From: an uncultured Gammaproteobacteria bacterium
GTDB taxonomy: Bacteria > Patescibacteriota > Patescibacteriia > JACQRZ01
Length of the DNA stretch: 64,000 nucleotides
NCBI GenBank assembly: GCA_964621085.1
Contig: CAZUKY010000001.1
Location: 167,226 to 231,225, forward strand
Direction of reading: 5' to 3'
Shown: piece after piece, positions 1-64,000 of the stretch
How the letters are laid out: every line of letters begins with the position of its first letter
How positions within the stretch are numbered: the first letter of the stretch is position 1
Position numbers and translations under genes: made by a program
Notes under the pieces: model-generated
Told to the model about the DNA's origin: nothing
Databases searched by the model: none
Seen by the model: only the letters and a program-made list of their open reading frames with translations

Positions 1-2
1 CC

Positions 3-107
3 TTCAGGCACGACCTGGAACTCCAGAGAATGACGCTCGCGCCTGGGGACTTCTACTTCCTGGACCTGTGCTCAGGGAAGTACGAATTCCCTACACCCGT
101 GGCCTAG
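3..107 (+). CDS. 3' end of an upstream gene running in from the left edge; translates ...FRHDLELQRMTLAPGDFYFLDLCSGKYEFPTPVA*. Hypothetical.
   Basis: Open frame from the window edge to TAG at 105-107, followed directly by a strong GC hairpin plus T-run. No homology recognised. Confidence 0.3.
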   Translation, partial: FRHDLELQRMTLAPGDFYFLDLCSGKYEFPTPVA

Positions 108-120
108 TACGCCGCAAGGC

Positions 121-158
121 CGGCCGCCGCGCCCCATTTGAGGGCCGGCGGTCTTTTT
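121..158 (+). terminator. Rho-independent terminator (GC-rich compound hairpin followed by tcttttt)
   Basis: Stem ~122-134 pairs with 142-153 (ccgccg/cggcgg core), then a T-run at 152-157. Located 15 nt after the stop of the partial CDS. Confidence 0.45.
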
Positions 159-160
159 CA

Positions 161-204
161 TATAAAAAACAAACGGGTCCGACTAATTGCTTAGTCAGAC
201 CCGT
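161..204 (-). terminator. Rho-independent terminator for the minus-strand tRNA transcription unit
   Basis: Near-perfect palindrome gggtccgactaa/ttagtcagaccc (176-203) with loop ttgc. On the minus strand it is followed by a T-run (plus-strand aaaaaacaaac at 163-175). Confidence 0.5.
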
Positions 205-233
205 TTGCCATCGAACCCCGGTTCCCGCTGTGC
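205..233 (-). repeat. Decayed copy of a tRNA 3' half (anticodon-stem/T-arm-like segment ...cagcgggaaccggggttcgatggc...). Non-functional.
   Basis: Strong similarity to positions 39-59 of the intact tRNA-Glu (gggaaccggggttcga), but the T-stem 3' strand and acceptor are missing. Confidence 0.4.
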
Positions 234-331
234 CAGTCAATTATTCGTGGCAGCCCATGGGGAATAGCCCTGCGGGCGGCCTGCGCGGCTCGGATATAAA
301 AATTTCATTTTCACATCTCTCGCCTTTCCTC

Positions 332-363
332 GGCCATCGAAACCCCAGTTCACGCCGTGAGCC
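332..363 (-). repeat. Second decayed tRNA 3'-half-like fragment (ggctcacggcgtgaactggggtttcgatggcc on the minus strand)
   Basis: Same anticodon-stem/T-arm pattern as the intact tRNA, with several substitutions. No D-arm or acceptor. Confidence 0.4.
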
Positions 364-375
364 GTTCATTATTTC

Positions 376-450
376 TGGCACCGCTACGGGGACTCGAACC
401 CCGGTTCCCGCCGTGAGAGGGCGGTGTCCTAACCACTAGACGATAGCGGC
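376..450 (-). tRNA. tRNA-Glu, anticodon CUC, 75 nt with encoded CCA
   Basis: Manual fold of the reverse complement: 7-bp acceptor stem (one G-U), D-stem GTCT/GGAC with an 8-nt loop, anticodon stem CCGCC/GGCGG, loop cTCTCac with U33 and A37, 4-nt variable loop, T-arm CGGGG-TTCGAGT-CCCCG, discriminator G, CCA. Confidence 0.85.
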
Positions 451-490
451 ATCAGAAATAATGAACTTGATTTTTTTCGAGCGGAGCTCG

Positions 491-530
491 CCCGCGAAGC
501 GGGGTGTCCTAACCGCTAGACGATGAGGCC
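491..530 (-). pseudogene. tRNA 5'-half relic (acceptor + D-arm + malformed anticodon stem), truncated
   Basis: Reverse complement reads GGCCTCATCGTCTAGCGGTTAGGACACCCCGCTTCGCGGG. The D-arm is canonical, but the anticodon hairpin has only a 3-nt loop and no T-arm follows. Confidence 0.45.
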
Positions 531-547
531 ATCACGAATAATTGTTT

Positions 548-805
548 TTACGCAAGCGCAAGCTTTCTTTCGATAACTTCTATCCGCTCTTCAAGTCGTT
601 CGTATTTTCCGCGCAGTGCCACAAGCTCAACATCAAGTGTTTCGTGCAGTTTCACGAAACCATCGATGTGGGTATAAATCTGATCTTTAAATTCGTCGAA
701 CTCGGCCTTTGTGACCATGTTCTCCTTGATATCAAAAATCAGATTGAACAGCTTGTCAAACGTCTCGCGCGTTTCTTGATCCATATGTATGGGATTATGA
801 AACAA
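548..805 (-). CDS. Small coiled-coil protein (85 aa), hypothetical
   Basis: ORF directly downstream of murF on the same strand, 4-nt gap. Charged heptad-like sequence. No family recognised. Confidence 0.45.
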   Translation of the reverse strand: MFHNPIHMDQETRETFDKLFNLIFDIKENMVTKAEFDEFKDQIYTHIDGFVKLHETLDVELVALRGKYERLEERIEVIERKLALA

Positions 806-809
806 GACA

Positions 810-2099
810 CTATTTCCACTCCGGCTCCTGGCGCACCAAAAGCTCTTCTGCGAGCTGCGGCTCTGCCATGACCTCTTTCACTACTCGTTCGAGCCGTATG
901 CCTTGCGATCCTTTGATTAAAATCACATCATTGCGGCGCATGAGCTGCTGCAAAGCGAGCCCCGCAGGCATTGCCGTATCAAACCATGAAATACGCCCCT
1001 CGTCAATACCTGATTGGCGTGCGCCTTCTGCAATATGCCGAGAAAACGGGCCGACGGCGAGCAGAAAATCAACCTTATAATCCTTCAGCAGCGTACCGAT
1101 GTCCTCATGCGCCTGTTGGCTGTATTCGCCCAGCTCGAGCATGTCGCCAAGCACGGCTATGCGGCGCGCGTCAGGATCGATCTCGAAGTTGGCAAGCGTC
1201 TCAAGCGCAGCGAGGACTGCTTTTGGAGACGAGTTATACGTGTCGTCGATCACAAGCGTTCCCTTGACGCCGTCAATGAGTCGCATCCTTCCTCTCGGCG
1301 TGCGATATGCGCACAGCTGCTCGGCAATGGTCCCAAGCGGCATACCATACGAAATGCCGACGGATGCCGCGCAGAGCGCCGCCGTCGCAAATTGAGTGCC
1401 GATAGCATGCGGCATGTCTACGCGCACGCTGCTGCCGTTATAGTGGAGATCAAACGAGATCCCGGTACGCCTCCTTTCTGGCGTAAAGGCATAGTGCTCT
1501 TCGCAGTTGGTAAGGCGGATATCTGCAGACTCGCTCCGTCCGTACGTCATGACCCGCGCACGGACATTGGCAAGATCGCGCGAGACGATCTCGTCGTCAA
1601 TGGGGACCAGTGCGATAGCCTCGGAACCGAGCGCTGCATACATCTGCTTCTTTTCGCGCTCAAGCGCCTCAAACGAGCCGTATTTTTCAAGATGCACCGG
1701 ACTGATTGCCGTCACGACGCCGCGGCTGCACGGCGCAAGCCGGACAAGCGCCGCAATATCGCCGGGAGCGTCGGCTCCCATTTCCAATACAAGGATCTGC
1801 GGATATGCTCGGTTGCGAAAAAAAAGCAGGCCGACGCCTTGCGCAAAAATCCCGAGCCATCGCGCAACGGATCGGCCAGGCAATCGTTCGATACCCAAAA
1901 TGGTAAACGGAACCCCGAAGGCATTGTTAAAGCTCTTTGCGCTTGCGCGCACGCGAAAATGCCGAGCGAGCACGGCGGCGACGGCATCCCGCGTTGATGT
2001 CTTGCCGACAGAGCCCGTAATGCCAACCACGTCGGGACGGTATTTTTTCAACACCCTCCGCGCGAGAAAAAAAAGAATTTTCTGAAAAAACGAATGCAT
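810..2099 (-). CDS. murF: UDP-N-acetylmuramoyl-tripeptide--D-alanyl-D-alanine ligase (MurF), short form lacking the usual N-terminal domain
   Basis: Mur-ligase P-loop GITGSVGKTST near the N-terminus. MurF-type motif IDDTYNSSP (MurE would carry DNPR instead). Position after ftsI in the dcw cluster. Confidence 0.85.
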   Translation of the reverse strand: MHSFFQKILFFLARRVLKKYRPDVVGITGSVGKTSTRDAVAAVLARHFRVRASAKSFNNAFGVPFTILGIERLPGRSVARWLGIFAQGVGLLFFRNRAYPQILVLEMGADAPGDIAALVRLAPCSRGVVTAISPVHLEKYGSFEALEREKKQMYAALGSEAIALVPIDDEIVSRDLANVRARVMTYGRSESADIRLTNCEEHYAFTPERRRTGISFDLHYNGSSVRVDMPHAIGTQFATAALCAASVGISYGMPLGTIAEQLCAYRTPRGRMRLIDGVKGTLVIDDTYNSSPKAVLAALETLANFEIDPDARRIAVLGDMLELGEYSQQAHEDIGTLLKDYKVDFLLAVGPFSRHIAEGARQSGIDEGRISWFDTAMPAGLALQQLMRRNDVILIKGSQGIRLERVVKEVMAEPQLAEELLVRQEPEWK

Positions 2100-2163
2100 G
2101 TGAAATTACGCAAAATCACTATCACGACTTCCAGTTCCCGTGCAGTTCGAGGCGCTGGCGTGA

Positions 2164-3948
2164 CTACCCCCTATCATCCGGCGGAATTTCGTAATAGTCA
2201 AGAAGGAACTTTGCGATCTCTCCAAACAACGGGGCTGCTGAGCTCTCCGCCCACTGCACATCGCGCGGACGGTCGATCTTAACGAGCATCACGAAAGCAG
2301 GATCATCGACAGGCGCGTACCCGACAAACGAACCGATCGTCGCATCGGTTTCGTACCCGCGCCCATCTTTCTTGGGAACCTGCGCCGTACCTGTCTTGCC
2401 GGCAACATAATAGCCTGGCACACCAGCCCGCTTCCCATGTCCGCGCTGCACGACATTTGCAAGCATGCCGGAAACCAGTGTCGATGTCTGTCGGGAAATA
2501 ACCTGGCGCACGACGCGAGGACTTGTCTTCTCTTTTTCTCCGTTCGGCTTAATAATCATGTCGACAATATACGGCTGCATGAGCGCGCCCCCGTTTGCCA
2601 GCGCAGCATAGGCTGTCACAAGCTGCAGCGGTGTTACCGTCAGGCCTTGGCCGAAGGAGTTTGTCGCGAGATAAATTTCCCGCTTTTCGTTCAACGATTT
2701 TATATTACCGCGCGCCTCGGTATCCAGCTCGATGCCACTCGGCGCGCCGAAGCCGAAATCCTGGACATACCGCCGAAACTCTTCAAGTCCAACCAGCTTT
2801 GCAACGTGGATAACGCCCGTATTCAACGATTTCTCCAAAACATCAACCATCGTCTGCTTTCCATAAGCCTTTTTGTCCGAGTTGGAAATAGCATACCCAT
2901 CAATCGTCATTCGACCGGTATCCTCATAAACGCTCTCCGGCGTGATACTCCCTTTGTCCAGACCGATCGCCATCGTGATCGCCTTAAATGTGGATCCCGG
3001 CTCATACGGAGCAAAGATTGCGGGATTGGGATAGGTGGCGACATCGGACTCCCAATACGTTTCGGGATCGAAGTCAGGGACGCTGCACATGGCAAGAATC
3101 CCCCCCGTTTTCGGATTCATAATAATGACCGTCCCTCCATCAGCGCCATGCCGCGCCACCCATTTCTTCAGGCGATCGCAGGCGACCATCTGTACAGTCC
3201 GATCCAGCGTCAGGACGATATTGCTTCCATCAACCGCATCGACGACGCGGCTGTCGCCGACCGGAATCAGAGTGCCGATCGCGTCTCGCTCAAAACGCAG
3301 CGACCCCTCCGTGCCCTTCAAAATCTCATGAAAATACCCCTCGATCCCATAGACCCCCCGATACACGTCTTGTGCGTATCCCAAAAATCCAAACACGTGC
3401 CCGCCGAGCCCTTTTTCCGGATAAAAACGGTAGGTCTCGCTCTCCGATCCGATGCCGGGCAGCCCCAGTTGCGCAATCTTTTCATACGTCTCCTCGGGAA
3501 CCTTTCTCTTCAAAACGCGATAGGACCCCTCGCCGCCCAGCCGCTCGATGATTTCTTCTTTTTGCATCTCGAGCAAAGGCGCGAGACGCTCTGCCGCCAG
3601 TTCCTTCTCGCGGACGTCGCGCGGAACGGCGTATACGCGGCGGTACTCCCGATTCGTAACCGCCGGATACAATTTTTCCCCCGCAATGTCTACCAAAAAA
3701 GCGTTGTCCTCTTCCGAATGGAAGTCGCGGACAAAAATTTCTCCGCGTTTGGGAAAGAGTTTTTTGAAGAGCGTATGCCCGCCTTCCGCGGCGGCGCGAT
3801 AATCCTCATAACTCATGACCTGCAAGTTGAAAAGCCGCAACGAAAGAATGCAGGCACCCAGAATGATTGCCACCTTGAGAATGCGAATGCGAGGAGAAAA
3901 CCCCGATCCTTCCCGTCTCCTCGAAAAAAAATGATGTCCGTAGGTCAT
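2164..3948 (-). CDS. ftsI: Peptidoglycan D,D-transpeptidase FtsI / class B PBP (ORF extends to 4041; start at MTYGHHFF preferred)
   Basis: Single N-terminal TM segment, then transpeptidase motifs STFK, SNS and KTGT. Sits in dcw-cluster order. Confidence 0.85.
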   Translation of the reverse strand: MTYGHHFFSRRREGSGFSPRIRILKVAIILGACILSLRLFNLQVMSYEDYRAAAEGGHTLFKKLFPKRGEIFVRDFHSEEDNAFLVDIAGEKLYPAVTNREYRRVYAVPRDVREKELAAERLAPLLEMQKEEIIERLGGEGSYRVLKRKVPEETYEKIAQLGLPGIGSESETYRFYPEKGLGGHVFGFLGYAQDVYRGVYGIEGYFHEILKGTEGSLRFERDAIGTLIPVGDSRVVDAVDGSNIVLTLDRTVQMVACDRLKKWVARHGADGGTVIIMNPKTGGILAMCSVPDFDPETYWESDVATYPNPAIFAPYEPGSTFKAITMAIGLDKGSITPESVYEDTGRMTIDGYAISNSDKKAYGKQTMVDVLEKSLNTGVIHVAKLVGLEEFRRYVQDFGFGAPSGIELDTEARGNIKSLNEKREIYLATNSFGQGLTVTPLQLVTAYAALANGGALMQPYIVDMIIKPNGEKEKTSPRVVRQVISRQTSTLVSGMLANVVQRGHGKRAGVPGYYVAGKTGTAQVPKKDGRGYETDATIGSFVGYAPVDDPAFVMLVKIDRPRDVQWAESSAAPLFGEIAKFLLDYYEIPPDDRG

Positions 3949-4065
3949 ATCATGAATTCCGCATTTCGTGTACGAGATCGGTGGTAGTAAGGCTGTATAA
4001 AGTCTACCAAAATGCGGGCGCAACAAAAACAACCAGCGCACAGAAAAGACGCTGGTTGTCCCTGA

Positions 4066-4431
4066 TCACCGCACGGCGGCGACGGATTGTGAGGATGCTT
4101 TCAGATACTCGATTCGCTCAGTGCGCACCAGTCCGAGACTGTCGACTTTTTCCTGAAGCGAACCGAGACTCTGACGCTCGATAATTTTCATTTGAAGGCG
4201 CTCGTTCTGCTTTTTCTGTTCGGATATCCGCTTCTCAAGATCTTTGATCTGATACCCTTTCGTGGCGAGCGCATTCACTTGCACGAGATAGAGTACACTA
4301 AAAAGCGCCACTGTCAAGGCGAGTCCCTTGTTGAGCATCCGCATCCGCGGATGAGCCGCAGAGGTCTTTTCGCTCTCCAAACGGGCATTTTTAAGAAATT
4401 TTCTCATTAGTTGTGTGAAAGGGAGGGACAT
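4066..4431 (-). CDS. ftsL: Cell-division protein FtsL-like (small bitopic coiled-coil protein)
   Basis: 121 aa with one TM helix (LALTVALFSVLYLVQV) followed by a coiled coil. Lies between rsmH and ftsI as in canonical dcw clusters. Confidence 0.55.
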   Translation of the reverse strand: MSLPFTQLMRKFLKNARLESEKTSAAHPRMRMLNKGLALTVALFSVLYLVQVNALATKGYQIKDLEKRISEQKKQNERLQMKIIERQSLGSLQEKVDSLGLVRTERIEYLKASSQSVAAVR

Positions 4432-4434
4432 ATG

Positions 4435-5349
4435 TCAGGTGAGGGGTCTGAATTCGAAGGCGCGGAGTTTTGCGCTGCGTGACGCGGGATTATCGCGAAC
4501 CTCTTCGGCAGTCGGAATGATTGGTTTTTTTGTAAGGATGAGGCCGCGTTTCTGGAGCGACCAGGTTCGGAACTGATTCTTGACGATTCGGTCTTCCAGT
4601 GAGTGAAAACTGATGACGACGACGCGCACGCCCAGAGCAACAAGATCAGGAAGCGATGCGAGCGAGTGGGAGAGGTTTTCAAGTTCGTTATTTGCGGCGA
4701 TGCGCAATGCCTGAAACGAACGGGTTGCGCAGTTGATGCGGCCATGGCGATAGCTGGAAGGAACTGCCTCGCGAATCACTCGTACGAAGTCGCCGACCCG
4801 TGCCAACGGCGCGCGTTCCCTGACTGCAACAACTCGCCGTGCGATCCGCCGCGCATACCGCTCTTCGCCGTAGACGCGAAGGACTCGCTCGATCTCCCGC
4901 TCGGAATAGCTATTCAAGATATCCGCCGCCGCTGTGCCGCCAGGCGAATACCGCATGTCCAACGGCTCCTCTTCCATCTGAAAGCTCAATCCGCATCCGC
5001 CGGTCTGGAGAAAGTCGGTCGAGTAGCCCAGGTCGTACAGGATACCCCGCAGATCGGCAAGCGGCTCGCTTTCGAAAAGCTGGCCAATATCCGCGAAGTT
5101 CCCTTCGTAGAAACAGAATCGCTTCCCGAAATCCTTCTTCAGCGGCTCTGCTCGATCGCGCGCCCCGGGATCACAATCAATGGCGATAACGCGGCTGTCG
5201 GCTTTTTCCAGGATTGCGCGGGCATGTCCGCCGGATCCGAAGGTGCAGTCGATGTAGGTGGCCTGTGAACGAACGTCGAGCCAGTGCAAAGTTTGCTCAA
5301 CCATGACCGGCCGGTGAAGCGGCATACGGCTGCCCGCAGGGCTATACAT
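4435..5349 (-). CDS. rsmH: 16S rRNA (cytosine1402-N4)-methyltransferase RsmH (MraW)
   Basis: DCTFGSGGHA SAM-binding motif and overall RsmH collinearity. Overlaps the mraZ stop by 8 nt. Confidence 0.9.
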   Translation of the reverse strand: MYSPAGSRMPLHRPVMVEQTLHWLDVRSQATYIDCTFGSGGHARAILEKADSRVIAIDCDPGARDRAEPLKKDFGKRFCFYEGNFADIGQLFESEPLADLRGILYDLGYSTDFLQTGGCGLSFQMEEEPLDMRYSPGGTAAADILNSYSEREIERVLRVYGEERYARRIARRVVAVRERAPLARVGDFVRVIREAVPSSYRHGRINCATRSFQALRIAANNELENLSHSLASLPDLVALGVRVVVISFHSLEDRIVKNQFRTWSLQKRGLILTKKPIIPTAEEVRDNPASRSAKLRAFEFRPLT

Positions 5350-5773
5350 TCAGCTCGCCGAGCGTCTCTGCGATATTCTCGCTTTCGTACTCGGTCTGCG
5401 TTTTATATGCCTGCCACCGGTCTTCATCCCAGATTTCCAGTCTGGCATAGAGGCCGGCAACAACCACTTTTTTTGAAATTCCCGCGTAGCGGCGCAAGTA
5501 ATCGGGGACGATGATGCGCCCCTGCTTATCGACCGCGACATCCATGGCGCCTGCAAGCATCAGGCGGCTGAATGCGCGCGAGTTCGCCTGGCTCAGCGGC
5601 AATTGCGCAATCTTCTCTGCCAACGCATTCCACTCATTCATCGGATAGACGAAAAGGCAGTGGTCCAAACCTCTCGTCACCACTGCCCCGTTTTCCAAGT
5701 CATCGCGAAACTTGGCGGGAACCGCCAATCGCCCCTTGGAATCCAGTGTATGACGGAATTCGCCGATGAACAC
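5342..5773 (-). CDS. mraZ: Transcriptional regulator MraZ (GTG start)
   Basis: Tandem MraZ/SpoVT-AbrB-type halves (MFIGEFRHTLDSKGRLAVPAKFR ...). First gene of the dcw cluster. Confidence 0.9.
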   Translation of the reverse strand: MFIGEFRHTLDSKGRLAVPAKFRDDLENGAVVTRGLDHCLFVYPMNEWNALAEKIAQLPLSQANSRAFSRLMLAGAMDVAVDKQGRIIVPDYLRRYAGISKKVVVAGLYARLEIWDEDRWQAYKTQTEYESENIAETLGELNV

Positions 5774-5796
5774 ACGCGTTCAGGTTTAAAAAGGTT

Positions 5797-5945
5797 GGGA
5801 GATAACTCAAGAAAATATCCGTATTTTGGAGAAAAATCGCGAGTGGCACGACAAGCATGGGTGTGACACTTTTTTGGTTGAGCAGTGAATAGGAGAGAAA
5901 AATGATTCGGGTTTTTATCCCCGTATTTTCTTGAGTTATCCCCAC
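5797..5945. promoter_or_regulatory. Structured mraZ upstream region: perfect 17-nt inverted repeat plus two GTGGG direct repeats at 10-bp spacing
   Basis: gataactcaagaaaata (5801-5817) is the exact reverse complement of tattttcttgagttatc (5924-5940), ~106 bp apart. On the mraZ-coding (minus) strand, GTGGG sits at 5941-5945 and again at 5951-5955. Confidence 0.4.
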
Positions 5946-6121
5946 TTTCTCCCACAATTCACCATCTAGTACCTATTATACACCACTATATGACGCAATT
6001 CAACCCTCAAACTGTTAATAAAATAATCCTGCAAAGAAATCGTGTTCATTTCTCTGCAAGCCAAAATAAAAAGACGCCGCCCGGATTATCTCCAGACGGC
6101 CTATCCGTCATACGGTGTGAC

Positions 6122-6451
6122 TCACCGCTTTTCGGATTTCGGCTCGTTATCACCGCCAATTAGATCGTGCAGGCGCTCCAAAAGTCTGATTCTTTCTTGC
6201 AGGCCATCGATACGCTCATCATATTCAGTCCAGATAACCTGAAGATTTTCCTTGGTAGACTCGTGCAGCGACTCAAGCTGTCGCATCTCGCCGACCAGGC
6301 CAGAGATCGTCGCCTTCACCTCGGCAAGTCGCTGCGTGCGCTCTTGCTCGTTTTCGAACTTCACTTCCAGTCTCGGGCGTCCTTGCTCGTTTTCCGAATT
6401 CGCTACCATGAACGCCGCTCCTTTCGCGCGAGTGCTGACATATGTCATCAC
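6122..6451 (-). CDS. Coiled-coil protein (109 aa), hypothetical
   Basis: Continuous ORF, highly charged with heptad-like periodicity. No family recognised. Confidence 0.45.
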   Translation of the reverse strand: MMTYVSTRAKGAAFMVANSENEQGRPRLEVKFENEQERTQRLAEVKATISGLVGEMRQLESLHESTKENLQVIWTEYDERIDGLQERIRLLERLHDLIGGDNEPKSEKR

Positions 6452-6469
6452 GTACGAAAGAGCGAAAAA

Positions 6470-7732
6470 TTACCGATGAGGCTCTTCCAAATAGTTCGCA
6501 TCCGAAAGTTCGTCGGGCAGGCAGCGCATATCCGTTTTCGCGTCTTGGTAGTCGTGCGCATACTTGTATCCCCTTCCGTAATCCAGTTCTTTCATAAGCT
6601 TGGTTGGCGCATTGCGCAAGTGCAATGGTACGGGCAGATTCCCATGCGTTTCCGCATCCTTTAGCGCGCGCTCCAATCCCATATACGAGCGGTTGCTCTT
6701 CTTGCTTTCAGTCAAATAGACGGTTCCATGGGCGAGCGGAATGCGGCCCTCCGGCATGCCGATCTTATCAACTGCGTCAAAGACTGCATTCGCAACGACT
6801 AGCGCCGTCGGATTCGCGCTGCCGATGTCCTCTGCCGCAAATACCACCATCCGTCGCGCGACAAACAAAGGATCCTCGCCGGCAACGATCATGCGCGCGA
6901 GCCAGTACAAGGCGGCATTCGCGTCCGAGTTGCGCATGCTTTTGATATATGCGGAAATGACATTGTAATGCTCCTCGCCCGCCTTGTCGTAGCGAAGCGC
7001 CTTTGTCTGGAGCGCATTTTCAATCGTCTCTTTTGAAATGATTTTTTTACCTTTCTCTTCCGACGCGATCGCGGCGGCGATCTCCAATGTATTGAGGAGG
7101 CTTCGCGCGTCGCCGTTTGCGAATTCGATGAGGACATCTTTTTCCGCGTTGCCGATTGCAATATCCTGCCCGCCGAGACCTCGCTCCGAGTCTCGCAATG
7201 CGCGGTCAAGAATGGCCCGGAGCGAGTCGGTCGTATGCGCGTTCAGGACAAATACTTGGGAACGGGAAAGGAGCGCGGCGTTCACCTCGAATGAGGGATT
7301 CTCCGTCGTTGCCCCGATCAGGATAATCGTGCCATCCTCGACAGAAGGCAAAAAGGCGTCCTGCTGCGCCTTGTTGAAGCGATGGATCTCGTCGATAAAA
7401 AGGATCGTCCGGCGCGAATGGAATTTGAGATCTTCCCGTGCCGCACTGATAACTGCTCGCGCCTCCTTGATGCCAGTATTCACTGCCGAGAGAGGCTCGA
7501 AGCGCGACTTGGTGCTTTCGGCGATGGCAAACGCGATCGTGGTTTTTCCCACGCCAGGCGGCCCCCAGAAAATCAACGAACGCAACTGGTCAGACTCGAT
7601 CAGCAAGCGCAACACTTTGCCAACTCCCAAGATATGCTCCTGCCCGACAATCTCATCGATCGTTCGCGGTCGCATACGATCGGCAAGCGGCGCATGTTTT
7701 GCGTCTTTCACGAGCGTATCAAAGAGATCCAT
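6470..7732 (-). CDS. rarA: Replication-associated recombination protein A (RarA/MgsA), AAA+ ATPase
   Basis: Walker A GPPGVGKTT, Walker B LFIDEIHRF, and C-terminal MgsA-type helical domains. Confidence 0.85.
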   Translation of the reverse strand: MDLFDTLVKDAKHAPLADRMRPRTIDEIVGQEHILGVGKVLRLLIESDQLRSLIFWGPPGVGKTTIAFAIAESTKSRFEPLSAVNTGIKEARAVISAAREDLKFHSRRTILFIDEIHRFNKAQQDAFLPSVEDGTIILIGATTENPSFEVNAALLSRSQVFVLNAHTTDSLRAILDRALRDSERGLGGQDIAIGNAEKDVLIEFANGDARSLLNTLEIAAAIASEEKGKKIISKETIENALQTKALRYDKAGEEHYNVISAYIKSMRNSDANAALYWLARMIVAGEDPLFVARRMVVFAAEDIGSANPTALVVANAVFDAVDKIGMPEGRIPLAHGTVYLTESKKSNRSYMGLERALKDAETHGNLPVPLHLRNAPTKLMKELDYGRGYKYAHDYQDAKTDMRCLPDELSDANYLEEPHR

Positions 7733-7805
7733 AGAATAAGCTATAAGCTGTTAGCTATGAGCCCAAGATCCCGTAGCACTAAAGCGAGAGGCTAGCGACT
7801 AATAG

Positions 7806-8213
7806 CTAATGATGGTTTTTCGTTATGTTGGGCTCTGCGCCGTAGTCGGGATACACGGGCGCGAACTTCTTTTTTCGGGCGAGAGCAGCGATTCCGCGAC
7901 GGAAAAACTCCTCATCAAAATACTTCTCAAGATAGATACCGGCAACGGGAATGCCCAAAACACATCCGAATGCGTTGGCAATGCTCAAACCGGTGCGCAG
8001 AGAAGAAAACTGTCCCGGCCCCTTGATGACGGCAATGCCGGCAAGCGCCTTCGGAGTGACCCGCCGTTTCGCGAGTACGGCGTCAATGTCCTTGAGGGGA
8101 TTGCGCCGCTCGCCTCTCTTGATCGACCGCCGCAGAGAGACCGCAACGCTCGCTGTATCCGCAAGAAAAATAACACTCTCTGCGTTGGTTGGCGTTGCGA
8201 TAAAAAGATACAT
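7806..8213 (-). CDS. tsaB: tRNA t6A biosynthesis protein TsaB (YeaZ)-like, truncated 135-aa form
   Basis: Matches TsaB N-terminal motifs: LAGIAVIKGPGQFSSLRTGLSIANAF lines up with GRGPGSFTGVRIG. Only the first actin-like subdomain is present. Confidence 0.65.
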   Translation of the reverse strand: MYLFIATPTNAESVIFLADTASVAVSLRRSIKRGERRNPLKDIDAVLAKRRVTPKALAGIAVIKGPGQFSSLRTGLSIANAFGCVLGIPVAGIYLEKYFDEEFFRRGIAALARKKKFAPVYPDYGAEPNITKNHH

Positions 8214-8222
8214 ACGAAAAAC

Positions 8223-9002
8223 TTAGTTCTGCGCCTTCTTTCTATTGAAGACTTCGCTTCGTATAAACAAGAAAGAAAAAACAACAACCGCATTCCAGAT
8301 CCGTCGCGCGCGGCGCGGCTGTCGAATGAGCCGGTACAGCCACTCAAGGCCGGATTTTCGAAGCCACGCTGGCGCATAGGAGGCCGTTCCTGCGAGGTAA
8401 TCGAAGGTTCCGCCGACGCCCATCGCTATTTTTACGGATGGAAACGCGTATCGGTTCCTCTCGATCCAGAGCTCTTGCTTCGGTGCGCCAAAGGCAACCA
8501 GCAGGATGTCGGGCGCGGCCGCACGGATGCGCTCTGCCAAGCCCGCGCCGGCATCTTGGCGCACATCTTCAGAAACCATCTCAGGTACTCCCTCCTCTGC
8601 CCCCGCAATGAGCAGGCCCGGATAAAGTGCCAGAAGCTTTTCTGCCGCCTTTTGCGCAACCCCGGGACCACCGCCGACAAGATACACCCGCCGTCCATGC
8701 ATGCTGGCCAGTTCCGAAAGAATGCGCGTGGCCTCAACTCCGGTGATTCTTTCGCAGGGCGCGCCGCGCGCGCGCGACCGAGCTGCCAGATACGTCCCAA
8801 AACCGTCAATCAACTGAAGCGCAGCGCCATTGAGGATGCGGCGAAATTCTTCGTTTTTCTGCGCTTCAACAATGAATTCCGGATTGACAGTGACGATTTG
8901 GCGAAATGTGTCCTTTCTCAACCATTCCCCAAGCAACTCACTGATAACGCGCCGCGATATGCAACTCAAACGAACGCCAAGAATCGAAACTTCTTTTATC
9001 AT
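8223..9002 (-). CDS. WecB/TagA/CpsF-family glycosyltransferase (UDP-ManNAc transferase type)
   Basis: Family hallmarks: LVGGGPGVAQKAAEKL ... FGAPKQELWIERN ... MGVGGTFDYLAG. Confidence 0.8.
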   Translation of the reverse strand: MIKEVSILGVRLSCISRRVISELLGEWLRKDTFRQIVTVNPEFIVEAQKNEEFRRILNGAALQLIDGFGTYLAARSRARGAPCERITGVEATRILSELASMHGRRVYLVGGGPGVAQKAAEKLLALYPGLLIAGAEEGVPEMVSEDVRQDAGAGLAERIRAAAPDILLVAFGAPKQELWIERNRYAFPSVKIAMGVGGTFDYLAGTASYAPAWLRKSGLEWLYRLIRQPRRARRIWNAVVVFSFLFIRSEVFNRKKAQN

Positions 9003-9159
9003 AAAATACTTTGAGACTGTGCGGAATATATCGGATAATACTTGTTATTTCAAGGCGTGCAGGGACACCTTCAGGATTTAAACGGGGTTTTTCCTCTTGA
9101 AGAGTTCGTATGAGTTGCTAGAGTGCACCCGGATCCCGCGCCATGAAAGGAGAACCGCG

Positions 9160-10149
9160 ATGTCGGCCGTGTCTGTCTCGCTGCCTCGAATCGACGTCGG
9201 CCCGATGATGGCCGGCGAGTTGCAACACCAGAATGTCAAGGAGATGGTGGATGCCCTCTCCTCCGGCATACCGCCGATACTGATCGGCGAGCACGACTTC
9301 CATCCGGATATCCTGGAGGACTTCCGGAACGCCGGCCATGAACTCGCCTCGCTCACGCCTGAGCAACTGGCCGAGCGCGATCTGATCGATCCCTTTCCGC
9401 TGCTTCGGCAAATTCGCGGCGTCTGCCCGTTCGGGATGGAGATGCGACCGGGTCAGCCAAAAACCCGGGCCGCCTTCTATCGCGCCGAGCGGATCGTGGA
9501 TGCCGAAAATCATCCTGATGCGCCTTTCCATCTAGCCCCGCTGCTCGGCAATCAAGAGTCGCGCTACCGGATGCGGTTCCTTCTCCTGGATTTCCAAAGC
9601 GCGGTCGAGAACTTCCTCACGCGGTACTACCGCGCGCTGAATGCGCACCTGACGCCGCAGGACAACGGGATCGCGACCGCATTCCTCCGCAAGGGCCGGT
9701 TCGACGGAATGCTCTCGCACCAAGCGATCTGGTATCCACCAGAGCTCTCGTTCGAGAGCGATCCGTTCGTCAATGCGGAGCACACGGACAGCTCCGAAAC
9801 GCCGCTCTACTTCGAGGACACGCAGGTCCTTCCGCCGAACGAAGAAAAGCAACCCTGGCTCTTCGTCCGGGTCGGAAGCGCGCTAGTCCCCGTCCTTCCC
9901 AAGCGAGGAGAGGTCGTCGCCGCGATCGGCAATGGCATGGAGGTGATCACGCGAGGGCAACTGAAGGCAACCCCGCATCTCGTTCAGGTGCCCAACGGCG
10001 GCGCGCGCGGCGGCCGGGTTGCCATCCAGGTATTCGCCGGCGCGCTGGCGACCTACCGACCGTGGCACAGCGACGATCCGCGCTGGCTTTCCGAATGGAC
10101 GCGCTACGAGTACACCATGAGGATCATGGCCCAAAACGCCGGCCTCTAG
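9160..10149 (+). CDS. 2-oxoglutarate/Fe(II)-dependent oxygenase-like protein (ORF opens at 9097; RBS-supported start at 9160)
   Basis: Possible HxD...H...RxxxxxF facial-triad arrangement (EHTDSSE ... TPHLVQVP ... RVAIQVF). AAAGGAG RBS 7 nt before the ATG at 9160. G+C visibly higher than neighbouring genes. Confidence 0.45.
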   Translation: MSAVSVSLPRIDVGPMMAGELQHQNVKEMVDALSSGIPPILIGEHDFHPDILEDFRNAGHELASLTPEQLAERDLIDPFPLLRQIRGVCPFGMEMRPGQPKTRAAFYRAERIVDAENHPDAPFHLAPLLGNQESRYRMRFLLLDFQSAVENFLTRYYRALNAHLTPQDNGIATAFLRKGRFDGMLSHQAIWYPPELSFESDPFVNAEHTDSSETPLYFEDTQVLPPNEEKQPWLFVRVGSALVPVLPKRGEVVAAIGNGMEVITRGQLKATPHLVQVPNGGARGGRVAIQVFAGALATYRPWHSDDPRWLSEWTRYEYTMRIMAQNAGL

Positions 10150-10369
10150 GGCTCATCTGCCATCCTCCTGCTCTGCAGGGGGGTGGCGATTTTTTTTCAT
10201 ACGGCCCTTGCAGTCGAAACCTCTGCACTCCTTCTATTGTTTAATGGTTGTATGCTCGAAAATATAATCCTACTCAATAAGGAGATGGGTCCGCCCGAGT
10301 ATACAAGCACGCAATACCGTCGTATACTATAGTAAAAGGAAAATTCTAGAAACGATGGGTCAATCGACC

Positions 10370-10398
10370 TTGACATCTGAAGCTATTTTCCCTACGAT
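10370..10398 (+). promoter_or_regulatory. Sigma70-like promoter for clpB (TTGACA, 17 nt spacer, TACGAT)
   Basis: Hexamers read directly: -35 at 10370-10375, -10 at 10393-10398. Sits immediately upstream of the CIRCE element. Confidence 0.5.
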
Positions 10399-10399
10399 A

Positions 10400-10426
10400 T
10401 TAGCACTCAGATAATTTAAGTGCTAA
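10400..10426 (+). promoter_or_regulatory. CIRCE operator (HrcA binding site): TTAGCACTC-N9-AAGTGCTAA
   Basis: Left arm identical to the consensus TTAGCACTC. A 9-nt spacer. Right arm differs from GAGTGCTAA by one base. Positioned between the promoter and the clpB start. Confidence 0.7.
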
Positions 10427-10477
10427 ACTCTTTTACAGCGTCTTCTTCGCGGCCACTGGCCGTTGGTATACACTCCT

Positions 10478-13111
10478 ATGTTCAACAATAACTTTACCAC
10501 CCGCGCCCAGGATGCTCTCCAATCAGCGCACATGCTTGCGCTCGAACGCAATCATCAGGAGCTCACGGCGCTTCACCTTCTCCTTGCTCTGCTCCGCCAG
10601 GGCGAGGGCATTGTCGTGAGCCTGCTTTCGAAACTGGAAATCAACAGCCGCGCGCTCGAGGGCCAGATTGCCGAAGAGCTCGAGTTCTTGCCGCGCACCC
10701 TCTCTTCTTCCGGAGGACAGATCTATATCTCCAAGGAAATCGCCCAGGTGCTCAACCAGGCGAATAAGGAGGCGAAAAATATCGGCGACGAGTACATCAG
10801 CACCGAACACTTGTTCCTCGCCCTTATAGAAACCCCGTCGAGCGTCCAGCGGATCCTGCAGGATTACCGCGTCGACTACAATACGATTCTCAAAACCCTG
10901 GCGCAGCTCCGCGGCACGCAGCGCGTCACCGATCCTGATCCCGAGAGCAAGTACCAGGCGCTTGCAAAGTATGCCGTCAACCTGACCGATCAGGCGCGCC
11001 AAGAAAAGCTTGATCCGGTCATCGGACGCGATGAGGAAATCCGTCGTGTCATTCAGGTGCTCTCGCGGCGCACGAAGAACAACCCGGTCCTTATCGGCGA
11101 AGCGGGCGTTGGAAAGACGGCCATTGTCGAGGGACTGGCCCAGCGCATCGTCTCAGGCGACGTCCCTGAGTCATTGAAAGATAAGGAGATCCTTGCGCTC
11201 GACCTGGGCGCGCTGATTGCCGGCACGAAGTTCCGCGGCGATTTCGAAGATCGCTTGAAAGCCGTCTTGAAAGAAATCGCGCAGAGCAGCGGCAACATTA
11301 TTCTCTTTGTCGACGAGCTTCATACGATCGTCGGCGCGGGCGGCGCTGACGGCGCGATCGACGCGTCCAACATGCTCAAACCCGCTCTTGCGCGCGGCGA
11401 GCTGCGGACGGTCGGCGCAACCACCCTCAAGGAATACCAGCAGCATATTGAAAAAGACGCGGCATTCGAACGCCGCTTCCAGCCCGTCATGGTGTCCGAA
11501 CCGTCAGTCGACGATACGATCGCCATCTTGCGCGGCATCAAAGAAAAATACGAGATCCATCACGGCGTCCGCATCACCGATGCCGCGATCGTTTCGGCGG
11601 CAAACCTCTCGCACCGCTACATCTCCGATCGCTTCCTGCCAGACAAGGCCATCGACCTGATTGACGAAGCGACATCGGCCATCCGCCTCCAGATCGACAG
11701 CCAGCCGGTCGAGCTCGACCAGTTCAAGCGCAACATTCTCAAGCTTGAGATCGAAAAACGCGCATTGCAGAAAGAAGAAGACAAGCAGTCCAAGACCCGC
11801 CTGAAAGAGCTGCAAAAAGAACTGGCGGAGTTGCAGGAGCAGGCCAATAAGCTTGAGGTTGATTGGAAGACGGAAAAAGAGATGATTTCAGAAATCCGCA
11901 CAATCCGTTCGCAGATCGAACGCCTCCGCCAGGAAGCCGATATTGCCGAACGCCGCGTCGACCTTTCCAAGGTTGCCGAGATTCGCTACGGCAAGATTCC
12001 CGAGCTGGAAAAAAACCTCAAAAAGACCATCACGAAGCTCGCCACCTTGCAAAAGAAGCACCGCTTCCTCCGCGAAGAAGTAACAGAAGAGGATGTGGCA
12101 AGTGTTGTTGCGCGCTGGACCGGCATACCCGCCTTCAAGATCATGGAAAGCGAGGCGGAAAAACTCAAGAACGCCGAACAGCAACTCGCAACGCGCGTTA
12201 TCGGACAGGATGAGGCGATCCGCGCGATCGCAAGCGCCCTGCGCCGCGCACGCGCCGGACTCTCCGAGGAGCAGCAGCCGATCGGCTCGTTCATCTTCGT
12301 CGGACCGACCGGTATCGGAAAAACCGAACTTGCCCGCGCGCTCGCGAACTTCATGTTCAACGACGACAATGCGCTGATTCGAATCGATATGAGCGAGCTT
12401 GGAGAAAAGCACTCGGTCTCGCGTCTTATCGGCTCCCCTCCCGGTTACGTTGGATATGAGGAAGGCGGCCAGCTGACCGAAAAGGTCCGCCGCAAGCCCT
12501 ACAGCGTCGTGCTCTTCGATGAGATCGAAAAAGCGCACCCCGAAATCTTCAACACGTTGCTTCAAATCCTTGATGACGGACACGTAACCGATGCCAAGGG
12601 GCGCAAGGTCAACTTCAAGAACACGATCATCATCATGACCTCCAACCTCGGCGGCGACTTGATCCGCGAGGGCGGCATCGGATTTGCCGAAGACCGGGAT
12701 CGTCGAATGGTCAACGAACAAGAATTGAACAAAGGCATCAACGAGATCATGCGAAAATCATTCAAGCCCGAGTTCCTGAACCGCATTACCGAGATCATTG
12801 TCTTCCATCCCCTCGGCGAGAAAGAGATCGGCCAGATCGTTCATCTGCAACTCGAGAAAGTCAAAGAGCGCATGAAGAAGCAAGATATCACCGTCGAATT
12901 TACCGATGCGCTCGTCGACCTGATCCGCACGCGCGGATTCGATCCGCTCTACGGCGCGCGGCCGCTGCGGCGCACGATTCAGACCCTCATCCTCAATCCG
13001 CTCGCAATGGATATCATCGAGGGCAAGGTAAAAGAGGGCGATACGATTACTATCGACTCGGATCCGCACACCGAAAAAGTAACGATCAACGCCCTTGCGC
13101 ATTCGGCTTAA
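10478..13111 (+). CDS. clpB: ATP-dependent chaperone ClpB (ORF opens at 10463; MFNNNF start preferred)
   Basis: Two AAA+ modules with Walker A GEAGVGKT and GPTGIGKT, a long middle coiled coil, and the N-domain signature [12 protein letters not shown]. Confidence 0.95.
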
Positions 13112-13137
13112 TTCAAATAGCACCTGTGAAGCGAAAG

Positions 13138-13172
13138 AAGGCGGTCCCCAGAATTGGGGGGCCGCCTTTTAT
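13138..13172 (+). terminator. Rho-independent terminator after clpB
   Basis: aaggcggtcccc / ggggggccgcctt 12-bp GC stem with a 6-nt loop, then TTTTAT. Confidence 0.7.
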
Positions 13173-13276
13173 GCTGTACTGAGAACTCGACATAGCCTCC
13201 CGCGACGATTGTAACGACTTAAAGCCCTTTTTAACCCCATCTTTTCAGAGAGCGCTGTTTTTGCTAGTATTCAACC

Positions 13277-14704
13277 ATGAAGCGTCTCGTCGGAATCCTT
13301 ATTACCACGAGCTTTTTTTTGAACATTCTTCTGCCCACAAGCGCAGGAGCGCTTTCGTTTAATCCGAACAACATCATCTCGGATTATGATTTTTTCAATA
13401 CTGACGACCTTTCACTGAAGGAGATTCAGCGCTTTCTTGAGAGGCGCAATTCCGCATTAGCGACATACACGGCATTCGATAAAGACGGGCAGCTGCGAAG
13501 TGCCGCCGAGATCATTCATCGGGCAAGTCAAACGCACGGGATCAACCCGAAAGTTCTCCTCACGCTTCTCCAAAAAGAACAAAGCCTGATCGAAAAATCA
13601 CGGCCCTCCCAATACGGTCTCGACTGGGCGACCGGCTATGCCGTGTGCGACGGCTGTTCCCTTTCCGACCCCCGCGTCACCGCCTTTAAGGGATTTGCCA
13701 CGCAAGTCGATCGCGCGGCGTGGCAAAAGAAAAAATACGCCGAGTCTCCGCAAAGCTTCACCTACCGTGCCGGAAAAACTGGACGGGTCGATGGGATGAC
13801 CGTCACGCCGGCGAACGCGGCCACCGCGGCGCTGTACAACTATACCCCGCACATCAGCGGCAACCAGAGCTTTTGGAAGATCTGGATGCGATTCTTCGGG
13901 AAGCAGTTCCCTGACGGCACCGTCGTTAAAGATGCCGATACGGACACGCTCTGGCTGATCGCAAACGGCGCGCGCAAGAAGTTTGCGTCCGTCGGGGCAT
14001 TCCTCTCGCGCTACGCTCTCGGCCAGCTGATTATCGCCAGTCCCAGCGACCTGGACGCTTATCCGATTGCCGGCGAAATTCGCTTCCACCAGTACTCGCT
14101 CCTGCAAGCTCCCAACGGCGCAGTATTCCTCTACGCCGACGACATGAAGTACGGCATTGTCTCGAAAGAAGTATTCCGCTCGCTCGGCTACAATCCAGCA
14201 GAAATCATCCGCGTCTCCCACGGCGAACTTGATGCGCTCGAGACCGGCGGTGTCATCATGAGCGCAAATGCCAGTCCGGCCGGAGAACTGATCCAAAACA
14301 AAAAAACCGGCGCCGTTTGGCATCGCATCGGAGACGCCGTTCACCCAATCTTGGAACGCGCGGTCTTACGCACACGCTTTGCGCATCAGAAAATCCGGCC
14401 AGCCAGCCCGGATGAGATCACATCGCGCATCCTGGCCGAACCGGTTGTCTTTCCGGACGGGACCCTCATCACTGAGCCAGGCAATCCCGCCGTCTACATT
14501 ATTTCGAATGGAGAACGCCGCCCATTTCTTTCCGAAGAGGCGTTCCTCGCGCTTGGGTACAGCTGGTCGCAGGTCATACCAACAACGGGCAAGACGTTAA
14601 ATCTCCATCCGCTCGGCGAGTCCATCGATATCGGCCGTACTCTGTACGGAGACGCAGAAAGCCCCATCGCAGCCGCGAGTGCCGACGAAACCCCGAATAG
14701 ATAA
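13277..14704 (+). CDS. Secreted protein with N-terminal signal peptide, hypothetical (possibly a cell-wall hydrolase-like protein)
   Basis: Signal peptide MKRLVGILITTSFFLNILLPTSAGA. Weak resemblance of HGINPKVLLTLLQKEQSL to the glucosaminidase-type motif in FlgJ-like proteins. Speculative. Confidence 0.6.
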   Translation: MKRLVGILITTSFFLNILLPTSAGALSFNPNNIISDYDFFNTDDLSLKEIQRFLERRNSALATYTAFDKDGQLRSAAEIIHRASQTHGINPKVLLTLLQKEQSLIEKSRPSQYGLDWATGYAVCDGCSLSDPRVTAFKGFATQVDRAAWQKKKYAESPQSFTYRAGKTGRVDGMTVTPANAATAALYNYTPHISGNQSFWKIWMRFFGKQFPDGTVVKDADTDTLWLIANGARKKFASVGAFLSRYALGQLIIASPSDLDAYPIAGEIRFHQYSLLQAPNGAVFLYADDMKYGIVSKEVFRSLGYNPAEIIRVSHGELDALETGGVIMSANASPAGELIQNKKTGAVWHRIGDAVHPILERAVLRTRFAHQKIRPASPDEITSRILAEPVVFPDGTLITEPGNPAVYIISNGERRPFLSEEAFLALGYSWSQVIPTTGKTLNLHPLGESIDIGRTLYGDAESPIAAASADETPNR

Positions 14705-14708
14705 CCCT

Positions 14709-15500
14709 ATGCCTCTTACCTACGGATGCATCGTTCCGCATGCACCTATCCTCCTTCCCTCGGTCGGAAAGGAGCATTTCGCGCGCCTCGAGCAAACGAT
14801 CTCCTCATTAAAAAAAATCAACGCTTCACTGAAAGAACGAAATCCTGAAACGGTATTCGTCATCGCGCCGCAAGACGAACAAAAGCCGCGGAAGCAGTTC
14901 TTCCTCCATGTCGCGCCCAAATATACCGCGACATTCGCCCAGTTCGGCGACCTGATAACCTCCCTCTCATTTGAATCTGATCCCGTTTTGGCCGATCAGA
15001 TAAAAAACAAGTTGATCGATGAAGGATTTCCAACGATCTATGCGACTGATACGGACCTTGATTACAGCGCAGCCGTGCCGCTTGTGCATATCCTGGACGG
15101 CATTCGGGCAAAGCTCGTTGTTCTCAATCCTGCCGAAAGCTCATCGCTGCGCAAGCAGTTCGAGTGCGGCAAAGTCGTGCAACGGATACTGCAAGAATCG
15201 GGAAAGCGGATCGCCGTTGTGGCGGCTGGCGATGTGTCCCATCGCGACTTGGCCAAAGATGCGCCCGATACCTCCGCTGCTGCGCATTTCGAAGAAGAGT
15301 TTCTTCACCTTCTGCGTGCCGAAAAAATAAAAAAAATTACCGGCTTTCCGCTTGCCGCCGTGCACGAAGCCCAAAGTTGCGGCATGCCCGCTTTTTCGCT
15401 GCTGTTCGGGATTTTGGAAAACATGCGGTACGAGCAAAATATCCTTTCGTTCGAATCCCCACTCGGCGTCGGCCATGCGGTCGCAGAATATACGTTTTAG
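14709..15500 (+). CDS. Class III extradiol dioxygenase / LigB-Memo superfamily protein (ORF opens at 14679)
   Basis: N-terminal GCIVPHAPILLP resembles the HGSP metal-site motif of the YgiD/LigB family. About 260 aa. Confidence 0.45.
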   Translation: MPLTYGCIVPHAPILLPSVGKEHFARLEQTISSLKKINASLKERNPETVFVIAPQDEQKPRKQFFLHVAPKYTATFAQFGDLITSLSFESDPVLADQIKNKLIDEGFPTIYATDTDLDYSAAVPLVHILDGIRAKLVVLNPAESSSLRKQFECGKVVQRILQESGKRIAVVAAGDVSHRDLAKDAPDTSAAAHFEEEFLHLLRAEKIKKITGFPLAAVHEAQSCGMPAFSLLFGILENMRYEQNILSFESPLGVGHAVAEYTF

Positions 15501-15526
15501 AACGTTTGCCCTCCTCTCCCACAATC

Positions 15527-17389
15527 ATGGTCTGCCGCATTATACCTCTCATCCGACTGCCGCAGCGTCTTGGGATTTTTGACTACGCGATTCCGGACGC
15601 TCTTCGGTCTGATGTGCGGGTCGGCAGCTGTGTTGAGATTCCTTTTCGAAAAAAAACCATAGAGGGCATCGTGTGTGCCCTCGAGCAAGACGAACTTACG
15701 AAACACGAAAAAAAGACACTGAAAGAAGTTATCCGTCTCATTCCTGATCGCTCGCTTTTACGGGAAGACGTTGATCTGATTCTCTGGATGTCTCGCACGT
15801 ATATTTGTTCGCCGGCGACGGTTTTGCGAATGATGCTCGGGACTGAGTTGAAAAGAAAGAGAGGAGAACAGTCGACAGTCGTGATGCATCCCGAATCGAA
15901 AGTCCGTATTGCGATACCCGAACCGGCCGTCTCCAACCTCAAAGACGCATTTGAGGCGATACTGGCCGACCAGCGCGTCCTCTTCCGTCCGGCGTACGCG
16001 GACGATCGCATCCTCTTGTATGCCAAGATGACAGCGACGACGCGTCAAAAAAAAGAACAGTGCCTTATCATCACGCCGACGCTTGCCGAGATGCGCTATC
16101 TTGCTGTCCGGTTGGCTGCCTATATTGAAGAATCAGCGATTCTCTGGCATCACTTCTCTTCGATGCGCGCACGAGATGCCGCTGAGCGCGCCTGTCGCGA
16201 CGGAAGCGCGCCGCTTGTCATCGGCACGCGTGGCGCTGCCGCACTTCCCTTCAAAAAGCTTGGCGCGGTCATCGTCGATCGCGCGGAATCCTGGGATCTG
16301 AAAAATTTCGACCAACATCCCCGCTATGATGCGCGCGACATCGCGCTCTATCGCGCGCGCACGAGCGGCATTCCGATCGTTTTTTGCAGCCACGCGCCGC
16401 GCATGGAAGATTATGCCGCTTCTGGCAATGGCGAGTTCAGCTATCGTGATGCGAGCACGGCATGGGAGTCTCATACCGTGCATCTTGGAGACGAACGAAG
16501 AAAGGGATTTCCGCCCCTTCTCAGCGAAGCGCTGTGCGCAGCGCTGAAACGGTGTGCCGAAGCGAAAAAAACTGCTGTCATTTTTCTCAATCGTAAAGGT
16601 ACCAGCCGGCTTGTTGTCTGCAAAGAATGCGAACACGTCTTTTCCTGTCTCGCTTGCAAGAACCTCCGCGCCTTTTTCGCCAAAGAAAACATTCTCGTTT
16701 GCGCCGCGTGCGCTCGCGTAGAAAAACTGCCCGCCCGCTGCCCGTCATGCAGAAGTACGGACTTCGCCTTCCTCGGAACCGGTTCGCAGAAACTCGCAGA
16801 GCATGTGCGAGAGATTACAGAACTCCCGGTCGTGGAAATTACGAAAGATGCGCCCGCTGCTCCAGTGCCGCAACCAGCCGTAGTAATCGCGACAAGCGCA
16901 CTGATGAGCAGATATCCGGAACTATGCGCACGTGCCGACTGTGTCGCGATTGCTCTCGCCGATCCGCTGCCGTCAAAAGAAGATTTTCGCTCCCTAGAAA
17001 CGCAATGGCAAACCTTTGCTGATATCCTTTATCGAGCGCCGCGATCCGCGAAACGCATTATCCAATCTTATGACCCGCTCCAGCCATTCGTCCAAGCGCT
17101 TGCAAAAAACGATTACGAGACTATGGCAAGACGCATTCTCGAGGAGAGGACGCGCTACGGCTGGCCGCCGGCAACGCGACTGATCCGCGTGCTGGTCAAA
17201 AAAAACGATGCGCGCGCAATTGCCCGATCCCTCGAGGTGGCATGCGCAGCAGGTGAAGAGATCGAGCGGGTGCGTGAAGGCGCAATCGTTATTAAAATGA
17301 AATCGAGCGATCCATCCGCACGTCTGAAATCAGCACTTGAAACACTTCCCGAAGGGTGTTTCGTTGACAACGATCCTATTGTGCTATAG
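15527..17389 (+). CDS. priA: Primosomal protein N' (PriA) homolog with degenerate Walker A and Walker B (ORF opens at 15164 inside the previous gene; Met at 15527 preferred)
   Basis: The helicase core aligns with E. coli PriA. LLHGVTGSGKTEVYL is replaced by ILLYAKMTATTRQKK, and VIVIDEEHD by AVIVDRAES. Cys-rich zinc region CKECEHVFSCLACKN...CAACARV...CPSCRS is retained. Confidence 0.75.
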   Translation: MVCRIIPLIRLPQRLGIFDYAIPDALRSDVRVGSCVEIPFRKKTIEGIVCALEQDELTKHEKKTLKEVIRLIPDRSLLREDVDLILWMSRTYICSPATVLRMMLGTELKRKRGEQSTVVMHPESKVRIAIPEPAVSNLKDAFEAILADQRVLFRPAYADDRILLYAKMTATTRQKKEQCLIITPTLAEMRYLAVRLAAYIEESAILWHHFSSMRARDAAERACRDGSAPLVIGTRGAAALPFKKLGAVIVDRAESWDLKNFDQHPRYDARDIALYRARTSGIPIVFCSHAPRMEDYAASGNGEFSYRDASTAWESHTVHLGDERRKGFPPLLSEALCAALKRCAEAKKTAVIFLNRKGTSRLVVCKECEHVFSCLACKNLRAFFAKENILVCAACARVEKLPARCPSCRSTDFAFLGTGSQKLAEHVREITELPVVEITKDAPAAPVPQPAVVIATSALMSRYPELCARADCVAIALADPLPSKEDFRSLETQWQTFADILYRAPRSAKRIIQSYDPLQPFVQALAKNDYETMARRILEERTRYGWPPATRLIRVLVKKNDARAIARSLEVACAAGEEIERVREGAIVIKMKSSDPSARLKSALETLPEGCFVDNDPIVL

Positions 17390-17419
17390 TTTTAGTGTCT
17401 CCATTTACATGGTCTTCCT

Positions 17420-17914
17420 ATGACTCTTCCTGTTATCACCGAGGGAAATCCGATCCTTCGCGCGCGCGCCGCCGAGGTTGCAGACTGCGCAGATCCGGAT
17501 ATCCAAAAACTGATCGATGACATGATCCCGACCATGTATGAAAAAGACGGGATCGGACTTGCTGCCCCGCAAGTCGGCGCAAGCGTGCGCATCGCCGTCA
17601 TCGTGCCGGATCCGGAGCGCTTTGAGGACTTCCGATACTCGAGAACGGCACTCGTTCTCATCAATCCGACGATCGTTCGCCACTCATGGCGAATGGAATC
17701 GGGAGAAGAGGGCTGTTTATCCGTTCCAAATATGTACGGGCAGGTGCGCCGATGGAAAAGCCTCACGGCCACCTACCTCGACCGCGACGGCACCCATCAA
17801 ACAATACGCGCAAAGGGACTCATGGCACGCGTCATTCAGCATGAGATCGACCACCTCAACGGCATTCTTTTTATCGACAAGGCGAAAAACACCTACCGCA
17901 TCCGACCGTCCTAA
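17420..17914 (+). CDS. def: Peptide deformylase
   Basis: Motifs GIGLAAPQVG, EGCLSVP and HEIDHLNG. Confidence 0.9.
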   Translation: MTLPVITEGNPILRARAAEVADCADPDIQKLIDDMIPTMYEKDGIGLAAPQVGASVRIAVIVPDPERFEDFRYSRTALVLINPTIVRHSWRMESGEEGCLSVPNMYGQVRRWKSLTATYLDRDGTHQTIRAKGLMARVIQHEIDHLNGILFIDKAKNTYRIRPS

Positions 17915-18243
17915 CTGTTTTTTGATCTCTCTTCTATTTTTTTTGCATCGCTTGCAAGCATCGCATTCCATGCAGCTGCAAGATCGATGTTCAGCTCGTG
18001 GGCGATAAAGAGCGTTTCTGCCATGATGTCTGCGAGCTCGTCTGCAAGTTTCTCTTTTATTTCTTCCTCGTTCAATCCCTCAGCATAGCGATAGCCCTTC
18101 AACTGAAGGATACGCTTCGTCAGGTTGCCAATCTGGTATTGCAGATCTTGCGCTGCAATCTCATACGTCCAGGTTTTCGTCCCCTGCCTATCGTATTCCT
18201 TGAACATGCGAACGATCTGCTCGGTCATTGTTTTGATGTCCAT
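17911..18243 (-). CDS. MazG-like nucleoside-triphosphate pyrophosphohydrolase (all-alpha NTP-PPase), small form
   Basis: 110 aa with an EExxE/D-type helical core (EEEIKEKLADELADI). Convergent 4-nt overlap with def. Confidence 0.55.
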   Translation of the reverse strand: MDIKTMTEQIVRMFKEYDRQGTKTWTYEIAAQDLQYQIGNLTKRILQLKGYRYAEGLNEEEIKEKLADELADIMAETLFIAHELNIDLAAAWNAMLASDAKKIEERSKNS

Positions 18244-18257
18244 ATACGAGGAAGGGG

Positions 18258-18950
18258 TTATTTTTTTATCCGCATGTCAAACTCCTTTGCGAGATTCGTG
18301 AGCGGCTTCGCCGCAGCGGCAAATAAATCGGATTTTGAAAAGTATTCGATTGTTCCTATCTTTGTCATAACGTCGTACTCGCCAAGTGCGGAGTCCAAAA
18401 AAATAAATCCCGCCTGGCCGAACAATTCGTACGCATCGTCGGTATAACCATCAAAGTAGAGCTTTACTCCAACCTTCTCCCCTTCATCGTGAAGGGTATA
18501 ATGAATCGATTCTGCGCTGAGCGCAAGATCGCCGAAACGTAGTTCTAGGTCAGCAAGGTCGTCTTTTCGCTGCTTGAATTTCTTGATATCCCATCGCTCC
18601 AAAGGCGGACGAACGTCGTAGAGCTTCTCAACGACTGAAATCGCATCTGAAATACCGCTTGGCGAAATGACAAATTCACGCTTCCCATTCACGACCGGTC
18701 CGAACTCAAAAGAGAGGTTCGAGTGAATTTTTCTCAAATGATCATCAAGTCCCTCGAGAGCAGCCTCGGGATAGTTCTCAATATCAAACAAGGCGTCTTC
18801 ATTCTCAAGAAAGAAGCTCCAAAATTTTTCATATTGATTCGGCCGTTGAAGAAATGAAAACATATTTGTTTGAATCGTCGAGTAAAAAATTAAGACGGTG
18901 GCAGTGATAGCGGCAGCGACAAGAGCGATTGTTATCAATACTTGTTTCAT
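18258..18950 (-). CDS. Membrane-anchored hypothetical protein (N-terminal TM helix)
   Basis: TM segment VLITIALVAAAITATVLIF followed by a ~200-aa soluble domain. 4-nt start/stop overlap with the upstream MazG-like gene. Confidence 0.5.
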   Translation of the reverse strand: MKQVLITIALVAAAITATVLIFYSTIQTNMFSFLQRPNQYEKFWSFFLENEDALFDIENYPEAALEGLDDHLRKIHSNLSFEFGPVVNGKREFVISPSGISDAISVVEKLYDVRPPLERWDIKKFKQRKDDLADLELRFGDLALSAESIHYTLHDEGEKVGVKLYFDGYTDDAYELFGQAGFIFLDSALGEYDVMTKIGTIEYFSKSDLFAAAAKPLTNLAKEFDMRIKK

Positions 18951-19315
18951 ACGGCAACCCCCTTATATCCCTCGATCGGATTCGAGTGTACGCCCTTGCT
19001 TTTTTCAATCGGATATTTTGTCCTGTTTTTTTCGAGCTTATCCAAGATCGCCTGATCGAGGTTAATATCTAGTTTATACGCGAGCGTAAGCAGATACATG
19101 AAGATATCTGCGACCTCTTCTTCGACTTTCTTTTTCTTCACGGGATCGGCATGAAGATTCGCAATCTCTTCACTGCTGAGCCAACGATAACACTCTGCCA
19201 ACTCTCCGACCTCGCTCATGAGCGCGACGACAAGATCCTTGGGATTATGGAACTGATCCCAGTCGCGCTCGTAGTTAAACAGGCGTAATGTTTCTTTCAG
19301 TTGCTCAAGATTCAT
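18947..19315 (-). CDS. MazG-like / dCTP-pyrophosphatase-like NTP pyrophosphohydrolase
   Basis: Typical of the MazG-like all-alpha family: ELAECYRWLSSEE ... EEEVADIFMYLLTLAYKLDINLDQAI. Confidence 0.6.
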   Translation of the reverse strand: MNLEQLKETLRLFNYERDWDQFHNPKDLVVALMSEVGELAECYRWLSSEEIANLHADPVKKKKVEEEVADIFMYLLTLAYKLDINLDQAILDKLEKNRTKYPIEKSKGVHSNPIEGYKGVAV

Positions 19316-19364
19316 ATAACTCTACTTTAAACCATTTGCCACGCAGTGCAAGGATGGGTATGAT

Positions 19365-19928
19365 TCAGCGATCTGGAAAAGCGATGTGATTCCATCCCAG
19401 TTGTTCGTTTTCCGATTGAAGTCCTTTCAAGATCGAGTAGCCATGATCATCTGAATTCTGGATCGCATCAAACGTTGGCCCGTCAACAAAATATACCTGA
19501 ACGCCGGCATCGAGCATCGCTTTAAACGCCGATTCGTATTCCGTCTTTCCAGTCGGCCGAACCGGAACGCGACTCGTCCACTCTGTCGCGCTTTTTGACG
19601 CATCGCAGTGGAATGTATCAGAGGGTATCGCATAGATTGCGCCGCCCGCATCCATCGCTTCAAACCGTTCGCGGTCGCTAATAATGATCGTACGTACGCC
19701 ATCATACGTGCTGATCTGGGTCCAGCTATCATTTGTAGGCACGAGGAATCGGGTAGCCCCTGCCTTGTCCGGCGTTGCGAATACGACCGGTCCCTCGTTT
19801 GGATCGCGTACCGTTTCTGCCCGCGGCTCGAACTCCGTGATGTCTTTATTCGACGACGCGTGATACAACACAGCCGGCTTTTCAAGCTCGATTTTTTGAA
19901 AACTCACTTCCGGCAGTTCATTGGTCAT
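19365..19928 (-). CDS. Hypothetical protein (ORF opens at 20063; Met giving a 4-nt overlap with the upstream gene preferred)
   Basis: Continuous ORF, last gene of the minus-strand block containing the PEP-utilizing proteins. No family recognised. Confidence 0.4.
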   Translation of the reverse strand: MTNELPEVSFQKIELEKPAVLYHASSNKDITEFEPRAETVRDPNEGPVVFATPDKAGATRFLVPTNDSWTQISTYDGVRTIIISDRERFEAMDAGGAIYAIPSDTFHCDASKSATEWTSRVPVRPTGKTEYESAFKAMLDAGVQVYFVDGPTFDAIQNSDDHGYSILKGLQSENEQLGWNHIAFPDR

Positions 19929-20917
19929 AGTATGATTTTTCGTGCAATGCCGTTTGCCGCATCGACTTCTATGATATCGCCTTCTCGAAACACGCGTGTC
20001 GCTATTCGAGTGCCGGTAATCGTCGGTATGCCGAGTTCGCGCGCACAGATCGCCGCGTGACACGTGATGCCACCTTCGTCGGTAATGACGGCACCGGCAC
20101 GGGCGAATGCCGGCGCATACGTGGCATTGGTCATGACTGCAACAAGAATGTCTCCCTCGCCCACGCGATCCAGATCTTCCCGATTACGGACAATGCGCAC
20201 AATCCCGCGTGCCGTGCCCGGCTGAGCGCACGCGCCGCGCACCTCCGAAACACTCTCAAGCTGCTCATCGTCTTCCGGATTTCTCAGCCCCTGCTCGGCA
20301 AGATATTCCTGAAAGGACTTCTCAAGCATTATACCTTCGACACGAAGATATCCCTCGAGACGGCTCGACATCCTTTCTGCGGCCTCTGAGACATTCTCAA
20401 GATCGTCCAATGTTAGGACATGCGCAAGTCGCGGATCCAATCCTTCTTCTTGAAGCAGATCGGCAATGCAGTGCTCGATCTCTGCATCGAGCTCGTACAG
20501 GATTCCTTCGGAAAGATTTCGGGCGTGCCAGCTTTCAGGACAAGCCTTTACAAATGCATCGCTCACGACAAATACATAAAACGCCATCGCGCTTCCGATA
20601 AGCGCATGAATCTCGCGCAAATGTTCAAGCGTCACGTGATTTTTCAACTCCTTCAGTCGATGAATCTGTTCGCAAAATACCGTATTCTGTATTTCAAACA
20701 AACGATCATCCTCAATAAGTCGCTTCGTGATCGTCTCTTTAAAATACGCAAAATCGGATGCCCGATGGTAGAAATGCACGCGCGCGCCGTCATAACGGAA
20801 AATGACCGGATACTCCCACCCGAAATATTCTTTGAAATATTGTTTGTACCCCAACTCCCAGGCTGTGACTGAGAACAGGCTCAAATCTCGTTTTACTGTT
20901 GGACGCAAGAGATGCAT
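19925..20917 (-). CDS. PEP-utilizing-enzyme mobile (phosphohistidine swivel) domain protein with an unrelated ~240-aa N-terminal domain (paralog B')
   Basis: C-terminal GTARGIVRIV...ILVAVMTNATYAPAFARAGAVITDEGGITCHAAICARELGIPTITG is the PEP-utilizers His-domain signature with a catalytic His. Confidence 0.65.
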   Translation of the reverse strand: MHLLRPTVKRDLSLFSVTAWELGYKQYFKEYFGWEYPVIFRYDGARVHFYHRASDFAYFKETITKRLIEDDRLFEIQNTVFCEQIHRLKELKNHVTLEHLREIHALIGSAMAFYVFVVSDAFVKACPESWHARNLSEGILYELDAEIEHCIADLLQEEGLDPRLAHVLTLDDLENVSEAAERMSSRLEGYLRVEGIMLEKSFQEYLAEQGLRNPEDDEQLESVSEVRGACAQPGTARGIVRIVRNREDLDRVGEGDILVAVMTNATYAPAFARAGAVITDEGGITCHAAICARELGIPTITGTRIATRVFREGDIIEVDAANGIARKIIL

Positions 20918-21020
20918 AGCGGTAGTATAGTGTCACTTTAAGCTCAAGTTGCTAAAAATGCAAAAACGGAAGGCGCACACGGCACCTCCCGCCCAGTTGG
21001 TATCTGATGACTCTCCACTT

Positions 21021-21590
21021 CTACCGAACGGCTCCGAGCCACGCAACCCGCATGTCAGGAAACTCGACGTCGAACCTCCAGATATCGCCGCAGGCGGAGT
21101 TCCGCCCGTGTTCCTTATTGTGCCTCCGCCAGGCAGCCATCATCTCGTCGTCTGTCGGGTAAAAGTTGTCCGCATCAGCAAGAGCCGCCTCCATGATCAT
21201 ACCGCTCGTGATGGCGACAATCACGGCTCCAGGTTCGCACCTCTGATCCCGGAACCTGCACCACTTGCTGTTGAGCACGTGCCACGGCTCGGCGCGGCCA
21301 TACATCTTCCCTCCTACATAGACCGATGTTGTGGTGAGCTCTTGGACAAAGCTGAACAGCGTACGGGGCGGAAAACCCGCTTGCATCGTTTCGGACATGC
21401 GCCGAGACGTACCAACGAAGACTTTGCTCGGCGTGCCGATGGCTGCCAACCTTTCCGCCAAAACAGGTCCGTGTTCTGCAACCCATATTGCACTCAAGCC
21501 CGGATCCGCCTCTTCCAGTTGGCGAGCATCGTCGACGCTTGGCTCACCATGTCGCACCAAATACAACGTTGCGAGCTTGTTTTTCGTCAC
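21021..21590 (-). CDS. Histidine phosphatase superfamily protein (phosphoglycerate-mutase-like)
   Basis: N-terminal LYLVRHGE catalytic RHG motif. Confidence 0.7.
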   Translation of the reverse strand: MTKNKLATLYLVRHGEPSVDDARQLEEADPGLSAIWVAEHGPVLAERLAAIGTPSKVFVGTSRRMSETMQAGFPPRTLFSFVQELTTTSVYVGGKMYGRAEPWHVLNSKWCRFRDQRCEPGAVIVAITSGMIMEAALADADNFYPTDDEMMAAWRRHNKEHGRNSACGDIWRFDVEFPDMRVAWLGAVR

Positions 21591-21670
21591 TCCCTATCTC
21601 CTCGGACACCACTCTTACAGACGCAAAAATCCTATCCAATGAATAGCTTTTTGTCAATCAACAAGAATGC

Positions 21671-22786
21671 TCATTGCGTGCGTTTTTCGAGAATTCTCAC
21701 CACTCCGCGATCTGCGTCAACTTCGACAATATCGCCGTCGCTGATTACTGACGTTGCGTTTCCGGTTCCGATGATGCATGGCTTCTTTAATTCACGGGCA
21801 ATAATCGCCGGATGGGAGAGGATCCCGCCTGTATCTGTTATGATCGCACCTGCGCGCTTCATCAACGGAACATAGCGCACGTCGGTACTCACGCAAACAA
21901 GAATTGCGCCTTCCGGAAAATCGAGACTGGAAACGGTTTCATCGGTAACGCGACACACCAGCCCCCTTGCAATACCCGAAAATGCGCTCACCCCCTTCAG
22001 TTCAGCGCTGTCTCCGCCTTGTTGAATAAATACATGCGGCGCTGGCGTGGGAATAGAGCGCGGCATCATGCGATTGAAATCAAAAAAATACAGATCATCA
22101 CCGGGAACAACCGCCTCGAAATAGCCCAGCAGATAGTTATTTGAAAACATCGCGTTGACCGCATCGCAAAGCGCATCTTGGCGCACGCTCTCCGCAACAT
22201 GGAGGTGGGCGACCATGCGTTCAACCTGAGCAATTGCCTCCTCATTATGCGCAGACCACTGCCACGTCTGGTAGTCGAAAAAGAACCGATACGCTTCACC
22301 CGTAAGTATGCCCTGTGAAAGCTGGTAGGGCGTCCCCTTGGCTATCTCGCCAAAGAGCGCATCTTCCTTGATGACGAGAAAAATCGACCAGCGAATGTCT
22401 GACTCATCGGGAAACACATGAACGGTATATGAATCCAGATCAATTTCTTGCGCACGGAACCATTGCTCGTAGCATTCCGCAATCGATAGCCCCCTATTGC
22501 GCAGCTTTGGAAGATCCGGCGTGTTGGGAATCAAACGAAAGGCGCAGCGCTCACTGCCATGATCCTGCAAAAGCCTGCGCACTGCATCGCTCTTTTCTTG
22601 CATTTCCCGCGCCGTAAAAACTTTCGGCGCACGAAATGGAACGCCGATAAGTCTGTTCAAGATCGAGAGGCGCTCTGTTTTTTCATTATCTTCCTTGCGA
22701 AATTCGGCAGACTCCTCAAGTTGTCCGATTTCGGCGAACCATTCGGTCATGGATGGGTGGTATGGTTTTGTTTTTGATTGAGACAT
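21671..22786 (-). CDS. PEP-utilizing-enzyme mobile-domain protein with a novel ~270-aa N-terminal (putative substrate-binding) domain (partner B)
   Basis: C-terminal GIARGLVCRV...ILVCVSTDVRYVPLMKRAGAIITDTGGILSHPAIIARELKKPCIIGTG swivel domain. Lies 22 nt downstream of the PPDK_N gene. Confidence 0.65.
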   Translation of the reverse strand: MSQSKTKPYHPSMTEWFAEIGQLEESAEFRKEDNEKTERLSILNRLIGVPFRAPKVFTAREMQEKSDAVRRLLQDHGSERCAFRLIPNTPDLPKLRNRGLSIAECYEQWFRAQEIDLDSYTVHVFPDESDIRWSIFLVIKEDALFGEIAKGTPYQLSQGILTGEAYRFFFDYQTWQWSAHNEEAIAQVERMVAHLHVAESVRQDALCDAVNAMFSNNYLLGYFEAVVPGDDLYFFDFNRMMPRSIPTPAPHVFIQQGGDSAELKGVSAFSGIARGLVCRVTDETVSSLDFPEGAILVCVSTDVRYVPLMKRAGAIITDTGGILSHPAIIARELKKPCIIGTGNATSVISDGDIVEVDADRGVVRILEKRTQ

Positions 22787-22808
22787 ACGAATTCAAAGGA
22801 ATCACATA

Positions 22809-23774
22809 TTACTGCTGTCCCGCAGCTTCCTGCCACGTAAGCGTTGTGATCGGTCTGCTTTGCGTTATAAAGAATTTTTCGTCGGCACATGCCCACTCGA
22901 TATCGCACGGAAAACCGTAATAATTCTCGATCTTCACTATGATGCCTGATAGCTCTAAAATTTTCTCGTCAGACAAAACTTGCTCTTTTTCTTGTTCCCT
23001 CGAAAGCGCGCGCCACTCGTTTCCGCCGCGTGCGGCACGATACAGTCCCTTCACGTGCTTCTGAACAGCTTTATCAAAAATGCCGCGCGGTTGTTTTTCG
23101 ACAACATACGTATCGGGCGTCACCTGTCCCGAAACGATCGCCTCTCCAAGACCGAAGCCGGCCTCGATGACCATCTGATTGTAATCCTGCGTCACCGGAT
23201 GAACGGTGAACGCGATCCCAGACACCTCGGACTGCACCATCGCTTGGACGACGACAGCAACGGATACCGGCGAGTCATGGAGTCCTTTTTCGAAACGATA
23301 AAAGATAGCCCGCGGCGTGAAGAGCGACGCCCAGCACCGCTTGATGTTGTTGAGAAGATCTTCTTCTGTCGTATTAAGATATGTCTCAAGTTGGCCGGCC
23401 CATGCAGCCGATGCGCTGTCCTCCGTCGTTGCGGAAGATCTTACGGCAACGTACTCGCATGCAAGAGCGTGGAATGCATCCGTAATCTCTCTCGCCAGTG
23501 CTTCTGGTATTTCTCGCGCGATAATTAGCGCTTGAATCCTTTCGGATGCCGCCTCGACCGTATGCATCTTTGCGTGATCTACCGTATGGAGAATGGCATC
23601 GATGTCGACGGAAAGCTGCTCGCGTTCAATGAAAGTATCGAATGCATCCGATAGGATGACATATCCTGGCGGAACCGAGATGCCCGCCCGGGTCATTTCT
23701 CCAAGCGACGCACCCTTTCCCCCGGCACGAGAGACATCATTCTTTGTAATCTCTGAAAACCATTGTACAAACAT
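22809..23774 (-). CDS. Stand-alone PEP-synthase / pyruvate-phosphate-dikinase N-terminal ATP-grasp nucleotide-binding domain protein (PPDK_N)
   Basis: Diagnostic of the PPDK_N family: GGKGASLGEM, VAVRSSATTEDSASAAWAGQ and VQAMVQSEVSGIAFTVHP. No His or TIM-barrel domain in this polypeptide. Confidence 0.75.
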   Translation of the reverse strand: MFVQWFSEITKNDVSRAGGKGASLGEMTRAGISVPPGYVILSDAFDTFIEREQLSVDIDAILHTVDHAKMHTVEAASERIQALIIAREIPEALAREITDAFHALACEYVAVRSSATTEDSASAAWAGQLETYLNTTEEDLLNNIKRCWASLFTPRAIFYRFEKGLHDSPVSVAVVVQAMVQSEVSGIAFTVHPVTQDYNQMVIEAGFGLGEAIVSGQVTPDTYVVEKQPRGIFDKAVQKHVKGLYRAARGGNEWRALSREQEKEQVLSDEKILELSGIIVKIENYYGFPCDIEWACADEKFFITQSRPITTLTWQEAAGQQ

Positions 23775-23798
23775 ACTCCCGCTGCCTGAGACGCCATT

Positions 23799-24326
23799 TT
23801 ATGTGCTCACCCGTTCCTGCTGATACAACCGAACTGCTGCCGCAATCTCCTCTGGAGTGCCGTCGATGCACTCATAGTGCCGCGCCTCATCCTCATTTAC
23901 CCACGCGTACCCATCAAACGCGCCCTCTTCAACCTTTACTTCTCCATCTTTATAGCGTGCTGCCATCTTGATAAGAATCACGGGAATGCCGTCCGGACGC
24001 ACGAAAAATACACTTTTGAGGTATGTGAGGTCTGGGTGGATCGTAACACCAGCCTCTTCGGCTACTTCGCGCATCAGCAGTTCTTCGAGCGCATTATCAA
24101 AATCAAGAATATCGCCATTGATGCGCGAGGGTTTCGACAGATCGAACTGCCCCCACTCAAGCTTTCCGCCAGGAGTTGCATACCTTCCCGGATGCGCCTT
24201 TTCATTCATGCTTCGCTTCAAGATAAGACACCGTCCATCCGACTCGCGATAGATCACAGCGTTGACAACAAAATACATAAGCTTATCGGACTTCGCGTGC
24301 TCCAAGGATATCTTTTCTGCAGGCAT
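23799..24326 (-). CDS. NUDIX hydrolase
   Basis: Nudix box GGKLEWGQ...EELLMREVAEEAGV. Confidence 0.8.
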   Translation of the reverse strand: MPAEKISLEHAKSDKLMYFVVNAVIYRESDGRCLILKRSMNEKAHPGRYATPGGKLEWGQFDLSKPSRINGDILDFDNALEELLMREVAEEAGVTIHPDLTYLKSVFFVRPDGIPVILIKMAARYKDGEVKVEEGAFDGYAWVNEDEARHYECIDGTPEEIAAAVRLYQQERVST

Positions 24327-24390
24327 AGAGTGATTTTTTATGATAGAGAAAGCTTATCAAGCCAACAGGATCGCAGCAAGTCAACACAGA

Positions 24391-24801
24391 CTAGGCCGTC
24401 GGTAACTCATGGCGATAATCTTTGACTTCGTCTTCCATTTCAACAAGAACTGCCGTAACAGGGACGATTTGGTGATGTTTTTCTATTTTAAAATACTTAA
24501 TGGGCTTCCCCATATCAGACGCTATTTTTATCTCGGCGAGCACGCCATTTGAAATAGCTCCAAACACCCACAACTCATCGGCACGCTTTACAAGATTGTT
24601 ATTGCCCTCACGAACCAAGTCCCTGTCGACGGTGTCCAATAAAAAATAATCAAAAATCATGAACGGATTTAACGGCACGCCGTGCTGCTCAATGACGAAC
24701 TTCGACACGAACATACGATAATAGAACAAGTGCTTTGACATTGCCGTATACACCAGGTTTTTATCAGCAGTCAATTGTAATGCTTCGTGGGTAAATGACA
24801 T
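24391..24801 (-). CDS. Hypothetical protein, possibly of the nucleoside 2-deoxyribosyltransferase-like (DUF4406-type) fold
   Basis: Weak motif similarity (ELWVFGAISNGVLAEIKIASDMGKPIKYF). Speculative. Confidence 0.35.
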   Translation of the reverse strand: MSFTHEALQLTADKNLVYTAMSKHLFYYRMFVSKFVIEQHGVPLNPFMIFDYFLLDTVDRDLVREGNNNLVKRADELWVFGAISNGVLAEIKIASDMGKPIKYFKIEKHHQIVPVTAVLVEMEDEVKDYRHELPTA

Positions 24802-24899
24802 AAATATGATATTTAACTCTTATCACGAAGAGTCCCCATTAACGGGAGTCTCTCTTTATGGTAGCTTACAGAAATACTGAAAAACATCAAAAGTCCGCT

Positions 24900-25823
24900 A
24901 TGAATCCCCGCATTATTTTTATGGGAACGCCCCTTTATGCGGTCCCTTTTCTTGAGGGATTGGTTGCAGCCGGGATGAAGCCGGTCGCTGTCGTGTCGCA
25001 ACCGGATAAGCCCGTCGGACGGAAGCAGGTTTTCGAACCCACTGCCGTCAAGGCGGCTGCCGAGAAACACAGTATCCCCATTCTGCAGCCGCAAAAAATC
25101 CGCGATGAGGAATGGGTTGAAAAAATTCGCGAGCTTGCGCCGGATCTGATCGTCGTTGTCGCCTTCGGGCAGATCATTCCGAAGAGCATTTTGGATATTC
25201 CGAGATATGGGTGCGTTAACGTGCATCCCTCGCTCCTTCCCCGCCACAGAGGCGCAGCTCCACTCCAGGAGACGATCCTCTCAGGCGATACCGAGTCTGC
25301 GGTCACGATCATGCTCATGGACGAACAGATGGATCACGGACCTGTCTTGCGTCAGGAGCGATTTGATGTAGACCCGGCAGAAACGTATGACTCACTGCGC
25401 AAGAAAACAACACGGATCGGCGTGTCGCTTCTCATCGTGACGCTGCATGACCTGCTTGCCGGCGCAATCGAGCCGCAGGAACAGGATCACGCTAAGGCAA
25501 CATATACCCGACTCCTCACCCGCGACGCCGGAAAGATCGACTGGTCCGAAGACGCGCTAACGATCGAACGCAAAGTGCGCGCGCTCAATCCCTGGCCGGG
25601 CGTCTGGACAGAATGGAATGGCAAGCGTTTAAAAATCCTCCGCGCACGGCTTTTCTCGCTCGAACCACTTCCCCACACATCAGTGTTTGAAATCCTCACC
25701 CCGCATACGGATCCTGTCCTGGTTGCGCACTGCAATCCGGGCGCATTGATTATCGATGAAATCCAGCCCGAAGGAAAAACGCCAATGGACGGACTCTCAT
25801 TCGCTCGCGGGTATCTGCACTAA
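24900..25823 (+). CDS. fmt: Methionyl-tRNA formyltransferase (ORF opens at 24858; MNPRIIFMGTP start preferred)
   Basis: Formyltransferase N-domain IIFMGTPLYAVPFL...VVSQPDKPVGR, motif NVHPSLLPRHRGAAP, and a C-terminal Fmt domain. Confidence 0.9.
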   Translation: MNPRIIFMGTPLYAVPFLEGLVAAGMKPVAVVSQPDKPVGRKQVFEPTAVKAAAEKHSIPILQPQKIRDEEWVEKIRELAPDLIVVVAFGQIIPKSILDIPRYGCVNVHPSLLPRHRGAAPLQETILSGDTESAVTIMLMDEQMDHGPVLRQERFDVDPAETYDSLRKKTTRIGVSLLIVTLHDLLAGAIEPQEQDHAKATYTRLLTRDAGKIDWSEDALTIERKVRALNPWPGVWTEWNGKRLKILRARLFSLEPLPHTSVFEILTPHTDPVLVAHCNPGALIIDEIQPEGKTPMDGLSFARGYLH

Positions 25824-28076
25824 TTGCTGGTTACTTAGCCGCTCAAAATATACGCCAGCAAAAATGAGGTATGCAATGCCAAGGGGATGATTGAGGTAGG
25901 GCGTGAACATATGAATGGCGGCCAATACGCCAATACCGATCAGAATTCCCTGTGCGACTGGATCATTAGCGGTTCGAGCACTGCGGTACCCACTGCGCAC
26001 AAGCGCATACGCAAAGAAAAGATACGCGGCAAGCCCGACAAATCCCGTCTTCACGAGAAAATCCAAATACCCCCATTCGAATGCGTACGTCGTAAACGAA
26101 CCGCTCGCATTGCCTTCGCGAACCCGCGGATCGAATGAGGTGTACGTAACCGTCTTCCCGAAACCATGCCCCAAGACCGGCTGCTCGGCAATCGTATCCC
26201 GAAGTACAGGAAGCAGGCTCCAGCGACTCGCGGCCGCGGCTTCGGTCTGAGTGTCTTCGAGCCGTTTCGTAAACGCGTCAAGTCCGATGCCGCCCGTTGT
26301 TGCGGGCAACGGGAAGTACGAGATCGTCGCAATCGCGGCGAGTGCAATCGCGAGTGCAGAGAGATATACCGTTACCATGCGGACAATCGTCTTGATCTGT
26401 CGCGCGAACACATACCAGATCAGGATGCCGACACCGCCCGCCGCTGCCGCAAGCCAGAAGCTCCGGGAAAAACTCATCAGGAAAAGCCCTGTCGCGCCCG
26501 CAAAAAGGAAGAGATGGCGCGCATGGCGCCGAAACAGAGCGCCGATCGTGCCTGTCCGGAGGACATACGCAATCGCCGGCACAGCGATAAAGAGGAAGAG
26601 TACGGGATACAGATTGCTTTGAAAAAAAACGCGGACACCCCAATCAAACTGCGTCACTTCCCCGATCCCCGTATCGCGAATCCACCGATAAAAAGGATAT
26701 AATATTTCATGACCGAAACTCCGATGCGACATCATGTAGAGTATTGCCGCTGCTTTCGTGATTTGTGCAGCAAGCGCCCCTGCCGCAACAGAGAAAAAAC
26801 GCCGGAAGTCTTCGCGTGAAACGAGAGCGTCATAAAGAGGAAACGCCGTAAGAAAAAACAGCCATCCGTTCGCATCGGCGTATATCAGTGCCGCGCTCTG
26901 TCCGGACGACAGGCCCCGCACGACACCCCAGGCGACGGCGATTGCCAGGAGCACATATGCGCCCACAAGCGGTGAGCGCACGAGCGCAGGCATAGATTTG
27001 CTGCGGACTAGGTGCACGAACCAACAGGCAAACAGAGCCGCGAAAAGCCCCATCCGCAGCGAAAGATCAAAGTCGCCGATCGGAAGAGAGAGGAGGTGCC
27101 CCTTCGACCCGATGACGAGCTCGACCGCCAGAAAAGCCGCAGGATAAAAAAACGAACGCATGCCAAGCGCAAGCGACGCTCCGACAACCGCAACAAAAGC
27201 CGCCTGCCCGACAATCGGAAAGAAATATCCTACCAGAGATAATACCTCAACGACACCCACTGCACCCAAAGTCACCCAAAACCACGGCCGTGCAAGGATA
27301 CGCGAGTACCATCCCATGAGTGCTGCAGGGAGCGCGGCACGCAAACGCCAGTGCTTCCAAAGATACTGCGAAAAGCTGCGGTAAAAAATTTTTTGTTTTT
27401 CAGAGGTCGGTTTTTGACGAAAGCTCTCCCCTCGGTGATGAAAAATGCGCGCTTCGGGCACATACCAAATTTCATATCCCGTATCGCGAATCCGTTTACA
27501 AAGATCCACTTCGTCAAACCAGAGGAAAAACCGTTCATCAAATGCGCCGACGCGGGTCAGCACCGTGCGCGGGACCAGCATACAGGCGCCCTGCGGCTGC
27601 TCGATTGTGCGCGCCTCGGCATACGCCTCATCGTGCCATCGCACGAGCCGGAAAAAGAGCAGTAGCGAAAATAGCGGTCCAGGAAACTTCCGCACGGACG
27701 GCTGCACCGATCCATCGTCATTGAGCAGTTGCGGCGCAACGCATCCTGCCTGAGGACGCTCAGCGGCAAACGCCAAGAGCTTGTGCAACGCGCCTTCTTG
27801 TATGCGTGTGTCCGGATTCAAAAAAAGAACATACTCGCCTTTTGCGGCTGCGGCACCCTGATTGCACGCAGCGGCAAACCCCCGGTTCTCTTCATTGCGA
27901 ATCAGTCGTGCGAATGGGTACGTTGCCGCAATCATGTCCGCGCTTCCGTCCCCCGAGGCGTTGTCAACAACGATTATTTCATGTTCAATATCCGAAGCAT
28001 ACAAAAAAAGGGAGTCCAGGCACTTGCGAACGAGCTCGCGCACGTTCCAATTCACGATCACGACAGAAAGTTTCAT
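25797..28076 (-). CDS. Fusion protein: N-terminal GT-A fold family-2 glycosyltransferase plus multi-TM O-antigen-ligase/Wzy-like polymerase domain
   Basis: KLSVVIVNWN...VVDNASGDGS...EENRGFAAACNQG GT2 motifs. Followed by >=10 predicted TM helices with a Wzy_C-like periplasmic loop. Convergent 27-nt overlap with fmt. Confidence 0.7.
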   Translation of the reverse strand: MKLSVVIVNWNVRELVRKCLDSLFLYASDIEHEIIVVDNASGDGSADMIAATYPFARLIRNEENRGFAAACNQGAAAAKGEYVLFLNPDTRIQEGALHKLLAFAAERPQAGCVAPQLLNDDGSVQPSVRKFPGPLFSLLLFFRLVRWHDEAYAEARTIEQPQGACMLVPRTVLTRVGAFDERFFLWFDEVDLCKRIRDTGYEIWYVPEARIFHHRGESFRQKPTSEKQKIFYRSFSQYLWKHWRLRAALPAALMGWYSRILARPWFWVTLGAVGVVEVLSLVGYFFPIVGQAAFVAVVGASLALGMRSFFYPAAFLAVELVIGSKGHLLSLPIGDFDLSLRMGLFAALFACWFVHLVRSKSMPALVRSPLVGAYVLLAIAVAWGVVRGLSSGQSAALIYADANGWLFFLTAFPLYDALVSREDFRRFFSVAAGALAAQITKAAAILYMMSHRSFGHEILYPFYRWIRDTGIGEVTQFDWGVRVFFQSNLYPVLFLFIAVPAIAYVLRTGTIGALFRRHARHLFLFAGATGLFLMSFSRSFWLAAAAGGVGILIWYVFARQIKTIVRMVTVYLSALAIALAAIATISYFPLPATTGGIGLDAFTKRLEDTQTEAAAASRWSLLPVLRDTIAEQPVLGHGFGKTVTYTSFDPRVREGNASGSFTTYAFEWGYLDFLVKTGFVGLAAYLFFAYALVRSGYRSARTANDPVAQGILIGIGVLAAIHMFTPYLNHPLGIAYLIFAGVYFERLSNQQLVQIPASE

Positions 28077-28100
28077 ATATCCGAATGTATAGGTTGCGCT

Positions 28101-28775
28101 GTGAAAAGTCAATCAATCATACCTCAACTTGGCGAAGGAATACACCTCATCAATAAGCCCGCGGGAATCACCTCGCACGATGTTGTCGCGCGCATCCGAA
28201 AAATCAGCGGCATTAGGCGCGTGGGCCATGCCGGCACTCTGGATCCTTTTGCCGAAGGGCTGCTTATCATTCTTGTCGGTCGCGAGCAGACCAAACGGCA
28301 AGCGGAATTTTTAGGAATGGACAAAACCTACGAGGCAATGATTCGGTTCGGCGCGACAAGCGACACGGAGGATAGAACAGGCATAATAGCACCCGTTTCA
28401 GTAGCTCAGCCGATTGAACTATTGAAACTCAAAGAAACGCTCGCCTCATTCGTCGGTGAGTACGATCAGATGCCGCCTGTCTACAGCGCAAAGAAGATCA
28501 AAGGGAAAAAGGCGTATGAGATTGCGCGAAAGGGCGGGGTACCGGAACTCGCACCCAAACGGATCGCAATCCACTCGCTGGAGCTTCTCGCGTACGAGTG
28601 GCCGCGTGCCAAAATCCGGTGCACGGTCTCTTCCGGCACCTATATCCGCTCACTCGCCCGCGACATTGGAAAAACGCTCGGCTGCGGCGCGTATCTTGAG
28701 GAACTGAAACGCACTGCGATCGGCCCCTACTTGCTAGAGCATGCAAGCGACCTCCCAGACGTGAAGCACAAGTGA
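28101..28775 (+). CDS. truB: tRNA pseudouridine(55) synthase TruB (GTG start; the ATG-opened ORF at 27729 overlaps the opposite gene)
   Basis: Catalytic region INKPAGITSHDVV...GHAGTLDPFAEGLL and a PUA-like C-terminus. Confidence 0.85.
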   Translation: MKSQSIIPQLGEGIHLINKPAGITSHDVVARIRKISGIRRVGHAGTLDPFAEGLLIILVGREQTKRQAEFLGMDKTYEAMIRFGATSDTEDRTGIIAPVSVAQPIELLKLKETLASFVGEYDQMPPVYSAKKIKGKKAYEIARKGGVPELAPKRIAIHSLELLAYEWPRAKIRCTVSSGTYIRSLARDIGKTLGCGAYLEELKRTAIGPYLLEHASDLPDVKHK

Positions 28776-28776
28776 A

Positions 28777-29472
28777 TTAGAGATGGTGCTTTTGCCTGAT
28801 CGCCGAGAGTCCCGTTTCGTATTTTTCAATAGCCTCCACTCTCATCCCAAACCGCTGCCACGGTATTTTATAGGCGATCCGTGGAAGCCAGGAACTTAAT
28901 CCCCCCTTCCGCTGACCGAGAGAAAAAAGAATCTCGGGAATATGATATCCGCGATGCCCCTGCTCGGTAAGCGTCAGCCAGATATCCCAGTCCTGAAATT
29001 TTTTCAGCGACTCATCAAAAGGCGGGTAGAGTTCGCGGCGTACAAGCGTGGCCATATTGATGTAGTTCATCTTTCTGAGACGCGACGGATCGAACGGAAA
29101 ACTTGGAAACGCCTTCCACCCCCAGCGAAATCCTGAATACACGAATGCGATATCAGGATTCTTATCCAATACCGCCGCCATCTTCTCGAGCATGTTGTGC
29201 GCCATGACAATATCGGCGTCGCAAACAATCACGTACGCGCCGCGAGCATGCGAGAGGCCGATATTTCGCGCAATCTGCCGACCCCTGTTCTGTTCGAGTT
29301 TAATATAGGTAATTCGATCGCGGAACGGCTCGATTCGCTCTGCCGTGGTGTCTGTCGAACCGTCGTCGACTACAATCACTTCGATATCGCAATAGCTCTG
29401 GGCAAGGATATTTTCCAGCGTCTTGGGAAGTTCCCCTGCCTGGTTATACGATGGAATAATGACCGTGATCAT
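28777..29472 (-). CDS. Family 2 glycosyltransferase
   Basis: ITVIIPSYNQ...VVDDGSTDTT...CDADIV (DxD) motifs. Confidence 0.8.
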   Translation of the reverse strand: MITVIIPSYNQAGELPKTLENILAQSYCDIEVIVVDDGSTDTTAERIEPFRDRITYIKLEQNRGRQIARNIGLSHARGAYVIVCDADIVMAHNMLEKMAAVLDKNPDIAFVYSGFRWGWKAFPSFPFDPSRLRKMNYINMATLVRRELYPPFDESLKKFQDWDIWLTLTEQGHRGYHIPEILFSLGQRKGGLSSWLPRIAYKIPWQRFGMRVEAIEKYETGLSAIRQKHHL

Positions 29473-30485
29473 AAGACTTTTTGAATTTTTTTCGCTTGAA
29501 CATGCCAGCGAAACTCTTTTTCAACACGCTCCTTTCCTTGCCATCCAAGACGCGAGCGAAGTTCTTTATCTTTAAACAACCGCATAATCGCATCAGCGAC
29601 TTGTTCAGCACTATCTTCATCGACAAGCAAGCCCACTGCGCCATCTATAACCGCTTCAGGAACACCGCCCGATCGCGTACCGACAACCGGCTTTCCGAAC
29701 GCATTGGCCTCCAGATAGACGATCCCGAATCCTTCGACATCCCCGCCAATGGCGCGCGGCGTCATGACAAATACCGATGCCCGCCCATACCATTCCGCGG
29801 TTTCGTCGTCATTCAACAGTCCCAGGAATGAGACGCTATCCGAAACTCCCAACTCCGCTGCAAGACTCTCCAATGCGTATCGGTGCGGGCCGTCCCCAAT
29901 CACGACATACCGTATGCTTGAAAATTCCGATTTCAATAGGGCAACTGCCCGTATCACGTCATCGATTCCCTTTCGCTCAACAACTCGCGTCACCGTGAGA
30001 AGCGTATATTCTTCTTCGACTGCAGCAGTTCCGCGCGGCGTAATGCCAGGGCAAGGATATACGATAACCGTTTTCGCTGTGAAGTCGCCGTATGGCGAAA
30101 GCTGCGATGCCGTGTATCGGCTATTAACGATGACTGTGTGCGCGTCTGCCAATATCTTTGCGCACAGCCATCGTTTTCGCGCGTGATGCAGCGGAAGCGC
30201 GATGTCCATTCCGTGCAGAGATACCGAATACGGAATGCCGATCAGTTTCGAGATGAGCCACACGACCGTTCCGACTGGAAGAATCTGCCCCACAATGATA
30301 TGCTCGATGTTCTCGCGCCTGAGAGTGATGGGAATTCTCCAAAACAATCCGAACCAATTCCGAGAAAAATGCGTCATCACTCGCCAGGATTCGGGCGGCA
30401 TGCACTCGCCAAGATGTTTCCAATACCGAGGGATGCCGCCGGTGTTCGGAATATAATCCATCGTGACCAGCAAAGCTTTTTTCAT
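29469..30485 (-). CDS. Family 4 (GT-B) glycosyltransferase
   Basis: C-terminal EGFGIVYLEANAFGKPVVGTRSGGVPE signature. Confidence 0.8.
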   Translation of the reverse strand: MKKALLVTMDYIPNTGGIPRYWKHLGECMPPESWRVMTHFSRNWFGLFWRIPITLRRENIEHIIVGQILPVGTVVWLISKLIGIPYSVSLHGMDIALPLHHARKRWLCAKILADAHTVIVNSRYTASQLSPYGDFTAKTVIVYPCPGITPRGTAAVEEEYTLLTVTRVVERKGIDDVIRAVALLKSEFSSIRYVVIGDGPHRYALESLAAELGVSDSVSFLGLLNDDETAEWYGRASVFVMTPRAIGGDVEGFGIVYLEANAFGKPVVGTRSGGVPEAVIDGAVGLLVDEDSAEQVADAIMRLFKDKELRSRLGWQGKERVEKEFRWHVQAKKIQKVL

Positions 30486-30491
30486 ACATGC

Positions 30492-31961
30492 TCACGGCTC
30501 CTTCTTATCCCTCTCAACACTCGTGTGCGGTTTTTTGATGCGCTCCATCAAGCCAGAAAGTTCACTCAGCGTTACGACGCCGGTGACAAAAAGCATGCAC
30601 GCATACGCCCCGACCCCGACAAATATATTCCAAACCAGCCAGGGAGTGTGAAGCACATCAAGAGCAACAGACATTCCCAGTGTAGAAAACCCAATACGGA
30701 ACGTCGCGCCAGCAAATTCCCGCACCTGGGCTTTCCAATACGTGTATGTTGCGATCATGCTTAAAAGAAATATTGCCGTATATGTTGCCGATGCCGCAAT
30801 AGCTGCCCCCTGCTCTGCGTACCAAGGAATGAGTGCAAGATTCAGTACGACATTGATCGCTGCCGCGATACCAAAAATAACCGTATTTTTTTTCTGATTG
30901 CCGCTTGCTGCCAGCAGCGCGCCTGGCGGATATGAAAGAAAGCCGAAAACGATCGCGGGAAGGAGAAGTCGGAGCACGAATCCCGTCGGCGCATAGGCCG
31001 CACCGTAAAATGCCGCTACGATATCGTCGGCCAGAATTGCAGTGCCTGCCGCAACCGGGGCGACGGCGAGCAGCAGATAGCGGAGCGCTCGGACGAATGT
31101 CGGTCCGAGGCGCGACGGATCACGAGCGATCAGGGAACTGAGCGCAGGATACAAGCTTGAGGAAATTGCCGCCGGTATGATATTTAAGGCAAGAATGAGC
31201 TTGTTTCCGGCCGAATACAGGCCGGCTGCCTCCGGGCTTGCAAGGCGCGCGACAAGTGCCGTGTCAATGAATGTGTAGATCCGGGAAAAGAGAGCAGCCC
31301 CTGCGAAGGGCATCGAGATTGCGAACAGGTGTCGGATGCACGCACTATCCGGCCGCGCAAGAATCGGGACGCGCATCCGCCGAAAAAGCACAAAAAGGAC
31401 GAGAAGAAAATTCGAGAAGCTGCCTAAAAATACCGCGCCGATAAGCGCATGGATGGGGAGATCGAATGCGATAGCTGAAATTCCGGTTGTCATCATGACG
31501 CCAATCGCAAGGATCCCGCCCCAGGACTCATACCACAAATTCTGAAAACCGCGCACAATACCCCAACACGATGTCGAGATGACGTCGATGAATGTCGCCG
31601 CTCCCGCCAATGCGATCAGCTGGATCATGACTGGCGGGTACTGCAACGCGACCGCACTGCCGACGATAAGGCCGTAGACAATAACGCCGAGACCGGTCTT
31701 CATGAGTAGGACCTGGCTCGCATTTTTGCGCGCCGTCTGGGTATCGCGCGCCGTCTCGCGCGTGAGAGCAGCCGAGAGGCCGTGATCGATCAGTATGCCG
31801 AACAGCGCCGTGAACGCGAGCGCAGCGCTATAGCTTCCCTGATCTTCGGGTCCGAATGTCCGCGCGACAATAATAAAATATGCGAGCGTCATCAACTTCT
31901 GGATGACGCCCGACCCAAGCGCAAAAAAGGAATTCCGGGTTATCGACTGCTTTTCGAGCAT
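30492..31961 (-). CDS. Polysaccharide flippase, MOP/Wzx superfamily
   Basis: 489 aa, ~12-14 TM helices, N-terminal signature typical of oligosaccharide-flippase family proteins. Confidence 0.75.
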   Translation of the reverse strand: MLEKQSITRNSFFALGSGVIQKLMTLAYFIIVARTFGPEDQGSYSAALAFTALFGILIDHGLSAALTRETARDTQTARKNASQVLLMKTGLGVIVYGLIVGSAVALQYPPVMIQLIALAGAATFIDVISTSCWGIVRGFQNLWYESWGGILAIGVMMTTGISAIAFDLPIHALIGAVFLGSFSNFLLVLFVLFRRMRVPILARPDSACIRHLFAISMPFAGAALFSRIYTFIDTALVARLASPEAAGLYSAGNKLILALNIIPAAISSSLYPALSSLIARDPSRLGPTFVRALRYLLLAVAPVAAGTAILADDIVAAFYGAAYAPTGFVLRLLLPAIVFGFLSYPPGALLAASGNQKKNTVIFGIAAAINVVLNLALIPWYAEQGAAIAASATYTAIFLLSMIATYTYWKAQVREFAGATFRIGFSTLGMSVALDVLHTPWLVWNIFVGVGAYACMLFVTGVVTLSELSGLMERIKKPHTSVERDKKEP

Positions 31962-32088
31962 AGAATCTCCTTTAGAATATCTCGGAAGCGCACAGGGGTC
32001 AATTCAAAAGAAAGAACCCGCGCAACGCCATCGCGAAGCGCGGGCCGACAAGAAAAAGCGATGGAACGGCCACCCGTCGGAAAAGTCG

Positions 32089-32487
32089 CTACGCTCGGGT
32101 GACCCTTCCGTCATAAATCTCCTTTGCCAGGCGCGCCTTCTGGTTCGATGTCCACGCGCCCTGTGTCTGCAGGAGCTCCAACAGCTCCGCGGTCATCGCG
32201 AAGTTGTCGCCGTGCTGCTCGAGAAGCCCGGCCTCTGCGAGACTTGCCATGCCGCGAACGATGTACGTGCCCCATCCCTCGAGCCGTCCTCCGCTCATCC
32301 GATACCAATTGATGACATCTTCTCTCGTGGGTGACACCCACCCTCCCTTGGCCTGGCAGTAAATCACATACCAGTATGCCGCGAACTCGCACTCGGTATC
32401 CCCAAGACGATCACCGAACCCGCCGCGGCCACAGAGGAGTTCTCCTGGTGTAAGCGGGAGGGTATCACCGATCTGATTGTCGCTCAT
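32089..32487 (-). CDS. Hypothetical protein
   Basis: ORF in operon position between the ribosomal genes and the flippase. No family recognised. Confidence 0.4.
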   Translation of the reverse strand: MSDNQIGDTLPLTPGELLCGRGGFGDRLGDTECEFAAYWYVIYCQAKGGWVSPTREDVINWYRMSGGRLEGWGTYIVRGMASLAEAGLLEQHGDNFAMTAELLELLQTQGAWTSNQKARLAKEIYDGRVTRA

Positions 32488-32623
32488 CGAAAAATCTCCT
32501 TTTGCGCATGGTTCTTTGAGGGATGCGGCATATGCTACGTATTTTCTGATCGAATGTCAAGAAAAGGGTTACGGGAAAATTAAAAGAAGCCTCTCAAGGA
32601 GGCTTCTTTCACAATGAAGATTT

Positions 32624-33106
32624 TTACCGCTTGGAAAACTGCGGGGCTCTGCGGGCGCGCTTAAGACCCGGCTTCTTGCGCTCTTTGACGCGCGGGTCGC
32701 GAGTCATGAGACCCTCGGAGCGGAGCGTTTTTTTGAGTTCGACATTCCACGAAACAAGTGCGCGGGCAATGCCGTGGCGGACTGCCTCGGACTGGCCGTT
32801 AACACCGCCGCCCTGCACCTTGATGCTGAAATCAAACGCGGCGCGGTTGTCTGTCAAGACAAGCGGAAGCTCGACATTACGCTGCAAAATAAACGTCGGG
32901 AAGTACGTCTTGAAATCCTTCTCGTTGACGACGATATCGCCGCTGCCCGGCATCATGCGAACACGGGCAATCGCCGACTTACGGCGCCCGACGGCGCGAT
33001 AAATGGGTCCTTCCACAACCTCTTTCTTGGCAGCCTTTGCCGGAGCGGCGGAAGCCGTCTTGCGAGGTGCGCGCGGAGTGGCTGTTGCTGTCTTTTTTTC
33101 TGCCAT
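32624..33106 (-). CDS. rpsI: 30S ribosomal protein S9 (with ~35-aa basic N-terminal extension)
   Basis: GRRKSAIARV...C-terminal RRAPQFSKR. Confidence 0.9.
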   Translation of the reverse strand: MAEKKTATATPRAPRKTASAAPAKAAKKEVVEGPIYRAVGRRKSAIARVRMMPGSGDIVVNEKDFKTYFPTFILQRNVELPLVLTDNRAAFDFSIKVQGGGVNGQSEAVRHGIARALVSWNVELKKTLRSEGLMTRDPRVKERKKPGLKRARRAPQFSKR

Positions 33107-33107
33107 A

Positions 33108-33479
33108 TTACTTATTGATAGTGAGCCGCTTCATCATCGCAGGACGAAGACGGATTGGCGGAAGCATCTGATAGACCGCCTTGCGGAGTGCCTCTTCAGG
33201 CTTTTTTTCCAAAATTTCACTGAGCTTAGTCGTCTTCAGTCCGCCCGGATAGCCCGAATACCGATGATACACCTTCTGGTTCGCCTTCTGACCAGTCAGC
33301 TTGACCGCCGTAATATTGGAAACGACGACCGCATCACCCTCATCAAGATGGGGCTGGAACGTCGGCTTGTGTTTGCCGCGTAAGAGTGTTGCAATACGTG
33401 TCGCGAGTCGCCCGAGCGGGATTCCGGTCGCATCGATCTCGTGCGTTGTGCGGCTTACTTTTATTTTTCTCGACTTCAT
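33108..33479 (-). CDS. rplM: 50S ribosomal protein L13
   Basis: Collinear with L13 (GRLATRIATLLRGKHKP...). Confidence 0.9.
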   Translation of the reverse strand: MKSRKIKVSRTTHEIDATGIPLGRLATRIATLLRGKHKPTFQPHLDEGDAVVVSNITAVKLTGQKANQKVYHRYSGYPGGLKTTKLSEILEKKPEEALRKAVYQMLPPIRLRPAMMKRLTINK

Positions 33480-33508
33480 ATGCCAAAAAACTGCAATCGA
33501 AATTGGTA

Positions 33509-33859
33509 TTAAACGAATTCAATGCGCGCCATGCGTGCGGCATCCCCCTGCCGCTGCGGCAGCTTGACGATGCGCGTATAGCCGCCGGGCCGTTCCTTGT
33601 AGCGCGGACCGAGCTCTTCCAAGACTTTTTTGACCGCGTTTTCCGTCGGCAGAACCGCGAGAAGCTGGCGTCGAGACGAAAGTGTTGTGACGCGGCCCTT
33701 GCTGATCAGCGGCTCGACAAAAGACCGGAGCGCTTTTGCTTTTGCCTCGGTCGTCTGTATTTTTTCGTATACGATAAGCTGGGCGGCCAGGTTCTTCAGA
33801 AGCGCCCGGCGCGGTCCGGTTTTTCGGTCTAACGTCACTTTGTTTTTCCGATGTCTCAT
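33509..33859 (-). CDS. rplQ: 50S ribosomal protein L17
   Basis: MRHRKNKVTLDRKTGPRRALL... L17 signature. Confidence 0.9.
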   Translation of the reverse strand: MRHRKNKVTLDRKTGPRRALLKNLAAQLIVYEKIQTTEAKAKALRSFVEPLISKGRVTTLSSRRQLLAVLPTENAVKKVLEELGPRYKERPGGYTRIVKLPQRQGDAARMARIEFV

Positions 33860-33895
33860 ATCTCTCGCTTTAAAGCTGTGAACTTCAATCTCTCT

Positions 33896-34750
33896 CTAGC
33901 TTCCTTTCTTCGGACGGCCGCGCTTCTTTGGCGCTGATTCCTCGCCGCCTTCTTCGGCCTCTCCCTCTTCCTCGTCCTGAGCTGCTGCCTGGTCTTCGGT
34001 TTCTGCCTCGACGGCCGTCTCGAGCGGAGCCTCTTCTTCCTCGGCCTGCGTAGCCTCGGCGGAAACGCCGCCGAGAAGGGCAGCAAAGTGATCGACAAGA
34101 ATCTTGCTCGCTTCGCGCGCCGCTTCCTCTCCAGTCACACTGCCGTCCGTCTCGATGGTGAGCACGACTTTATTGTAGTTCGTCATCTGTCCGACGCGGA
34201 CATTTTGAATATCAAGCCCGACCATTTTGACAGGCGTAAAAATCGCATCGACGGCAATGGTCCCGATCTCAAGCTTTTCTTTCTCGCGCGCTTCCGTCGG
34301 CCAATACCCCCTGCCGCGCTTGACGAAGAGCTCCATTTCCAGTTGCGCATTCTTGTTTGTCAGCGTACAGATGTGCGCATCGGGTGTTGCAATCTCAACC
34401 TCGCTCGTACCCTCAATATCGGCACCTGTGACGTTCTTTTCCCCTTTCACCTGAAGCGTCACACGGACCGTCTCGTCTGAATGGACGCGAAAACGAACCT
34501 TCTTCAGATTCAAAATGATGTCAACAACATCCTCTTGTACGTACGGAATCGTTGAAAACTCATGAGCAACACCCTTGATCTTGACCGCAACGACCGCACC
34601 GCCCGGCAACGATGACAGCAGCACGCGACGCAGCGCATTGCCGATCGTCAGCCCATAGCCAGGATACAGCGGCTCGATGGTCATGACCGTCTGATTCGGC
34701 TTTTGCCCGGCCGCGTATTCGATCTTTGTGGGAAGGGAAACGTTTTCCAT
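33896..34750 (-). CDS. rpoA: DNA-directed RNA polymerase subunit alpha, lacking a canonical alpha-CTD
   Basis: The N-terminal domain (dimerisation and beta/beta' contacts) is collinear with RpoA for ~230 aa. The protein then ends in an acidic low-complexity tail plus KKRGRPKKG. Confidence 0.9.
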   Translation of the reverse strand: MENVSLPTKIEYAAGQKPNQTVMTIEPLYPGYGLTIGNALRRVLLSSLPGGAVVAVKIKGVAHEFSTIPYVQEDVVDIILNLKKVRFRVHSDETVRVTLQVKGEKNVTGADIEGTSEVEIATPDAHICTLTNKNAQLEMELFVKRGRGYWPTEAREKEKLEIGTIAVDAIFTPVKMVGLDIQNVRVGQMTNYNKVVLTIETDGSVTGEEAAREASKILVDHFAALLGGVSAEATQAEEEEAPLETAVEAETEDQAAAQDEEEGEAEEGGEESAPKKRGRPKKGS

Positions 34751-34782
34751 AATGGATGTTTAATTGCGAGGTGTATGAGCCG

Positions 34783-35415
34783 TTAGCGTGAGTAGAATTC
34801 GACAATCAACTTCATGTCGAAGAGCGGACGGTTATCGACCAAGTTCGGCTGACCGACCACCTTTGCCTGAAAGCTCTTTTTGTCCGTATGCAGCCACCCT
34901 GGAATATCCCGTTTTTCAAGACCAGCAAGGACGTCCTGATAGAGTTTTGACTTCTCCAAGCGCGGGTTCAGAGTGATCGTCTGTCCTGTTTTTACATGAT
35001 AGGACGGGATCGTGACTTTCTTGCCGTCGACAAGGATGTGGCCATAGCTGACCGCTTGGCGTGCGCGGCGATGCGAGCCGCCGGTCCATCCGAGCTGCGC
35101 AACGACATTATCGAGACGGCTCTCCAAAAACTGGAACAGGATCTCTCCGGTGTCACCGATTTTCCGCGCAGAAGCGGCAAATGAATTCCCCAATTGCTTT
35201 TCCGAAAGGCCATAGTAAAAACGGCACTTCTGCTTCTCGCGAAGCTGGATACCATAGGTGGTGAGCCGGGGCTTGCCTTTTTTCGCACCATGCACGCCCG
35301 GCGGATAGTTGCGGCGGACAATCGCGCATTTCGGCGTGTGGCACCGATCACCCTTGAGATAAAGTTTTACCCCGGCGCGGCGGCAGAGACGACATTGATC
35401 AATCACTTTTGACAT
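34783..35415 (-). CDS. rpsD: 30S ribosomal protein S4
   Basis: Zn-ribbon-like CRLCRR...C...C N-terminus and an S4 RNA-binding domain. Confidence 0.9.
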   Translation of the reverse strand: MSKVIDQCRLCRRAGVKLYLKGDRCHTPKCAIVRRNYPPGVHGAKKGKPRLTTYGIQLREKQKCRFYYGLSEKQLGNSFAASARKIGDTGEILFQFLESRLDNVVAQLGWTGGSHRRARQAVSYGHILVDGKKVTIPSYHVKTGQTITLNPRLEKSKLYQDVLAGLEKRDIPGWLHTDKKSFQAKVVGQPNLVDNRPLFDMKLIVEFYSR

Positions 35416-35453
35416 ACTCGGAAATCACCTTTGTGTGGATCTCGAAATTATTC

Positions 35454-35933
35454 TTAAACACGGCGGACCTTTCGCTGCCGGCATCCGTTATGCGGAATCG
35501 GCGTCACGTCCTTGAGCGAAACAACGTTCAAGCCTTGCGCGTTCAGTGCGCGGATGGCGCCCTCGCGCCCGGATCCGACGCCGCGAACAAATACCGCAAC
35601 ATCGGTCATACCGTACGCTTTGAGCTTATCAGCGGCATTCTTGACGATAATCGAAGCTGCATATGGCGTTGACTTCTTCGGTCCGCGGAATCCACTTGCG
35701 CCGGCGGATGAGAACGTAAGGACATTGCCGTTCGGATCCGTAAAGCTGACGATCGTATTGTTGTATGTCGCCTTGATGTGGCAGTGGCCGAAAGAGATCT
35801 GGCGGACAGCCTTTTTCTTTCCCTTTTTCTTACCCGCTGTCGTGGCCGGCTTTGTCACACTCGCTTCCGGAGCGGCCATATCAAGCTGCTCTGTTACCGG
35901 CAGCTCTTCCGATTGTTTCAACTCGTCTGGCAT
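35454..35933 (-). CDS. rpsK: 30S ribosomal protein S11 (with N-terminal extension)
   Basis: HIKATYNNTIVSFTD...GSGREGAIRAL. Confidence 0.9.
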   Translation of the reverse strand: MPDELKQSEELPVTEQLDMAAPEASVTKPATTAGKKKGKKKAVRQISFGHCHIKATYNNTIVSFTDPNGNVLTFSSAGASGFRGPKKSTPYAASIIVKNAADKLKAYGMTDVAVFVRGVGSGREGAIRALNAQGLNVVSLKDVTPIPHNGCRQRKVRRV

Positions 35934-35975
35934 GTGTTTGCGAATAGCTTCTCGCTGTGTTAAGGGAAAGTGGAA

Positions 35976-36368
35976 TTATGTCTTTGTCAGCGTGCGGCGA
36001 CCCGACATCATCGTCTTTCGGACATTGCCGCGGTTGGTGCGCGAGTTCGTCTTCGTGCGCTGCCCCCGCGCCGGAAGATTGCGTGCGTGGCGCGATCCCC
36101 GATAGGTGCCGAACTCCTTCAGATGCTTGATGTTGCCCATGATCTCGCGGCGCAGGTCGCCCTCCAGGCGAAAACGCTTTTCAATATACTCGCGGAGCTT
36201 GTTTGCTTCGCTTTCTGTCAGATCCTTTGTGCGCTTCTCGCCGTCCACGGCAGTCTCGGCAAGAATCTTCCGCGATAACGACAAACCGATGCCATACAGA
36301 TACGGCAACGCATACATCACTTTTTTGTTTTGAGGAAGAAGTACTCCTGCAATACGGATGACAGCCAT
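35976..36368 (-). CDS. rpsM: 30S ribosomal protein S13
   Basis: [15 protein letters not shown]...YRGSRH. Confidence 0.9.
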
Positions 36369-36374
36369 ACGTAA

Positions 36375-36488
36375 TTATCCCTGACGCTGCTTATGTTTCT
36401 TGTTCTCGCATATGACCATGACGCGCTTGTTGCGTCTGATGGTTCGGCATTTGAGGCAAATTTTTTTTACTGATGCTTGAACTTTCAT
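36375..36488 (-). CDS. rpmJ: 50S ribosomal protein L36 (37 aa; absent from the supplied ORF track)
   Basis: Manual translation of the minus strand gives [37 protein letters not shown], with the L36 zinc-ribbon C..C...C..H pattern. Lies between infA and rpsM. Confidence 0.85.
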
Positions 36489-36490
36489 AA

Positions 36491-36721
36491 CTAGTAGCGA
36501 TACACGATCCGTCCTTTTGTCAGGTCATACGGAGTCATCTCAACCTTGACGCGATCTCCCGGCAGCAAGCGAATGCGATGCATCCGCATACGGCCCGAAA
36601 GATGTGCCAAGATTTCATGCCCGTTATCAAGAGTGATCCGAAATGATGCCGACGGCAGCAGTTCATTCACAACGCCGTCAACCTCGATGAAGTCTTTTCC
36701 AACGACCCCGCTTTCACCCAT
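36491..36721 (-). CDS. infA: Translation initiation factor IF-1
   Basis: S1-like OB fold [39 protein letters not shown]. Confidence 0.9.
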
Positions 36722-36786
36722 AATCGCTTATAAAATAAATAATACTCCGCTGATATCCGGAGATATTATGCTGAAAGCTTTTTGAT

Positions 36787-36822
36787 TATACCACGTTTTT
36801 TGGATAATGCAAGCAGCTAACC
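36787..36822 (-). promoter_or_regulatory. Putative sigma70 promoter of the infA-rpmJ-rpsM-rpsK-rpsD-rpoA-rplQ-rplM-rpsI operon (TTGCAT, 16 nt spacer, extended -10 TGgTATAAT)
   Basis: The reverse complement of 36787-36822 reads TTGCAT tatccaaaaaacgtgg TATAAT. Lies ~65 nt upstream of the infA start. Confidence 0.5.
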
Positions 36823-36884
36823 CCCTTATTTTAGAGCACTGCGGCATAGAATGCAAGAGTAGCATTACAGCGTCCACTCAGCCC

Positions 36885-38630
36885 CTACGCCACAACGGCC
36901 CGAATCCGGCGGATGCCAGCAGAAGATGCCTCTTCTTTGACAATCGAAAAGGAGCCGATTTGACCGGTATGCGACACGTGCGGACCGCCGCAAAACTCCT
37001 TAGAAAACGCCTCTTCCAGCGACGGGCCAACGACATAAATGCTCACGCGATCGGGATATTTTTCCTGAAAAAAATAGAGGGCTCCGGTGCGTTTCGCCTC
37101 TTCGATCGGCAGCTCGATGCGCTGCACCGGGAGATCCTGCCGCACGATGTCGTTGACGAGTGCCTCGACTTGGCGCAGTTCCTCGTCGGTTACTTTGCGC
37201 GGGAACGAGAAGTCAAAGCGCGTGCGTTCGACCGTAATATCCGATCCGCGCTGCGAGACGTCAGGTCCCAGGACCTGTCGGAGCGCCTGCTGTAACAGAT
37301 GGGTTGCCGTATGCAGGCGTGTCACGATCGAGAGTTCCGCCTCGTCTTTTGCCTTTAACTCGCCGGTGTCCAGCAGCAATCCATGGCCGCCGAACTTCTT
37401 CTCGAGGCCGGCCCGAGAGATTTCCTGGTGTTTTTTGAACGCCTCTTCAAATGCTTCTCGCGTCAGTCCGCGTGCCTTCTCGCCTCCCACCTCTTTTGTG
37501 ACCTCGTAGGGAAGGCCGTAACTCTCGTAGAGCTTAAAGGCGGTCTGGGCATCGACGCTCTCAAGTTTTGCGAGCTCTTTGAGACCGTTCTTTAGCGTTT
37601 TGAGAAACTTTTCTTTCTCGGCGGAAAACTCGCTTGCAATTACCTCTTTTTGCAGCTCCGGATACCACTCGCCATAGTCGTCGACAATGCGATCAAAGAC
37701 CGGGGCAAGTGAAAGTGCGCCTTCGGCCAAGTACTCCTGCGCGATCACCCGCCGCAGAAGACGCCGCAGGATGTACCCTCGTTCTTTGTTGGACGGCCGA
37801 ACGCCGTCTGAGACCAAAAACGCGACGGCACGGCAGTGATCGGCAATGATACGCTTCATGCGCGGTTCGAGGGTTGCTGGTAGAAGCCCGATGATCGGAC
37901 TGAAGAGGTCTGTCTCATACATGGTACCTGTATGCTGAGCAACCATGGCAAGCCGCTCAAAACCCATGCCGGTATCAATCCCGGGTGTCGCCAGCTCGGT
38001 GAGATGCGCGCGACCCGCCTCGAGATCCTCCCGCGAACCGTCGCAGAAAAACTGATTAAACACGATATTCCACACCTCAATATCAGTACCGTTTGCATTT
38101 TTGCAGTAGATCTCCGTCGTTGGTCCGCACGGGCCGCTTGATCCCGTCGGACCCCAAAAGACGTCGCTCATCCCCTGCTCGCGGATATCGGTAACGCCCA
38201 GCTCCTGCCAGATGGCGCGCGACTCCTCGTCTTTCGGCACGTGTCCCGACCCCTCGAAAATGGAAACGTAGGAGATTGTGAGTCCGCACACCTTCGTTAT
38301 GAACTCATGCGCATACGTAATCGCCTCCCGCTTGAAATATCCGCCGAAGGAGAAATTCCCAAGCATCTCAAAAAAAGTGAGATGACTTTCATCACCCACC
38401 TCGTCGATATCCGATGTGCGGAAGCTTTTTTGGATCGAGGCGGTGTTTTTCGACCCAAAGTCGGCCATCGCGTCGGCCTCGCCAGTGTAGTACTTTTTGA
38501 ACTGCTGCATGCCCGCCGTCGTCAGGAGTACCGACGGATCATCAGGAATCAGCGAAGACGACGGCACGATCGCGTGCCCCCGCTCCTTAAAGTACTCGAT
38601 AAATTTTTTACGAAGTTCTGAGGAAGTCAT
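36885..38630 (-). CDS. alaS: Alanine--tRNA ligase, compact 581-aa form (catalytic + editing domains; abbreviated C-terminus)
   Basis: Class II AlaRS N-terminal motifs (FIEYFKERGH, TTAGMQQFK). Editing-domain HTATHLL and CGGPHV zinc motifs. Confidence 0.85.
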   Translation of the reverse strand: MTSSELRKKFIEYFKERGHAIVPSSSLIPDDPSVLLTTAGMQQFKKYYTGEADAMADFGSKNTASIQKSFRTSDIDEVGDESHLTFFEMLGNFSFGGYFKREAITYAHEFITKVCGLTISYVSIFEGSGHVPKDEESRAIWQELGVTDIREQGMSDVFWGPTGSSGPCGPTTEIYCKNANGTDIEVWNIVFNQFFCDGSREDLEAGRAHLTELATPGIDTGMGFERLAMVAQHTGTMYETDLFSPIIGLLPATLEPRMKRIIADHCRAVAFLVSDGVRPSNKERGYILRRLLRRVIAQEYLAEGALSLAPVFDRIVDDYGEWYPELQKEVIASEFSAEKEKFLKTLKNGLKELAKLESVDAQTAFKLYESYGLPYEVTKEVGGEKARGLTREAFEEAFKKHQEISRAGLEKKFGGHGLLLDTGELKAKDEAELSIVTRLHTATHLLQQALRQVLGPDVSQRGSDITVERTRFDFSFPRKVTDEELRQVEALVNDIVRQDLPVQRIELPIEEAKRTGALYFFQEKYPDRVSIYVVGPSLEEAFSKEFCGGPHVSHTGQIGSFSIVKEEASSAGIRRIRAVVA

Positions 38631-38692
38631 ACAAAAATAGATACAATGAGGATGCTACCAAAACCCCCTTAAAATACAAGACGGTAAAGGTA

Positions 38693-40414
38693 TCATTTGA
38701 CCGTCTTGGCTCGCATTGCAAGTCGCTCGTCAAGGGTTTGGACAAAACGGGGAGAGTAGTAAGTGAATTTGTTTATTTTCCGAGAATCAAAAAATGTGCC
38801 GGTCTCCTTTTCCGCAAAGTCCCGATTCTCATCAATAAGCGACTGGATTTCACCCCTGATGAAGGGCTTACTCCGGATATGCTTTCGGTCGGCCGCAATC
38901 GAATCCAGCGAAAGCCATCCCGTCGGCGCAACGTCTCCCTCCCGCCGGGATTCGAGCCTCCTTTTGATCAGCGCCACGAACGAAGGAGAGTAATAGGTTG
39001 ATGTATCTCCGGAATTACTAAAAAAATCATCAACGTTCCCTGATTTCAATTTCGGGTTTTCAGCCAGCAGCTCTGCGGCGATATCTGCAATGACCGGCCG
39101 TGAGGTCTTGAGAATCGGCTCGAGCGCCTTGCCGGTCTGCCACCCTTCCGGGGCATACGCGCCCTGCTTTGCGATTTCCTTCTTCAGCGCTTCTGCGAAT
39201 ATCGGTGAGAAGTGGGGCGTTTTTACCGTTGCACTCCAATACTCTTTCACGTGATCGGCAAGTTCCGGTCGTTCGACAAGTAATCGATCGATGAGGGGCT
39301 TTAACCCTGTCTCGCTTCGTCCCCCAATCTTTTGCTTCCCCAACGCTTTGAGCGTTATCCATCCCTCAGGCGCACGCTCCATGCTATTCATTCGCTCTTG
39401 TGCCATCTGGATAAGGTCCGGCGAATAGTAGGTTGTAAATCCAGATGTTGCATAAAACTCCTTTGCATGATCTTTTTGGAGTTCGGGATTCTCTTCGAGA
39501 AGAGCATCAATAACTTTTTGAATAGTTTTCTTCGTTCTTCCGCCGAGCCTTTCCGCTCCAAGCGTTCTGATTGCCTTCCAGGCATCGGGCGCTTTTTCTT
39601 TCTTGGCGAGAAGCGCTTCGATCTGTGTAATAAAGAACGGTGAGTAGTATGTCGTCTTTCCGATATTCGAAAAATACAGCCCCGTATGTTCATCCTTCCA
39701 CTCTGGATGTGATTTCAAAAGATCGTCGCATGCATTTTTTATTGTTTGCTCCGTCTTCCCCGCAAGTTTCATTCGACCGAGCGTTGCAGGCGTTTTCCAT
39801 CCCTCTGGCGCATTCTCGCCCATTACAGCAAGCCGCTCGCCGATCAGTCGAATAAATTCTGGTGCATAAAATTCGGTCGGACCAGCCTTGCTCTGAAACT
39901 TCTTCACATATGTCTTACGTGATGGGTCCTCGGACAAAAGCACTCGTACGGCATCTCCTGCTACCTTACCGCTTCGACCAAAACGATCGGCAAGAGTGGT
40001 AATGCTCAACCAGTCTTCCGGAGGATCCGGCAGCGGTTCGAAAAGTTCTGCATCAATTTCCGGATTATTAATATCGATCCGAGCAAACGAAGTTCCTACT
40101 GGAGCGGCGCGCTTCAGGAAGCGTGTCACACTCCGCCCATTCATCTCTACCCCATGGACGATAACCCTCTTGAGCGCGACAAGGCCGCCCGTCACTGTTA
40201 TGCATGGCGTCTCAACACCATCGATCTGGACCGTAACAAAGGTATCCGGCGGATATTCATCCTGGATAACGCGCAGGGATGGATACGGTTTGATATCAGC
40301 GACAAAAAAGGATGCGTTCGCAAGCTTAAACGCCTGATTAATAACAGAATGACGAAACTCCGGTCGCTCTACCCGTTCAGGAGCTTTCTCTGTTGGACGC
40401 TCGAGTGCACTCAT
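38693..40414 (-). CDS. Cytoplasmic tandem-repeat protein: ~125-aa N-terminal domain followed by six ~73-aa repeats. Novel, no family recognised.
   Basis: Repeat consensus read directly: A-P-E-G-W-x-T-x-x-x-L-G...L-L-x-E-x-P-E-L...T-T-Y-Y-S-P-x-F-I. No signal peptide or TM segment. Confidence 0.6.
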   Translation of the reverse strand: MSALERPTEKAPERVERPEFRHSVINQAFKLANASFFVADIKPYPSLRVIQDEYPPDTFVTVQIDGVETPCITVTGGLVALKRVIVHGVEMNGRSVTRFLKRAAPVGTSFARIDINNPEIDAELFEPLPDPPEDWLSITTLADRFGRSGKVAGDAVRVLLSEDPSRKTYVKKFQSKAGPTEFYAPEFIRLIGERLAVMGENAPEGWKTPATLGRMKLAGKTEQTIKNACDDLLKSHPEWKDEHTGLYFSNIGKTTYYSPFFITQIEALLAKKEKAPDAWKAIRTLGAERLGGRTKKTIQKVIDALLEENPELQKDHAKEFYATSGFTTYYSPDLIQMAQERMNSMERAPEGWITLKALGKQKIGGRSETGLKPLIDRLLVERPELADHVKEYWSATVKTPHFSPIFAEALKKEIAKQGAYAPEGWQTGKALEPILKTSRPVIADIAAELLAENPKLKSGNVDDFFSNSGDTSTYYSPSFVALIKRRLESRREGDVAPTGWLSLDSIAADRKHIRSKPFIRGEIQSLIDENRDFAEKETGTFFDSRKINKFTYYSPRFVQTLDERLAMRAKTVK

Positions 40415-41484
40415 AGGTTGATGATCCCGCCTCCCAGCATTTCCTGTCCCTTATAGAGCACGATGATTTGCCCGGGGGTGACTGCGCGTTGAGGCTTTGA
40501 AAATGTCGCGATGAGCCCTGGTTTCTTTTTTGAGAGCCTGCTCGATTGCAACGGTTGGCGATAGCGGATCCGCGCCGTGCACGCAAGGGGCAGTCGCGGT
40601 TGCTTTCCTGCAATCCAGTTCATTTCCGTGACTGCAAGCTCGCGTGTGTAGAGTGCCGGATTCTTCTCGCCTGGTGCGACATACACGATGTTCTTTTTCA
40701 TGTCCTTACCCACGACATACATCGCCTGGCCGCCGCCGGGAAACCCGAGTCCGTGCCGCTGCCCGATCGTGTAGTAGCCGGCACCCTGATGCGTTCCGAC
40801 GCGCGCACCATCGAGTGTCATGAGCGGGCCGGGCTTCATCCTTATTTTACCCTTCAAAAATTCTAACATGGCAATCTCACCGACAAAACAGACGCCCTGA
40901 CTGTCTTTTTTATCGGCATTGGGAAGCTTGAATTTCTTTGCGAGCGCGCGCACCTCGGGCTTTGTAAGGTCGCCGACAGGAAACATGCAATGCGCGAGCT
41001 GCTCCTGAGTGAGACCGTACAAGAAGTAGCTTTGGTCCTTATTCTTGTCCTTTCCCTGCAGAAGCGCAAATCGACCTTCTTTCTTCTTTACTCGGACATA
41101 ATGCCCGGTTGCAATCGCATCCGCCCCTTCTTTCCGGGCCTTCTTTAAAAAATAGCCGAACTTGATGAAGGTGTTGCACATCACATCCGGGTTTGGCGTG
41201 CGACCTGCCTTGTACTCGGCGAGCATGTAACGGATCACATGGCGCTTGTACTCTTTGCGAAAATCCCAGACCTCAAAAGGAATGCCCAGATGCGCCGCAA
41301 CGGCGAGCGCATCCTTCTTATCGTCCCGCTGCGTGCAGACGATCGTTTTCTCAATATCCTCGTCAAACTGCAGCATGAACACGCCAGTGACATCATGACC
41401 CTGGCTCTTGAGAAGCGCAGCACTCGCCGCCGAGTCGACCCCGCCGGAAAGCGCGACAGTTATTTTTTTCACCGTCTTCTTCAT
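40411..41484 (-). CDS. mnmA: tRNA-specific 2-thiouridylase MnmA
   Basis: PP-loop SGGVDSA, catalytic cysteines, and overall MnmA collinearity. 4-nt overlap with the upstream gene. Confidence 0.9.
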   Translation of the reverse strand: MKKTVKKITVALSGGVDSAASAALLKSQGHDVTGVFMLQFDEDIEKTIVCTQRDDKKDALAVAAHLGIPFEVWDFRKEYKRHVIRYMLAEYKAGRTPNPDVMCNTFIKFGYFLKKARKEGADAIATGHYVRVKKKEGRFALLQGKDKNKDQSYFLYGLTQEQLAHCMFPVGDLTKPEVRALAKKFKLPNADKKDSQGVCFVGEIAMLEFLKGKIRMKPGPLMTLDGARVGTHQGAGYYTIGQRHGLGFPGGGQAMYVVGKDMKKNIVYVAPGEKNPALYTRELAVTEMNWIAGKQPRLPLACTARIRYRQPLQSSRLSKKKPGLIATFSKPQRAVTPGQIIVLYKGQEMLGGGIINL

Positions 41485-41513
41485 ATCACCACTCTATAAA
41501 AAAACGGATTTGG

Positions 41514-41550
41514 CGTAAAGAAAACGCCCGGACAGTTCGTCGCCCGGGCG
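41514..41550 (-). terminator. Putative intrinsic terminator (minus strand) between the NDT-like gene and mnmA
   Basis: cgcccgg/ccgggcg 7-bp GC stem (41525-41531 / 41544-41550). Followed on the minus strand by a T-run (plus-strand aaagaaaa at 41517-41524). Confidence 0.4.
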
Positions 41551-41571
41551 GTCAGGCTGGACACGTCCAGC

Positions 41572-42030
41572 TCAAAAACCAGGTTTCAAGAAAAACTCGA
41601 GGCTCGGCCCTCCCGTATCCCGCACATCCGAACCGTACAGCTCTTCCATTATCGTTATGAATTCGTCATCAGTTTTCGCGCGACGAACTCCAGGCAGGAA
41701 GTAGAAGATCGAACGATCGCTCTTCTCCCCGACAATAATGACCATTTTTCCGTCAAGGAATGCGGCTGCGAACCCGAAGCCAGTCTCGATATGCGCCCCG
41801 AGAAGGTCGTCGTCATACAGAACGACGAGGAGGTCTGAACTGCCGACGGCACGCAACATCGCAAGTGCTGCCTCTGCCGCTTTCTCGGGGTGGTTCTCGA
41901 AGGGCTTCGCGACGACATTCTTCGTCCAATCGTACGGTACGGTGAAGCCGTACTTCTCAAGCACCTGCTTGATTTGAGCGATGCGCTCCTCAGCCTTGTT
42001 CACCTTACCCGCAATGTACGCTGTTGACAT
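41572..42030 (-). CDS. Nucleoside 2-deoxyribosyltransferase-like protein (ORF opens at 42168; MSTAYIAGK start preferred)
   Basis: N-terminal YIAGK plus a D..LLGAHIETGFGFAAAFLDGKMVII segment matching the NDT-family active-site region (D/E..GT..E.G.A...GKP). Confidence 0.5.
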   Translation of the reverse strand: MSTAYIAGKVNKAEERIAQIKQVLEKYGFTVPYDWTKNVVAKPFENHPEKAAEAALAMLRAVGSSDLLVVLYDDDLLGAHIETGFGFAAAFLDGKMVIIVGEKSDRSIFYFLPGVRRAKTDDEFITIMEELYGSDVRDTGGPSLEFFLKPGF

Positions 42031-42049
42031 CTGGTTCTCCTCTCTTCGG

Positions 42050-42325
42050 CTAGGATAGCGTGCCGCGCAGGAGGTAGCCGGGAGTGCCGTTCTCCAGCTC
42101 GCTGTCGAGGATGAAGTAGGTCGTGCCGTCAACTTCGCACTCCCAAGCGTACTGCTCGCGGTGCTCATAGATCATCAACCGCTTGCGCCCGAGCAAAATC
42201 GCGCTGCCGCTGGGCAGACTCTCGCTGCGATTCCAGGCGAGTTGGCGCGACTCGGCGTTCTCGCGCGGCAACTCGAGCAGCCGAACGGGCTGAGCGAGTA
42301 CCGTGGTATTTTGCGGCGATGACAT
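42050..42325 (-). CDS. Small hypothetical protein (91 aa)
   Basis: ORF between tdk and the NDT-like gene on the same strand. No homology recognised. Confidence 0.35.
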   Translation of the reverse strand: MSSPQNTTVLAQPVRLLELPRENAESRQLAWNRSESLPSGSAILLGRKRLMIYEHREQYAWECEVDGTTYFILDSELENGTPGYLLRGTLS

Positions 42326-42417
42326 TAACTCGCACTCCTTTCATCTGGTCACTCATCCAAAGACGCTCGCAAGTATAAAAAGAAATGCAGCCTCTGTCAA
42401 TGGACTAATCCCTAGAC

Positions 42418-42969
42418 TCAAACGACATGGCACGTGCGGCACCGAGCCTCGTACTCCTCGTCGCCGACGAGCACCTGATCGCCTTCTGCCGGCGCCGGTT
42501 TTCCGCTTACCAGTCGCTGGGACATTGTGGCACGGTCGCCGCACACCATGCAGACAGCATCAAGCTTGAGTACGTCATCGGCGATTGCCATCAGATGCGG
42601 AACAACGCCGAACGGAACGCCGCGGAAGTCCATATCCAGACCCGAGAGGATCACGTGGACGCCGTTTTTGCGAAGCGTGTCGATAACATCCGCGATGCCG
42701 GGCGGGAAAAAATGCGCCTCATCGATGCCGACAACCTCTGCGCCCTGGGCTTGCGGCAAAATTTCATCCGGATGCGCAATGGGCGTTGCCGTAAAACAAA
42801 TGCCGTTTCTGCTGCACAGCTCTGTCGGCTTGTCCCATCGCGTATCGATCGACGGCTTGAAAACCGCAATACGTTTCTTAGCAATCGCACTGCGCCGCAA
42901 GCGGCGCAACAGCTCCTCGCTCTTGCCCGAGAACATGCACCCGACGATTATTTCCACGCTTCCCTGCAT
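42418..42969 (-). CDS. tdk: Thymidine kinase (ORF opens at 43104; MQGSVEIIVG start preferred)
   Basis: P-loop GCMFSGKSEEL, IDEAHFF, and C-terminal Zn-ribbon CMVCG...CRTCH. Confidence 0.85.
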   Translation of the reverse strand: MQGSVEIIVGCMFSGKSEELLRRLRRSAIAKKRIAVFKPSIDTRWDKPTELCSRNGICFTATPIAHPDEILPQAQGAEVVGIDEAHFFPPGIADVIDTLRKNGVHVILSGLDMDFRGVPFGVVPHLMAIADDVLKLDAVCMVCGDRATMSQRLVSGKPAPAEGDQVLVGDEEYEARCRTCHVV

Positions 42970-43118
42970 ACAAAAAATTACATTCGTCAGATCGATTATC
43001 GCGCGTGTATACCTTAACGTCAATCGCGCAGTAGGGTGAGAGTGGGCGCACTTTTGACATTCAAGCGATTTTTTGCTATAATTATATGATATTAGGTCTG
43101 GCACTATACGGAGGTGTA

Positions 43119-43571
43119 ATGTTCGAGGTAGTCGCTAAGCTAAAGGTGGTATACCTGACCGTGGGCACTCCCACCGCGGAGGATACTAAGTTCCTCTGCG
43201 ACGCCCTCGCGTCGCTTCACAATACGAATGCGGACGAAATCGCAGTCGAGACGATCAACCTGACCGGGAAGAGCTTTGAAGCCCGCGGCAAGTGCGCGCG
43301 CAAAGAGGCTGCAAAGGGGCAGTTGATCATCGCTGACATGTCGACCGGCGAGGCGTTCCGCACCTTGCGCCAGTGTCTGATCGCCGACATCCCCTACTAC
43401 ATCCTGCACGGCGACCGGAAGAAGCGCTCCCTTCGCCTCATCAACGGCGAGCAGGATACGACGGTCTGGCCGAAGAAGGAGCGGCAGCGCCTCGTCACAC
43501 GCGAGACCTCATCGGCCACGATGACCATCAGCGAACGGAAACCGGAGCGCATTCCCTACCGCGACGACTAG
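43119..43571 (+). CDS. Hypothetical protein (150 aa)
   Basis: GGAGG RBS 5 nt before the ATG at 43119. Followed by a terminator hairpin. Confidence 0.4.
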   Translation: MFEVVAKLKVVYLTVGTPTAEDTKFLCDALASLHNTNADEIAVETINLTGKSFEARGKCARKEAAKGQLIIADMSTGEAFRTLRQCLIADIPYYILHGDRKKRSLRLINGEQDTTVWPKKERQRLVTRETSSATMTISERKPERIPYRDD

Positions 43572-43583
43572 GCACAGACGCAC

Positions 43584-43616
43584 AAAGGGGCTGTCCCACA
43601 GGACGGCCCCTTTATT
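43584..43616. terminator. Bidirectional intrinsic terminator between convergent genes
   Basis: aaaggggctgtcc / ggacggccccttt 13-bp stem (one G-U) with loop caca. Followed by T-runs on both strands. Confidence 0.55.
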
Positions 43617-43639
43617 CACTTGGAAGACTCAAGCGCGCT

Positions 43640-45208
43640 TCACTCAATCTCCTCTTTTTTCTCTTTGATGAACGAGAACCACTCTTCGGTGATCTCGATG
43701 AATGCCTGGAGCGGCAGCTCGATGAGCACGTCGAAGAGAAAGACGAAGACATTGACGCGGGAGATGTTGAACGAGAGCCAGTGGCCGACTTGCACGATCG
43801 GCATGGAAAAGGTGTCCAGCAAGGTTCCGAGGAGCGTCTGGCGGGGCTTGAGAATGATCAGCTCGCGCACCTGGCGGCGCAAGGTAATCCCGAAAAACGT
43901 GATAAGAGAGAAGAACAGGAAAAAGATAATGCCGCTCATCAGGTTGAAGTTCAACTTGTGCAGCACCCAGGCGACCGCACCGAATGAAATCGCATACACG
44001 GCGAGGTAAAAAATGGTGAAAAAAACGGAGAGGACCCGGTTGCGGCGGGGATCCGAATTTTTCTTCGGGACGAAAATCTCTGCCGGCGTTTCCTTGTAGA
44101 GAATCTCTTTGACGGCCTGAACAATGGCGCGCGTATTGGCATCGCTCGGAAAAGAAACGGTAAACGCGATGGCGGCGAGAAGAAACGGCGGGAACAAGAT
44201 ATTGATCAAGAGCGGCACGCCGTGAATCTCGCCTGCCGTCAAGAGGTCGTAGGGCAGCTCAACGGCCAGACCTAACACCATCTTGGTTAAAAAGATATAG
44301 ACAAACGCACGGATTGTGCGCGAATAGAGCCGCCGATGCTGCACGGAGTAGAGCCCCTCGCAAATACGCGTCGCCTCGCGCTCGAGGACATCCGGATCCA
44401 TGATCGCTTCGGGATTGTTTTTTGCAATCGTCAAAAGCACGATAAAGGGAATCCGGTGCCGGCGGAACTCTCCCTGGAACTTTTTGTTGAGCGGATGGCG
44501 AATGAGAGCGTCGATCTTGCGCGCCACGTTCGCGTACTCCGTCGCGCGCGTGCGCGGATCAGTGCTCGTGTCGATCCACTCGGGGAAACTCTGCTTCAAG
44601 ATGAAGTAGCGAAGCCGATGGATGTCGGGACGCAGGAGGATGCGGTATGCGGCAATGAACATCTGCGACTTGCGCAAACGCTCGTCCGCTTCGTCTTGAG
44701 CTTGGGGAGTCAGCGGCTCGCACTGTTCGTACATGAGGCGAACCAGCGCCTCTTCGTGATCCATGGGCGAGAGGCGCTCATCGATCGCGCAGGCAGCCAT
44801 CGCGATGAGCCAGTCGGAGTCTTTGTCTGAAAGGGTTTTTTCGCGCCGAAGCGACTCGACGATTCGCAAGTAAAAGGCGAGGATCTCGGCGACCTCGGAT
44901 ATCGCACGGTGGCCCAGTGTATTGTTCGGAAAATACCGCGATCGCACCAGTTCGCGTACCAGTCCGTTTGCGATCTTTTCGGGCTCATCCTGCAGGATCA
45001 GCCGCCGCGAGAGGATCCGCCGGATCGCATTTTGCCGCAGAAGATGCTCGTCGGCATAATCGATGACGCTGCGGATCTTTTCGTAATAAAACGCGATCGC
45101 GCCGACCGCTTCATTGATGACGATTTTTTGCTCGTCCTCGATCTCGCGCGGCTTTTTTTTCAAGGCAGCCGCATACCGCGAAAAGCGTTCTGTGAGTGTC
45201 AGAGGCAT
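43640..45208 (-). CDS. Membrane protein: large cytoplasmic N-terminal domain plus 4-5 C-terminal TM helices. Hypothetical; in an operon with the VirD4-like ATPase.
   Basis: Hydrophobic helices in the last ~200 aa (for example FPPFLLAAIAFTVSF and SVFFTIFYLAVYAISFGAVAWVL). Confidence 0.5.
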   Translation of the reverse strand: MPLTLTERFSRYAAALKKKPREIEDEQKIVINEAVGAIAFYYEKIRSVIDYADEHLLRQNAIRRILSRRLILQDEPEKIANGLVRELVRSRYFPNNTLGHRAISEVAEILAFYLRIVESLRREKTLSDKDSDWLIAMAACAIDERLSPMDHEEALVRLMYEQCEPLTPQAQDEADERLRKSQMFIAAYRILLRPDIHRLRYFILKQSFPEWIDTSTDPRTRATEYANVARKIDALIRHPLNKKFQGEFRRHRIPFIVLLTIAKNNPEAIMDPDVLEREATRICEGLYSVQHRRLYSRTIRAFVYIFLTKMVLGLAVELPYDLLTAGEIHGVPLLINILFPPFLLAAIAFTVSFPSDANTRAIVQAVKEILYKETPAEIFVPKKNSDPRRNRVLSVFFTIFYLAVYAISFGAVAWVLHKLNFNLMSGIIFFLFFSLITFFGITLRRQVRELIILKPRQTLLGTLLDTFSMPIVQVGHWLSFNISRVNVFVFLFDVLIELPLQAFIEITEEWFSFIKEKKEEIE

Positions 45209-45232
45209 AGAGTGGTGTATCCTGGCAGAGAA

Positions 45233-47005
45233 TTACAAAGCCCAATCGTCGATCGGGGGGGCGGGTTTTTCCGGATTCTTGGTCGGTGCCGGAGGCTCGG
45301 GCGGCGTAACTGCCGGCGCTGATGGCGCGCGATCGGCAGTATCGCGTTCCCGACTCTCGGCCGGCTGCACTGACGGTTGGCGCCCACCGTCGCGGTGCGG
45401 CTCTTTGCCCTCCAGATTTTTCGTCGGCGAAGCGCTTGTCAGCGCGGATCGCACCGACGAAGATACGGGCGATGGCCGTTTTTTTCGCTTCCGTTTTCGC
45501 GGCGCATCTTCATCGCGTCGCGGCTCTGCAGCAAGATCGCGGAGAGAGAGCGTCTTTTCCGGTGCAGTTGCCCGAGGCGGCATCGGCACTGCACGATCAG
45601 GCGCAGCGTGCGAAAAACCCGAACGCGAGGGCGGCGGAATAACCCGCCCGACTGGAGCAAAGGGACGCTGCGGCATCGCCGCCGCCTCGGCTGCACGCCG
45701 CTCTTTTTCTTTCTGATCCATCGTCTCGGTCCAGCGCCGGATCTTATCATCGACGATCTCGCGGGCGATCGCGTATCGCTCGCGGCTGACCTTGATCACT
45801 TTGTCCAGATTGCCGGTCTTTTCCTCCTCTGACAACGGTGGCAATCCGATCGCGGAAAAAGGATCGGAGGAGACGCCATCGATCATGAGTTTGATGTAGT
45901 AATTGAACTTCGGAATATTCACAAGATCTTCTTCCGTGAATCGCGGCGTAAACTCCTTGACCAAGAAATCCGCATCCGATGCGCCAACACGAAACGCGAT
46001 CATAGTGCCGACGTTGCCAAAGACCGCCGCTGAAACTTTTTCATCCAGCTGCTCGATGTACTGATGGGCGACAATAAGGTTGAGTCGGTACTTTCGCGCT
46101 TCCGACAGGATGTTGGCGAAACTCTCGGTCGCGAAATTTTGAAACTCGTCGACGTATAGGTAGAAGTCGCGGCGTGCGGCCTCGGGCATCTCGACGCGTT
46201 CCATCGCCGAGAGCTGAATTTTGGTGACAAGCATGCCGCCGAGCAAGCGACTGTTGTCCTCGCCGATCCGGCCCTTCGACAAATTCATGATCAGGATCTT
46301 TTGATTATCCATGATCTCGCGGATGTGAATCGATGACTTGACCTGGCCGACGATATTCCGAATCAGGGACGCGGACAAGAACTGACCGACCTTGTTTTGC
46401 ACCGGCGCGATTGCCTCGCTCGCGTACTTGTCGTTCCAGCTCGCAAAGTCATTGACCCAGAACGCCTTTACGACCGGGTCCTGGATCTTTTCGATGACCT
46501 TTTGGCGGTAGAGTTTGTCTGAGAGCATGCGATTCACGCCCAGCATGGTGCTTCCCGGATAGTCCAGGAGCGCGAGCAAGGTGTTGTTGAGAATGTACTC
46601 CATACGCGCGCTCCACACGTCTGGCCAGATTTTTTTGAAGACGCCCATCAGGCCGGAAGAGACCAGATGCTTGTAGCGCTCCTCGACCGTCTCGAGAATA
46701 TTGAACGCGACCGGATACTCCATATCCGCGGGGTTGAGATAGACCACGTCATTGATGCGGTGCGGCGGGATGTACTCCAGAATTTTTTCCGCCAAATCGC
46801 CGTGCGGATCGACAACGCCGACACCCCGGCCGTTGCGGATATCGTCGATGATCATGTTCTCAAGCACGGTTGACTTTCCCATGCCGGTTTTACCGATCAG
46901 GTACACGTGGCGCCTGCGGTCGTCTGTTTTGATGCCGAAACGGCGACGCTGGTTGCGGAACGTCGTCTCGCCGATGGCGGTAATTTCATTCTGATACAAA
47001 GACAT
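45233..47005 (-). CDS. VirD4/TraG/TraD-like type-IV-coupling-protein-family P-loop ATPase. Cytoplasmic form with no TM segment and a Pro/Arg-rich disordered C-terminal tail.
   Basis: Walker A YLIGKTGMGKST at residue ~37, Walker B LYVDEFQNF, and ARKYRLNLIVAHQYIEQL, characteristic of the T4CP family. Confidence 0.65.
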   Translation of the reverse strand: MSLYQNEITAIGETTFRNQRRRFGIKTDDRRRHVYLIGKTGMGKSTVLENMIIDDIRNGRGVGVVDPHGDLAEKILEYIPPHRINDVVYLNPADMEYPVAFNILETVEERYKHLVSSGLMGVFKKIWPDVWSARMEYILNNTLLALLDYPGSTMLGVNRMLSDKLYRQKVIEKIQDPVVKAFWVNDFASWNDKYASEAIAPVQNKVGQFLSASLIRNIVGQVKSSIHIREIMDNQKILIMNLSKGRIGEDNSRLLGGMLVTKIQLSAMERVEMPEAARRDFYLYVDEFQNFATESFANILSEARKYRLNLIVAHQYIEQLDEKVSAAVFGNVGTMIAFRVGASDADFLVKEFTPRFTEEDLVNIPKFNYYIKLMIDGVSSDPFSAIGLPPLSEEEKTGNLDKVIKVSRERYAIAREIVDDKIRRWTETMDQKEKERRAAEAAAMPQRPFAPVGRVIPPPSRSGFSHAAPDRAVPMPPRATAPEKTLSLRDLAAEPRRDEDAPRKRKRKKRPSPVSSSVRSALTSASPTKNLEGKEPHRDGGRQPSVQPAESRERDTADRAPSAPAVTPPEPPAPTKNPEKPAPPIDDWAL

Positions 47006-47020
47006 TGCGGTTGTGTTCAG

Positions 47021-48448
47021 TTATACGAACGGGATATTTGAAGGCGGTTCTTGCTTGTCCGCATCTTCACCTTCGGCTGGCGGCGGGATATCGACAACAA
47101 CTTTCTCCGCCGCGCGATAGACCGGCTCTTCGGAGAGCGGCAGCCGCGATGGGGGTTCGGCGCGCTTCACCTCGGCCTTACTGATCAAGGGAGCCTTGAT
47201 GTCGATCATCGGAAAGTGCCAGATACTTGCGACTTCTTCAATATTCAGGATATACGTGGGTCCGCCGCCAGAGGAGCGGCCGCGATAATTCTCCCACACC
47301 TTGCGCTGGCGCACTGCAACGCGCTGCGCGACGCGAAAGTAGTTCGCCTTTGTCGCGGTGTACTTATCGACGCCGAACGCATTCATGTCCTGCGTATTGA
47401 ACTGCTTGAACGAACCCATAACGCCACCGACCATGCGCTGGCGGTTCATCAGCTCTTTGGGCGCGATACAGATGACGCGCACCTTCGCGGCAAAACCAGG
47501 CTTTGAGGCCTTGATCCCGATTTGCTCCACGACCGAGCGTTCGGCCGGAGACAGGTGCTGGATTATCGACGGGGGTGCTGCCGGATCTTTTTTCGGTTCG
47601 GCGGGTTTTGCAAATGAGATGCCCAGAATCTTTTCCAACGGCCACGTTACCAGGCCGAGAACAGCGTCTGTTATTTTTTGCACACGCGACTTTGGTTTTG
47701 GCTTCTCGGGGGCGCCGATCAGTTTTTTGATCTCATTCATGCTGCGCTCCTTCCAGTCGCCGCCTGTCGGCACGAGCGGAATCTGGATAAAGATGGACTC
47801 GCCCGGCCGCAGCGTTCCCAAAAACTCAAGGAGCGACGCAAGCGGATCCTTGAACGCCTGGGAAATCTGGTCGTAAAACGCCGGATAAGTCCGGATCGGA
47901 TAGACGTCGTCCTTGGAAAGGGACAGTTCCGCGCCCCACATGTCGTACGTCTCGTCCGGCCAATCCTGCGGATACTCGTTCGTATAATCAGACGCCTCGA
48001 CGATTTCGGCATCCGGATACTGCGCGAACACCGCCGCTTCCAGAATGTCGCGGTACTTGACCGGAATGCGCACGTAGTACTGGATAAACCCTCCGCGGCT
48101 GATGATCTCGACAGCAAAGTTTTCCTGAAACTTGCCCTTCCAGTACTTGTCGATCAGGTTGCCGTATCCGCTGTAGAGCCCTTCAAGGTGCGCGAAGATA
48201 TTCTCGACCGCTTTTGGCGTCTGCTCGGTCTGCTTTGGCACGTTGATGGCCAAGAGCACATACTGAATGCTTGCGGCATAGTTGCCCTGGATCTCATTCA
48301 TCCACATCTCCCACAGTCCCCGAATGACAAACACGGCGATCAGGATCCAGCCGCCATTGATGAGAATGAACCAAAATGTTTTGAGCGGGTTTGAAAAATC
48401 AAGAGACGCGAAAAAATACAGGATATCCATACCTTCGTATATTAGCAT
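47021..48448 (-). CDS. Membrane-anchored hypothetical protein (N-terminal TM helix plus ~430-aa domain). First gene of the putative three-gene translocation module.
   Basis: TM helix FWFILINGGWILIAVFVIRGLW. No family recognised. Confidence 0.5.
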   Translation of the reverse strand: MLIYEGMDILYFFASLDFSNPLKTFWFILINGGWILIAVFVIRGLWEMWMNEIQGNYAASIQYVLLAINVPKQTEQTPKAVENIFAHLEGLYSGYGNLIDKYWKGKFQENFAVEIISRGGFIQYYVRIPVKYRDILEAAVFAQYPDAEIVEASDYTNEYPQDWPDETYDMWGAELSLSKDDVYPIRTYPAFYDQISQAFKDPLASLLEFLGTLRPGESIFIQIPLVPTGGDWKERSMNEIKKLIGAPEKPKPKSRVQKITDAVLGLVTWPLEKILGISFAKPAEPKKDPAAPPSIIQHLSPAERSVVEQIGIKASKPGFAAKVRVICIAPKELMNRQRMVGGVMGSFKQFNTQDMNAFGVDKYTATKANYFRVAQRVAVRQRKVWENYRGRSSGGGPTYILNIEEVASIWHFPMIDIKAPLISKAEVKRAEPPSRLPLSEEPVYRAAEKVVVDIPPPAEGEDADKQEPPSNIPFV

Positions 48449-48527
48449 ATTTTTCGCTTATTTTCAATACAAGAAAGCCCTCGATTCCGAGGGCTTCCAT
48501 ATGATTTTCCGCAACGCTCCGCGTGTA

Positions 48528-49424
48528 TTACGCGCCTTTTTTGCCGAAACGCTCATGCCATGCCATCAGAATCGGCGAGGCAAAGAAAATAGACGAGTAG
48601 GTTCCGATGCCGATACCCAGGATCAAGGCGAGCGAGAACGTTTTCAGCGACTCGCCGCCCAGCACATAAATCGCAGCGAGTACAAGCAGGACGGTAACAG
48701 ACGTATTGATCGAGCGGACAATGGTCTCGTTCAACGACTTATTCATGATCTCCTCAAACGTTCCACGATATTTCAGCAAGTTCTCGCGCACGCGGTCGAA
48801 GACCACGATGGTGTCATGGACCGAAAATCCGAGAACGGTAAGAAATGCAGGGATAAAAGCGCTGGTGATCTCAACGCCTGCAAAGTGGCCCAGGGCGGCA
48901 AATACGCCAAGAACAAAAATCAGATCGTGAAGAAGCGCAACAATCGCCGCCGCGCCGTATTTCCACGAGGATACCGGATAGGACACCTTGCGGAATGTGA
49001 TCGAGATGTACAGGAGGATCATGCACAGTGCAAAGATCAGTCCCCAAAACGACTTCGTTTTCAGCTCCTCCCCAATCACCGGTCCGATCGACTCGAACGA
49101 CTCCTCGGTAAGCGCCGGGTCATCGGCGCGCAGCGACTGAAGGATCTTCTGGTGTGTCTCCTCGGAAAGCGTCTTTGCGCGAATCAAAACGCCTTTCTCC
49201 CCTGCAAACGAGATCTCGTATTCTGCCAACCCCGCCTCGACGAGACGCGCGCCGATCGCGCCGGTATCCGGACGCGTTTGCGCATACTCGACTGACAACT
49301 GGCTGCCGCCGGTGAAGTCGATGCCCAGCCGAAGCCCCCACAGGGACAAGCTCACGATACCGGCAGCCATCAGTGCAACCGAGATGGTCAGCCAGATATT
49401 TCTTTTTTGAATGATATTGGTCAT
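48528..49424 (-). CDS. secF: Protein translocase subunit SecF (ORF opens at 49532; MTNIIQKRNIW start preferred)
   Basis: SecD/SecF family TM core with conserved GIDFTGG periplasmic loop. Confidence 0.85.
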   Translation of the reverse strand: MTNIIQKRNIWLTISVALMAAGIVSLSLWGLRLGIDFTGGSQLSVEYAQTRPDTGAIGARLVEAGLAEYEISFAGEKGVLIRAKTLSEETHQKILQSLRADDPALTEESFESIGPVIGEELKTKSFWGLIFALCMILLYISITFRKVSYPVSSWKYGAAAIVALLHDLIFVLGVFAALGHFAGVEITSAFIPAFLTVLGFSVHDTIVVFDRVRENLLKYRGTFEEIMNKSLNETIVRSINTSVTVLLVLAAIYVLGGESLKTFSLALILGIGIGTYSSIFFASPILMAWHERFGKKGA

Positions 49425-49444
49425 ATGTATCTTTTCCTGAACAA

Positions 49445-51574
49445 CTATGAGGCGCGGGGCTGAGCCGGCTCTGCATTCTCTCCCGCGGATTTTGCCGGCG
49501 CCATCCACAGCGCGCGGGGGATCTTTTTCCATCCCGCGAAGAACTTCAGGAATATGCGCGTCAGCGAAATTGCGGAGAACATGCTGACCAGAATGCCGAT
49601 GGCAAGCGTCAGGGCGAATCCCTTGATCAGGCTAGCCGAAAACCAGAAGAGAATGGCGCACGTGATCAGCGACGCGACATTACTGTCCCGAATCGAGGTC
49701 CAGGCGCGCCGGAAGCCGTCCCTCAGGCTCGCATCAAGGCCCTTGCCGCTGCGAAGCTCTTCTTTCATGCGCTCGAAGATAAGAACGTTAGCATCCACCG
49801 CCATACCGATCGAAAGAATGAATCCCGCAATGCCCGCAAGCGTCAGTGTCACCGGCCAGATCTTGAAAATCGAGAGCACGATCGCGGTATAGATAAGCAG
49901 TGCGCATACCGCCAGGAGGCCCGGCAGCCGGTAAAAGAAAATCATGAAAATCACCACGAGCAAAAAGCCGAACAAGCCGGCGTACAGGCTCTTTTCCAGC
50001 GACTCGGCGCCGAGCGTCGGGCCGATCGTCTGCTGGCTGACCAGCGTGATGGGTACGGGAAGAGCGCCGGTATTGAGGCGCTGCGCAAGAAGCTTTGCTT
50101 CCTGAAGCGTGAAGTCCCCTTGAATGACTGCCCGGCCGTCGGTAATCGCCTGGTTCACTCGCGGCACGCTGATCGGCTGACCATCCAAAAGCACGGCAAC
50201 CGGTTTTTCGATATTGCGCTTGGTGATCTCGGCAAAGAGCTTTTTCCCTTCGTCATTGAACTCGAGGCCGACTTCCGGCAGGCGGGTCAGCTGGTTTGAC
50301 TCGACATACGCGCGTTTCAGCTGTTTGCCGGTAAGCCCCGTATCCTTCCACATGCCACCATCGGCGGGAAGATAGTCGCTCTCCGATTGCGCGCGGACCA
50401 AAATGCGGGCGATCGAGTACTCGTTCAACGGGCGCGCATCGGTACGATGAATCACATGGTACCCGAACTCAGTCTCGACCGGTGCGGAAATGTCTCCATT
50501 TTTCAAGGCGTATGCGGCCTCCTCAAATGGCGGCACGAGCATGCCTTTCGAGATCCAGCCCAGACTCCCCCCGGATCCCTTGCTTCCGGAATCCGTTGAG
50601 TACTCCTTCGCAAGTTCCCCAAAATTCTGCGGTGTCGCTTTCTGGCGCACTTCTTCGATTTTCTTTCGCGCGTCTTCTTTGGAAAGCTCCGATTCGCAGC
50701 GCGAAGCGCCCTGATAACAGATCAGGATGTGGCTGAGCGCAAGCTCTTCGCCGCTCGTGCGCGTATCCAGGAGTTTCACGACGTTGTACCCCTCGGTGTT
50801 TTTTACCGGAGACGGCGCGATCTCTCCTTTTTTCAAGCTCTTGGCACTCTCCAAAAGTTCGGAGAGCGGCACGTCCGCTGTTTGGGATGAGATCCAGCCG
50901 AGCTCGCCGCCCTTTTGGCTCGTTGCCAAGTCTTCGGAGCGATTTTTCGCAAGATCGACAAAATTGGCGCCGCTCGCACGAGCGTCTTTCAGGATCGCCT
51001 CCGCTTTTGCGCGCGCCGCGGCATTGTTTTTTTCAAGTTCTTTTTTCTGCTCGGGCGTCAACTCGGTGATCCGCTCTTCGGGCGGCATCTCTTCTTTAAA
51101 TTCAAGCAGCGGCGTCTCGCCGATCATACGGATAGCACTCGCCGTGTCCTGGACCCCGGCAAGCTCGACTGCGACGCGATACGAATCGCCCGTTTTCACG
51201 GTGCGGACAATAGGTTCTGCAACGCCAAAGGCGTTCACGCGGCGCTCGATAACGTCGCGCACCCCTTCGACAGCGGCCGTCTGCTCGCTCGGTGCGACTT
51301 TCGACAGATCCGTATCATACACCAGATGCGTCCCGCCTCTCAGATCAAGGCCGAGACGGAACGAGTCGGGAATGGCGGTAAAAGAAATCTGAGGAACCAC
51401 ATCTGCCGGCAGGCCCCATGACTGAAGAGTGGCATTGATCGGCTCGCGATAATGATTGAGCGCGTCAGTGCCTGAATAAAAGGCGGTGAAGGCAAAAAGA
51501 ACGGCGATGCCCAGCATCGTCCAGCGCAACTTGCCGCGCGGCGAGGGGGCGAAAATCTTTCTTAATATATTCAT
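49445..51574 (-). CDS. secD: Protein translocase subunit SecD carrying two tandem parvulin-type (PpiC/PrsA-like) peptidyl-prolyl isomerase domains inserted in the periplasmic head
   Basis: SecD TM1 and head motif LGLDLRGG. Next comes an insert with GGELGWISSQ...EGYNVVKLLD and SHILICYQGA...GGSLGWISKGMLVPPFEEAAYALKNGDISAPVETEFGYHVIHRTD (parvulin signatures). SecD resumes at VAVLLDGQPISVP plus the 6-TM core. Confidence 0.85.
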   Translation of the reverse strand: MNILRKIFAPSPRGKLRWTMLGIAVLFAFTAFYSGTDALNHYREPINATLQSWGLPADVVPQISFTAIPDSFRLGLDLRGGTHLVYDTDLSKVAPSEQTAAVEGVRDVIERRVNAFGVAEPIVRTVKTGDSYRVAVELAGVQDTASAIRMIGETPLLEFKEEMPPEERITELTPEQKKELEKNNAAARAKAEAILKDARASGANFVDLAKNRSEDLATSQKGGELGWISSQTADVPLSELLESAKSLKKGEIAPSPVKNTEGYNVVKLLDTRTSGEELALSHILICYQGASRCESELSKEDARKKIEEVRQKATPQNFGELAKEYSTDSGSKGSGGSLGWISKGMLVPPFEEAAYALKNGDISAPVETEFGYHVIHRTDARPLNEYSIARILVRAQSESDYLPADGGMWKDTGLTGKQLKRAYVESNQLTRLPEVGLEFNDEGKKLFAEITKRNIEKPVAVLLDGQPISVPRVNQAITDGRAVIQGDFTLQEAKLLAQRLNTGALPVPITLVSQQTIGPTLGAESLEKSLYAGLFGFLLVVIFMIFFYRLPGLLAVCALLIYTAIVLSIFKIWPVTLTLAGIAGFILSIGMAVDANVLIFERMKEELRSGKGLDASLRDGFRRAWTSIRDSNVASLITCAILFWFSASLIKGFALTLAIGILVSMFSAISLTRIFLKFFAGWKKIPRALWMAPAKSAGENAEPAQPRAS

Positions 51575-51699
51575 ACAACGTGGAACGCGAAGAGGAAAAT
51601 TGCAATAAAAACGGGCTCCAAACAAACTAGAAATTGAGTATATCCAAAAACAAAAAAAAGGCAATGCCTTTTTCTTGTAATAAGGAGGGTTTAAGGCTG

Positions 51700-52833
51700 T
51701 TACGCCGCCTGCAGTCGTCCGTAGAGGGCGAGCGTCTGGGGAAACACCCTATCCGCGTCGTAATGCTTTTTGATGTGTTCGGCGCTTGCACTCGCGAGCT
51801 CTCTGTGTGGCAGACTCAGTGCCGCCTCCATGGCAGCGCTCAGACCGTCTACATCCCCCGATGGGAACGTGATACTGTCGTGCGGCAATGCCTCGATATT
51901 TTCACTGATATCAGATGCGATGACGGGCGTGCCGTAGCTCATCGCCTCGAGTAGCGTATAGGAAAGCCCTTCGCTTTCGGATGCGTGGACGAACAGCCGC
52001 GCATTGCTGTACAGCGCGGCAAGCGCTTCTCCGCTCTGTTCGCCGAGAAAAAGAATGCGATCATTGCCTGCCGCACGCTGCTTCAAGTCCGCGACATACC
52101 CGTCGGTATAGCTCTGTGCGCCGACAATCGCCAGTTTCGGCAGTGAGCCGCTTCTTGCGCATGCGCGATTGTACGCATCGATAATGGTATGGATGCCCTT
52201 GTGCGGCACGAGACGGGAGACCGAAAGAATATAGGAGTCCTTCTCAAGGCCAAAATGCTGAATTGCCTGCGCGGGGCGAGGCGACGGCAGAGCAACGGCG
52301 TTTGGAATATAGGTCGCGACTCGGCCGTAGCGTTCGCGCACGTACGCGGCAAGGGTGCGGGAGACGACGATCGTCTCGTGCGTGGTCGTGCAGGCAAAAA
52401 TCTCGCCGAGGCGAAAAACAAGGCGTGCAAGAGCTCCCCACTTTTTATGGAAATAGTCCTGGCAGTGAAAGGTCGCAAGCACCTTCGCGCGCGGCGCGAA
52501 GATCCGCGGGATCCATGCCCAGATCGACGGCCCGATGCCGTGAAAATGAAAAATGTCCGGACGGATGACGACGAGCGCATGCAGCGTCGCGGCAAGCGTG
52601 TGGATCGGCGTCTCGAGGTGCTTACTGCGCAGCGTCGGCAGCATGACGCACTGCACGCCCTCGAAGCGTTCGGTAGCGCGCGGCGCGACATAGAACTTCC
52701 GGCAATAGGCAAAAACCTCGTGCCCGGCCGAAGCCAGGCGCGTTGCCAGATCTTCCACGTGCCGCTCCACTCCTCCGGAGCGCGCCGGGATCCCCTTTTG
52801 CCCGATCATCGCTATACGCATAAAGCTCGTCAT
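51700..52833 (-). CDS. Family 4 (GT-B) glycosyltransferase
   Basis: ESEGLSYTLLEAMSYGTPVIASD signature. Confidence 0.8.
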   Translation of the reverse strand: MTSFMRIAMIGQKGIPARSGGVERHVEDLATRLASAGHEVFAYCRKFYVAPRATERFEGVQCVMLPTLRSKHLETPIHTLAATLHALVVIRPDIFHFHGIGPSIWAWIPRIFAPRAKVLATFHCQDYFHKKWGALARLVFRLGEIFACTTTHETIVVSRTLAAYVRERYGRVATYIPNAVALPSPRPAQAIQHFGLEKDSYILSVSRLVPHKGIHTIIDAYNRACARSGSLPKLAIVGAQSYTDGYVADLKQRAAGNDRILFLGEQSGEALAALYSNARLFVHASESEGLSYTLLEAMSYGTPVIASDISENIEALPHDSITFPSGDVDGLSAAMEAALSLPHRELASASAEHIKKHYDADRVFPQTLALYGRLQAA

Positions 52834-52868
52834 TGAAGACCTTTAGTATAGCGGATGAGCTGAATTTG

Positions 52869-54125
52869 TCAATGGTTTGGGGTAGCGCTGGAAAGAACCT
52901 TTTCGTATATATTCATGAGCTTTTCGTAAAAATTTTCCGGCGCGTAGACAGACTGGACGTGTGCGCGAGCGGCCATTCCGTGAAGACGAAGCGCCTCAGG
53001 GTCACTCAACGCCTCATTCAGTGTGCGAGAAAGGTCGTGCGCATCGCCGGCCCGGAAGAAAAAGGCGACCTTCGACGGGAATAACTCGGGCAGCGCGCCA
53101 ATGTCTGCAAGAAGCACCGCCTTCCCGCACGCGGCAGCCTCGAGGGCCGTGTAGCCGAATACCTCGTACCACTCGGACGGGACCACGATCAGCGCTGCGT
53201 TTCGCATGAGGGAGAGGATCTCTTCGTGCGACTTGAAACCAAGGAACGAGACGCGATCGACAACGCCGCACTCGGCGGCCTGCCGCTTCAGCCGCTCCTC
53301 TTCCGGACCCGAGCCGGCGATCAGAAGCGGTGCGGACACGTCCTTCATCGCCGCAATCAGAGTGGACACGCCCTTCTCTTCCGATAGTCTGCCGGCGTAC
53401 AGCACATACTCGCCCGACTCGAACGAGGGCTCGATTGCCGAAGCATCGATCGAGTGCGGAATCACCCTTATGCGTTCCGCGGGCATCCCGAATTCCGTCA
53501 GTTTGTTTTTTACGAATTCGGATGGCGCGATCCAGTGCGAGATGACGTTCCGATAGATTCCCGACCAGCGGTGCAGATACATCTCGATGCAGTCAACCAG
53601 CCCCTTAAGTACCGATCCCTGAATCGAGCGATTGAACGCATCTCGGTAAAACTTCCCCCCCTTGCAGGACTCATCGATGCGTCCGTGAGTAAAAAGTTTG
53701 TAATTGGGACAGATCAACTTGTAATCGTGCACGGTGTGCACGACAGGGATATTCCGTTTTCGCGCCGCGTGCAAAATCGAGGGCGAGATCTGATGATAGA
53801 TGTTATGAATGTGCACAATGTCGGGTTGAGCGTCTCTAAGCAGCACTCCGAACTTCCGTTTTGCCTCAAAGGAATAGAGCATGGTAAAAAAGCCCTTGAG
53901 CGCTGACAGCGGTTTTCCAGCCACTGCACGGAATGTTCCCGCATACCGGAACTGCGTCGGCGAGACGAAATATTTTGCGTACGGTGTCTCGTCAGTCTGC
54001 GGCCACGCAACGGAAAACGGGATGACCTCATGTCCGTGCGCTTCCAGAATCCTTTTCATGTCAAAAAAAGACGTCGTGGATCCGTCGCGCTGGTAGTAGT
54101 ACTTGTTGACGAGAATGATTTTCAT
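52869..54125 (-). CDS. Family 4 (GT-B) glycosyltransferase
   Basis: E..G.T.LEAAACGKAVL signature (EVFGYTALEAAACGKAVLLADIGALPE). Confidence 0.8.
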   Translation of the reverse strand: MKIILVNKYYYQRDGSTTSFFDMKRILEAHGHEVIPFSVAWPQTDETPYAKYFVSPTQFRYAGTFRAVAGKPLSALKGFFTMLYSFEAKRKFGVLLRDAQPDIVHIHNIYHQISPSILHAARKRNIPVVHTVHDYKLICPNYKLFTHGRIDESCKGGKFYRDAFNRSIQGSVLKGLVDCIEMYLHRWSGIYRNVISHWIAPSEFVKNKLTEFGMPAERIRVIPHSIDASAIEPSFESGEYVLYAGRLSEEKGVSTLIAAMKDVSAPLLIAGSGPEEERLKRQAAECGVVDRVSFLGFKSHEEILSLMRNAALIVVPSEWYEVFGYTALEAAACGKAVLLADIGALPELFPSKVAFFFRAGDAHDLSRTLNEALSDPEALRLHGMAARAHVQSVYAPENFYEKLMNIYEKVLSSATPNH

Positions 54126-55504
54126 GCGATATGCGCCTTCAACCGCTCGTGTTCGACAAGGATTAATCCGCCGATGAGCCAGAAGTAAAACGCGAGCGTT
54201 CTCACTTCAAGGTATGTCGCCAAAAACGCCTGAAAAGATATAGCCGCAATGACTCCCAAATACCCGAGAGCGAATGCGCGATAAAACTCGTCCGACGAAT
54301 GACGGAAGACAAAGAGTGCGGCGCAGCCGAGATATACGATGAGCGCGATATACAGTGCGAGTCCCAGCGTGCCGATCTCGCCCCAGAGCGAGAACCAGTT
54401 GTTGTCGATGTGGCCCTGGTATCCATGAATGCCGAACGGAAGACCGTGCGCTTCATATTGCACGACATAGTGCAGGGCAGCAGCAGCGCCCGCGCCGTAG
54501 CTTCCGGGACCGACTCCCAAAATAGGTGATGCTGCAACGACTGACAGCGGTGTATGAACGATAAAGTACGCGCGTCCCATGGCGGTATACTCGCCCTTCC
54601 ACCGCTCCAGCGAAAATGCCTCAAAGAACCGGTGAACAATCGTTTGATTCGGAATGTCGATCAGGAAGGCGCTTGTTGCGACGGAGAAAAAGATATACGC
54701 CCCAGCAAGTCCGGCAACGCTCATGCTGCCCCAGAGAATCCGCTTGTCGCGCATAAACACATACCCGATGACAAACGCAGACAACAGCAGTCCAAACCAC
54801 GATGCGCGCGAGTAGGTCAAAAGAAACGCCGGCAGTGCAGCAGCAAACAGAAGCAACAAATACACGTGATCATGGCGATGTCGCCACTGGTACAAGAAGC
54901 CGATGATCAATGTAAGGACAAGTGCGGCAAAGGTCCCCAGCTGGTCATAGCGCCCCATCGTGCCAAAGACCCGCTGCCCCGACTCCCAAAACTGTTCCGT
55001 GCCGCCCGTCAGCTGAATGTCTCCGAATATCTTTCGGTCCGACGGAATCAACAGCTGATCCAACGGCGCGCCGATTCCCGCCTGAAGAATCCCCAGAGCG
55101 CCCTGAAACAGCAAGACACCAAAAAGAATTCCCAAAAGGGCGCGGGAAAAGCGTTCGTGAAGCTGCAACGCAACAGCGATAAACGCGACGAGTATGAAAC
55201 GCACGATCTGTCGAATGCCCAAGACAGCTACCTCGGCAGGCGTCTGATTGAAAAGTGCGGAAGCGACTGCAACGCCGAGAAGCGCGAGAAAGAGCAGTCC
55301 GAACACGCGAGGAATTCTTTTCCAATGGAAAAGCGCATACGCCGCCAGAGAATAAAGGATGACCTCGGGCGCATACCGAACAAAGACGTACAGCGAGTCC
55401 GGGACGAATTTCAAGAAAAACGGCTCAAACGGGAAGTATGCCGCAAGTCCAAGAAGAAGGAAGTGTGGCACAAGCGAGAGTCGATTGGAAAAATTTTGAA
55501 ACAT
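54122..55504 (-). CDS. O-antigen ligase / Wzy-like polymerase family membrane protein
   Basis: 460 aa, ~12 TM helices with a Wzy_C-type periplasmic loop. 4-nt overlap with the upstream GT4 gene. Confidence 0.7.
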   Translation of the reverse strand: MFQNFSNRLSLVPHFLLLGLAAYFPFEPFFLKFVPDSLYVFVRYAPEVILYSLAAYALFHWKRIPRVFGLLFLALLGVAVASALFNQTPAEVAVLGIRQIVRFILVAFIAVALQLHERFSRALLGILFGVLLFQGALGILQAGIGAPLDQLLIPSDRKIFGDIQLTGGTEQFWESGQRVFGTMGRYDQLGTFAALVLTLIIGFLYQWRHRHDHVYLLLLFAAALPAFLLTYSRASWFGLLLSAFVIGYVFMRDKRILWGSMSVAGLAGAYIFFSVATSAFLIDIPNQTIVHRFFEAFSLERWKGEYTAMGRAYFIVHTPLSVVAASPILGVGPGSYGAGAAAALHYVVQYEAHGLPFGIHGYQGHIDNNWFSLWGEIGTLGLALYIALIVYLGCAALFVFRHSSDEFYRAFALGYLGVIAAISFQAFLATYLEVRTLAFYFWLIGGLILVEHERLKAHIA

Positions 55505-55552
55505 ACCTCAACACAGGAAGCTAAGAAGCTACTAACAGTCTGCCTCATCTTT

Positions 55553-55715
55553 GAGATCTCTGCAAAAGTCCACTTCGATGATGTTTGTTCCAGAATCGAG
55601 CGAGCCGCCGCAGGGTCGACGAAGCTGTATCCGTAGCGATACAGTGAGGAGACACTGCGAGTGGCGCAGCCGATTCTGGGGCAAACAGCGCGGAGGGGAC
55701 TTTTGTAGAGATCTC
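55553..55715. repeat. Imperfect 19-bp inverted repeat pair (gagatctctgcaaaagtcc ... ggacttttgtagagatctc) ~125 bp apart, at the left border of the GC-rich island
   Basis: Arms at 55553-55571 and 55697-55715 are reverse complements with a single mismatch. Located in the gap between the O-antigen ligase start and the lipoprotein stop. Confidence 0.4.
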
Positions 55716-55730
55716 GAGTATAAATGAGAA

Positions 55731-55760
55731 GGCGCCCCGTCCCGAAGAGGGAGGGGCGCC
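55731..55760 (-). terminator. GC hairpin (ggcgcccc / ggggcgcc) downstream of the minus-strand lipoprotein gene; putative terminator
   Basis: 8-bp perfect GC stem with a 14-nt loop, 16 nt past the stop codon. T-rich tract on the minus strand after the stem. Confidence 0.35.
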
Positions 55761-55775
55761 CGAATGTGCGCTTGG

Positions 55776-56594
55776 CTACTGGTTCCAGGTGATCCCGCCG
55801 GAGCTGGTGGAGCCGGAGGACGAGGAACCGGAGGCCGCGGGCGAGGCCGGCAGCTCGAGGGTGTTCGTGGACTGGGTCGCCGTGAGCGTGGGAATCTCGA
55901 TGCTGGTCGAGCCAGTCGCGATCGTGTCGAGCACGTTGACCGAGCCCGTGGAGTGCCCGGTGGCGACGGTGATCGACTTGGTCGAGCCGTTGGACAGAGT
56001 CACGACGAAGGTCTCGAATCCGGTCAGCCCGGTCACGACGTTCTGGGACTTGCCCGAAACGGTGGTCATCGGAACATCCACCGACTTCGAGCCGACCGCG
56101 AGCGTCTTGTCGTTGAAGGAGACGGGAGACGTGCTGCCGGTCGAACCCGACGACGACTTCTCCCCGTCCTTCGACGGTACAGCCTCGCTCTTCCGCAGGA
56201 GGTACTTGCTCTCCTTCTGGAAGACCGTGACCACGAGCTTTGAGTTGGCCGAGAGACCCTCGAGGGTCGCGGTCGCCATGCCGAGCGTCACGTAGGGATT
56301 GGCCGGAAGCATGTCAGCGGACCGGGTTTCGGAGACGGACGCCGCCGTTCCGGTCACCGCGGCCGAGATGACCACGCTGCCGGACTTGGGGAGATCCGTG
56401 ACCCCGCTCAGGTCCACCTGCACCGCCAGCCCCTTGGACAGGTAGTAGGGCTTGACGCTCAACTTGTCCGAGGACTCGGTCTTGACCTCGAGGGTCGCGA
56501 CCTCCTGGCTGGGCCCGAAGGGGCAGCCGGTGAGCAGAACGAGCATCCCCGCCAGGGCGAGGACGCGGAAGGAGCCGAACAGCGGCTTCTTCAT
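55776..56594 (-). CDS. Lipoprotein with Ser/Thr-rich repetitive region (ORF opens at 56717; MKKPLFGSF start preferred). Part of the GC-rich island.
   Basis: Signal peptide plus lipobox LLTGC. Repetitive VTG/SxS composition. G+C visibly much higher than the flanking genes. Confidence 0.55.
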   Translation of the reverse strand: MKKPLFGSFRVLALAGMLVLLTGCPFGPSQEVATLEVKTESSDKLSVKPYYLSKGLAVQVDLSGVTDLPKSGSVVISAAVTGTAASVSETRSADMLPANPYVTLGMATATLEGLSANSKLVVTVFQKESKYLLRKSEAVPSKDGEKSSSGSTGSTSPVSFNDKTLAVGSKSVDVPMTTVSGKSQNVVTGLTGFETFVVTLSNGSTKSITVATGHSTGSVNVLDTIATGSTSIEIPTLTATQSTNTLELPASPAASGSSSSGSTSSGGITWNQ

Positions 56595-56763
56595 TGATGT
56601 ACCTCCTTCACACCCTGGGGATCCAGGGACGCGCGTCTGATATGCGCTGCCAACAGGCGAAACGCTGGGCACTATTATTGCACGTAATGACGAGTTTGTC
56701 AAGACTCTTGAACACATCAGTGATACAGAAGAGCTTAACTATACGAAAACCGACCCCAAACCC

Positions 56764-56792
56764 TTGACAGATGAGGCATTTTTTGATAGTAT
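56764..56792 (+). promoter_or_regulatory. Consensus-like sigma70 promoter (TTGACA, 17 nt spacer, TAGTAT) for the secreted-protein gene
   Basis: TTGACA at 56764-56769 and TAGTAT at 56787-56792. AAAGGAG RBS 7 nt before the ATG at 56951. Confidence 0.5.
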
Positions 56793-56950
56793 TAAGCGGT
56801 CGCATATCTTCTGCCGAAGAGCAGAAATAGGGCGATTGAAGCTTGAAAATCAAACAAAATTTGGTTCAGATGTCTTCGGAACGTCTGAAACCGCATACCA
56901 CGGGGAATCCCCGCCACTGGCTGGTGGCGTTCGACGAAAGGAGTTACTCC

Positions 56951-58321
56951 ATGTTCATCCGTAAGACGTTCGCCAGCCTGCTGGCCGTCCTCGGTATCCT
57001 CTGCGCAGCGGCTCCGGCGGATGCGCACGGCAAGTCCACGGCCCCCGCCATTGTCAACGACCACGTCATCGTCCTGCCAAACGGCAAGACGGTCTTCGTG
57101 GGCGACTTCAACGCCGGGATCCACAAGATCGACACTCTCGAGTACGGTAAGGACGACAGCGTGGTCAGGTTCACGGGCGTTCGCACCTGCATCGGCAACG
57201 AGATCGAAGTGGCAGCGAATCTCTCCGGGATGACCTTCACGACCGCGTCCGGCAACGGATACGAGGTCGTGAAGAAGAAGTCCTCGGCCACGAAGCTGAC
57301 GCTGAAGAACATCGGCGCAGCCGCTGCGGACTTCGACGTCGTCCTCAAGGCCGACGGCCGGCTTGCTGGCAAGCACGTCTGGCTCACGGCCAGGAACGTC
57401 TCGACCAACTGCAAGAACGAAACGGTCAAGGCGTGGACCCGCGTGATCCAGGTCACCGAGCCGTGGTTCCAACCGCGGTTCGGGGGCCAGCTCTGGGTCA
57501 ACAACTACGACCAGAGCGCCTGGGCATCCTCGCCCACAGCGTCCTCGTCGCACCTGACCCAGGACGTCCTCGCACTCGCAAGAATGCACGTCACGGGCGG
57601 GTTCGCTCTTCTCGGCGGCGCAGCCGTCGGGCGGACGACCCACAAGTCCGATCCGAACTTCTCGGACCGGACCCTCCCGTGGACCACCCCCGGCTTCGCG
57701 GCGCTGTCGCTCCTGTTCGGTGTCGAGCATGACTATCGGAGCGGTTGGTTCGCCAACCGGCTCCAGCTCATGGGCGGCCCGAACATATCATTGAACGACA
57801 GCTTCCTCCTCGGCACCAAGCGGCCGACGGAGGGCGTGCCGCCACTCAACTTCCTGGCCAGGAGTCGCACCCAGCTCGGCCTGGTGAAGTGGTCCAACCA
57901 CTTCGCCAACGACGGAGGGCGGGCGTTCTACAACACGGATGCCTACATTCCACTCCTCCACTTGGACAAGGAGCGGTTGAATACCCTTGGGGCCTACCTC
58001 GGGTACAACTACAACATCTCCTTCCAGGAGCGGGACATCCACGGCCGTGCCGGTACGGTCGCCACGCAGTGGCTCGGCGGCGCCATGTACAATGGCAACG
58101 CCGGCAATGGGCTCGGCAACTACTTCCTGAAGCTCGGCGGCGGGTTCGCGAATCAGGCCGTCAACCTTCAGATCCAGGGCGGCATCTCCATTATGGACTC
58201 GGATCTGGATCCGGAGTCTCTGGCGGACGTCGCGCGGAAATTGACCGTACAGCCGCATTCGGATCTCGATCCGAAGTCCTTGGCAGACATGCGGCAATTG
58301 GCCGGAAAGGAGACCAAGTGA
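56951..58321 (+). CDS. Secreted protein with signal peptide, hypothetical (ORF opens at 56843). GC-rich island.
   Basis: Signal peptide MFIRKTFASLLAVLGILCAAAPADA. Gly/Asn-rich C-terminal half. No family recognised. Confidence 0.55.
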   Translation: MFIRKTFASLLAVLGILCAAAPADAHGKSTAPAIVNDHVIVLPNGKTVFVGDFNAGIHKIDTLEYGKDDSVVRFTGVRTCIGNEIEVAANLSGMTFTTASGNGYEVVKKKSSATKLTLKNIGAAAADFDVVLKADGRLAGKHVWLTARNVSTNCKNETVKAWTRVIQVTEPWFQPRFGGQLWVNNYDQSAWASSPTASSSHLTQDVLALARMHVTGGFALLGGAAVGRTTHKSDPNFSDRTLPWTTPGFAALSLLFGVEHDYRSGWFANRLQLMGGPNISLNDSFLLGTKRPTEGVPPLNFLARSRTQLGLVKWSNHFANDGGRAFYNTDAYIPLLHLDKERLNTLGAYLGYNYNISFQERDIHGRAGTVATQWLGGAMYNGNAGNGLGNYFLKLGGGFANQAVNLQIQGGISIMDSDLDPESLADVARKLTVQPHSDLDPKSLADMRQLAGKETK

Positions 58322-59181
58322 GGAAGTACCTCCCCTACGTAGTTGGTGCAGTCCTCGCCGGCTGCACCGGATACCCGACCTCCCCTCGGTACCAGGGCCC
58401 TACCGCGTCGGCCGGAGCTTTGGCTCCTGCGTCGACCTCGACGGGGAACCTCGCTCCCACGGCCGCATCCGGCGGCTGCGGGACACCGGCAACTGCGACA
58501 GCGCCGTCAGCACCGGCCAACGACGGCATCCGGTGGAACCAGACCGTGAGCCAAGACTGCGTCCAGCAGTCCAGCCCATCGTCTCCCGCCGCGACGGCCA
58601 GCGCCCCGGCGCAGAGCTCGCAGCCAGCGAGCACTGCAACCGGAAACGCGATCGACCCTGCGTCGGTTACAACCACAGTCGGCGGCAGCTCGCAGCCAGC
58701 GAGCACGACGACCGGACAGCAACCGACCACGTCGACGCAACCGGCGCAGGTCGCCCGGCCTCGGGTACAGTTGGTCGGGACTCGACTCGAGTTCGAGTTC
58801 CCGCTCAACAATGTCCCGGGGTTGGTCGGCACGGAGGTGCAGCAGCTCCTCCAGCCGGCCAGCACCCAGGTGTACCTCGGGTCTGACCGACTCGGTTACA
58901 TTACGGATTCGCCGACGCCACGCGGCCGGTCCTGCGGAGCGCTCACTCAGCGCAGCCCGCAGATCAACATCGCCGGCACACTCCTTCCCGGACCGCTGGT
59001 CTGGTACGCCTCCTGCGACAGTGCCGGCACCGGCGACGGGGGAAACATCCTCTTCCGATGGGACTACCCGCGGTCATCCGACCGCTGGGGGTACATCGAG
59101 GGGATGGACTTCGGGCCAGGCGTCGGATGGCGCTTCGACCCGAATCCCGCCTGCCCCCGCTGCAGGCAACTCATCTGGTGA
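58318..59181 (+). CDS. Lipoprotein with S/T/P/Q-rich linker and Cys-containing C-terminal domain (GTG start overlapping the preceding stop). GC-rich island.
   Basis: VRKYLPYVVGAVLAGC lipobox. Internal direct DNA repeat agctcgcagccagcgagcac, once at ~58614 and again at ~58686. The ORF track merges it into a longer overlapping ORF opening at 57745. Confidence 0.5.
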   Translation: MRKYLPYVVGAVLAGCTGYPTSPRYQGPTASAGALAPASTSTGNLAPTAASGGCGTPATATAPSAPANDGIRWNQTVSQDCVQQSSPSSPAATASAPAQSSQPASTATGNAIDPASVTTTVGGSSQPASTTTGQQPTTSTQPAQVARPRVQLVGTRLEFEFPLNNVPGLVGTEVQQLLQPASTQVYLGSDRLGYITDSPTPRGRSCGALTQRSPQINIAGTLLPGPLVWYASCDSAGTGDGGNILFRWDYPRSSDRWGYIEGMDFGPGVGWRFDPNPACPRCRQLIW

Positions 59182-59186
59182 TCTTT

Positions 59187-59230
59187 AAAGACCCGCCGTG
59201 CATCCAGCACGCGCGGGTCTTCTTTCTTTC
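59187..59230 (+). terminator. Intrinsic terminator after the island's last gene
   Basis: agacccgc / gcgggtct 8-bp stem with a structured 16-nt loop, followed by tctttctttc. Confidence 0.5.
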
Positions 59231-59247
59231 TAGAAATTTTCCTAGAG

Positions 59248-59383
59248 ACAGAGGGGGCATTCCTTCAGACGCCGCCCGCAGCCGGCGGGCATGGTTTTTC
59301 GAGTGAAGCGAGAAAATTGCCGGCGAGGATAGAGGCGGATTCTCGCAGGGAATCGCCGTGCGGCTGAAGGAATGCCCCTCTGT
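59248..59383. repeat. Imperfect ~21-bp inverted repeat pair (acagagggggcattccttcag ... ctgaaggaatgcccctctgt) ~95 bp apart, at the right border of the GC-rich island
   Basis: Arms at 59248-59268 and 59364-59383 are reverse complements with a 1-nt indel. The spacer contains a gcccgc/gcgggc hairpin followed by ttttt. Confidence 0.4.
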
Positions 59384-59390
59384 CGACCGT

Positions 59391-60341
59391 CTACACCTCG
59401 TCAACGTGCCAGTGCTGCAAAGTATCGTAATCCGTAAATCGAAATATCGCATGCACCTTTTTGCCACCGAGGACGGCCGGCAGCCAGTGGGGATCATCCA
59501 GCCACATCGAGTCGAACGGCACGGCATCTGCATCGAACCACTGGGGACGCATCTCTTCTGATTCTGCCGGCTCGCCCTCGTATTCGGTAATACGGAACAC
59601 GAAGACCTCCATTTCCAATCGCTCATGTTCATAGAAAAAGCGCAGAACTCCCACCTCTTCACTTGCGCGCGCGGTAATGCCCGCCTCTTCCGATAACTCG
59701 CGCATTGCCGCATCGCGGATACTCTCCCCGCCCTCCACCTTGCCGCCAAAACCATTCCACTTGCCTGCGCCGAATCCCCGCTTCTTCATTCCTAACAGCA
59801 CCCGCGCGCCATCCATTACAAGACACATCGTCAGAATTTTCTTGTGCCATCCGACAGAACTCGAATCACCAATCGACTGCACTGCTGTGCGAAGCGACCT
59901 CTCATACTCGCCAAGCGCATGCCGTTTGTGGCCCTCGAGCAGCCAGGAGCTCGACTGCACCTTGCCGCCCTGACCGACGCCAAATACCATCTCCGCGCCG
60001 ATCTCATTGCAGACAGGCACCTCGGGGATATTGTCATGCGTACGGTCCCCGCCGTTGCAAAATATATCCGGCCGCACGGCCCGCAGCGCCTCACAGACGC
60101 TGTAGTCGCTTGTATCCGGAGTATGTTTAGTAAGCACGACCTCGTCCACCTCTTTCAACGCGGCAAGCACTTCCGCCCGCTCGTGTTCGGGCATGAAAAC
60201 GAAACCCTTTTTCATGCGGAGCCAGTTGTCGTTATTCAAAATGACGACCAGCTTGTCGCCAAATTTTTTCGCTTCTTTGATATACCGTATGTGTCCGGCA
60301 TGGATAGGATCGAATCCGCCGCTTACCGCTACAACGCGCAT
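59391..60341 (-). CDS. Bifunctional nucleotidyltransferase (cytidylyltransferase-like HxGH fold)-NUDIX hydrolase fusion (NadM-Nudix-like architecture)
   Basis: N-terminal VSGGFDPIHAGHIRYI (HxGH nucleotidyltransferase motif). C-terminal Nudix box GGKVEGGESIRDAAMRELSEEAGI. Confidence 0.7.
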   Translation of the reverse strand: MRVVAVSGGFDPIHAGHIRYIKEAKKFGDKLVVILNNDNWLRMKKGFVFMPEHERAEVLAALKEVDEVVLTKHTPDTSDYSVCEALRAVRPDIFCNGGDRTHDNIPEVPVCNEIGAEMVFGVGQGGKVQSSSWLLEGHKRHALGEYERSLRTAVQSIGDSSSVGWHKKILTMCLVMDGARVLLGMKKRGFGAGKWNGFGGKVEGGESIRDAAMRELSEEAGITARASEEVGVLRFFYEHERLEMEVFVFRITEYEGEPAESEEMRPQWFDADAVPFDSMWLDDPHWLPAVLGGKKVHAIFRFTDYDTLQHWHVDEV

Positions 60342-60405
60342 AGACTATTGATGAATCTTTTAATCTTTGCTAGTACTTTACAGTGCGGGGAAAGGAGGGG
60401 CAAGG

Positions 60406-60966
60406 ATGGACGCATATCATCCCCTGTTTTGCATCGTTGGCGCATCGGGAAGCGGAAAAACAACGCTGATCACGTCTCTTGTCCAACGGCATCCGCAACT
60501 CCTCGAGATCGTTCCTTCTACAACGACGCGGAGAAAAAAACCCGAGGAGGAGGTGCGCATGTTCAAAAAGTTCTACCGCCGCATACATCGGCATAGCACC
60601 TTTGAGGAACGACTCGAGCAAGGGGACTTCATCGGCGCAGACCAGTACGCCGGCGAGTGGTACGGCACCAACCGGTACACGCTCCTCCGGATTCTTCACC
60701 ACCGGAGCGGCGTTATCGCGGTAACGGAGAAGGGCGCAGAAGCGCTCCGCGTGGAAGGGGTCACACGGGAATTTCAAGTCTGCGTCATCGAAATCCTGCC
60801 GGACGGCTCTGATACAAGCGGCATTTCCCAAGAGCGGCAGAACGCCGACCGCGCGCGTCGCGGCACGGTGCTGGCAGACCACGTGATCGTCAACTCGTTT
60901 GCAGAAGACGGGCTCGATCACGCACTCTCGCAACTTGAAAAAATAGTTCTCGCAAACCTTGCATAA
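60406..60966 (+). CDS. Guanylate-kinase-like P-loop kinase (ORF opens at 60367; RBS-supported start at 60406)
   Basis: P-loop IVGASGSGKTTL, then S-TTR-K...E..G-DF (STTTRRKKPEEE...GDFIGADQYAGEWYGT) as in Gmk. C-terminal half is divergent. GGAGG RBS. Confidence 0.5.
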   Translation: MDAYHPLFCIVGASGSGKTTLITSLVQRHPQLLEIVPSTTTRRKKPEEEVRMFKKFYRRIHRHSTFEERLEQGDFIGADQYAGEWYGTNRYTLLRILHHRSGVIAVTEKGAEALRVEGVTREFQVCVIEILPDGSDTSGISQERQNADRARRGTVLADHVIVNSFAEDGLDHALSQLEKIVLANLA

Positions 60967-61051
60967 AGCCAGGGCTCACGCAGTCCCTGGCTTTGTTATT
61001 TTAAAACGTCCGCGGAGGGCAAAGCGCACACTCCGCGGACCGAAAGAGCTA

Positions 61052-61696
61052 CTAGGCCTCCCTGTGCCTCAAAGCTTCAAACAACTCGTCTTCAAGCTTG
61101 AAGGTCTCGACGAGACGCTTGGCCGTGGTGTAGCGAGCTGCTTGCCGCTTATACCACTCCTCAGCAACCTCGCCCAAACGATCGAATATCTCCTTCATGC
61201 CGATCGAGCGCACTTGCGAGTCGGGTGCCTTCAGTTCGCTGAAGAGACTCGCAAGTTTCGTCTCCTGAATGAGAACATTGGTGGCCCGCTCGATCCACGA
61301 CCCGCTCGAACCGCCCGGCCGGTATTTGTCGAACTGAATGATCACCCGAATCCACTCGGCTTTCTGGGTCAGAAAGAGGATCTCGCGGCTGCCGCTCTCG
61401 TCGATTCGGCAATGGCAGAAGACAAGCGGCATCGCGATACCCGTCGTGGTGAAGATTGTCCGCTTGCTCAGGTTTCTTACCTCAGGCTCGCTTGAATTCA
61501 GCGAGTGCCCCATCCCGAATTCCTCAGACTCCAGTCGGTAGTCGCCGAGACGCGGAAGTCGCATTTCCGCAAGCCGCGGCTTCAAAGCGCGGCGGCGAGT
61601 CTCGATGAGAGCATCCCATTCCTCCGAAGTCCGGGGACGTTTGGCGCAAATCAATTTGGCGCCTTCGGACAACAGTTCCATTTCGACCTCCTTCAA
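61052..61696 (-). CDS. Hypothetical protein (214 aa)
   Basis: Continuous ORF. No family recognised. Confidence 0.4.
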   Translation of the reverse strand: MKEVEMELLSEGAKLICAKRPRTSEEWDALIETRRRALKPRLAEMRLPRLGDYRLESEEFGMGHSLNSSEPEVRNLSKRTIFTTTGIAMPLVFCHCRIDESGSREILFLTQKAEWIRVIIQFDKYRPGGSSGSWIERATNVLIQETKLASLFSELKAPDSQVRSIGMKEIFDRLGEVAEEWYKRQAARYTTAKRLVETFKLEDELFEALRHREA

Positions 61697-61822
61697 CGCG
61701 GGGAATGCCCCTTGCCATTCGCCTCAGGGAACGCCCATCGGCGAAGGTGATCGTATCTCTTTTTAAAAAGAGTATCAAGGGTTTTTGACTGCTGTGTAAA
61801 TGCCGAGGCAGCGCTTGGGGCA

Positions 61823-62500
61823 CTAGGTTAATGGATACTTCTTTGTTGCACCACTGATCATACTGCAAAACTCATCTATTTCGGTAGCATACTCCCTCAG
61901 AAATACTCGAAGGTCATTCGAAAATGCATCGGGAAACTTTTCCATCTCAGATGAAAGGTCGTTCAAAGTATACCACAATACACCTTGCGCTTCGCCGTCT
62001 GCCGGCTTAACACTGCCATCGTAGAGACCAAAGTAGACATGGGTCTTATTTGCGATTTCAACTGTTTCGTCGCCAAACACTTTTTTGAGATAAAATATTT
62101 TACTCTGGATGTGCTTCACAATGGCAATAGTCTGCAGGTAATTTTGCAAGAGATCAAATGCCTTTCTAAAGTCTTCTGTTGACTTCATGACAATGGAGGG
62201 AGTCTGCAGCTCCTGCACTGTTTCAACCATTACGGTAAAATCTGGCGCATCCCCGTAGCGGATATGACCACCCATAGACTTGTCAATCAACCCTGGATTA
62301 TGGGCTTTATGGTAATTCCTCTTCTGAAGCAGGAGCTCCTTCCTTGTGTTGAAAATAAAGATTGCAACAATATCAGCGGCCCGTGTTGGCTTTTGTGCAT
62401 TCCGATAGGCGCTGATCTGTTCAGCATAGAACTCATCACGATCCATCGGTATTGCCGAATCAGGATTGTTTAGGAAGTATGTATTAATTATCTCTTGCAT
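61823..62500 (-). CDS. NUDIX-superfamily protein (divergent Nudix box, IDI-type-1-like). AT-rich segment.
   Basis: KAHNPGLIDKSMGGHIRYGD...VMVETVQEL resembles the Nudix motif of isopentenyl-diphosphate isomerase type-1-like hydrolases. Low G+C. Confidence 0.45.
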   Translation of the reverse strand: MQEIINTYFLNNPDSAIPMDRDEFYAEQISAYRNAQKPTRAADIVAIFIFNTRKELLLQKRNYHKAHNPGLIDKSMGGHIRYGDAPDFTVMVETVQELQTPSIVMKSTEDFRKAFDLLQNYLQTIAIVKHIQSKIFYLKKVFGDETVEIANKTHVYFGLYDGSVKPADGEAQGVLWYTLNDLSSEMEKFPDAFSNDLRVFLREYATEIDEFCSMISGATKKYPLT

Positions 62501-62645
62501 AGCGTCTGAATGTATTCTTGGGCACTATTTTTATGCACCATAACAGCGATTGAAGTCCTAGCTTAATAGAGTAGATCGCTCCTATAGTATTTCTGTATCG
62601 TAACTCATAGTTCTCCGCGCCGTGACAGCGGCCGAAGTGATATTT

Positions 62646-63104
62646 TTATGAGGTGCTACTTAGCTTAATTTCTTCCGCAAGTCGCATCAGCTCCGACATA
62701 TCAGCCTGCGGACCTAATTGAGTGGATACATAACCCTCGTACCTCTCGAAAAACACCTGATCTTTCACCCACATCTCCTGAAATTTTCCCTTAATGCCAT
62801 GAAGTGGATACAACTTAATATGTGCGTCATTTACACTCATTCCCTCCATGACCATTGCCACCCTAGAAATCTGCAGTCCCTTTTCAATCATCTTCGCTAC
62901 AGATTGTGAAGTAAACATAAAATCCGAATATACATCCTTCGGTAAGTCAAATGCATAGGAATCATAATGTACTTTTGGAAGTACAAGCGTCATCCCTCTC
63001 GTGTTTGGATTCACGTCTAATATTGCTAGGAATTTTTCATCTTCCCAAATTCTAGTAGATTCAATTTCCCCAGCTACAATTTTGCAAAAAATACAATTCC
63101 GCAT
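62646..63104 (-). CDS. HIT (histidine triad) family protein with a degenerate triad
   Basis: N-terminal CIFCKIVAGEI. The triad region reads NDAHIKLYPLHG rather than the canonical HxHxHxx. Confidence 0.65.
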   Translation of the reverse strand: MRNCIFCKIVAGEIESTRIWEDEKFLAILDVNPNTRGMTLVLPKVHYDSYAFDLPKDVYSDFMFTSQSVAKMIEKGLQISRVAMVMEGMSVNDAHIKLYPLHGIKGKFQEMWVKDQVFFERYEGYVSTQLGPQADMSELMRLAEEIKLSSTS

Positions 63105-63291
63105 AACATTTCACTATTTATTATGACAACGTTTGAAGTGCAATTTTATGTATGCATGCGGCACTCATTCCTTAAAGCGCTCGGGATCATGTTCGATATC
63201 TGGACGATTTGAAAGTTTATGTCGTCGACTTTTGATCCATGATACAAAGTTCTTTGCATATTACCTACGCGCCGCGACAACGCTTGTAGTG

Positions 63292-63798
63292 TTAATTTAA
63301 CGGATATTTTAATCTGCGTATTACGGGATATATAATTGAATGGCAGCTTCTCTCATCTAGATCCTCGAGGGGCTTCCATTCAATCTTACTGATCTCGTCG
63401 CCGTCATACGTATTGATGACTTCGATATCTTGCTCTGGCCAGAGAAGTTCCGCAAGGTATACCATAATTACGGAGTGATAGAACTTTTTTTCGTAACGGT
63501 GATAGAAGTTACTTTCGCTTACATGAAATGGCGTGTCAGACAACGTAATCGAATATCCCGTCTCCTCATAAACCTCTCGCTTAATCCCCTCTGCAATACT
63601 CTCGCCTTCATCCACGCCACCACCTGGCAATTCCCATAATATGTTCCACGTTGGAACAACCATGAGGACCTTATCACATTCTGATCGGACAAGACCATAT
63701 CCCGAGATTCTCCAATAGACTCTTTCCCCTTGAGGAAGTTGGTAGGGCTGACCATTCGCGTCAAGAAAAACGTTGAGGGGATTAGAATTATTTTGCAC
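63292..63798 (-). CDS. NUDIX hydrolase
   Basis: Nudix box WELPGGGVDEGESIAEGIKREVYEETGY. Confidence 0.8.
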   Translation of the reverse strand: MQNNSNPLNVFLDANGQPYQLPQGERVYWRISGYGLVRSECDKVLMVVPTWNILWELPGGGVDEGESIAEGIKREVYEETGYSITLSDTPFHVSESNFYHRYEKKFYHSVIMVYLAELLWPEQDIEVINTYDGDEISKIEWKPLEDLDERSCHSIIYPVIRRLKYPLN

Positions 63799-63839
63799 AT
63801 TATGCTCAATGGCACTTTTTGAAGTGCTATCTAAATGGA

Positions 63840-63998
63840 TTATTCGCCTTCATCGTCTTCCTCGCATTCGGGACGCATATCCTCCAAATCGCCAAATATA
63901 TCTCTTGCCACTTCAAAAGCATCTTGATCTTTTGCGGCAAACCATATCCAAGAGGACGCTCCTTCCATAGAATCGCACGATACCAAAAGATCATCCGT
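63840..63998 (-). CDS. 3' end of a gene entering from the right edge (…ARDIFGDLEDMRPECEEDDEGE*), hypothetical
   Basis: Manual minus-strand translation is open for 52 codons from the window edge to TAA at 63840-63842. Acidic C-terminal tail. Confidence 0.3.
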   Translation of the reverse strand, partial: TDDLLVSCDSMEGASSWIWFAAKDQDAFEVARDIFGDLEDMRPECEEDDEGE

Positions 63999-64000
63999 GA

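Follow-up and report, generated by a model that had tools for sequence, protein, structure and literature searches.

We propose that two adjacent genes, here named A475 and B590, probably encode the two halves of a single membrane-tethered ATPase of the VirD4/TrwB family that has become fixed in the Patescibacteria chromosome. They lie in a 64-kb stretch of DNA (the window) from a 239.6-kb contig. Three consecutive ORFs on the minus strand encode A475 (475 aa, 47021..48448), the ATPase B590 (590 aa, 45233..47005) and C522 (522 aa, 43640..45208). The context genes secF (48528-49532) and secD (49445-51664), which together span 48528..51664, are located upstream of A475 on the same strand. The preliminary description of this DNA had placed the three ORFs and secDF correctly. 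All further features given below are on the minus strand as well.

Using Pfam, we scanned 23 ORFs of the window, including the 13 longest real-looking ones, and the genes identified have housekeeping or cell-envelope functions. VirB4, VirB6 and relaxase were not detected among these 23 ORFs, in line with the preliminary description, and neither T4SS, relaxase nor competence genes were found within the 64-kb window. Correspondingly, no T4SS (VirB4) or relaxase gene was associated with B590 within 6 kb in the inspected loci of relatives. B590 is flanked by housekeeping genes in a conserved chromosomal synteny rather than embedded in a conjugative transfer operon.

B590, a predicted coupling protein without transmembrane helices

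Profile searches, which the preliminary description had called for, assign B590 to the type IV coupling protein (T4CP) family. Three T4CP models of Pfam scored above their gathering scores: TrwB_AAD_bind (38.8 bits versus a cut-off of 20.5, E 6.8e-10), TraG-D_C (26.9 versus 22 bits) and T4SS-DNA_transf (25.8 versus 20.1 bits). DUF87 was weaker than the T4CP models (24.8 bits, cut-off 23.2), and FtsK_SpoIIIE gave no Pfam match at E <= 0.1. In a search of the PDB, TrwB and DotL were the top matches and HerA reached an E value of 0.1; a NurA-like neighbour of B590 was not seen. Alignment with TrwB by hhalign (probability 94.9%, E 4.4e-8) extended over residues 25-323, and both this and the Pfam alignments cover the region of the TrwB all-alpha domain (B590 residues ~100-250) with low column confidence. 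Against TrwK/VirB4, the P-loop of the B590 profile alone matched (hhalign probability 1.5%), and TIGR00929 remained at 16.9 bits versus a cut-off of 643 bits (E 1.4e-3).

The sequence comprises the motifs of a T4CP-family ATPase, as initially described. Walker A (GKTGMGKST, residues 38-46, 46868..46894) is invariant at G38, K39, T40, G41, G43 and K44 in the alignment of B590 homologs, and Walker B (FYLYVDEF, residues 281-288, 46142..46165) aligns to the Walker B region of TrwB. The T4CP signature box ARKYRLNLIVAHQYIEQL (residues 303-320, 46046..46099) aligns with GRKAGLRVVAGLQSTSQL of TrwB. It had been reported as RKYR...QS..QL; the box itself is present, but given the sequence of B590, its 'QS..QL' part literally reads 'QY.EQL'. 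B590 shares Walker A, Walker B and the RK..R...Q..QL box with TrwB of R388 and VirD4. Unlike these proteins, it lacks the N-terminal two-helix transmembrane domain, one TM helix being located on the adjacent A475 instead, and combines a basic, Pro-rich tail with a VirB4-like domain in trans. The absence of N-terminal TM helices from the ATPase had been noted earlier, and our hydrophobicity scan of B590 revealed no segment above the TM threshold. Segments flagged as 'TM' in some B590 orthologs were rejected as anchors; they represent hydrophobic strands of the core.

The long Pro/Arg/Lys-rich tail of the preliminary description is evident as well. Judged by composition, residues 431-590 (45236..45715) would form a disordered, P/A/R/S/K-rich tail that carries LSLRDL and the patch RKRKRKKR; these last 160 residues contain 30 P, 20 R and 11 K. 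A CxxC-x17-CxxC zinc ribbon (PF23477, zf_Tbcl_2) is missing from the B590 tail. We surveyed 80 loci from species-level genomes by iterated HMM search around B590 orthologs, and 39 of the 80 orthologous ORFs have this ribbon at the tail position (consensus CSRCGK...PDG.RP.YCKDCL). Of the 80 ORFs, 38 adjoin an A gene (a homolog of A475), and 28 of these carry the ribbon.

A475, the predicted front half of the ATPase

Precomputed Pfam annotation assigns A475 and most of its listed homologs to DUF8128 (PF26449), and its counterparts in Nomura- and Komeilibacteria loci are annotated likewise. A475 had been described as an N-terminally anchored membrane protein, and we found one TM helix at residues 24-42 (TFWFILINGGWILIAVFVI, 48323..48379; score 2.21 in a 19-residue Kyte-Doolittle window). 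The part that follows is predicted to be cytoplasmic, and its structural model adopts the fold of a VirB4-type N-terminal domain: all 13 top Foldseek matches came from entries of the R388 TrwK/VirB4 complex. Sequence profiles detected no link between A475 and TrwK/VirB4, and the likeness is structural only. In VirB4, the N-terminal domain is the part nearest to the membrane components of the T4SS.

Two motifs of A475 stand out. The junction motif LNIEE-x-A-x-x-WHFP (residues 401-413, 47210..47248), in which E404, E405, A407, H411, F412 and P413 are invariant among 47 homologs, precedes the ATPase domain in fused homologs and recurs in gp156 of phage G (LNVQEMSQFIHLP) and in a Bacillus plasmid protein (LNIEELSGIVRFP). 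The second motif, P-x-N-(L/I)-P-(F/I/T), is located at the C-terminus (47024..47044) behind a disordered linker and is a candidate docking peptide; P469, N471 and P473 are kept in at least 90% of sequences. In the predicted model, pLDDT falls below 60 at residues ~420-475. Our literature search on DUF8128, PF26449 and PF23477 found no paper.

A475 and B590 are linked and elsewhere fused

The genes for A475 and B590 are separated by 15 bp. Among the 80 related species-level genomes, an A gene is located directly upstream of the B gene in 38, which fall into many B-sequence clusters, and the pair was also found in Nomura- and Komeilibacteria. The other 42 loci have no adjacent A gene and consist of two tight clades (41 loci) and one outlier. 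Their flanks encode NrdD, a radical-SAM activase, an RNase T-like exonuclease, a GT2 glycosyltransferase, DivIC, a DD-carboxypeptidase, HIT and NUDIX proteins, and we rejected the idea of divergent A or C analogues beside B in these loci. Small TM proteins of 114-121 aa encoded upstream of B in one clade were likewise dismissed as A475 analogues, as they bear no resemblance to it.

Elsewhere, both proteins occur in one chain. The first half of PHROG 5156 matches A475 and its second half B590. Phage G gp156 is such a fusion (30% identity over 379 residues) and starts at about A475 residue 86, beyond the TM helix; SPO1 gp27.4, a member of PHROG 5156, is another fused homolog. A 913-aa 'DUF87' fusion is encoded on a 65-kb plasmid of B. 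subtilis beside TcpC/D/E-like conjugation genes. This protein was considered as the T4CP of pLS20 and rejected, because the pLS20 T4CP has 786 aa and two N-terminal TM helices. An 812-aa fusion of an Embleya plasmid, with a weak match in its N-terminal half, lies between genes for a VirB4-like ATPase and a Replic_Relax protein. In a haloarchaeal plasmid homolog, an A-like N-terminus was not detected.

The same A-B protein is split in ABY1 and Paceibacteria and fused in Bacillus phages and plasmids. A475 is probably the trans-encoded front half of the ATPase, which would supply the missing membrane anchor and the VirB4-type N-terminal domain. The link between the ATPase and its upstream membrane protein, adjacent in 38 of 80 loci and fused elsewhere, is stronger than first claimed. 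The fused homologs contain the same DUF8128-like and B590-like modules but differ in being single chains encoded by mobile elements, where VirB4-like, Replic_Relax or Tcp conjugation genes are their neighbours.

secDF and C522 are neighbours of the A475-B590 pair

The preliminary description had pointed out that the ATPase and its flanking membrane proteins are co-directional with secDF. A Sec-associated module for protein export, with the ATPase and its membrane partners cooperating with SecDF, would be in line with the conserved order secD-secF-(sigma)-A-B, which is found in 27 of the 80 loci as well as in Nomura- and Komeilibacteria. However, a terminator-like hairpin with an 11-bp stem (48473..48498) and a promoter-like site at the A475 start, TTGAAA-17-TAATAT with a TG element (48439..48467; a consensus match only), lie between secF and A475. 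In Nomura- and Komeilibacteria a sigma-factor gene is inserted at this position, mnmA and alaS belong to the same synteny block as secDF and the module, and the ATPase is far from secDF in 42 loci. No known Sec component is a member of the T4CP family. A role in Sec export is extremely unlikely, and the adjacency seems to reflect a conserved gene order and not functional coupling. Because of the hairpin, the promoter-like site, the inserted sigma-factor gene and the presence of mnmA and alaS in the block, we regard secDF as a syntenic neighbour only.

By reading the interval from the C522 stop to a convergent ORF on the plus strand, we found a GC-rich hairpin, GGGGCCGTCC-tgtg-GGACAGCCCC, followed by TTTGTG (43581..43613). 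The hairpin scan missed it because its T-run is short. With hairpins at both ends, A475, B590 and C522 may form a transcription unit of their own, and C522 appears to be co-transcribed with the pair here.

The N-terminal half of C522 is soluble and helical, and 4-5 TM helices follow between residues 298 and 506; a C-terminal helical bundle had been noted earlier. Its homologs adjoin the ATPase in only 5 of the 80 loci according to iterated HMM search, and distant ones occur in unrelated contexts, beside MscL/BipA or COX genes. C522 is a lineage-restricted membrane protein of novel fold, linked to the ATPase only in close Uhrbacteria relatives. We therefore do not count it as a member of the module, and the trio, previously taken as one unit, was rejected as a conserved one.

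The pair is chromosomal and vertically inherited

Measured against the respective protein of the window, B had a median identity of 69% across 22 genomes, SecD of 50.5%, SecF of 48.6% and MnmA of 43.7%. B590 has more than 8000 homologs, and the best 120 listed are 58-83% identical where a value is given. The A475-B590 module is chromosomal and vertically inherited in Patescibacteria.

This bears on whether the pair is what is left of a prophage or an integrated conjugative element, or a defence ATPase against phages (MADS mad8-like or HerA-like). Homologs or fusions do occur in Bacillus phages and on plasmids of Streptomyces, Bacillus, Staphylococcus, haloarchaea and Sulfolobus, and PADLOC matched B590 to mad8 (1.5e-17). 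Against such an origin stand the vertical conservation at 55-83% identity and the housekeeping synteny across several candidate phyla. Furthermore, PADLOC found no match for A475 or C522 and no other MADS genes beside the housekeeping neighbours; neither integrase, relaxase nor compositional anomaly was found in the window, across which GC content is uniform. In relatives, neither a patchy distribution among strains nor att sites or integrases at the flanks were seen. Mobile remnants and defence are scarcely credible readings.

A probable fused ortholog in Saccharibacteria

In S. epibionticum, the 921-aa protein SEML1_0293 matches TrwB_AAD_bind from residue ~402 onwards, and its gene directly follows a sigma-factor gene (PMC10633639 supplement), the same arrangement as in loci L091 and L092. 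Domain positions and synteny suggest that SEML1_0293 is probably an ortholog of A475-B590 in fused form. Tn-seq of S. epibionticum classified SEML1_0293 and comEC as non-essential, and the T4SS genes, the canonical FtsK and a second T4CP-like paralog, SEML1_0142, as essential (PMC10633639).

An FtsK-like pump for chromosome segregation or septal DNA, replacing or supplementing FtsK, would agree with the very high conservation of the motor, its membership in the FtsK-HerA superfamily and, in one lineage, the location of the ATPase near divIC and a DD-carboxypeptidase gene. Yet FtsK_SpoIIIE is not matched, and a replacement of FtsK is weakened since FtsK of S. epibionticum is canonical and essential whereas the probable ortholog of the pair is dispensable. 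We consider this role very improbable.

Patescibacteria, which rely on host cells, account for a substantial part of the bacterial diversity that is still uncultured. A VirB4-based T4SS is encoded in ~80% of their genomes (PMC12102498), and the essential T4SS gene cluster was described as having 'no recognizable coupling protein' (PMC10633639). Could A475 and B590 be the dedicated coupling protein of this machine (VirB4/TrsD/VirB3/VirB6/VirB2, encoded elsewhere) and recruit protein effectors or DNA destined for the host bacterium? The B590 core is of the T4CP family, and the VirB4-like domain of A475 would fit a docking site in the inner-membrane complex of the T4SS. T4CP homologues are present in 2,918 of 3,035 Patescibacteria genomes, and T4CP genes frequently lie apart from virB4 (PMC12102498); the ABY1 virB4 locus has been published as lying near comF, recG and radA. 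On the other hand, the probable ortholog SEML1_0293 is dispensable, in contrast to the essential T4SS cluster and the essential SEML1_0142. Genomes with T4CP homologues outnumber those with VirB4 by ~500, and only 148 of 5,713 homologues lie near virB4 (PMC12102498). In addition, the basic tail and zinc ribbon resemble a nucleic-acid binder more than an effector receptor. We find it unlikely that the pair is this coupling protein.

Proposed machine and known relatives

In the two-halves reading that we favour, A475 would be anchored in the membrane by its single N-terminal helix and present its VirB4-N-terminal-domain-like fold on the cytoplasmic side. B590, with its TrwB-like nucleotide-binding core, basic tail and, in many orthologs, zinc ribbon, may dock on A475, possibly aided by the conserved C-terminal PxN(L/I)PF peptide, and would oligomerise in T4CP manner, presumably into a hexamer. 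Its tail could bind a nucleic-acid or nucleoprotein substrate, which B590 would use ATP to feed to, or pull from, a membrane channel encoded elsewhere, either the Patescibacterial T4SS or ComEC; C522 would be a lineage-specific passenger in the transcription unit. Most likely, the pair functions as an accessory motor for nucleic-acid coupling or translocation that is not essential.

A known subfamily of T4CPs lacks the TMD and works together with a neighbouring membrane protein, as exemplified by TraJ/TraI of pIP501 (PMC7434980). As in that system, a TM-less TrwB/VirD4-type ATPase is encoded beside a membrane protein that is presumably its tether. Unlike TraI, A475 is not a small membrane protein but has 475 aa and a VirB4-NTD-like domain (DUF8128); moreover, A475-B590 is inherited vertically on the chromosome, shows much higher conservation than the T4CPs of plasmids and has no T4SS operon or relaxase nearby. 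The pair also differs from VirB4/TrwK (and pGO1-type TrsD + TrsE): its ATPase half is not VirB4-type, N-terminal domain and ATPase are encoded by two separate genes, and the locus is not a virB4 locus.

CedD of the Sulfolobales Ced system is essential for DNA import and, like the pair, is chromosomal and combines a TM segment, a VirB4-NTD-like domain and an ATPase of the FtsK/HerA superfamily (PMC11868833). This architecture would suit a stand-alone, T4SS-independent motor that imports or exports DNA with ComEC, type IV pili or another channel, in transformation or nucleotide scavenging, and the probable ortholog is non-essential, as is comEC. However, CedD is a single chain and its ATPase is HerA/CedB-like, and the weak match of the NCBIfam CedD model (NF053655, 1.4e-7) to B590 is limited to the P-loop region (residues 10-95) and, at 30.6 versus 600 bits, far below the cut-off. 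CedA/CedB-like genes were not seen here, nor was a channel or pilin gene linked to the module. Nucleotide-salvage genes recur beside the ATPase, namely tdk and an NDT-like gene here and, in other lineages, NrdDG with RNase T, HIT with NUDIX, or a pyrimidine nucleoside phosphorylase; since they represent only ~four independent contexts, we treat this neighbourhood as a lead only. A Ced-like motor seems doubtful. The farther-reaching version, in which DUF8128 and the ATPase form an ancient, chromosomally fixed, T4SS-independent DNA motor of this kind that imports or donates DNA (for example scavenging nucleotides from the host) and preserves an intermediate between the VirB4 and VirD4 families, is quite improbable.

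For the membrane-tethered ATPase that we favour, the gain is incremental structural and evolutionary insight: a variant of the TMD-less T4CP with a membrane partner rather than a new kind of machine. Orphan T4CP homologues are scattered over nearly every Patescibacteria genome and are so far unexplained (PMC12102498). For one of them, DUF8128 now receives a fold and a putative role as the membrane-anchoring, VirB4-like front half. This defines a two-gene genetic target, with SEML1_0293 as its counterpart in the one tractable species, and connects T4SS-type motors with the DNA traffic of Patescibacteria in a way that can be tested. One point against the favoured reading is that T4CPs are normally divergent (PMC7434980); compared with them, conservation of the B590 core is extreme, which fits uneasily with dispensability in the laboratory.

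Organization of the locus

Three neighbouring ORFs on the minus strand make up the locus: A475 (47021-48448), encoding a 475-aa membrane protein, B590 (45233-47005), encoding a 590-aa ATPase, and C522 (43640-45208), encoding a 522-aa membrane protein. The intergenic gaps are 15 and 24 bp. As stated in the preliminary description, the ORF table places all three in the same direction as secD-secF, which lie upstream of A475. Downstream follow tdk, a nucleoside-deoxyribosyltransferase-like gene, mnmA, a gene for a repeat protein and alaS. The remaining genes of the window are ordinary chromosomal ones (Mur ligase, PBP, MgsA, ClpB, PriA, glycosyltransferases and one tRNA), and the best homologs stem from Candidatus Uhrbacteria and other Patescibacteria.

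B590 has a core of the coupling protein type

B590 had been described as an ATPase with the motifs of type IV coupling proteins (T4CPs), a long Pro/Arg/Lys-rich tail and no N-terminal TM helices, and this picture was confirmed. Walker A (residues 38-46), Walker B (residues 281-288) and the T4CP box ARKYRLNLIVAHQYIEQL (residues 303-320) were found, the box lining up with the corresponding segment of TrwB. Hydropathy analysis detected no TM helix, and the final 160 residues are rich in P, A, R, S and K and contain an RKRKRKKR patch. Among Pfam families, TrwB_AAD_bind, TraG-D_C and T4SS-DNA_transf each exceeded the gathering score, DUF87 (HerA) was marginal and FtsK_SpoIIIE gave no match. Sequence and profile searches of the PDB returned T4CPs (TrwB, DotL) as the only significant matches; HerA reached E 0.1 and VirB4 was absent from the results. 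A profile of 32 orthologs matched R388 TrwB over residues 25-323 (probability 94.9%, E 4.4e-8) and R388 TrwK/VirB4 at the P-loop only (probability 1.5%). Since the Pfam, PDB and R388 profile comparisons agree, the core of B590 is classified by its sequence as T4CP-type, and not as VirB4-, FtsK- or clearly HerA-type; the question of its clade, for which T4SS-DNA_transf, TrwB_AAD_bind, FtsK/SpoIIIE and HerA profile searches had been proposed, is thereby answered in favour of the T4CPs.

The B590 family is very large (>8000 homologs), and the best 120 of these share 58-83% identity where identity is given. Across 32 diverse orthologs, well over 100 columns are invariant between residue 1 and residue ~425. 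In the majority of orthologs the tail holds a zinc ribbon of the form CxxC-x17-CxxC (PF23477, zf_Tbcl_2); this ribbon has been lost here, while an LSLxDL motif and the basic patch are kept.

A475, a probable VirB4-like partner encoded next to the ATPase

A475 belongs to PF26449 (DUF8128) and has one TM helix (residues 24-42, hydropathy). The 13 top Foldseek matches all came from entries of the R388 TrwK/VirB4 complex (probability 1.00, E 5e-5 to 2e-3), a relationship invisible to sequence profiles. The DUF8128 profile recovered 3,537 clusters at 50% identity among 1.84 billion representatives, and each of the best 150 of these clusters is represented by a stand-alone protein, 369-691 aa long. 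Conservation of the whole trio had been expected, but only its upstream part was borne out. Of the 80 species-representative genomes with a B590-type ATPase, 38 have an A475 homolog as the gene immediately before that of the ATPase, and the same adjacency is found in Nomurabacteria and Komeilibacteria contigs. C522 comes after the ATPase in no more than 5 of the 80 loci. In 42 of the 80 loci no A475-type gene adjoins the ATPase; with a single exception, the ATPases of these loci form two compact sequence clades, of 29 and 12 members, and the neighbours are NrdDG, RNase T, DivIC, or HIT and NUDIX genes.

At the C-terminus of A475 homologs (P0122-P0239), behind a disordered, often acidic linker, the sequence P-x-N-(L/I)-P-(F/I/T) is conserved (residues 469-475 here, 47024-47044); it is a plausible candidate for a short linear docking motif.

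Fused homologs

Both proteins match one profile, PHROG 5156 (824 positions, no assigned function), A475 at positions 74-323 and B590 at 403-818. In gp156 of Bacillus phage G (825 aa), residues 30-165 match A475 (E 3e-9), residues 381-755 match B590 (30% identity, E 4e-46), and A475 and gp156 have an LN(I/V)xE...(H/R)(F/L)P junction motif in common. The N-terminus of gp156 corresponds to about residue 86 of A475, past its TM helix. As the A475-like domain of gp156 starts past the TM helix and runs into a cytoplasmic ATPase, we infer that the globular part of A475 is cytoplasmic. On this reading, the 'TM-less' ATPase makes up the C-terminal half of a protein split in two, and the gene before it supplies the anchor and the N-terminal domain. 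A 65-kb B. subtilis plasmid encodes a 913-aa protein that matches the A475 profile at residues 56-313 (probability 95.7%), followed by the ATPase, with TcpC/D/E-like conjugation genes downstream. An 812-aa Embleya plasmid protein, whose gene is flanked by those for a VirB4-like ATPase and a replication-relaxation protein, is a weaker case.

The fused DUF8128-like and ATPase proteins of Bacillus phage SPO1 (gp27.4) and of the Embleya plasmid both precede a Replic_Relax (PF13814) protein (regions L082:2747-6284 and L086:3771-7289), which suggests a conserved pair of ATPase and relaxase-like gene on mobile elements.

C522 and secDF are not part of the module

The four to five TM helices of C522 all lie within its C-terminal 225 residues (hydropathy). 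Family searches assigned it to no family, only 101 homologs were detectable, and its confident, all-helical structure model had no meaningful structural neighbour. The five loci with C522 belong to close relatives, and ~30%-identical homologs are surrounded by unrelated genes. C522 is an addition to the putative transcription unit that is specific to its lineage.

secDF precedes the A475-B590 pair in 27 loci. The co-direction with secDF described earlier holds. However, secF and A475 are separated by a terminator-like hairpin (11-bp stem) and a promoter-like site; Nomurabacteria and Komeilibacteria have a gene of the sigma-70 family inserted at this point, and mnmA and alaS sit within the same conserved block. 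We read the placement of secDF as inherited gene order, and a Sec-linked export module, which co-direction would fit, is poorly supported.

SecD of these bacteria seems to contain an inserted PPIase, because the long SecD here (739 aa, 49445-51664, minus strand) has two parvulin-like stretches (GGxLGWIS...FGYHVI) and SecD orthologs of related contigs give Rotamase Pfam matches (L091:3138-4802; L092:3024-4712).

Conservation and distribution

In 22 genomes sharing the order secD-secF-A475-B590, median identity to the window proteins was 69% for the ATPase, 50.5% for SecD, 48.6% for SecF, 43.7% for MnmA and 37% for A475. T4CPs are heterogeneous as a family (PMC7434980), and the conservation of B590 is atypical of them. 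Outside Patescibacteria, B590-like ATPases occur on Streptomyces, Bacillus, Staphylococcus, Clostridium, haloarchaeal and Sulfolobus plasmids and in Bacillus phages, often adjoining VirB4-like, PrgI, Tcp or Replic_Relax genes. Such relatives might suggest a mobile-element or defence remnant; this reading is poorly supported, and the module here is chromosomal and vertically inherited.

Nucleotide-salvage and metabolism genes recur beside the ATPase across lineages, in only about four independent contexts: tdk and the Nuc_deoxyrib_tr-like gene here (41572-43104, minus strand), NrdD, NrdG and an RNase T-like exonuclease in 9-11 loci (e.g. L010), HIT and NUDIX in 19-24 loci (e.g. L032), and a pyrimidine nucleoside phosphorylase in the Komeilibacteria contig. 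One patescibacterial clade encodes, ahead of HIT, NUDIX and the ATPase, a ~700-aa protein without Pfam match for which ~13 TM helices are predicted (L032:2820-4946, likewise in 22 other loci).

Putative function

Quinonero-Coronel et al. (PMC12102498) reported VirD4-like T4CP homologues in 2,918 of the 3,035 genomes of Patescibacteria, with about two homologues in each; no more than 148 homologues lay near virB4, and possible exaptation was proposed. The virB4 locus of ABY1 adjoins comF, recG and radA (PMC12102498) and therefore differs from the A475-B590 locus. TMD-less T4CPs acting with an adjoining membrane protein, such as TraJ/TraI of pIP501, are a recognised subfamily (PMC7434980). Such partnerships are known, and that Patescibacteria have many orphan T4CP homologues has been published; our literature search found no account of DUF8128 as a membrane-anchored partner resembling the VirB4 N-terminal domain, of the split and fused forms across Patescibacteria, Bacillus phages and plasmids, or of a VirB4-type front half combined with a VirD4-type motor.

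The Tn-seq data of Wang et al. for Southlakia epibionticum (PMC10633639) bear on the role of the pair. SEML1_0293 (921 aa, TrwB_AAD_bind from residue ~402), immediately 3' of a sigma-factor gene, is non-essential (PMC10633639). The pair holds this position in the Nomurabacteria and Komeilibacteria contigs, and SEML1_0293 is, by domain positions and synteny, its probable fused ortholog. This dispensability points to an accessory role, for example DNA uptake or donation, rather than to chromosome segregation or the essential task of the T4SS. Essential there are the T4SS cluster, a canonical FtsK and SEML1_0142, the second paralog of T4CP type (PMC10633639). A dedicated T4SS coupling protein is accordingly unlikely in our estimation, and a substitute for FtsK is poorly supported. 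comEC is non-essential in S. epibionticum (PMC10633639), and CedD, which combines a TM segment, a VirB4-NTD-like domain and an ATPase, is essential for DNA import in Sulfolobales (PMC11868833); that the pair is a Ced-like import motor nevertheless seems doubtful.

Best supported is a two-gene, membrane-tethered motor of the T4CP family, in which A475 would anchor and position the motor and B590 would bind substrate through its basic tail, which holds the zinc ribbon in most orthologs, and hydrolyse ATP. The channel it works with could be the inner-membrane complex of the T4SS, ComEC or another one. Tail chemistry, T4CP family membership and relatives beside relaxase-like genes point to a nucleic acid or nucleoprotein as the probable substrate.

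Further features of the window

The repeat protein between mnmA and alaS (573 aa, 38693-40414, minus strand) has no Pfam match and consists of about six tandem ~65-aa repeats (APEGW...LG...TYYSPxF), each ending in T-(Y/F)-Y-S-P-x-F. Convergent with C522 is a 161-aa ORF without family match (43086-43571, plus strand); a perfect sigma-70 consensus (TTGACA-17-TATAAT with TG, 43054-43082, plus strand) lies immediately 5' of it and a GC-rich hairpin (43581-43613) separates it from C522. GC content dips from a window mean of ~0.54 to 0.47 at 18001-20000 and 0.42 at 62001-64000. Two paralogous minus-strand ORFs (19925-20917 and 21671-22786) contain only a C-terminal PEP-utilizers mobile domain, and a similar 486-aa protein is encoded 3' of the ATPase in 10 other loci.

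What the first reader, a model, noticed from the sequence alone, without database searches (positions are those of the whole stretch)
50422..51082. SecD periplasmic head carries two inserted parvulin-type PPIase domains
Canonical SecD head sequence (LGLDLRGG...) is interrupted by ~220 aa containing two PpiC/PrsA-like rotamase signatures. The second is complete, from HILI to GYHVIHRTD. SecD then resumes. Fusing a foldase to the translocon accessory subunit would position proline isomerisation exactly where secretory proteins emerge. In other bacteria this job is done by separate PrsA/SurA/PpiD proteins. This architecture is uncommon, as far as I can recall.
Basis: partly seen in the sequence, partly recalled or inferred. 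Interest (0 to 1): 0.6.

Follow-up and report, generated by a model that had tools for sequence, protein, structure and literature searches.

The report
SecD with built-in parvulin foldase module
The protein-export helper SecD of this Patescibacteria (candidate phyla radiation, CPR) bacterium carries two parvulin-type folding-enzyme domains spliced into its mobile outer "head". This design is conserved in hundreds of related uncultured bacteria, and I found no paper that describes it.

Summary
One uninterrupted 709-aa secD gene (49445-51574, minus strand) has a 247-aa insert (aa 162-408; 50351-51091) between the first P1-head strand (LLEFKE) and the rest of the head. The insert scores 140 bits against Pfam Rotamase. 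It aligns in one stretch with the P1+P2 parvulin tandem of SurA.

It is not a misassembly. All 120 best homologues (51-63% identical) and about 50 genome loci share the architecture. These come from Uhr-, Magasanik-, Falkow-, Parcu- and Gracilibacteria. A second widespread form (about 540 aa) carries a single parvulin.

New details:
- Domain 2 keeps the catalytic His pair (H282 in 76/77, H373 in 77/77), an acidic residue and the proline pocket.
- Domain 1 has lost both His and lacks an N-terminal β1 strand. A strand after domain 2 (aa 385-394) appears to supply it.
- The single-parvulin form is a circularly permuted parvulin with both His invariant.

Most likely function: a foldase/chaperone riding on the moving SecD head at the translocon exit. 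This is inferred; no activity was tested. It is a covalent counterpart of the reported SurA-SecDF and Mycoplasma PrsA-like-SecDF associations. I rate it a new variant of a known kind, of moderate-to-good interest.

The parts
49445..51574 (-). secD coding sequence (709 aa plus TAG stop); the ATG at 51574 is the likely start
   Evidence: ORF list. TIGR01129 secD 384.6 bits against cut-off 244.4. Identical 709-aa protein P0001 in the database. Homologue N-termini align from this Met.
51464..51526 (-). Transmembrane helix 1 (aa 17-37), which places everything up to aa ~518 outside the cytoplasm
   Evidence: Hydrophobic stretch RWTMLGIAVLFAFTAFYSGTD. Helix 12-34 in the AF2 model. Standard SecD topology as in 3AQP.
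51092..51364 (-). N-terminal part of the P1 domain: GG motif (LGLDLRGG, aa 74-81), P1 base, and the first head strand LLEFKE (aa 156-161)
   Evidence: Sec_GG and SecD_1st Pfam matches. Aligns to Thermus SecDF residues 32-117. L157, E158, F159 and K160 are invariant in 77 homologues.
50351..51091 (-). Whole insert (aa 162-408, 247 aa): the tandem parvulin module plus short linkers
   Evidence: It lies between the two segments that align to Thermus SecDF 32-117 and 160-438. SurA 1m5y residues 171-370 (P1+P2) align to aa 181-387 in one stretch, E=2.4e-22.
50756..51064 (-). Parvulin domain 1 core (aa 171-273: helices α1-α4, strands β2-β4). It is degenerate and lacks an N-terminal β1 strand
   Evidence: PF00639 58.6 bits, profile positions 8-96 only. 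The β4 His position is N264 (N 30, S 22, G 7, H 6 of 77). Pocket residues are not conserved. AF2 secondary structure.
50432..50755 (-). Parvulin domain 2 (aa 274-381), complete and in normal strand order. H282 (50729-50731), H373 (50456-50458), D328, L338, L346, F350. Cys pair C286 (50717-50719) and C293 (50696-50698)
   Evidence: PF00639 91 bits, profile 1-96 of 97. H282 in 76/77, H373 in 77/77, E/D328 in 75/77, L338 and F350 in 77/77, C286 and C293 in 77/77. Foldseek match to the S. aureus PrsA PPIase domain (TM 0.85) and to Pin1. Codons checked.
50387..50431 (-). Strand after domain 2 (aa 382-396, PLNEYSIARILVRAQ). Proposed to be the displaced β1 strand that completes domain 1, with R390 at the His position
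   Evidence: The AF2 model shows two continuous strands of 24 residues each, 262-285 and 371-394. The column pattern V-(A/S)-(R/H)-I-L-(I/V) mirrors the β1 motif A-S-H-I-L-I. In the single-parvulin relatives the equivalent strand, ASHILI, follows β4 and its His is invariant.
50024..50350 (-). Remainder of the P1 head and return to the base (aa 409-517), starting WKDTGLTGKQLK
   Evidence: SecDF_P1_head PF22599 93.2 bits, aa 410-507, profile 17-114 of 114. Aligns to Thermus SecDF from residue 160 onward.
49535..50020 (-). Transmembrane helices 2-6 of SecD (aa 519-680), including the proton-path motif GMAVDANVLIFER (D594)
   Evidence: SecD_SecF_C PF02355. Long helices 519-680 in the model. D594 and N596 are invariant. 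Aligned to the AAVDGNV motif of Thermus SecDF.
48528..49424 (-). secF (298 aa), 20 nt downstream of the secD stop; the partner subunit
   Evidence: TIGR00966 SecF 283.3 bits against cut-off 160. Start checked. The same secD-secF order is seen in L076 and L053.

Best explanation
This is a genuine, vertically conserved variant of the translocon accessory subunit SecD, found in Patescibacteria (CPR). A rod of two parvulin-fold domains is spliced into the first loop of the mobile P1 head, on the outer face of the membrane.

Domain 2 is a normal-order parvulin with an intact catalytic set. It most likely acts as a peptidyl-prolyl isomerase.

Domain 1 has lost the catalytic histidines. It most likely serves as a spacer or as a substrate-binding (chaperone) surface, as the inactive P1 domain does in SurA.

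Topologically, domain 1 is circularly permuted: its β1 strand comes after domain 2, so domain 2 is nested inside domain 1. In the model the two domains are joined by one long two-stranded β-ribbon.

The P1 head of SecDF is the part that grips emerging polypeptide and swings under proton-motive force. The module would therefore meet unfolded secretory proteins as they leave SecYEG, hold them, and speed up prolyl isomerisation. That is the job done by the separate proteins PrsA, SurA or PpiD in other bacteria.

Shown here: the domains, their order, their conservation, their extracytoplasmic position, and the spread of the architecture.

Inferred: enzymatic activity, substrate contact, any coupling to head movement, and the exact strand pairing.
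For: Domains and single ORF.

Insertion point: alignment to solved SecDF structures; Foldseek hits to SecDF, SurA, the PrsA PPIase domain and Pin1.

Conservation of the architecture: 120 of 120 best homologues; about 49 double-parvulin and 2 single-parvulin SecD among 80 genome loci, including a Gracilibacteria locus at 31% identity and two fused SecDF versions.

Catalytic set under selection in domain 2: H282 76/77, H373 77/77, E/D328 75/77, L338 and F350 77/77, M346 74/77. In 49 more distant loci the middle H-[IL]-L strand is present in all, and G-[YFW]-H in nearly all.

Domain 1 is degenerate.

Permutation:
- The single-parvulin family has ASHILI after β4, with both His invariant in 70 sequences.
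- Moving that strand to the front extends the Pfam match to profile position 1 and adds 4.2 bits. This equals the contribution of a true β1, which is 5.0 bits.
- The AF2 model of the single form shows a β4-turn-β1 hairpin, 226-237 and 243-253.
- The AF2 model of the window protein shows continuous strands 262-285 and 371-394.
- The conserved middle β1 goes with the conserved domain-2 core, and the degenerate terminal strand goes with the degenerate domain-1 core.

Functional plausibility from published work:
- SurA binds the SecYEG-SecDF-YidC holo-translocon, and AlphaFold places SurA's P1 and P2 parvulin domains on the SecDF P1 head (PMC9987972).
- In Mycoplasma pneumoniae, PrsA-like PPIC proteins form a dome over SecDF/SecYEG, and Mpn444 cross-links to SecD (bioRxiv 10.1101/2025.04.25.650208 and 10.1101/2024.09.05.611430).

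Chromosomal housekeeping context: murE/F-like ligase, PBP, rsmH, clpB, priA, rpoA, alaS.
Against: No activity, binding or expression data exist for any member.

In PrsA and SurA the PPIase activity itself is largely dispensable for function (established knowledge), so conserved catalytic residues do not prove that isomerisation is the selected function.

The window's own domain 2 departs from the family at four positions conserved in at least 70 of the 77 sequences: D337S, F341I, M346L and E380A.

pTM is only 0.59, so the orientation of the module relative to the head and the membrane is not determined.

I had no access to model coordinates. The strand pairing is therefore read from the secondary-structure string and from sequence logic, not measured.

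The Pfam gain from permuting domain 1 of the window protein was negligible (+1.3 bits for Rotamase_3, none for PF00639).

Whether these genomes lack a separate PrsA could not be tested. One survey reports PrsA annotations in CPR classes (PMC9166423).
Confidence: 0.7

Rival explanations
1. The module is a non-catalytic chaperone or structural extension of the P1 head: a larger grip or holdase surface, or a spacer reaching through the cell wall. The conserved 'catalytic' residues would then be kept for fold stability or peptide binding, not for isomerisation.
For: Domain 1 has clearly lost the histidines. Parvulin domains of PpiD and the P1 domain of SurA are inactive, and the PPIase activity of SurA and PrsA is not essential for their function (established knowledge). 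The window protein has substitutions at otherwise conserved domain-2 positions. In the model the two domains form a long rigid rod.
Against: The His pair, the acidic residue and the hydrophobic proline pocket of domain 2 are kept in 74-77 of 77 sequences at only 50-60% overall identity, and also in loci down to 31% identity. In the single-parvulin form both His are invariant despite the permutation. That pattern is typical of active parvulins, whereas inactive ones such as PpiD have lost these residues.
Confidence: 0.2
2. The architecture is an assembly or gene-calling artefact that joins a prsA-like gene to secD.
For: None found.
Against: A single frame with no stop, and even base composition across both junctions. 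The parvulins lie inside the P1 domain, with SecD sequence on both sides, which a simple end-to-end join cannot produce. The same layout is present in all 120 best hits from NCBI, JGI, ENA and Logan assemblies, in about 50 species-level genome loci, and in a second family of more than 95 single-parvulin SecD clusters.
Confidence: 0.01
3. The module serves a different, lineage-specific purpose tied to the CPR lifestyle. Examples: handling one dominant substrate class such as pilins, S-layer or host-attachment proteins; or acting as a regulatory plug that gates P1-head movement.
For: CPR bacteria depend on surface structures and are thought to be epibionts (PMC9166423). An invariant Cys pair (C286/C293) stiffens the β1-α1 loop, which in Pin1-type parvulins contacts substrate, so specificity may be tuned. 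Neighbouring genes include glycosyltransferases, a Wzy-like protein and a type IV coupling-protein-like ATPase.
Against: The gene neighbourhood is not shown to be conserved with secD. The module is found with ordinary secF and in housekeeping context. Nothing in the sequence points to a particular substrate.
Confidence: 0.07

Closest known systems
SecDF of Thermus thermophilus / Deinococcus radiodurans (PDB 3AQP, 5YHF, 5XAN)
   Same: Same family and topology: TM1, P1 base and head, five further TM helices, the proton-path Asp motif, and a partner SecF. Sequence E=1.5e-78; Foldseek E=1e-22 to 4e-19.
   Different: The solved proteins have about 42 residues where this protein has a 247-aa tandem parvulin module. 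They are fused SecDF proteins, whereas here secD and secF are separate genes.
SurA of E. coli (PDB 1M5Y): tandem parvulin domains P1 (inactive) and P2 (active)
   Same: Both parvulins align in one stretch (SurA 171-370 to aa 181-387, E=2.4e-22). The order is the same: inactive first, active second. The loop length between the acidic residue and GGDLGW is also the same. SurA is reported to dock its parvulin domains on the SecDF P1 head (PMC9987972).
   Different: No SurA N- or C-terminal chaperone core (no SurA_N match). Covalently part of SecD. Domain 1 lacks its N-terminal β1 and appears permuted. The relative arrangement of the domains differs from crystal SurA (rmsd about 19 Å over 288 columns). 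The host has no outer membrane to serve.
PrsA of Gram-positive bacteria (PDB 4WO7, 2JZV, 6VJ4)
   Same: An extracytoplasmic parvulin foldase of monoderm bacteria acting on Sec substrates. Domain 2 superposes on the S. aureus PrsA PPIase domain (TM 0.85, 35% identity).
   Different: PrsA is a separate lipoprotein with one parvulin inserted in an NC chaperone domain, and it dimerises. None of those parts is present here.
PpiD-YfgM of E. coli and the PrsA-like 'dome' (Mdp444/436/489) on the Mycoplasma pneumoniae translocon
   Same: Parvulin-fold proteins positioned at the exit of SecYEG, in contact or competition with SecDF (PMC9643414; bioRxiv 10.1101/2025.04.25.650208; 10.1101/2024.09.05.611430).
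   Different: Those are non-covalent assemblies of separate proteins. The PpiD parvulin is inactive. Here the parvulins are part of the SecD polypeptide and sit on its moving head.

Membership tests
SecD (protein translocase subunit, TIGR01129) | Whole-protein score above the curated equivalog cut-off | tested here: met
   384.6 bits against 244.4, in two stretches split by the insert.
SecD (protein translocase subunit, TIGR01129) | Topology: TM1, large external P1 domain (base plus head), then five TM helices | tested here: met
   Pfam SecD_1st, SecDF_P1_head and SecD_SecF_C. AF2 helices 12-34 and 519-680. Alignment to 3AQP.
SecD (protein translocase subunit, TIGR01129) | Conserved proton-path Asp in the GxxVDxNV motif, and a partner SecF gene next to it | tested here: met
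   D594 and N596 are invariant. secF lies 20 nt downstream; TIGR00966 283 bits.
SecD (protein translocase subunit, TIGR01129) | Proton-motive-force-driven enhancement of protein export | not testable with these tools
   Needs genetics or biochemistry.
Parvulin-type PPIase (Pfam PF00639 / PF13616), domain 2 | Full-length profile match with β1-α1-α2-α3-β2-α4-β3-β4 order | tested here: met
   91 bits, profile 1-96 of 97. Secondary structure in the model. TM 0.78-0.85 to PrsA and Pin1 PPIase domains.
Parvulin-type PPIase (Pfam PF00639 / PF13616), domain 2 | Two active-site His on β1 and β4, Asp/Cys-position residue, and Leu/Met/Phe proline pocket | tested here: met
   H282, H373, D328, L338, L346 (Met in 74/77) and F350; conservation counts.
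Parvulin-type PPIase (Pfam PF00639 / PF13616), domain 2 | Measured cis-trans isomerase activity | not testable with these tools
   Needs an enzyme assay.
Parvulin-type PPIase, domain 1 | Parvulin fold | tested here: met
   PF00639 58.6 bits (cut-off 21.7), but only profile positions 8-96; no N-terminal β1.
Parvulin-type PPIase, domain 1 | Active-site His pair | tested here: not met
   N264 and R390 in the window. The family has N/S/G at 264 and R at 390 in most members.
SurA | N-terminal and C-terminal segments forming the chaperone core around the parvulins | tested here: not met
   No SurA_N-type Pfam match in the protein. The flanks are SecD P1 sequence.
PrsA | Lipoprotein signal, and an NC foldase domain with one inserted parvulin | tested here: not met
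   NCBIfam PrsA models score 100-109 bits against cut-offs of 343-361, through the parvulin part only. The N-terminus is the SecD TM helix.

The most novel reading that the evidence does not exclude
The parvulin rod is mechanically coupled to the proton-driven swing of the SecD P1 head. In that case CPR bacteria would have an energy-coupled extracytoplasmic foldase/holdase: substrate capture, prolyl isomerisation and release would be timed by the proton-motive force. This would happen in a compartment that has no ATP. The fusion would also serve as 'Rosetta stone' proof that parvulin chaperones work on the SecDF head in bacteria generally.
Probability: 0.15. Interest if true: 0.8.

Novelty: new variant of a known kind. 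Interest (0 to 1): 0.55.

Why it matters
How proteins leaving SecYEG are handed to folding helpers is unsettled. So far the evidence that parvulin chaperones work at SecDF is low-resolution EM plus AlphaFold docking for SurA, and cross-links plus tomography for Mycoplasma.

A natural, widely conserved covalent fusion of a SurA-like parvulin pair into the SecD head is independent evolutionary evidence for that partnership. It also offers a simple single-polypeptide system for structural and biochemical tests.

It tells us how organisms with tiny genomes and no outer membrane may organise extracellular folding. It adds a circularly permuted parvulin, in single and nested-tandem forms; no paper in the searched library contains both 'circularly permuted' and 'parvulin'.

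Current database names ('protein translocase subunit SecD') hide the foldase part.

Tried and rejected
Misassembly was considered and rejected.

Membership of SurA, PrsA or PpiD was considered and rejected: only the parvulin parts match.

Literature: six full-text searches combining SecD/SecDF with PPIase, parvulin, PpiC, rotamase, fusion, CPR or Patescibacteria, plus 'circularly permuted parvulin', found no description of this architecture. The library does not cover most subscription journals, so this is not proof of absence.

Pfam test of the permutation on domain 1 of the window protein: inconclusive (+1.3 bits for Rotamase_3, no change for PF00639). The same test on the single-parvulin form was positive.

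Co-occurrence of His at positions 264 and 390: 4 observed against 0.55 expected, Fisher p=4e-4. The four sequences are 61-86% identical to each other, so this is only a hint.

Profile search of 1.84 billion representatives with the insert: the best 150 are a mix of about 25 SecD fusions and many multi-parvulin proteins without SecD. It therefore gives diversity but no clean count.

A fold search against AFDB was not available. Model coordinates could not be read, so strand pairing and active-site orientation were not measured.

A scan of the 64-kb window found no second parvulin gene. The rest of the genome could not be examined, so replacement of PrsA is untested.

The direction of evolution between single and double forms is unresolved. 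The single form's α1 resembles that of domain 1, while its core and β1 resemble domain 2 and the middle strand.
Full report
**1. What is in the sequence**

The minus strand between 49445 and 51664 is one open reading frame. The likely start is the ATG at 51574. That gives 709 aa, identical to a database protein of the same length (P0001). The N-termini of the homologues align from this Met.

Pfam finds the following in this single protein:
- SecD_1st at aa 103-161.
- Two stretches of the parvulin family Rotamase (PF00639, E=5e-41, 140 bits against a cut-off of 21.7; PF13616, E=7e-42).
- SecDF_P1_head at aa 410-507.
- SecD_SecF_C at aa 510-672.

The NCBIfam SecD equivalog TIGR01129 scores 384.6 bits against a cut-off of 244.4, split into two stretches. 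secF follows 20 nt downstream at 48528-49424. Base composition is even across the region.

Two small corrections are given in section 2.

**2. Where the insert sits**

Against solved structures, aa 71-161 align to Thermus thermophilus SecDF residues 32-117, and aa 414-692 align to residues 160-438.

The break is therefore not at the LGLDLRGG motif (aa 74-81). It comes after the invariant strand LLEFKE (aa 156-161), which is the first strand of the P1 head. SecD resumes at WKDTGLTGKQLK (aa 409 onward).

About 42 residues of the Thermus protein are replaced by 247 aa (aa 162-408; 50351-51091).

After one N-terminal membrane helix (aa 17-37), this whole region lies outside the cytoplasm, as in all SecD proteins.

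**3. Not an artefact**

All 120 best matches among 5.8 billion proteins carry the same Pfam set (Rotamase plus the SecD domains). They are only 51-63% identical to the window protein and come from NCBI, JGI, ENA and Logan assemblies. Where a source names them, the name is SecD of Candidatus Uhrbacteria, Magasanikbacteria, Parcubacteria or 'Patescibacteria group'.

A scan of one genome per species found the following among the best 80 loci:
- About 49 SecD genes with an insert of 230-255 aa. One is a Gracilibacteria locus at 31% identity, and two are fused SecDF versions of about 1000 aa.
- Two SecD genes with an insert of about 137 aa.
- The remaining loci are SurA-type tandem parvulin proteins of Bacteroidota and Proteobacteria, with no SecD.

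The parvulins have SecD sequence on both sides, which an end-to-end misjoin cannot produce.

The window's gene neighbourhood is ordinary chromosome: a Mur ligase, a PBP transpeptidase, RsmH, ClpB, PriA, RpoA, AlaRS and MnmA.

**4. Anatomy of the module**

E. coli SurA aligns to aa 181-387 in a single stretch covering its P1 and P2 parvulin domains (E=2.4e-22). The module is thus a SurA-like tandem.

*Domain 2 (aa 274-381)* is a complete parvulin in normal strand order (PF00639 positions 1-96, 91 bits). In 77 aligned homologues the catalytic features are conserved as follows:

| Feature | Conservation |
|---|---|
| H282, on β1 | 76/77 |
| H373, on β4 | 77/77 |
| Acidic residue at 328 (position of Pin1 C113 / PrsA Asp) | 75/77 |
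| Pocket residues L338 and F350 | invariant |
| Pocket residue M346 | 74/77 |

The assignment of these positions to Pin1 and PrsA residues rests on my own alignment from memory of those sequences.

Two cysteines, C286 and C293, in the β1-α1 loop are invariant in this set. They are present in 36 of 51 more distant loci. They are absent from the Gracilibacteria and the single-parvulin forms. An external disulfide is plausible but untested.

*Domain 1 (aa 171-273)* matches the parvulin profile only from position 8 (58.6 bits). It has Asn, Ser or Gly where the β4 His should be, and its pocket positions vary.

The window protein itself differs from the family at four otherwise conserved domain-2 positions: D337S, F341I, M346L and E380A.

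**5. Structure prediction and the permuted topology**

AlphaFold2 with 77 sequences gave a mean pLDDT of 89.3, and 93-98 over the insert. pTM was only 0.59, so the individual domains are confident but their mutual orientation is not.

Foldseek matched the model to SecDF structures, to SurA, and for domain 2 to the S. aureus PrsA PPIase domain (TM 0.85) and Pin1.

The secondary-structure string shows no strand before the first helix of domain 1. It shows two unbroken strands of exactly 24 residues each:
- 262-285 runs from β4 of domain 1 straight into β1 of domain 2.
- 371-394 runs from β4 of domain 2 into YSIARILVRA.

I read these as one long antiparallel ribbon. Residues 384-394 would supply the missing β1 of domain 1, with R390 in the His position. 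Domain 2 would then be nested inside a circularly permuted domain 1. I could not read coordinates, so this pairing is inferred.

Three observations support it:

(a) *The single-parvulin form.* The SecD of locus L076 has the order α1...β4 (FGYHIIKK), a turn, then ILASHILIK. A search with it found more than 95 clusters of 528-606 aa with the same layout. In 70 of them both His are invariant (H228 and H249). Moving the C-terminal strand to the front extends the Pfam match from positions 7-96 to 1-96 and adds 4.2 bits. That is as much as the true β1 of domain 2 contributes, 5.0 bits. The AF2 model of this form shows a β4-turn-β1 hairpin at 226-237 and 243-253.

(b) *Matching patterns of conservation.* In the double form, the well-conserved middle β1 goes with the well-conserved domain-2 core. 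The degenerate terminal strand goes with the degenerate domain-1 core. That is what is expected if those pairs each form one domain.

(c) *Co-occurrence of His.* His at 264 and His at 390 occur together more often than chance (4 observed against 0.55 expected). The sequences concerned are related to each other, so this is only a hint.

HMM cross-scores show that the single form's α1 resembles that of domain 1. Its core and β1 resemble domain 2 and the middle strand. This fits a tandem duplication of a permuted unit, followed by decay of one composite domain. The direction of change is not resolved.

**6. How it most likely works**

Established knowledge on SecDF, from Tsukazaki and co-workers and the structures 3AQP, 5XAN and 5YHF: the P1 head binds emerging polypeptide and swings between membrane-facing and extended forms, driven by proton flow through the membrane domain.

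The module is mounted on the first loop of that head. My best reading is that domain 2 isomerises prolyl bonds in secretory proteins as they are held and released by the head. Domain 1 would act as a spacer or an extra binding surface. Together this combines in one polypeptide what PrsA, SurA or PpiD do as separate proteins.

Published results make the partnership credible:
- SurA binds the SecYEG-SecDF-YidC holo-translocon. In all AlphaFold models its P1 and P2 parvulin domains contact the SecDF P1 head (PMC9987972).
- In Mycoplasma pneumoniae, PrsA-like PPIC proteins form a dome over SecDF/SecYEG, and Mpn444 cross-links to SecD.
- PpiD-YfgM sits at SecYEG in E. coli (PMC9643414; listed).

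The main rival is a purely chaperone or structural role. The isomerase activity of SurA and PrsA is known to be largely dispensable, so this cannot be dismissed. The strict conservation of the catalytic set argues for activity, especially its survival through the permutation in the single form.

**7. Comparison with what is known, and novelty**

The protein is a true SecD: all testable family features are met. Domain 2 is a true parvulin. The protein is not a SurA, PrsA or PpiD, because their defining chaperone domains are absent.

Databases hold many copies, all named simply SecD. Six full-text searches found no paper that describes the fusion or a permuted parvulin. Coverage of subscription journals is incomplete.

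One CPR survey lists 'PrsA' among Sec components of CPR classes from automated annotation (PMC9166423). Whether those are separate genes or this fusion is unknown.

I rate it a new variant of a known kind. It is regular within much of the Patescibacteria, and I saw it only in loci with Patescibacteria-type or doubtful labels.

**8. Verdict**

The finding is real and correctly interpreted in outline. It gains value from three added points:
- It is a lineage-wide design with single and double forms.
- The parvulin unit is circularly permuted or nested, with one active-looking and one degenerate domain.
- It gives fusion-type evidence for the proposed cooperation between the SecDF head and parvulin chaperones.

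Function remains inferred. Interest 0.55.

Noticed in passing
window 50696-50719 (codons for C286 and C293): Two cysteines seven residues apart in the β1-α1 loop of parvulin domain 2. They are invariant in 77 homologues and present in 36 of 51 more distant loci. They are absent from the Gracilibacteria and single-parvulin forms. This may be an extracytoplasmic disulfide stapling the substrate-side loop.
   Followed up: partly
L076 3635-5266; L079; proteins P0271-P0378: A second widespread SecD form of about 540 aa with one circularly permuted parvulin: β1 'ASHILI' follows β4, and both His are invariant in 70 sequences.
   Followed up: yes
L018, L050 (ORFs of 1030 and 987 aa); P0203 (1015 aa): Some relatives carry the same parvulin insert in a fused SecD-SecF polypeptide.
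   Followed up: partly
window 45233-47005 (-), with 47021-48448 (-) and 43640-45208 (-): Immediately downstream of secF is a type IV secretion coupling-protein-like ATPase (TrwB/TraG/VirD4 Pfam matches) with a long Pro/Ala/Arg-rich tail. It is flanked by two large proteins (475 and 522 aa) that have no Pfam match.
   Followed up: partly
window 51700-55504 (-) and 25797-31961 (-): Two clusters of surface-polysaccharide genes: GT4 and GT2 glycosyltransferases, two Wzy_C/O-antigen-ligase-like membrane proteins (one fused to a GT2 domain), and a Wzx-type flippase.
   Followed up: no
L003, L004, L010, L013, L014, L016 and other loci titled 'uncultured Gammaproteobacteria bacterium' (TPA assemblies): These records encode the Patescibacteria-type SecD-parvulin fusion at 41-47% identity. 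Their organism label is probably a placeholder or an error. The same doubt applies to the 'Candidatus Binatia' (L006/P0108) and 'Bipolaricaulota' (P0066) labels.
   Followed up: no
proteins P0127, P0129, P0155, P0158, P0163, P0166: Many database proteins consist of three or four tandem parvulin domains with no other recognised domain (about 360-800 aa). They score as high against the insert profile as true SecD fusions do.
   Followed up: partly
window 36885-38630 (-): The alanyl-tRNA synthetase ORF is only 581 aa, which is short for a bacterial AlaRS. It has the catalytic and second additional domains but apparently not the full C-terminal region.
   Followed up: no

Follow-up and report, generated by a model that had tools for sequence, protein, structure and literature searches.

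The question raised by this locus is whether three adjacent genes, here called A, B, and C, belong to the genome in which they lie or were brought into it from elsewhere. The window, that is, the whole 64-kb stretch of DNA analyzed, belongs to a host genome of the candidate phyla radiation (Patescibacteria-like). A preliminary description had claimed that the three genes are richer in G+C and in GC3 codons than their neighbors, and quantification bore this out. The maximum-scoring GC-rich segment, 3.4 kb long, occupied positions 55731..59167 with a GC content of 0.639, that is, 0.64 versus 0.54 in the rest of the window, and sliding-window GC was 0.62-0.68 within it versus about 0.50-0.58 on either side. 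A 3.5-kb window at 55700 had a GC content of 0.634, versus a mean of 0.540 (standard deviation 0.020, maximum 0.578) for windows of that size outside the island. GC3 was 0.923 in A, 0.864 in B, and 0.795 in C, compared with 0.40-0.79 across about 50 other open reading frames (ORFs); GC1 of the island genes was not elevated, which counts against import. Tetranucleotide analysis, which the same description had suggested as a check, also gave a clear deviation: the GC-normalized correlation to the whole window was 0.39-0.44 for the island and averaged 0.88 elsewhere. The segment therefore has the deviant base composition and oligonucleotide signature by which genomic islands are recognized.

The strong third-position periodicity of the three ORFs, together with their lipoboxes or signal peptide, indicated that A, B, and C are real genes. 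Gene A (55776-56594, reverse strand), preceded by the ribosome-binding site AAGGAGG at 56602-56608, encodes a 272-aa lipoprotein with the lipobox LLTG-C (N-terminus MKKPLFGSFRVLALAGMLVLLTG followed by C). The protein is Ser/Thr-rich (S 17%, T 12.5%). A Ser/Gly linker separates its beta-sandwich, which spans roughly residues 41-130, from another beta-rich region, and the chain closes with a Ser/Gly tail whose last residues are GGITWNQ. Residues 41-130 were the sole moderately confident part of its AF2 model (pLDDT 65-80), and its best Foldseek matches in the PDB were FN3/Ig-like domains, with E values of at least 6e-3 and TM scores of at most 0.54 on the target. From these models, we propose that A carries Ig/FN3-like beta-sandwich modules. 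Gene B (56951-58321, forward strand; ribosome-binding site AAGGAG at 56938-56943) encodes a secreted protein of 456 aa. Its AxA signal peptide (N-terminus MFIRKTFASLLAVLGILCAAAPADA followed by HG) precedes a beta-rich N-terminal domain; the core is rich in Gly, Asn, and aromatic residues, and two tandem copies of a 20-aa repeat, SDLDPxSLADxxxL, lie C-terminally. The AF2 model of B had a pLDDT of 37.8, and a fold search on it was uninformative. Gene C (58318-59181, forward strand; ribosome-binding site AAGGAG at 58307-58312) begins with a GTG that overlaps the stop codon of B (GTGA) and encodes a 287-aa lipoprotein with the lipobox VLAG-C (N-terminus (M)RKYLPYVVGAVLAG followed by C). Its low-complexity, repeat-containing stalk of about 130 aa is rich in Ala, Ser, Thr, Pro, and Gln and leads to a C-terminal globular domain of about 135 aa with four Cys.

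That the island encodes solely envelope or secreted proteins, as had been claimed, agreed with these N-termini. Read from the sequence, both A and C have a positive n-region, a hydrophobic h-region, and a lipobox of the form [LVI][ASTVI][GAS]C; B has a signal peptide that carries an AxA motif, and no membrane segment follows it, as expected of a Sec/SPase I substrate. Hydrophobic 19-residue windows were confined to the N-termini of A and B, and beyond its N-terminus B had no such window above a Kyte-Doolittle value of 1.6. An outer-membrane beta-barrel was considered for B and rejected: amphipathic beta windows were few, the C-terminus reads ...AGKETK, no Pfam family matched, and the low-confidence AF2 model contained no barrel. 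Neither Lgt nor LspA was among the scanned ORFs of the window.

The island was also said to have its own promoter and terminators, and it was found to have two near-consensus, divergent promoter-like sites and a hairpin after both 3' ends. The promoter-like sites lie in the 356-bp gap between A and B, where a promoter scan found 3 sites versus 0.6 expected. The site of A (56702..56674, reverse strand) comprises TTGACA, a 17-nt spacer, and AATAAT with an extended TG, matching the consensus at 11 of 12 positions; that of the B-C operon (56764..56792, forward strand) comprises TTGACA, a 17-nt spacer, and TAGTAT, likewise with an extended TG, and matches at 10 of 12, leaving B a leader of about 150 nt. 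Both are of the same type as the promoter-like sites of the host. The likely terminator of A (55731..55761, reverse strand) is a GC-rich stem-loop 15 nt past the stop codon, followed by UUCUCAUUUAU; the terminator scan missed it because its T-run is weak. The B-C operon ends in a terminator at 59188..59232 (forward strand), in which a GC-rich stem of 14 bp (59188-59221) precedes UCUUUCUUUCU; the scan, which takes only short loops and a stricter T-run, missed it. The window-wide Rfam search at gathering level found only a tRNA, and the B leader and the flanking hairpins matched no family; at E <= 1 only a chance mir-203 match inside gene B appeared. The A-B gap has a host-like GC content of 0.486. 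Because this control region and its promoters are host-like, the cassette is not simply a stretch of high-GC donor DNA, and such a region would be unexpected if the high GC3 reflected donor mutational bias alone.

High GC3 might instead come from within the host. In such a case, A, B, and C would be native, lineage-specific, fast-evolving, and very highly expressed surface-protein genes, whose GC3 and odd oligonucleotide signature would result from translational selection for C-ending codons and from an amino-acid composition rich in Ser, Thr, Gly, and Ala. The near-consensus promoters and the host-like GC of the A-B region fit this explanation, as do the facts that fast-evolving surface proteins are usually orphans and that highly expressed genes can bear strong Shine-Dalgarno (SD) sites. 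Codon usage gave evidence on both sides. The highly expressed proxy was limited to one chaperone gene, ClpB, because the window contains no ribosomal-protein genes. With this proxy, the island was nearer to ClpB than to the average gene (Karlin's measure, 0.36 versus 0.47), with B(g|all)/B(g|ClpB) ratios of 1.07-1.30 for the island genes. The trend to TTC, TAC, AAC, ATC, ACC, and GTC was common to island and host, as was the preference for CTC over CTG and for GTC over GTG, which could also reflect a related donor or long residence. In the host, however, GGG and CGG become rarer as GC3 rises: GGC/(GGC+GGG) was 0.84 and CGG/(CGG+CGC) 0.28 in the seven GC3-rich host genes, and ClpB used GGG in 1 of 53 and CGG in 6 of 63 cases. 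The island, in contrast, used GGG in 27 of 104 and CGG in 20 of 40 cases (p = 0.004 and 3e-5, respectively). Its extreme use of AAG (40/41), GAG (24/27), and GAC (35/45) also had no counterpart in ClpB, which is near 50% for these codons, and its dinucleotide signature at codon junctions (position 3 to position 1) deviated as well (p about 0.006-0.01). The codon comparison that had been suggested thus set the island apart: its codon use is not a simple extension of that of the host's own GC3-rich genes and, with ClpB as the only proxy, goes beyond the host's expression-linked bias.

The ribosome-binding sites pointed the same way. AAGGAG(G) occurred 5-7 nt upstream of the start codon in all three island genes, versus at most 7 of 44 host ORFs when any candidate start was allowed (hypergeometric p about 0.007), and only about 4 of these sites lay at a plausible start. 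SD sites were looked for in ClpB and other core host genes and none was found, which further argues against native, highly expressed genes. The anti-SD motif is missing from the 16S rRNA of some Parcubacteria (PMC9297842). The SD sites are supported as an independent, non-compositional feature that agrees with foreignness. Since composition, codon choice, and ribosome-binding sites are all unlike those of the neighbors, the island is most likely a small imported piece of DNA. We consider a foreign origin probable; as an explanation of the whole, a small horizontally acquired three-gene cassette at ~55731-59230 in a Patescibacteria-type genome is favored at somewhat better than even confidence, and a native origin is possible yet rather unlikely.

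Searches for a donor lineage with the three proteins, also suggested earlier, returned self-matches or no matches. B alone was searched exhaustively; for A and C, a word index was used. A had no match in Pfam, NCBIfam, PHROG, or the PDB and only its self-match among 5.8 billion proteins in the word-index search. B matched only itself, both by word index and in phmmer against a set of 1.84 billion representatives, with no match in protein families or the PDB, and C had no match in any of the family, PDB, word-index, phage, plasmid, or viral searches. Phage, plasmid, and viral collections were empty for A and B too. The donor lineage therefore cannot be named, as all three proteins are orphans. 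The flanks were identified as glycan-assembly, Nudix/HIT, and kinase genes, by Pfam Wzy_C (PF04932), GT4, cytidylyltransferase-Nudix, and guanylate-kinase-like. The nearest relatives of a flanking gene were 45-63% identical and not syntenic, and the window proteins looked up were all singletons at 90% identity. A family search of the island and flanking genes revealed no integrase, transposase, or recombinase in or beside the island; no tRNA was adjacent, the sole one in the window lying 55 kb away at 376-450; and no flanking direct repeat exceeded chance. The earlier proposal of lateral acquisition was thus upheld in composition, codon usage, and SD sites; the searches for a donor, a mobility gene, an adjacent tRNA, and direct repeats at the flanks brought it no support.

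Both edges had been described as unusually long intergenic gaps with inverted repeats. The gaps, of 271 bp and 209 bp, are long where most window genes abut, and both contain inverted repeats; they are not unique, as gaps of 313-664 bp exist elsewhere in the window. The left hairpin (HL, 55544..55729, forward strand, 186 nt) is near-perfect with about 75 base pairs; the A terminator lies on one side of it and the start of the Wzy_C-family gene (55504) on the other. No other 200-nt window of the 64 kb is as extreme a fold (z -6.4); the region 55540-55775, which also includes the A terminator hairpin, reached z -12.7 against shuffles. The minimum free energy of HL was -113.4 kcal/mol on the forward strand and -85.1 on the reverse, with 9 and 1 G-U pairs, respectively. 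The right hairpin (HR, 59247..59385, forward strand, 139 nt) reaches to within 5 nt of the stop codon of the cytidylyltransferase-Nudix gene (59391) and has arms of 19-26 nt that are 92-95% complementary; its minimum free energy was -77.9 on the forward strand and -70.0 on the reverse, with 5 and 0 G-U pairs. The right edge is among the strongest folds of the window (near -3.3 to -3.5), and 59182-59395, which also includes the B-C terminator, had z -6.8. The terminator scan detected a second intrinsic terminator inside HR (59274-59290, followed by a T-run, forward strand).

Two such hairpins among the strongest folds of the window, in the symmetric order hairpin, terminator, genes, terminator, hairpin, could mark the recombination or target sites of a mobile element, with the genes as its cargo or remnant (a phage moron, an integron-like cassette, or a hairpin-targeting insertion). 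We regard this as improbable. HL and HR have no sequence in common and are both unrelated to a hairpin at 5790-5950, and HL has no second copy in the 64-kb window, nor were further copies of the hairpins found there. No recombinase gene was evident in or beside the island, its proteins matched no family, no direct repeats flank it, and phage and plasmid DNA, viral contigs, and PHROGs gave no match. Specifically, an integron gene cassette was rejected on the presence of own promoters and the absence of an integrase from the Pfam-scanned ORFs, as well as on the hairpin arms, which begin GAGATCTC and GACAGAGG and lack the attC-like R-box ends RYYYAAC/GTTRRRY. A diversity-generating retroelement target was likewise rejected: the only direct repeats of at least 30 nt involving the island were internal linker repeats, and no reverse transcriptase was among the scanned ORFs. 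An assembly or binning chimera, in which 3.5 kb of a co-occurring GC-rich organism entered a Patescibacteria contig, would suit the sharp compositional shift exactly between two repeat-like hairpin-forming stretches in a metagenome-type assembly without close relatives, but is very improbable: it needs two joins 3.5 kb apart within a 239.6-kb contig, both intergenic and truncating no gene, around a control region that is host-like in GC and promoter type; a GC-rich donor abundant enough for mis-joining would be expected to have homologues in the collections searched, where none was found; and the hairpins are imperfect and therefore not perfect-palindrome amplification artefacts.

Under the favored import of the cassette, its working can be sketched as follows. 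A would be transcribed leftwards, and B and C rightwards with translational coupling, from the shared control region with its two sigma-70-type promoters, and each transcription unit would be closed by its own terminator hairpin. All three proteins would leave the cytoplasm via Sec; A and C would be lipid-anchored through their N-terminal Cys at the outward-facing side of the membrane, and B would be released or held by A and C. C would present its Cys-containing globular head on the long Ala/Ser/Thr/Pro-rich stalk. Given the export, anchoring, beta-sandwich, and stalk features, the set is most likely a cell-surface layer or adhesin-type structure, its surface location and assembly into a complex being predictions. 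Products of the neighboring glycan-assembly genes (GT4, GT4, and Wzy_C) may add O-linked glycans to the stalks, and a role in host or partner interaction, as raised in the preliminary description, is a guess. A bolder and improbable reading combines these steps: an epibiotic Patescibacterium would recently have imported a module for cell contact, made up of two stalked lipoproteins, both glycosylated, and a secreted partner, from a GC-rich, SD-using donor, possibly its own host. The module would since have been rewired onto host-type promoters, with long structured hairpin RNAs as insulation on both sides. If this were true, recent imports into such genomes could be recognized by the SD sites that they retain in an SD-poor host.

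Several known systems resemble parts of this arrangement. ERIC/REP/MITE-like sequences are long palindromic intergenic elements, as are HL (186 nt) and HR (139 nt), both imperfect palindromes in intergenic DNA; unlike such elements, the two are single-copy in the 64 kb and showed no terminal duplications, so that within the window they do not qualify as members. The beta-sandwich of A (41-130) matches FN3 and adhesin repeat domains and so recalls the Ig-like and fibronectin-III-like domains of bacterial surface adhesins, although the fold matches are weak and no sequence family matched. General O-glycosylation systems of the PglL type, in Neisseria and Burkholderia, act on lipoproteins with Ala/Ser/Pro/Thr-rich low-complexity stretches; here, lipoproteins of the A and C type adjoin a Wzy_C-family (PF04932) membrane protein and GT4 glycosyltransferases, but the Wzy_C protein matches no PglL-specific model and could equally be a polysaccharide polymerase or a ligase. 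The Vsp/Vlp/Vsa loci of Mollicutes encode variable surface lipoproteins in wall-less, reduced-genome bacteria. The island shares with them a reduced-genome host, surface proteins that are anchored by a lipobox and have long extracellular regions of low complexity with repeats, strong promoters, and little or no homology beyond the lineage; it has no paralogue family, invertible promoter, or homopolymer or tandem-repeat switch, and we do not claim membership. The closest setting is that of the Patescibacteria themselves, in which genomic islands and gene transfer are common (PMC12455944); Gios et al. (2025, mSystems, PMC12455944) credit transfer with as much as 13% of genome length. Those transfers mostly have identifiable partner genomes, whereas this island has no donor, homologue, or mobility gene and a cargo purely of orphan envelope proteins. 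Like the islands reported there, it is a small block of accessory genes, deviant in GC and tetranucleotides, in a streamlined ultra-small genome, and overall it is an ordinary kind of genomic islet.

Sliding-window analysis showed that GC content climbs from ~0.52–0.55 to 0.62–0.68 across ~55.7–59.2 kb, and a maximum-scoring-segment search placed the GC-rich block at 55731–59167 (GC 0.639). The 3.5-kb window at 55700 had a GC content of 0.634, whereas the other 3.5-kb windows averaged 0.540 (sd 0.020) with a maximum of 0.578. Third-codon-position GC (GC3) was 0.923, 0.864, and 0.795 in genes A (encoding a Ser/Thr-rich lipoprotein), B (a secreted protein), and C (a stalked lipoprotein), respectively, versus 0.40–0.79 in ~50 other ORFs. 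When base-composition-normalized tetranucleotide usage was compared in 3-kb windows, the island correlated with the whole window at 0.39–0.44, versus a mean of 0.88 elsewhere. The composition anomaly is real and strong.

Gene A lies on the minus strand (55776–56594), and B (56951–58321) and C (58318–59181, with a GTG start) lie on the plus strand. Third-position GC periodicity fits the frame of each, and AAGGAG(G), a Shine-Dalgarno (SD) site, occurs 5–7 nt upstream of all three starts. Since this site and a normal signal peptide are found at 56951, this position was preferred as the start of B over that of the 483-aa database version. The leaders of A and C are short, positively charged, and hydrophobic and end in LLTG/C and VLAG/C, respectively; that of B ends in APADA/HG, and no further membrane segments were found in A, B, or C. 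The B stop and C start overlap as GTGA. Two divergent promoter-like sites with an extended TG, matching TTGACA-17-TATAAT at 11/12 and 10/12 positions, occupy the 356-bp gap between A and B, and a scan found three promoter-like sites in the region where 0.6 was expected. GC-rich terminator stem-loops were located for A (55731–55761, minus strand) and after C (59188–59221, plus strand), the latter followed by a T-rich run.

The cassette is bracketed exactly by two very stable, unrelated long hairpins, giving the symmetric order hairpin, terminator, A, divergent promoters, B-C, terminator, hairpin. Each is a long imperfect palindrome in an edge intergenic gap, of 271 bp on the left and 209 bp on the right. 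The left hairpin (55544–55729) forms ~75 base pairs (MFE −113 kcal/mol) and, with a z of −6.4 once GC is regressed out, is the most extreme 200-nt fold of the window, and the right one (59247–59385) has arms of 19–26 nt with 92–95% complementarity and encloses a second plus-strand terminator. The two have no sequence in common; given that neither has a further copy in the window or an Rfam match, their membership in a repeat or Rfam family was rejected within the window. Their non-Watson-Crick pairs are nearly all G-U on the plus-strand fold (9 versus 1 on the left, 5 versus 0 on the right). A third long intergenic hairpin at 5790–5950, unrelated to these two, showed the same on the plus strand (7 versus 2), and the skew of the three is independent of the orientation of neighboring genes. 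These small numbers hint at selection on plus-strand RNA; a strand-specific mutation bias could also account for them. Altogether, the preliminary description of a GC- and GC3-rich cassette, with lipobox or signal-peptide genes, its own promoter and terminators, and inverted repeats in both edge gaps, was borne out, and the tetranucleotide comparison that it called for agreed.

None of A, B, and C matched Pfam, NCBIfam, PHROGs, or PDB sequences. In a word-index search of 5.8 billion proteins, A and B matched themselves alone and C matched nothing; an exhaustive phmmer search against 1.84 billion representatives, which covered B alone, again returned only B itself. No match came from blastn searches of plasmids and phages with the island, from tblastn searches of plasmids with A and C, or from viral-contig scans with A, with B, and with the C-terminal domain of C. 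Searching with the three proteins, which had been proposed as a way to identify a donor lineage, yielded self-matches or none. Judged from these searches, A, B, and C appear to belong to no known protein family, adding three more orphans, of limited value as such, to the many uncharacterized surface proteins that these bacteria have.

Structure prediction by single-sequence AF2 gave pLDDT 49.6 overall for A, with residues 41–130 at 65–80 forming a beta-sandwich, and Foldseek returned weak FN3/Ig-like and adhesin-repeat matches for it (E ≥ 6e-3). For B, pLDDT was 37.8 overall and reached 50–68 only in a beta-rich stretch at approximately residues 57–148, and Foldseek found nothing usable. As read from the sequence, A consists of a pair of beta-rich modules with a Ser/Gly linker between them, followed by a Ser/Gly tail, with no clear internal duplication, and B has a beta-rich N-terminal domain and then a Gly/Asn/aromatic-rich core; at its C-terminal end, the 20-aa repeat SDLDPxSLADxxxL occurs twice. 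The AF2 model, the fold search, and the hydropathy and strand reading led us to reject an outer-membrane beta-barrel for B. In C, a ~130-residue stalk, which has an internal repeat and abounds in Ala, Ser, Thr, Pro, and Gln, precedes a C-terminal domain of ~135 residues with four Cys. A and C have no overall similarity. A ends in GGITWNQ (55779–55800), and DGIRWNQ occurs in C (58521–58542) right after the first low-complexity stretch; a common GI(T/R)WNQ motif was discarded as weakly above chance, its score being reached by 81 of 2000 shuffles.

Among the surrounding genes, those for Mur ligase, an FtsI-type PBP, and MraW form a cluster for cell division and the cell wall, and others encode ClpB, PriA, a short form of AlaRS, a coupling protein of the VirD4/TraG type, and SecDF with a fused PPIase domain. 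An extended series of genes for glycan assembly follows (Wzx-type flippase, GT2, GT4, and two Wzy_C proteins). A cytidylyltransferase-Nudix fusion is encoded immediately right of the island. Because the best relatives of this fusion, at 45–63% identity, are from Patescibacteria and Saccharibacteria MAGs and the window proteins, which all come from one 239.6-kb contig, are singletons at 90% identity, the host was taken as a Patescibacteria-type (CPR) bacterium of ~54% GC lacking a close sequenced relative. Among 61 cytidylyltransferase-Nudix loci from genome and metagenome collections (best 63% identical), none had the neighboring genes, and none encoded A, B, or C.

We consider import of the island somewhat more likely than not, and codon choice argues for it. 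As GC3 rises in host genes, GGG and CGG become rarer, GGC/(GGC+GGG) going from 0.66 to 0.84 and CGG/(CGG+CGC) from 0.34 to 0.28, and ClpB, our only highly expressed proxy, is nearly devoid of GGG (1/53) and CGG (6/63). The island, in contrast, uses both freely (27/104 and 20/40; p = 0.004 and 3e-5, respectively, versus GC3-rich host genes) and is extreme for AAG (40/41), GAG (24/27), and GAC (35/45), for which ClpB is near 50%. Such a uniform push to G/C at every third position is expected from a GC-rich mutational background and not from the host selection pattern. Import is likewise favored by the codon-junction dinucleotide relative abundances of the island, which differ from those of equal-size host gene sets (p ~0.006–0.01), and by the SD sites of all three genes; that A, B, and C are instead native, highly expressed orphan genes seems less likely to us. 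Several properties speak against a simple import. The A-B intergenic GC of 0.486 is like that of host intergenic DNA, and the island promoters are of host type, 13 sites of at least 10/12, mostly intergenic ahead of genes and including one of 12/12 (43054), being found in the window. With Karlin's codon-bias measure, the island scores 0.36 against ClpB and 0.47 against the average gene, being nearer to the former; it prefers CTC over CTG and GTC over GTG as the host does, and its GC1 is not raised. The last may be explained by Ser/Thr-rich composition, and the shared choice of CTC and GTC would be compatible with a donor that is related to the host and richer in GC. Transfers into Patescibacteria are reported to originate mostly from other members of the group (PMC12455944). 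An assembly chimera is a very improbable origin of the island.

The SD sites differ from host practice as well. At most 7/44 host genes have one at any candidate start, compared with 3/3 strong sites in the island (hypergeometric p ~0.007 on these counts), and approximately four have one at a plausible start: the Wzx gene (30492–31961), a GC-rich orphan (9160–10149), and two genes at 60406–61696 (60406–60966 and 61052–61681). These few look accessory, including the latter two just right of the Nudix fusion, and native-looking genes such as those for Mur ligase, FtsI, MraW, ClpB, AlaRS, and SecDF lack the site. SD-poor native genes fit the loss of the anti-SD motif reported for part of Parcubacteria (PMC9297842). 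Strong SD sites may mark imports in an SD-poor host, which would be of practical use in lineages that largely gave up SD initiation. The GC-rich orphan (9097–10149, probable start 9160; GC 0.626, GC3 0.78), without a Pfam or NCBIfam match, has island-like codons (CGG 0.38, AAG 0.86, GAG 0.73, TTC 0.94) and AAGGAG as its ribosome-binding site; it could be another import from a similar source.

Of the usual marks of a genomic island, only composition was seen: the island has neither an integrase nor a transposase, no tRNA gene lies close by, and direct repeats do not flank it. From the repeats and ORFs scanned in the window, we rejected a DGR target, an integron cassette, and tandem-repeat phase variation. 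Hence, the lateral acquisition put forward in the preliminary description was upheld in part: codon choice, junction signature, and SD sites deviate, but neither mobility traces nor a donor accompany them.

The window is a composition mosaic overall. A low-GC block at 61800–64000 (GC 0.42, GC3 0.40–0.47), a second compositional outlier, lies only 2.6 kb from the island and carries a Nudix gene (61823–62500), a HIT-family gene (62646–63104), and another Nudix gene (63292–63798), giving, with the cytidylyltransferase-Nudix fusion, three Nudix genes within 5 kb. Short low-GC patches with small ORFs occur at 17900–19300 and 24300–24800 (GC 0.43–0.46). A tRNA-Glu(CUC) gene (376–450, minus strand) sits inside a 23-nt inverted repeat (364–386/444–466), and a 45-nt copy at 498–542, 80% identical to part of this region, may be a tRNA fragment or an old integration remnant. 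The single 739-aa ORF at 49445–51664 has SecD/SecF domains and matches PPIC-type peptidyl-prolyl isomerases twice; it would encode a translocon subunit with a fused foldase. The perfect 12/12 sigma-70-type promoter (43054–43082) precedes a 161-aa orphan (GC3 0.79) that lies beside the VirD4/TraG-like gene (45233–47005) and two orphans of raised GC3 (0.70–0.73); a type IV secretion-like cluster probably occupies 43054–47005. Wzy_C (O-antigen-ligase family) proteins are encoded at 25797–28112 and 54122–55504, one fused to a GT2 glycosyltransferase, although LPS production is not expected in this organism; their acceptor may be a polysaccharide or a protein.

The three genes are most reasonably read as serving the architecture of the cell surface or attachment. 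Their products would be exported via Sec, A and C being held by a lipid anchor on the outer side of the membrane and B being secreted and possibly held by A and/or C; the B-C translational coupling points to a fixed stoichiometry. In make-up, the island stalks are similar to the low-complexity stretches on which general O-glycosylation systems act. The immediate neighbors of the island include GT4 glycosyltransferases and a membrane protein of the Wzy_C family, for which no specific PglL-type O-oligosaccharyltransferase model matched; stalk glycosylation is a lead rather than a result. If the genes were imported, such ultra-small symbiotic bacteria would be using genes from outside the lineage to renew their surface, which more than any other part probably determines the partner cell to which they can attach. 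The cassette is a small genomic islet of a kind already reported in Patescibacteria (PMC12455944), and its cargo would, at most, work in the manner of the Ig-like adhesins and variable surface lipoproteins found in other bacteria with reduced genomes.
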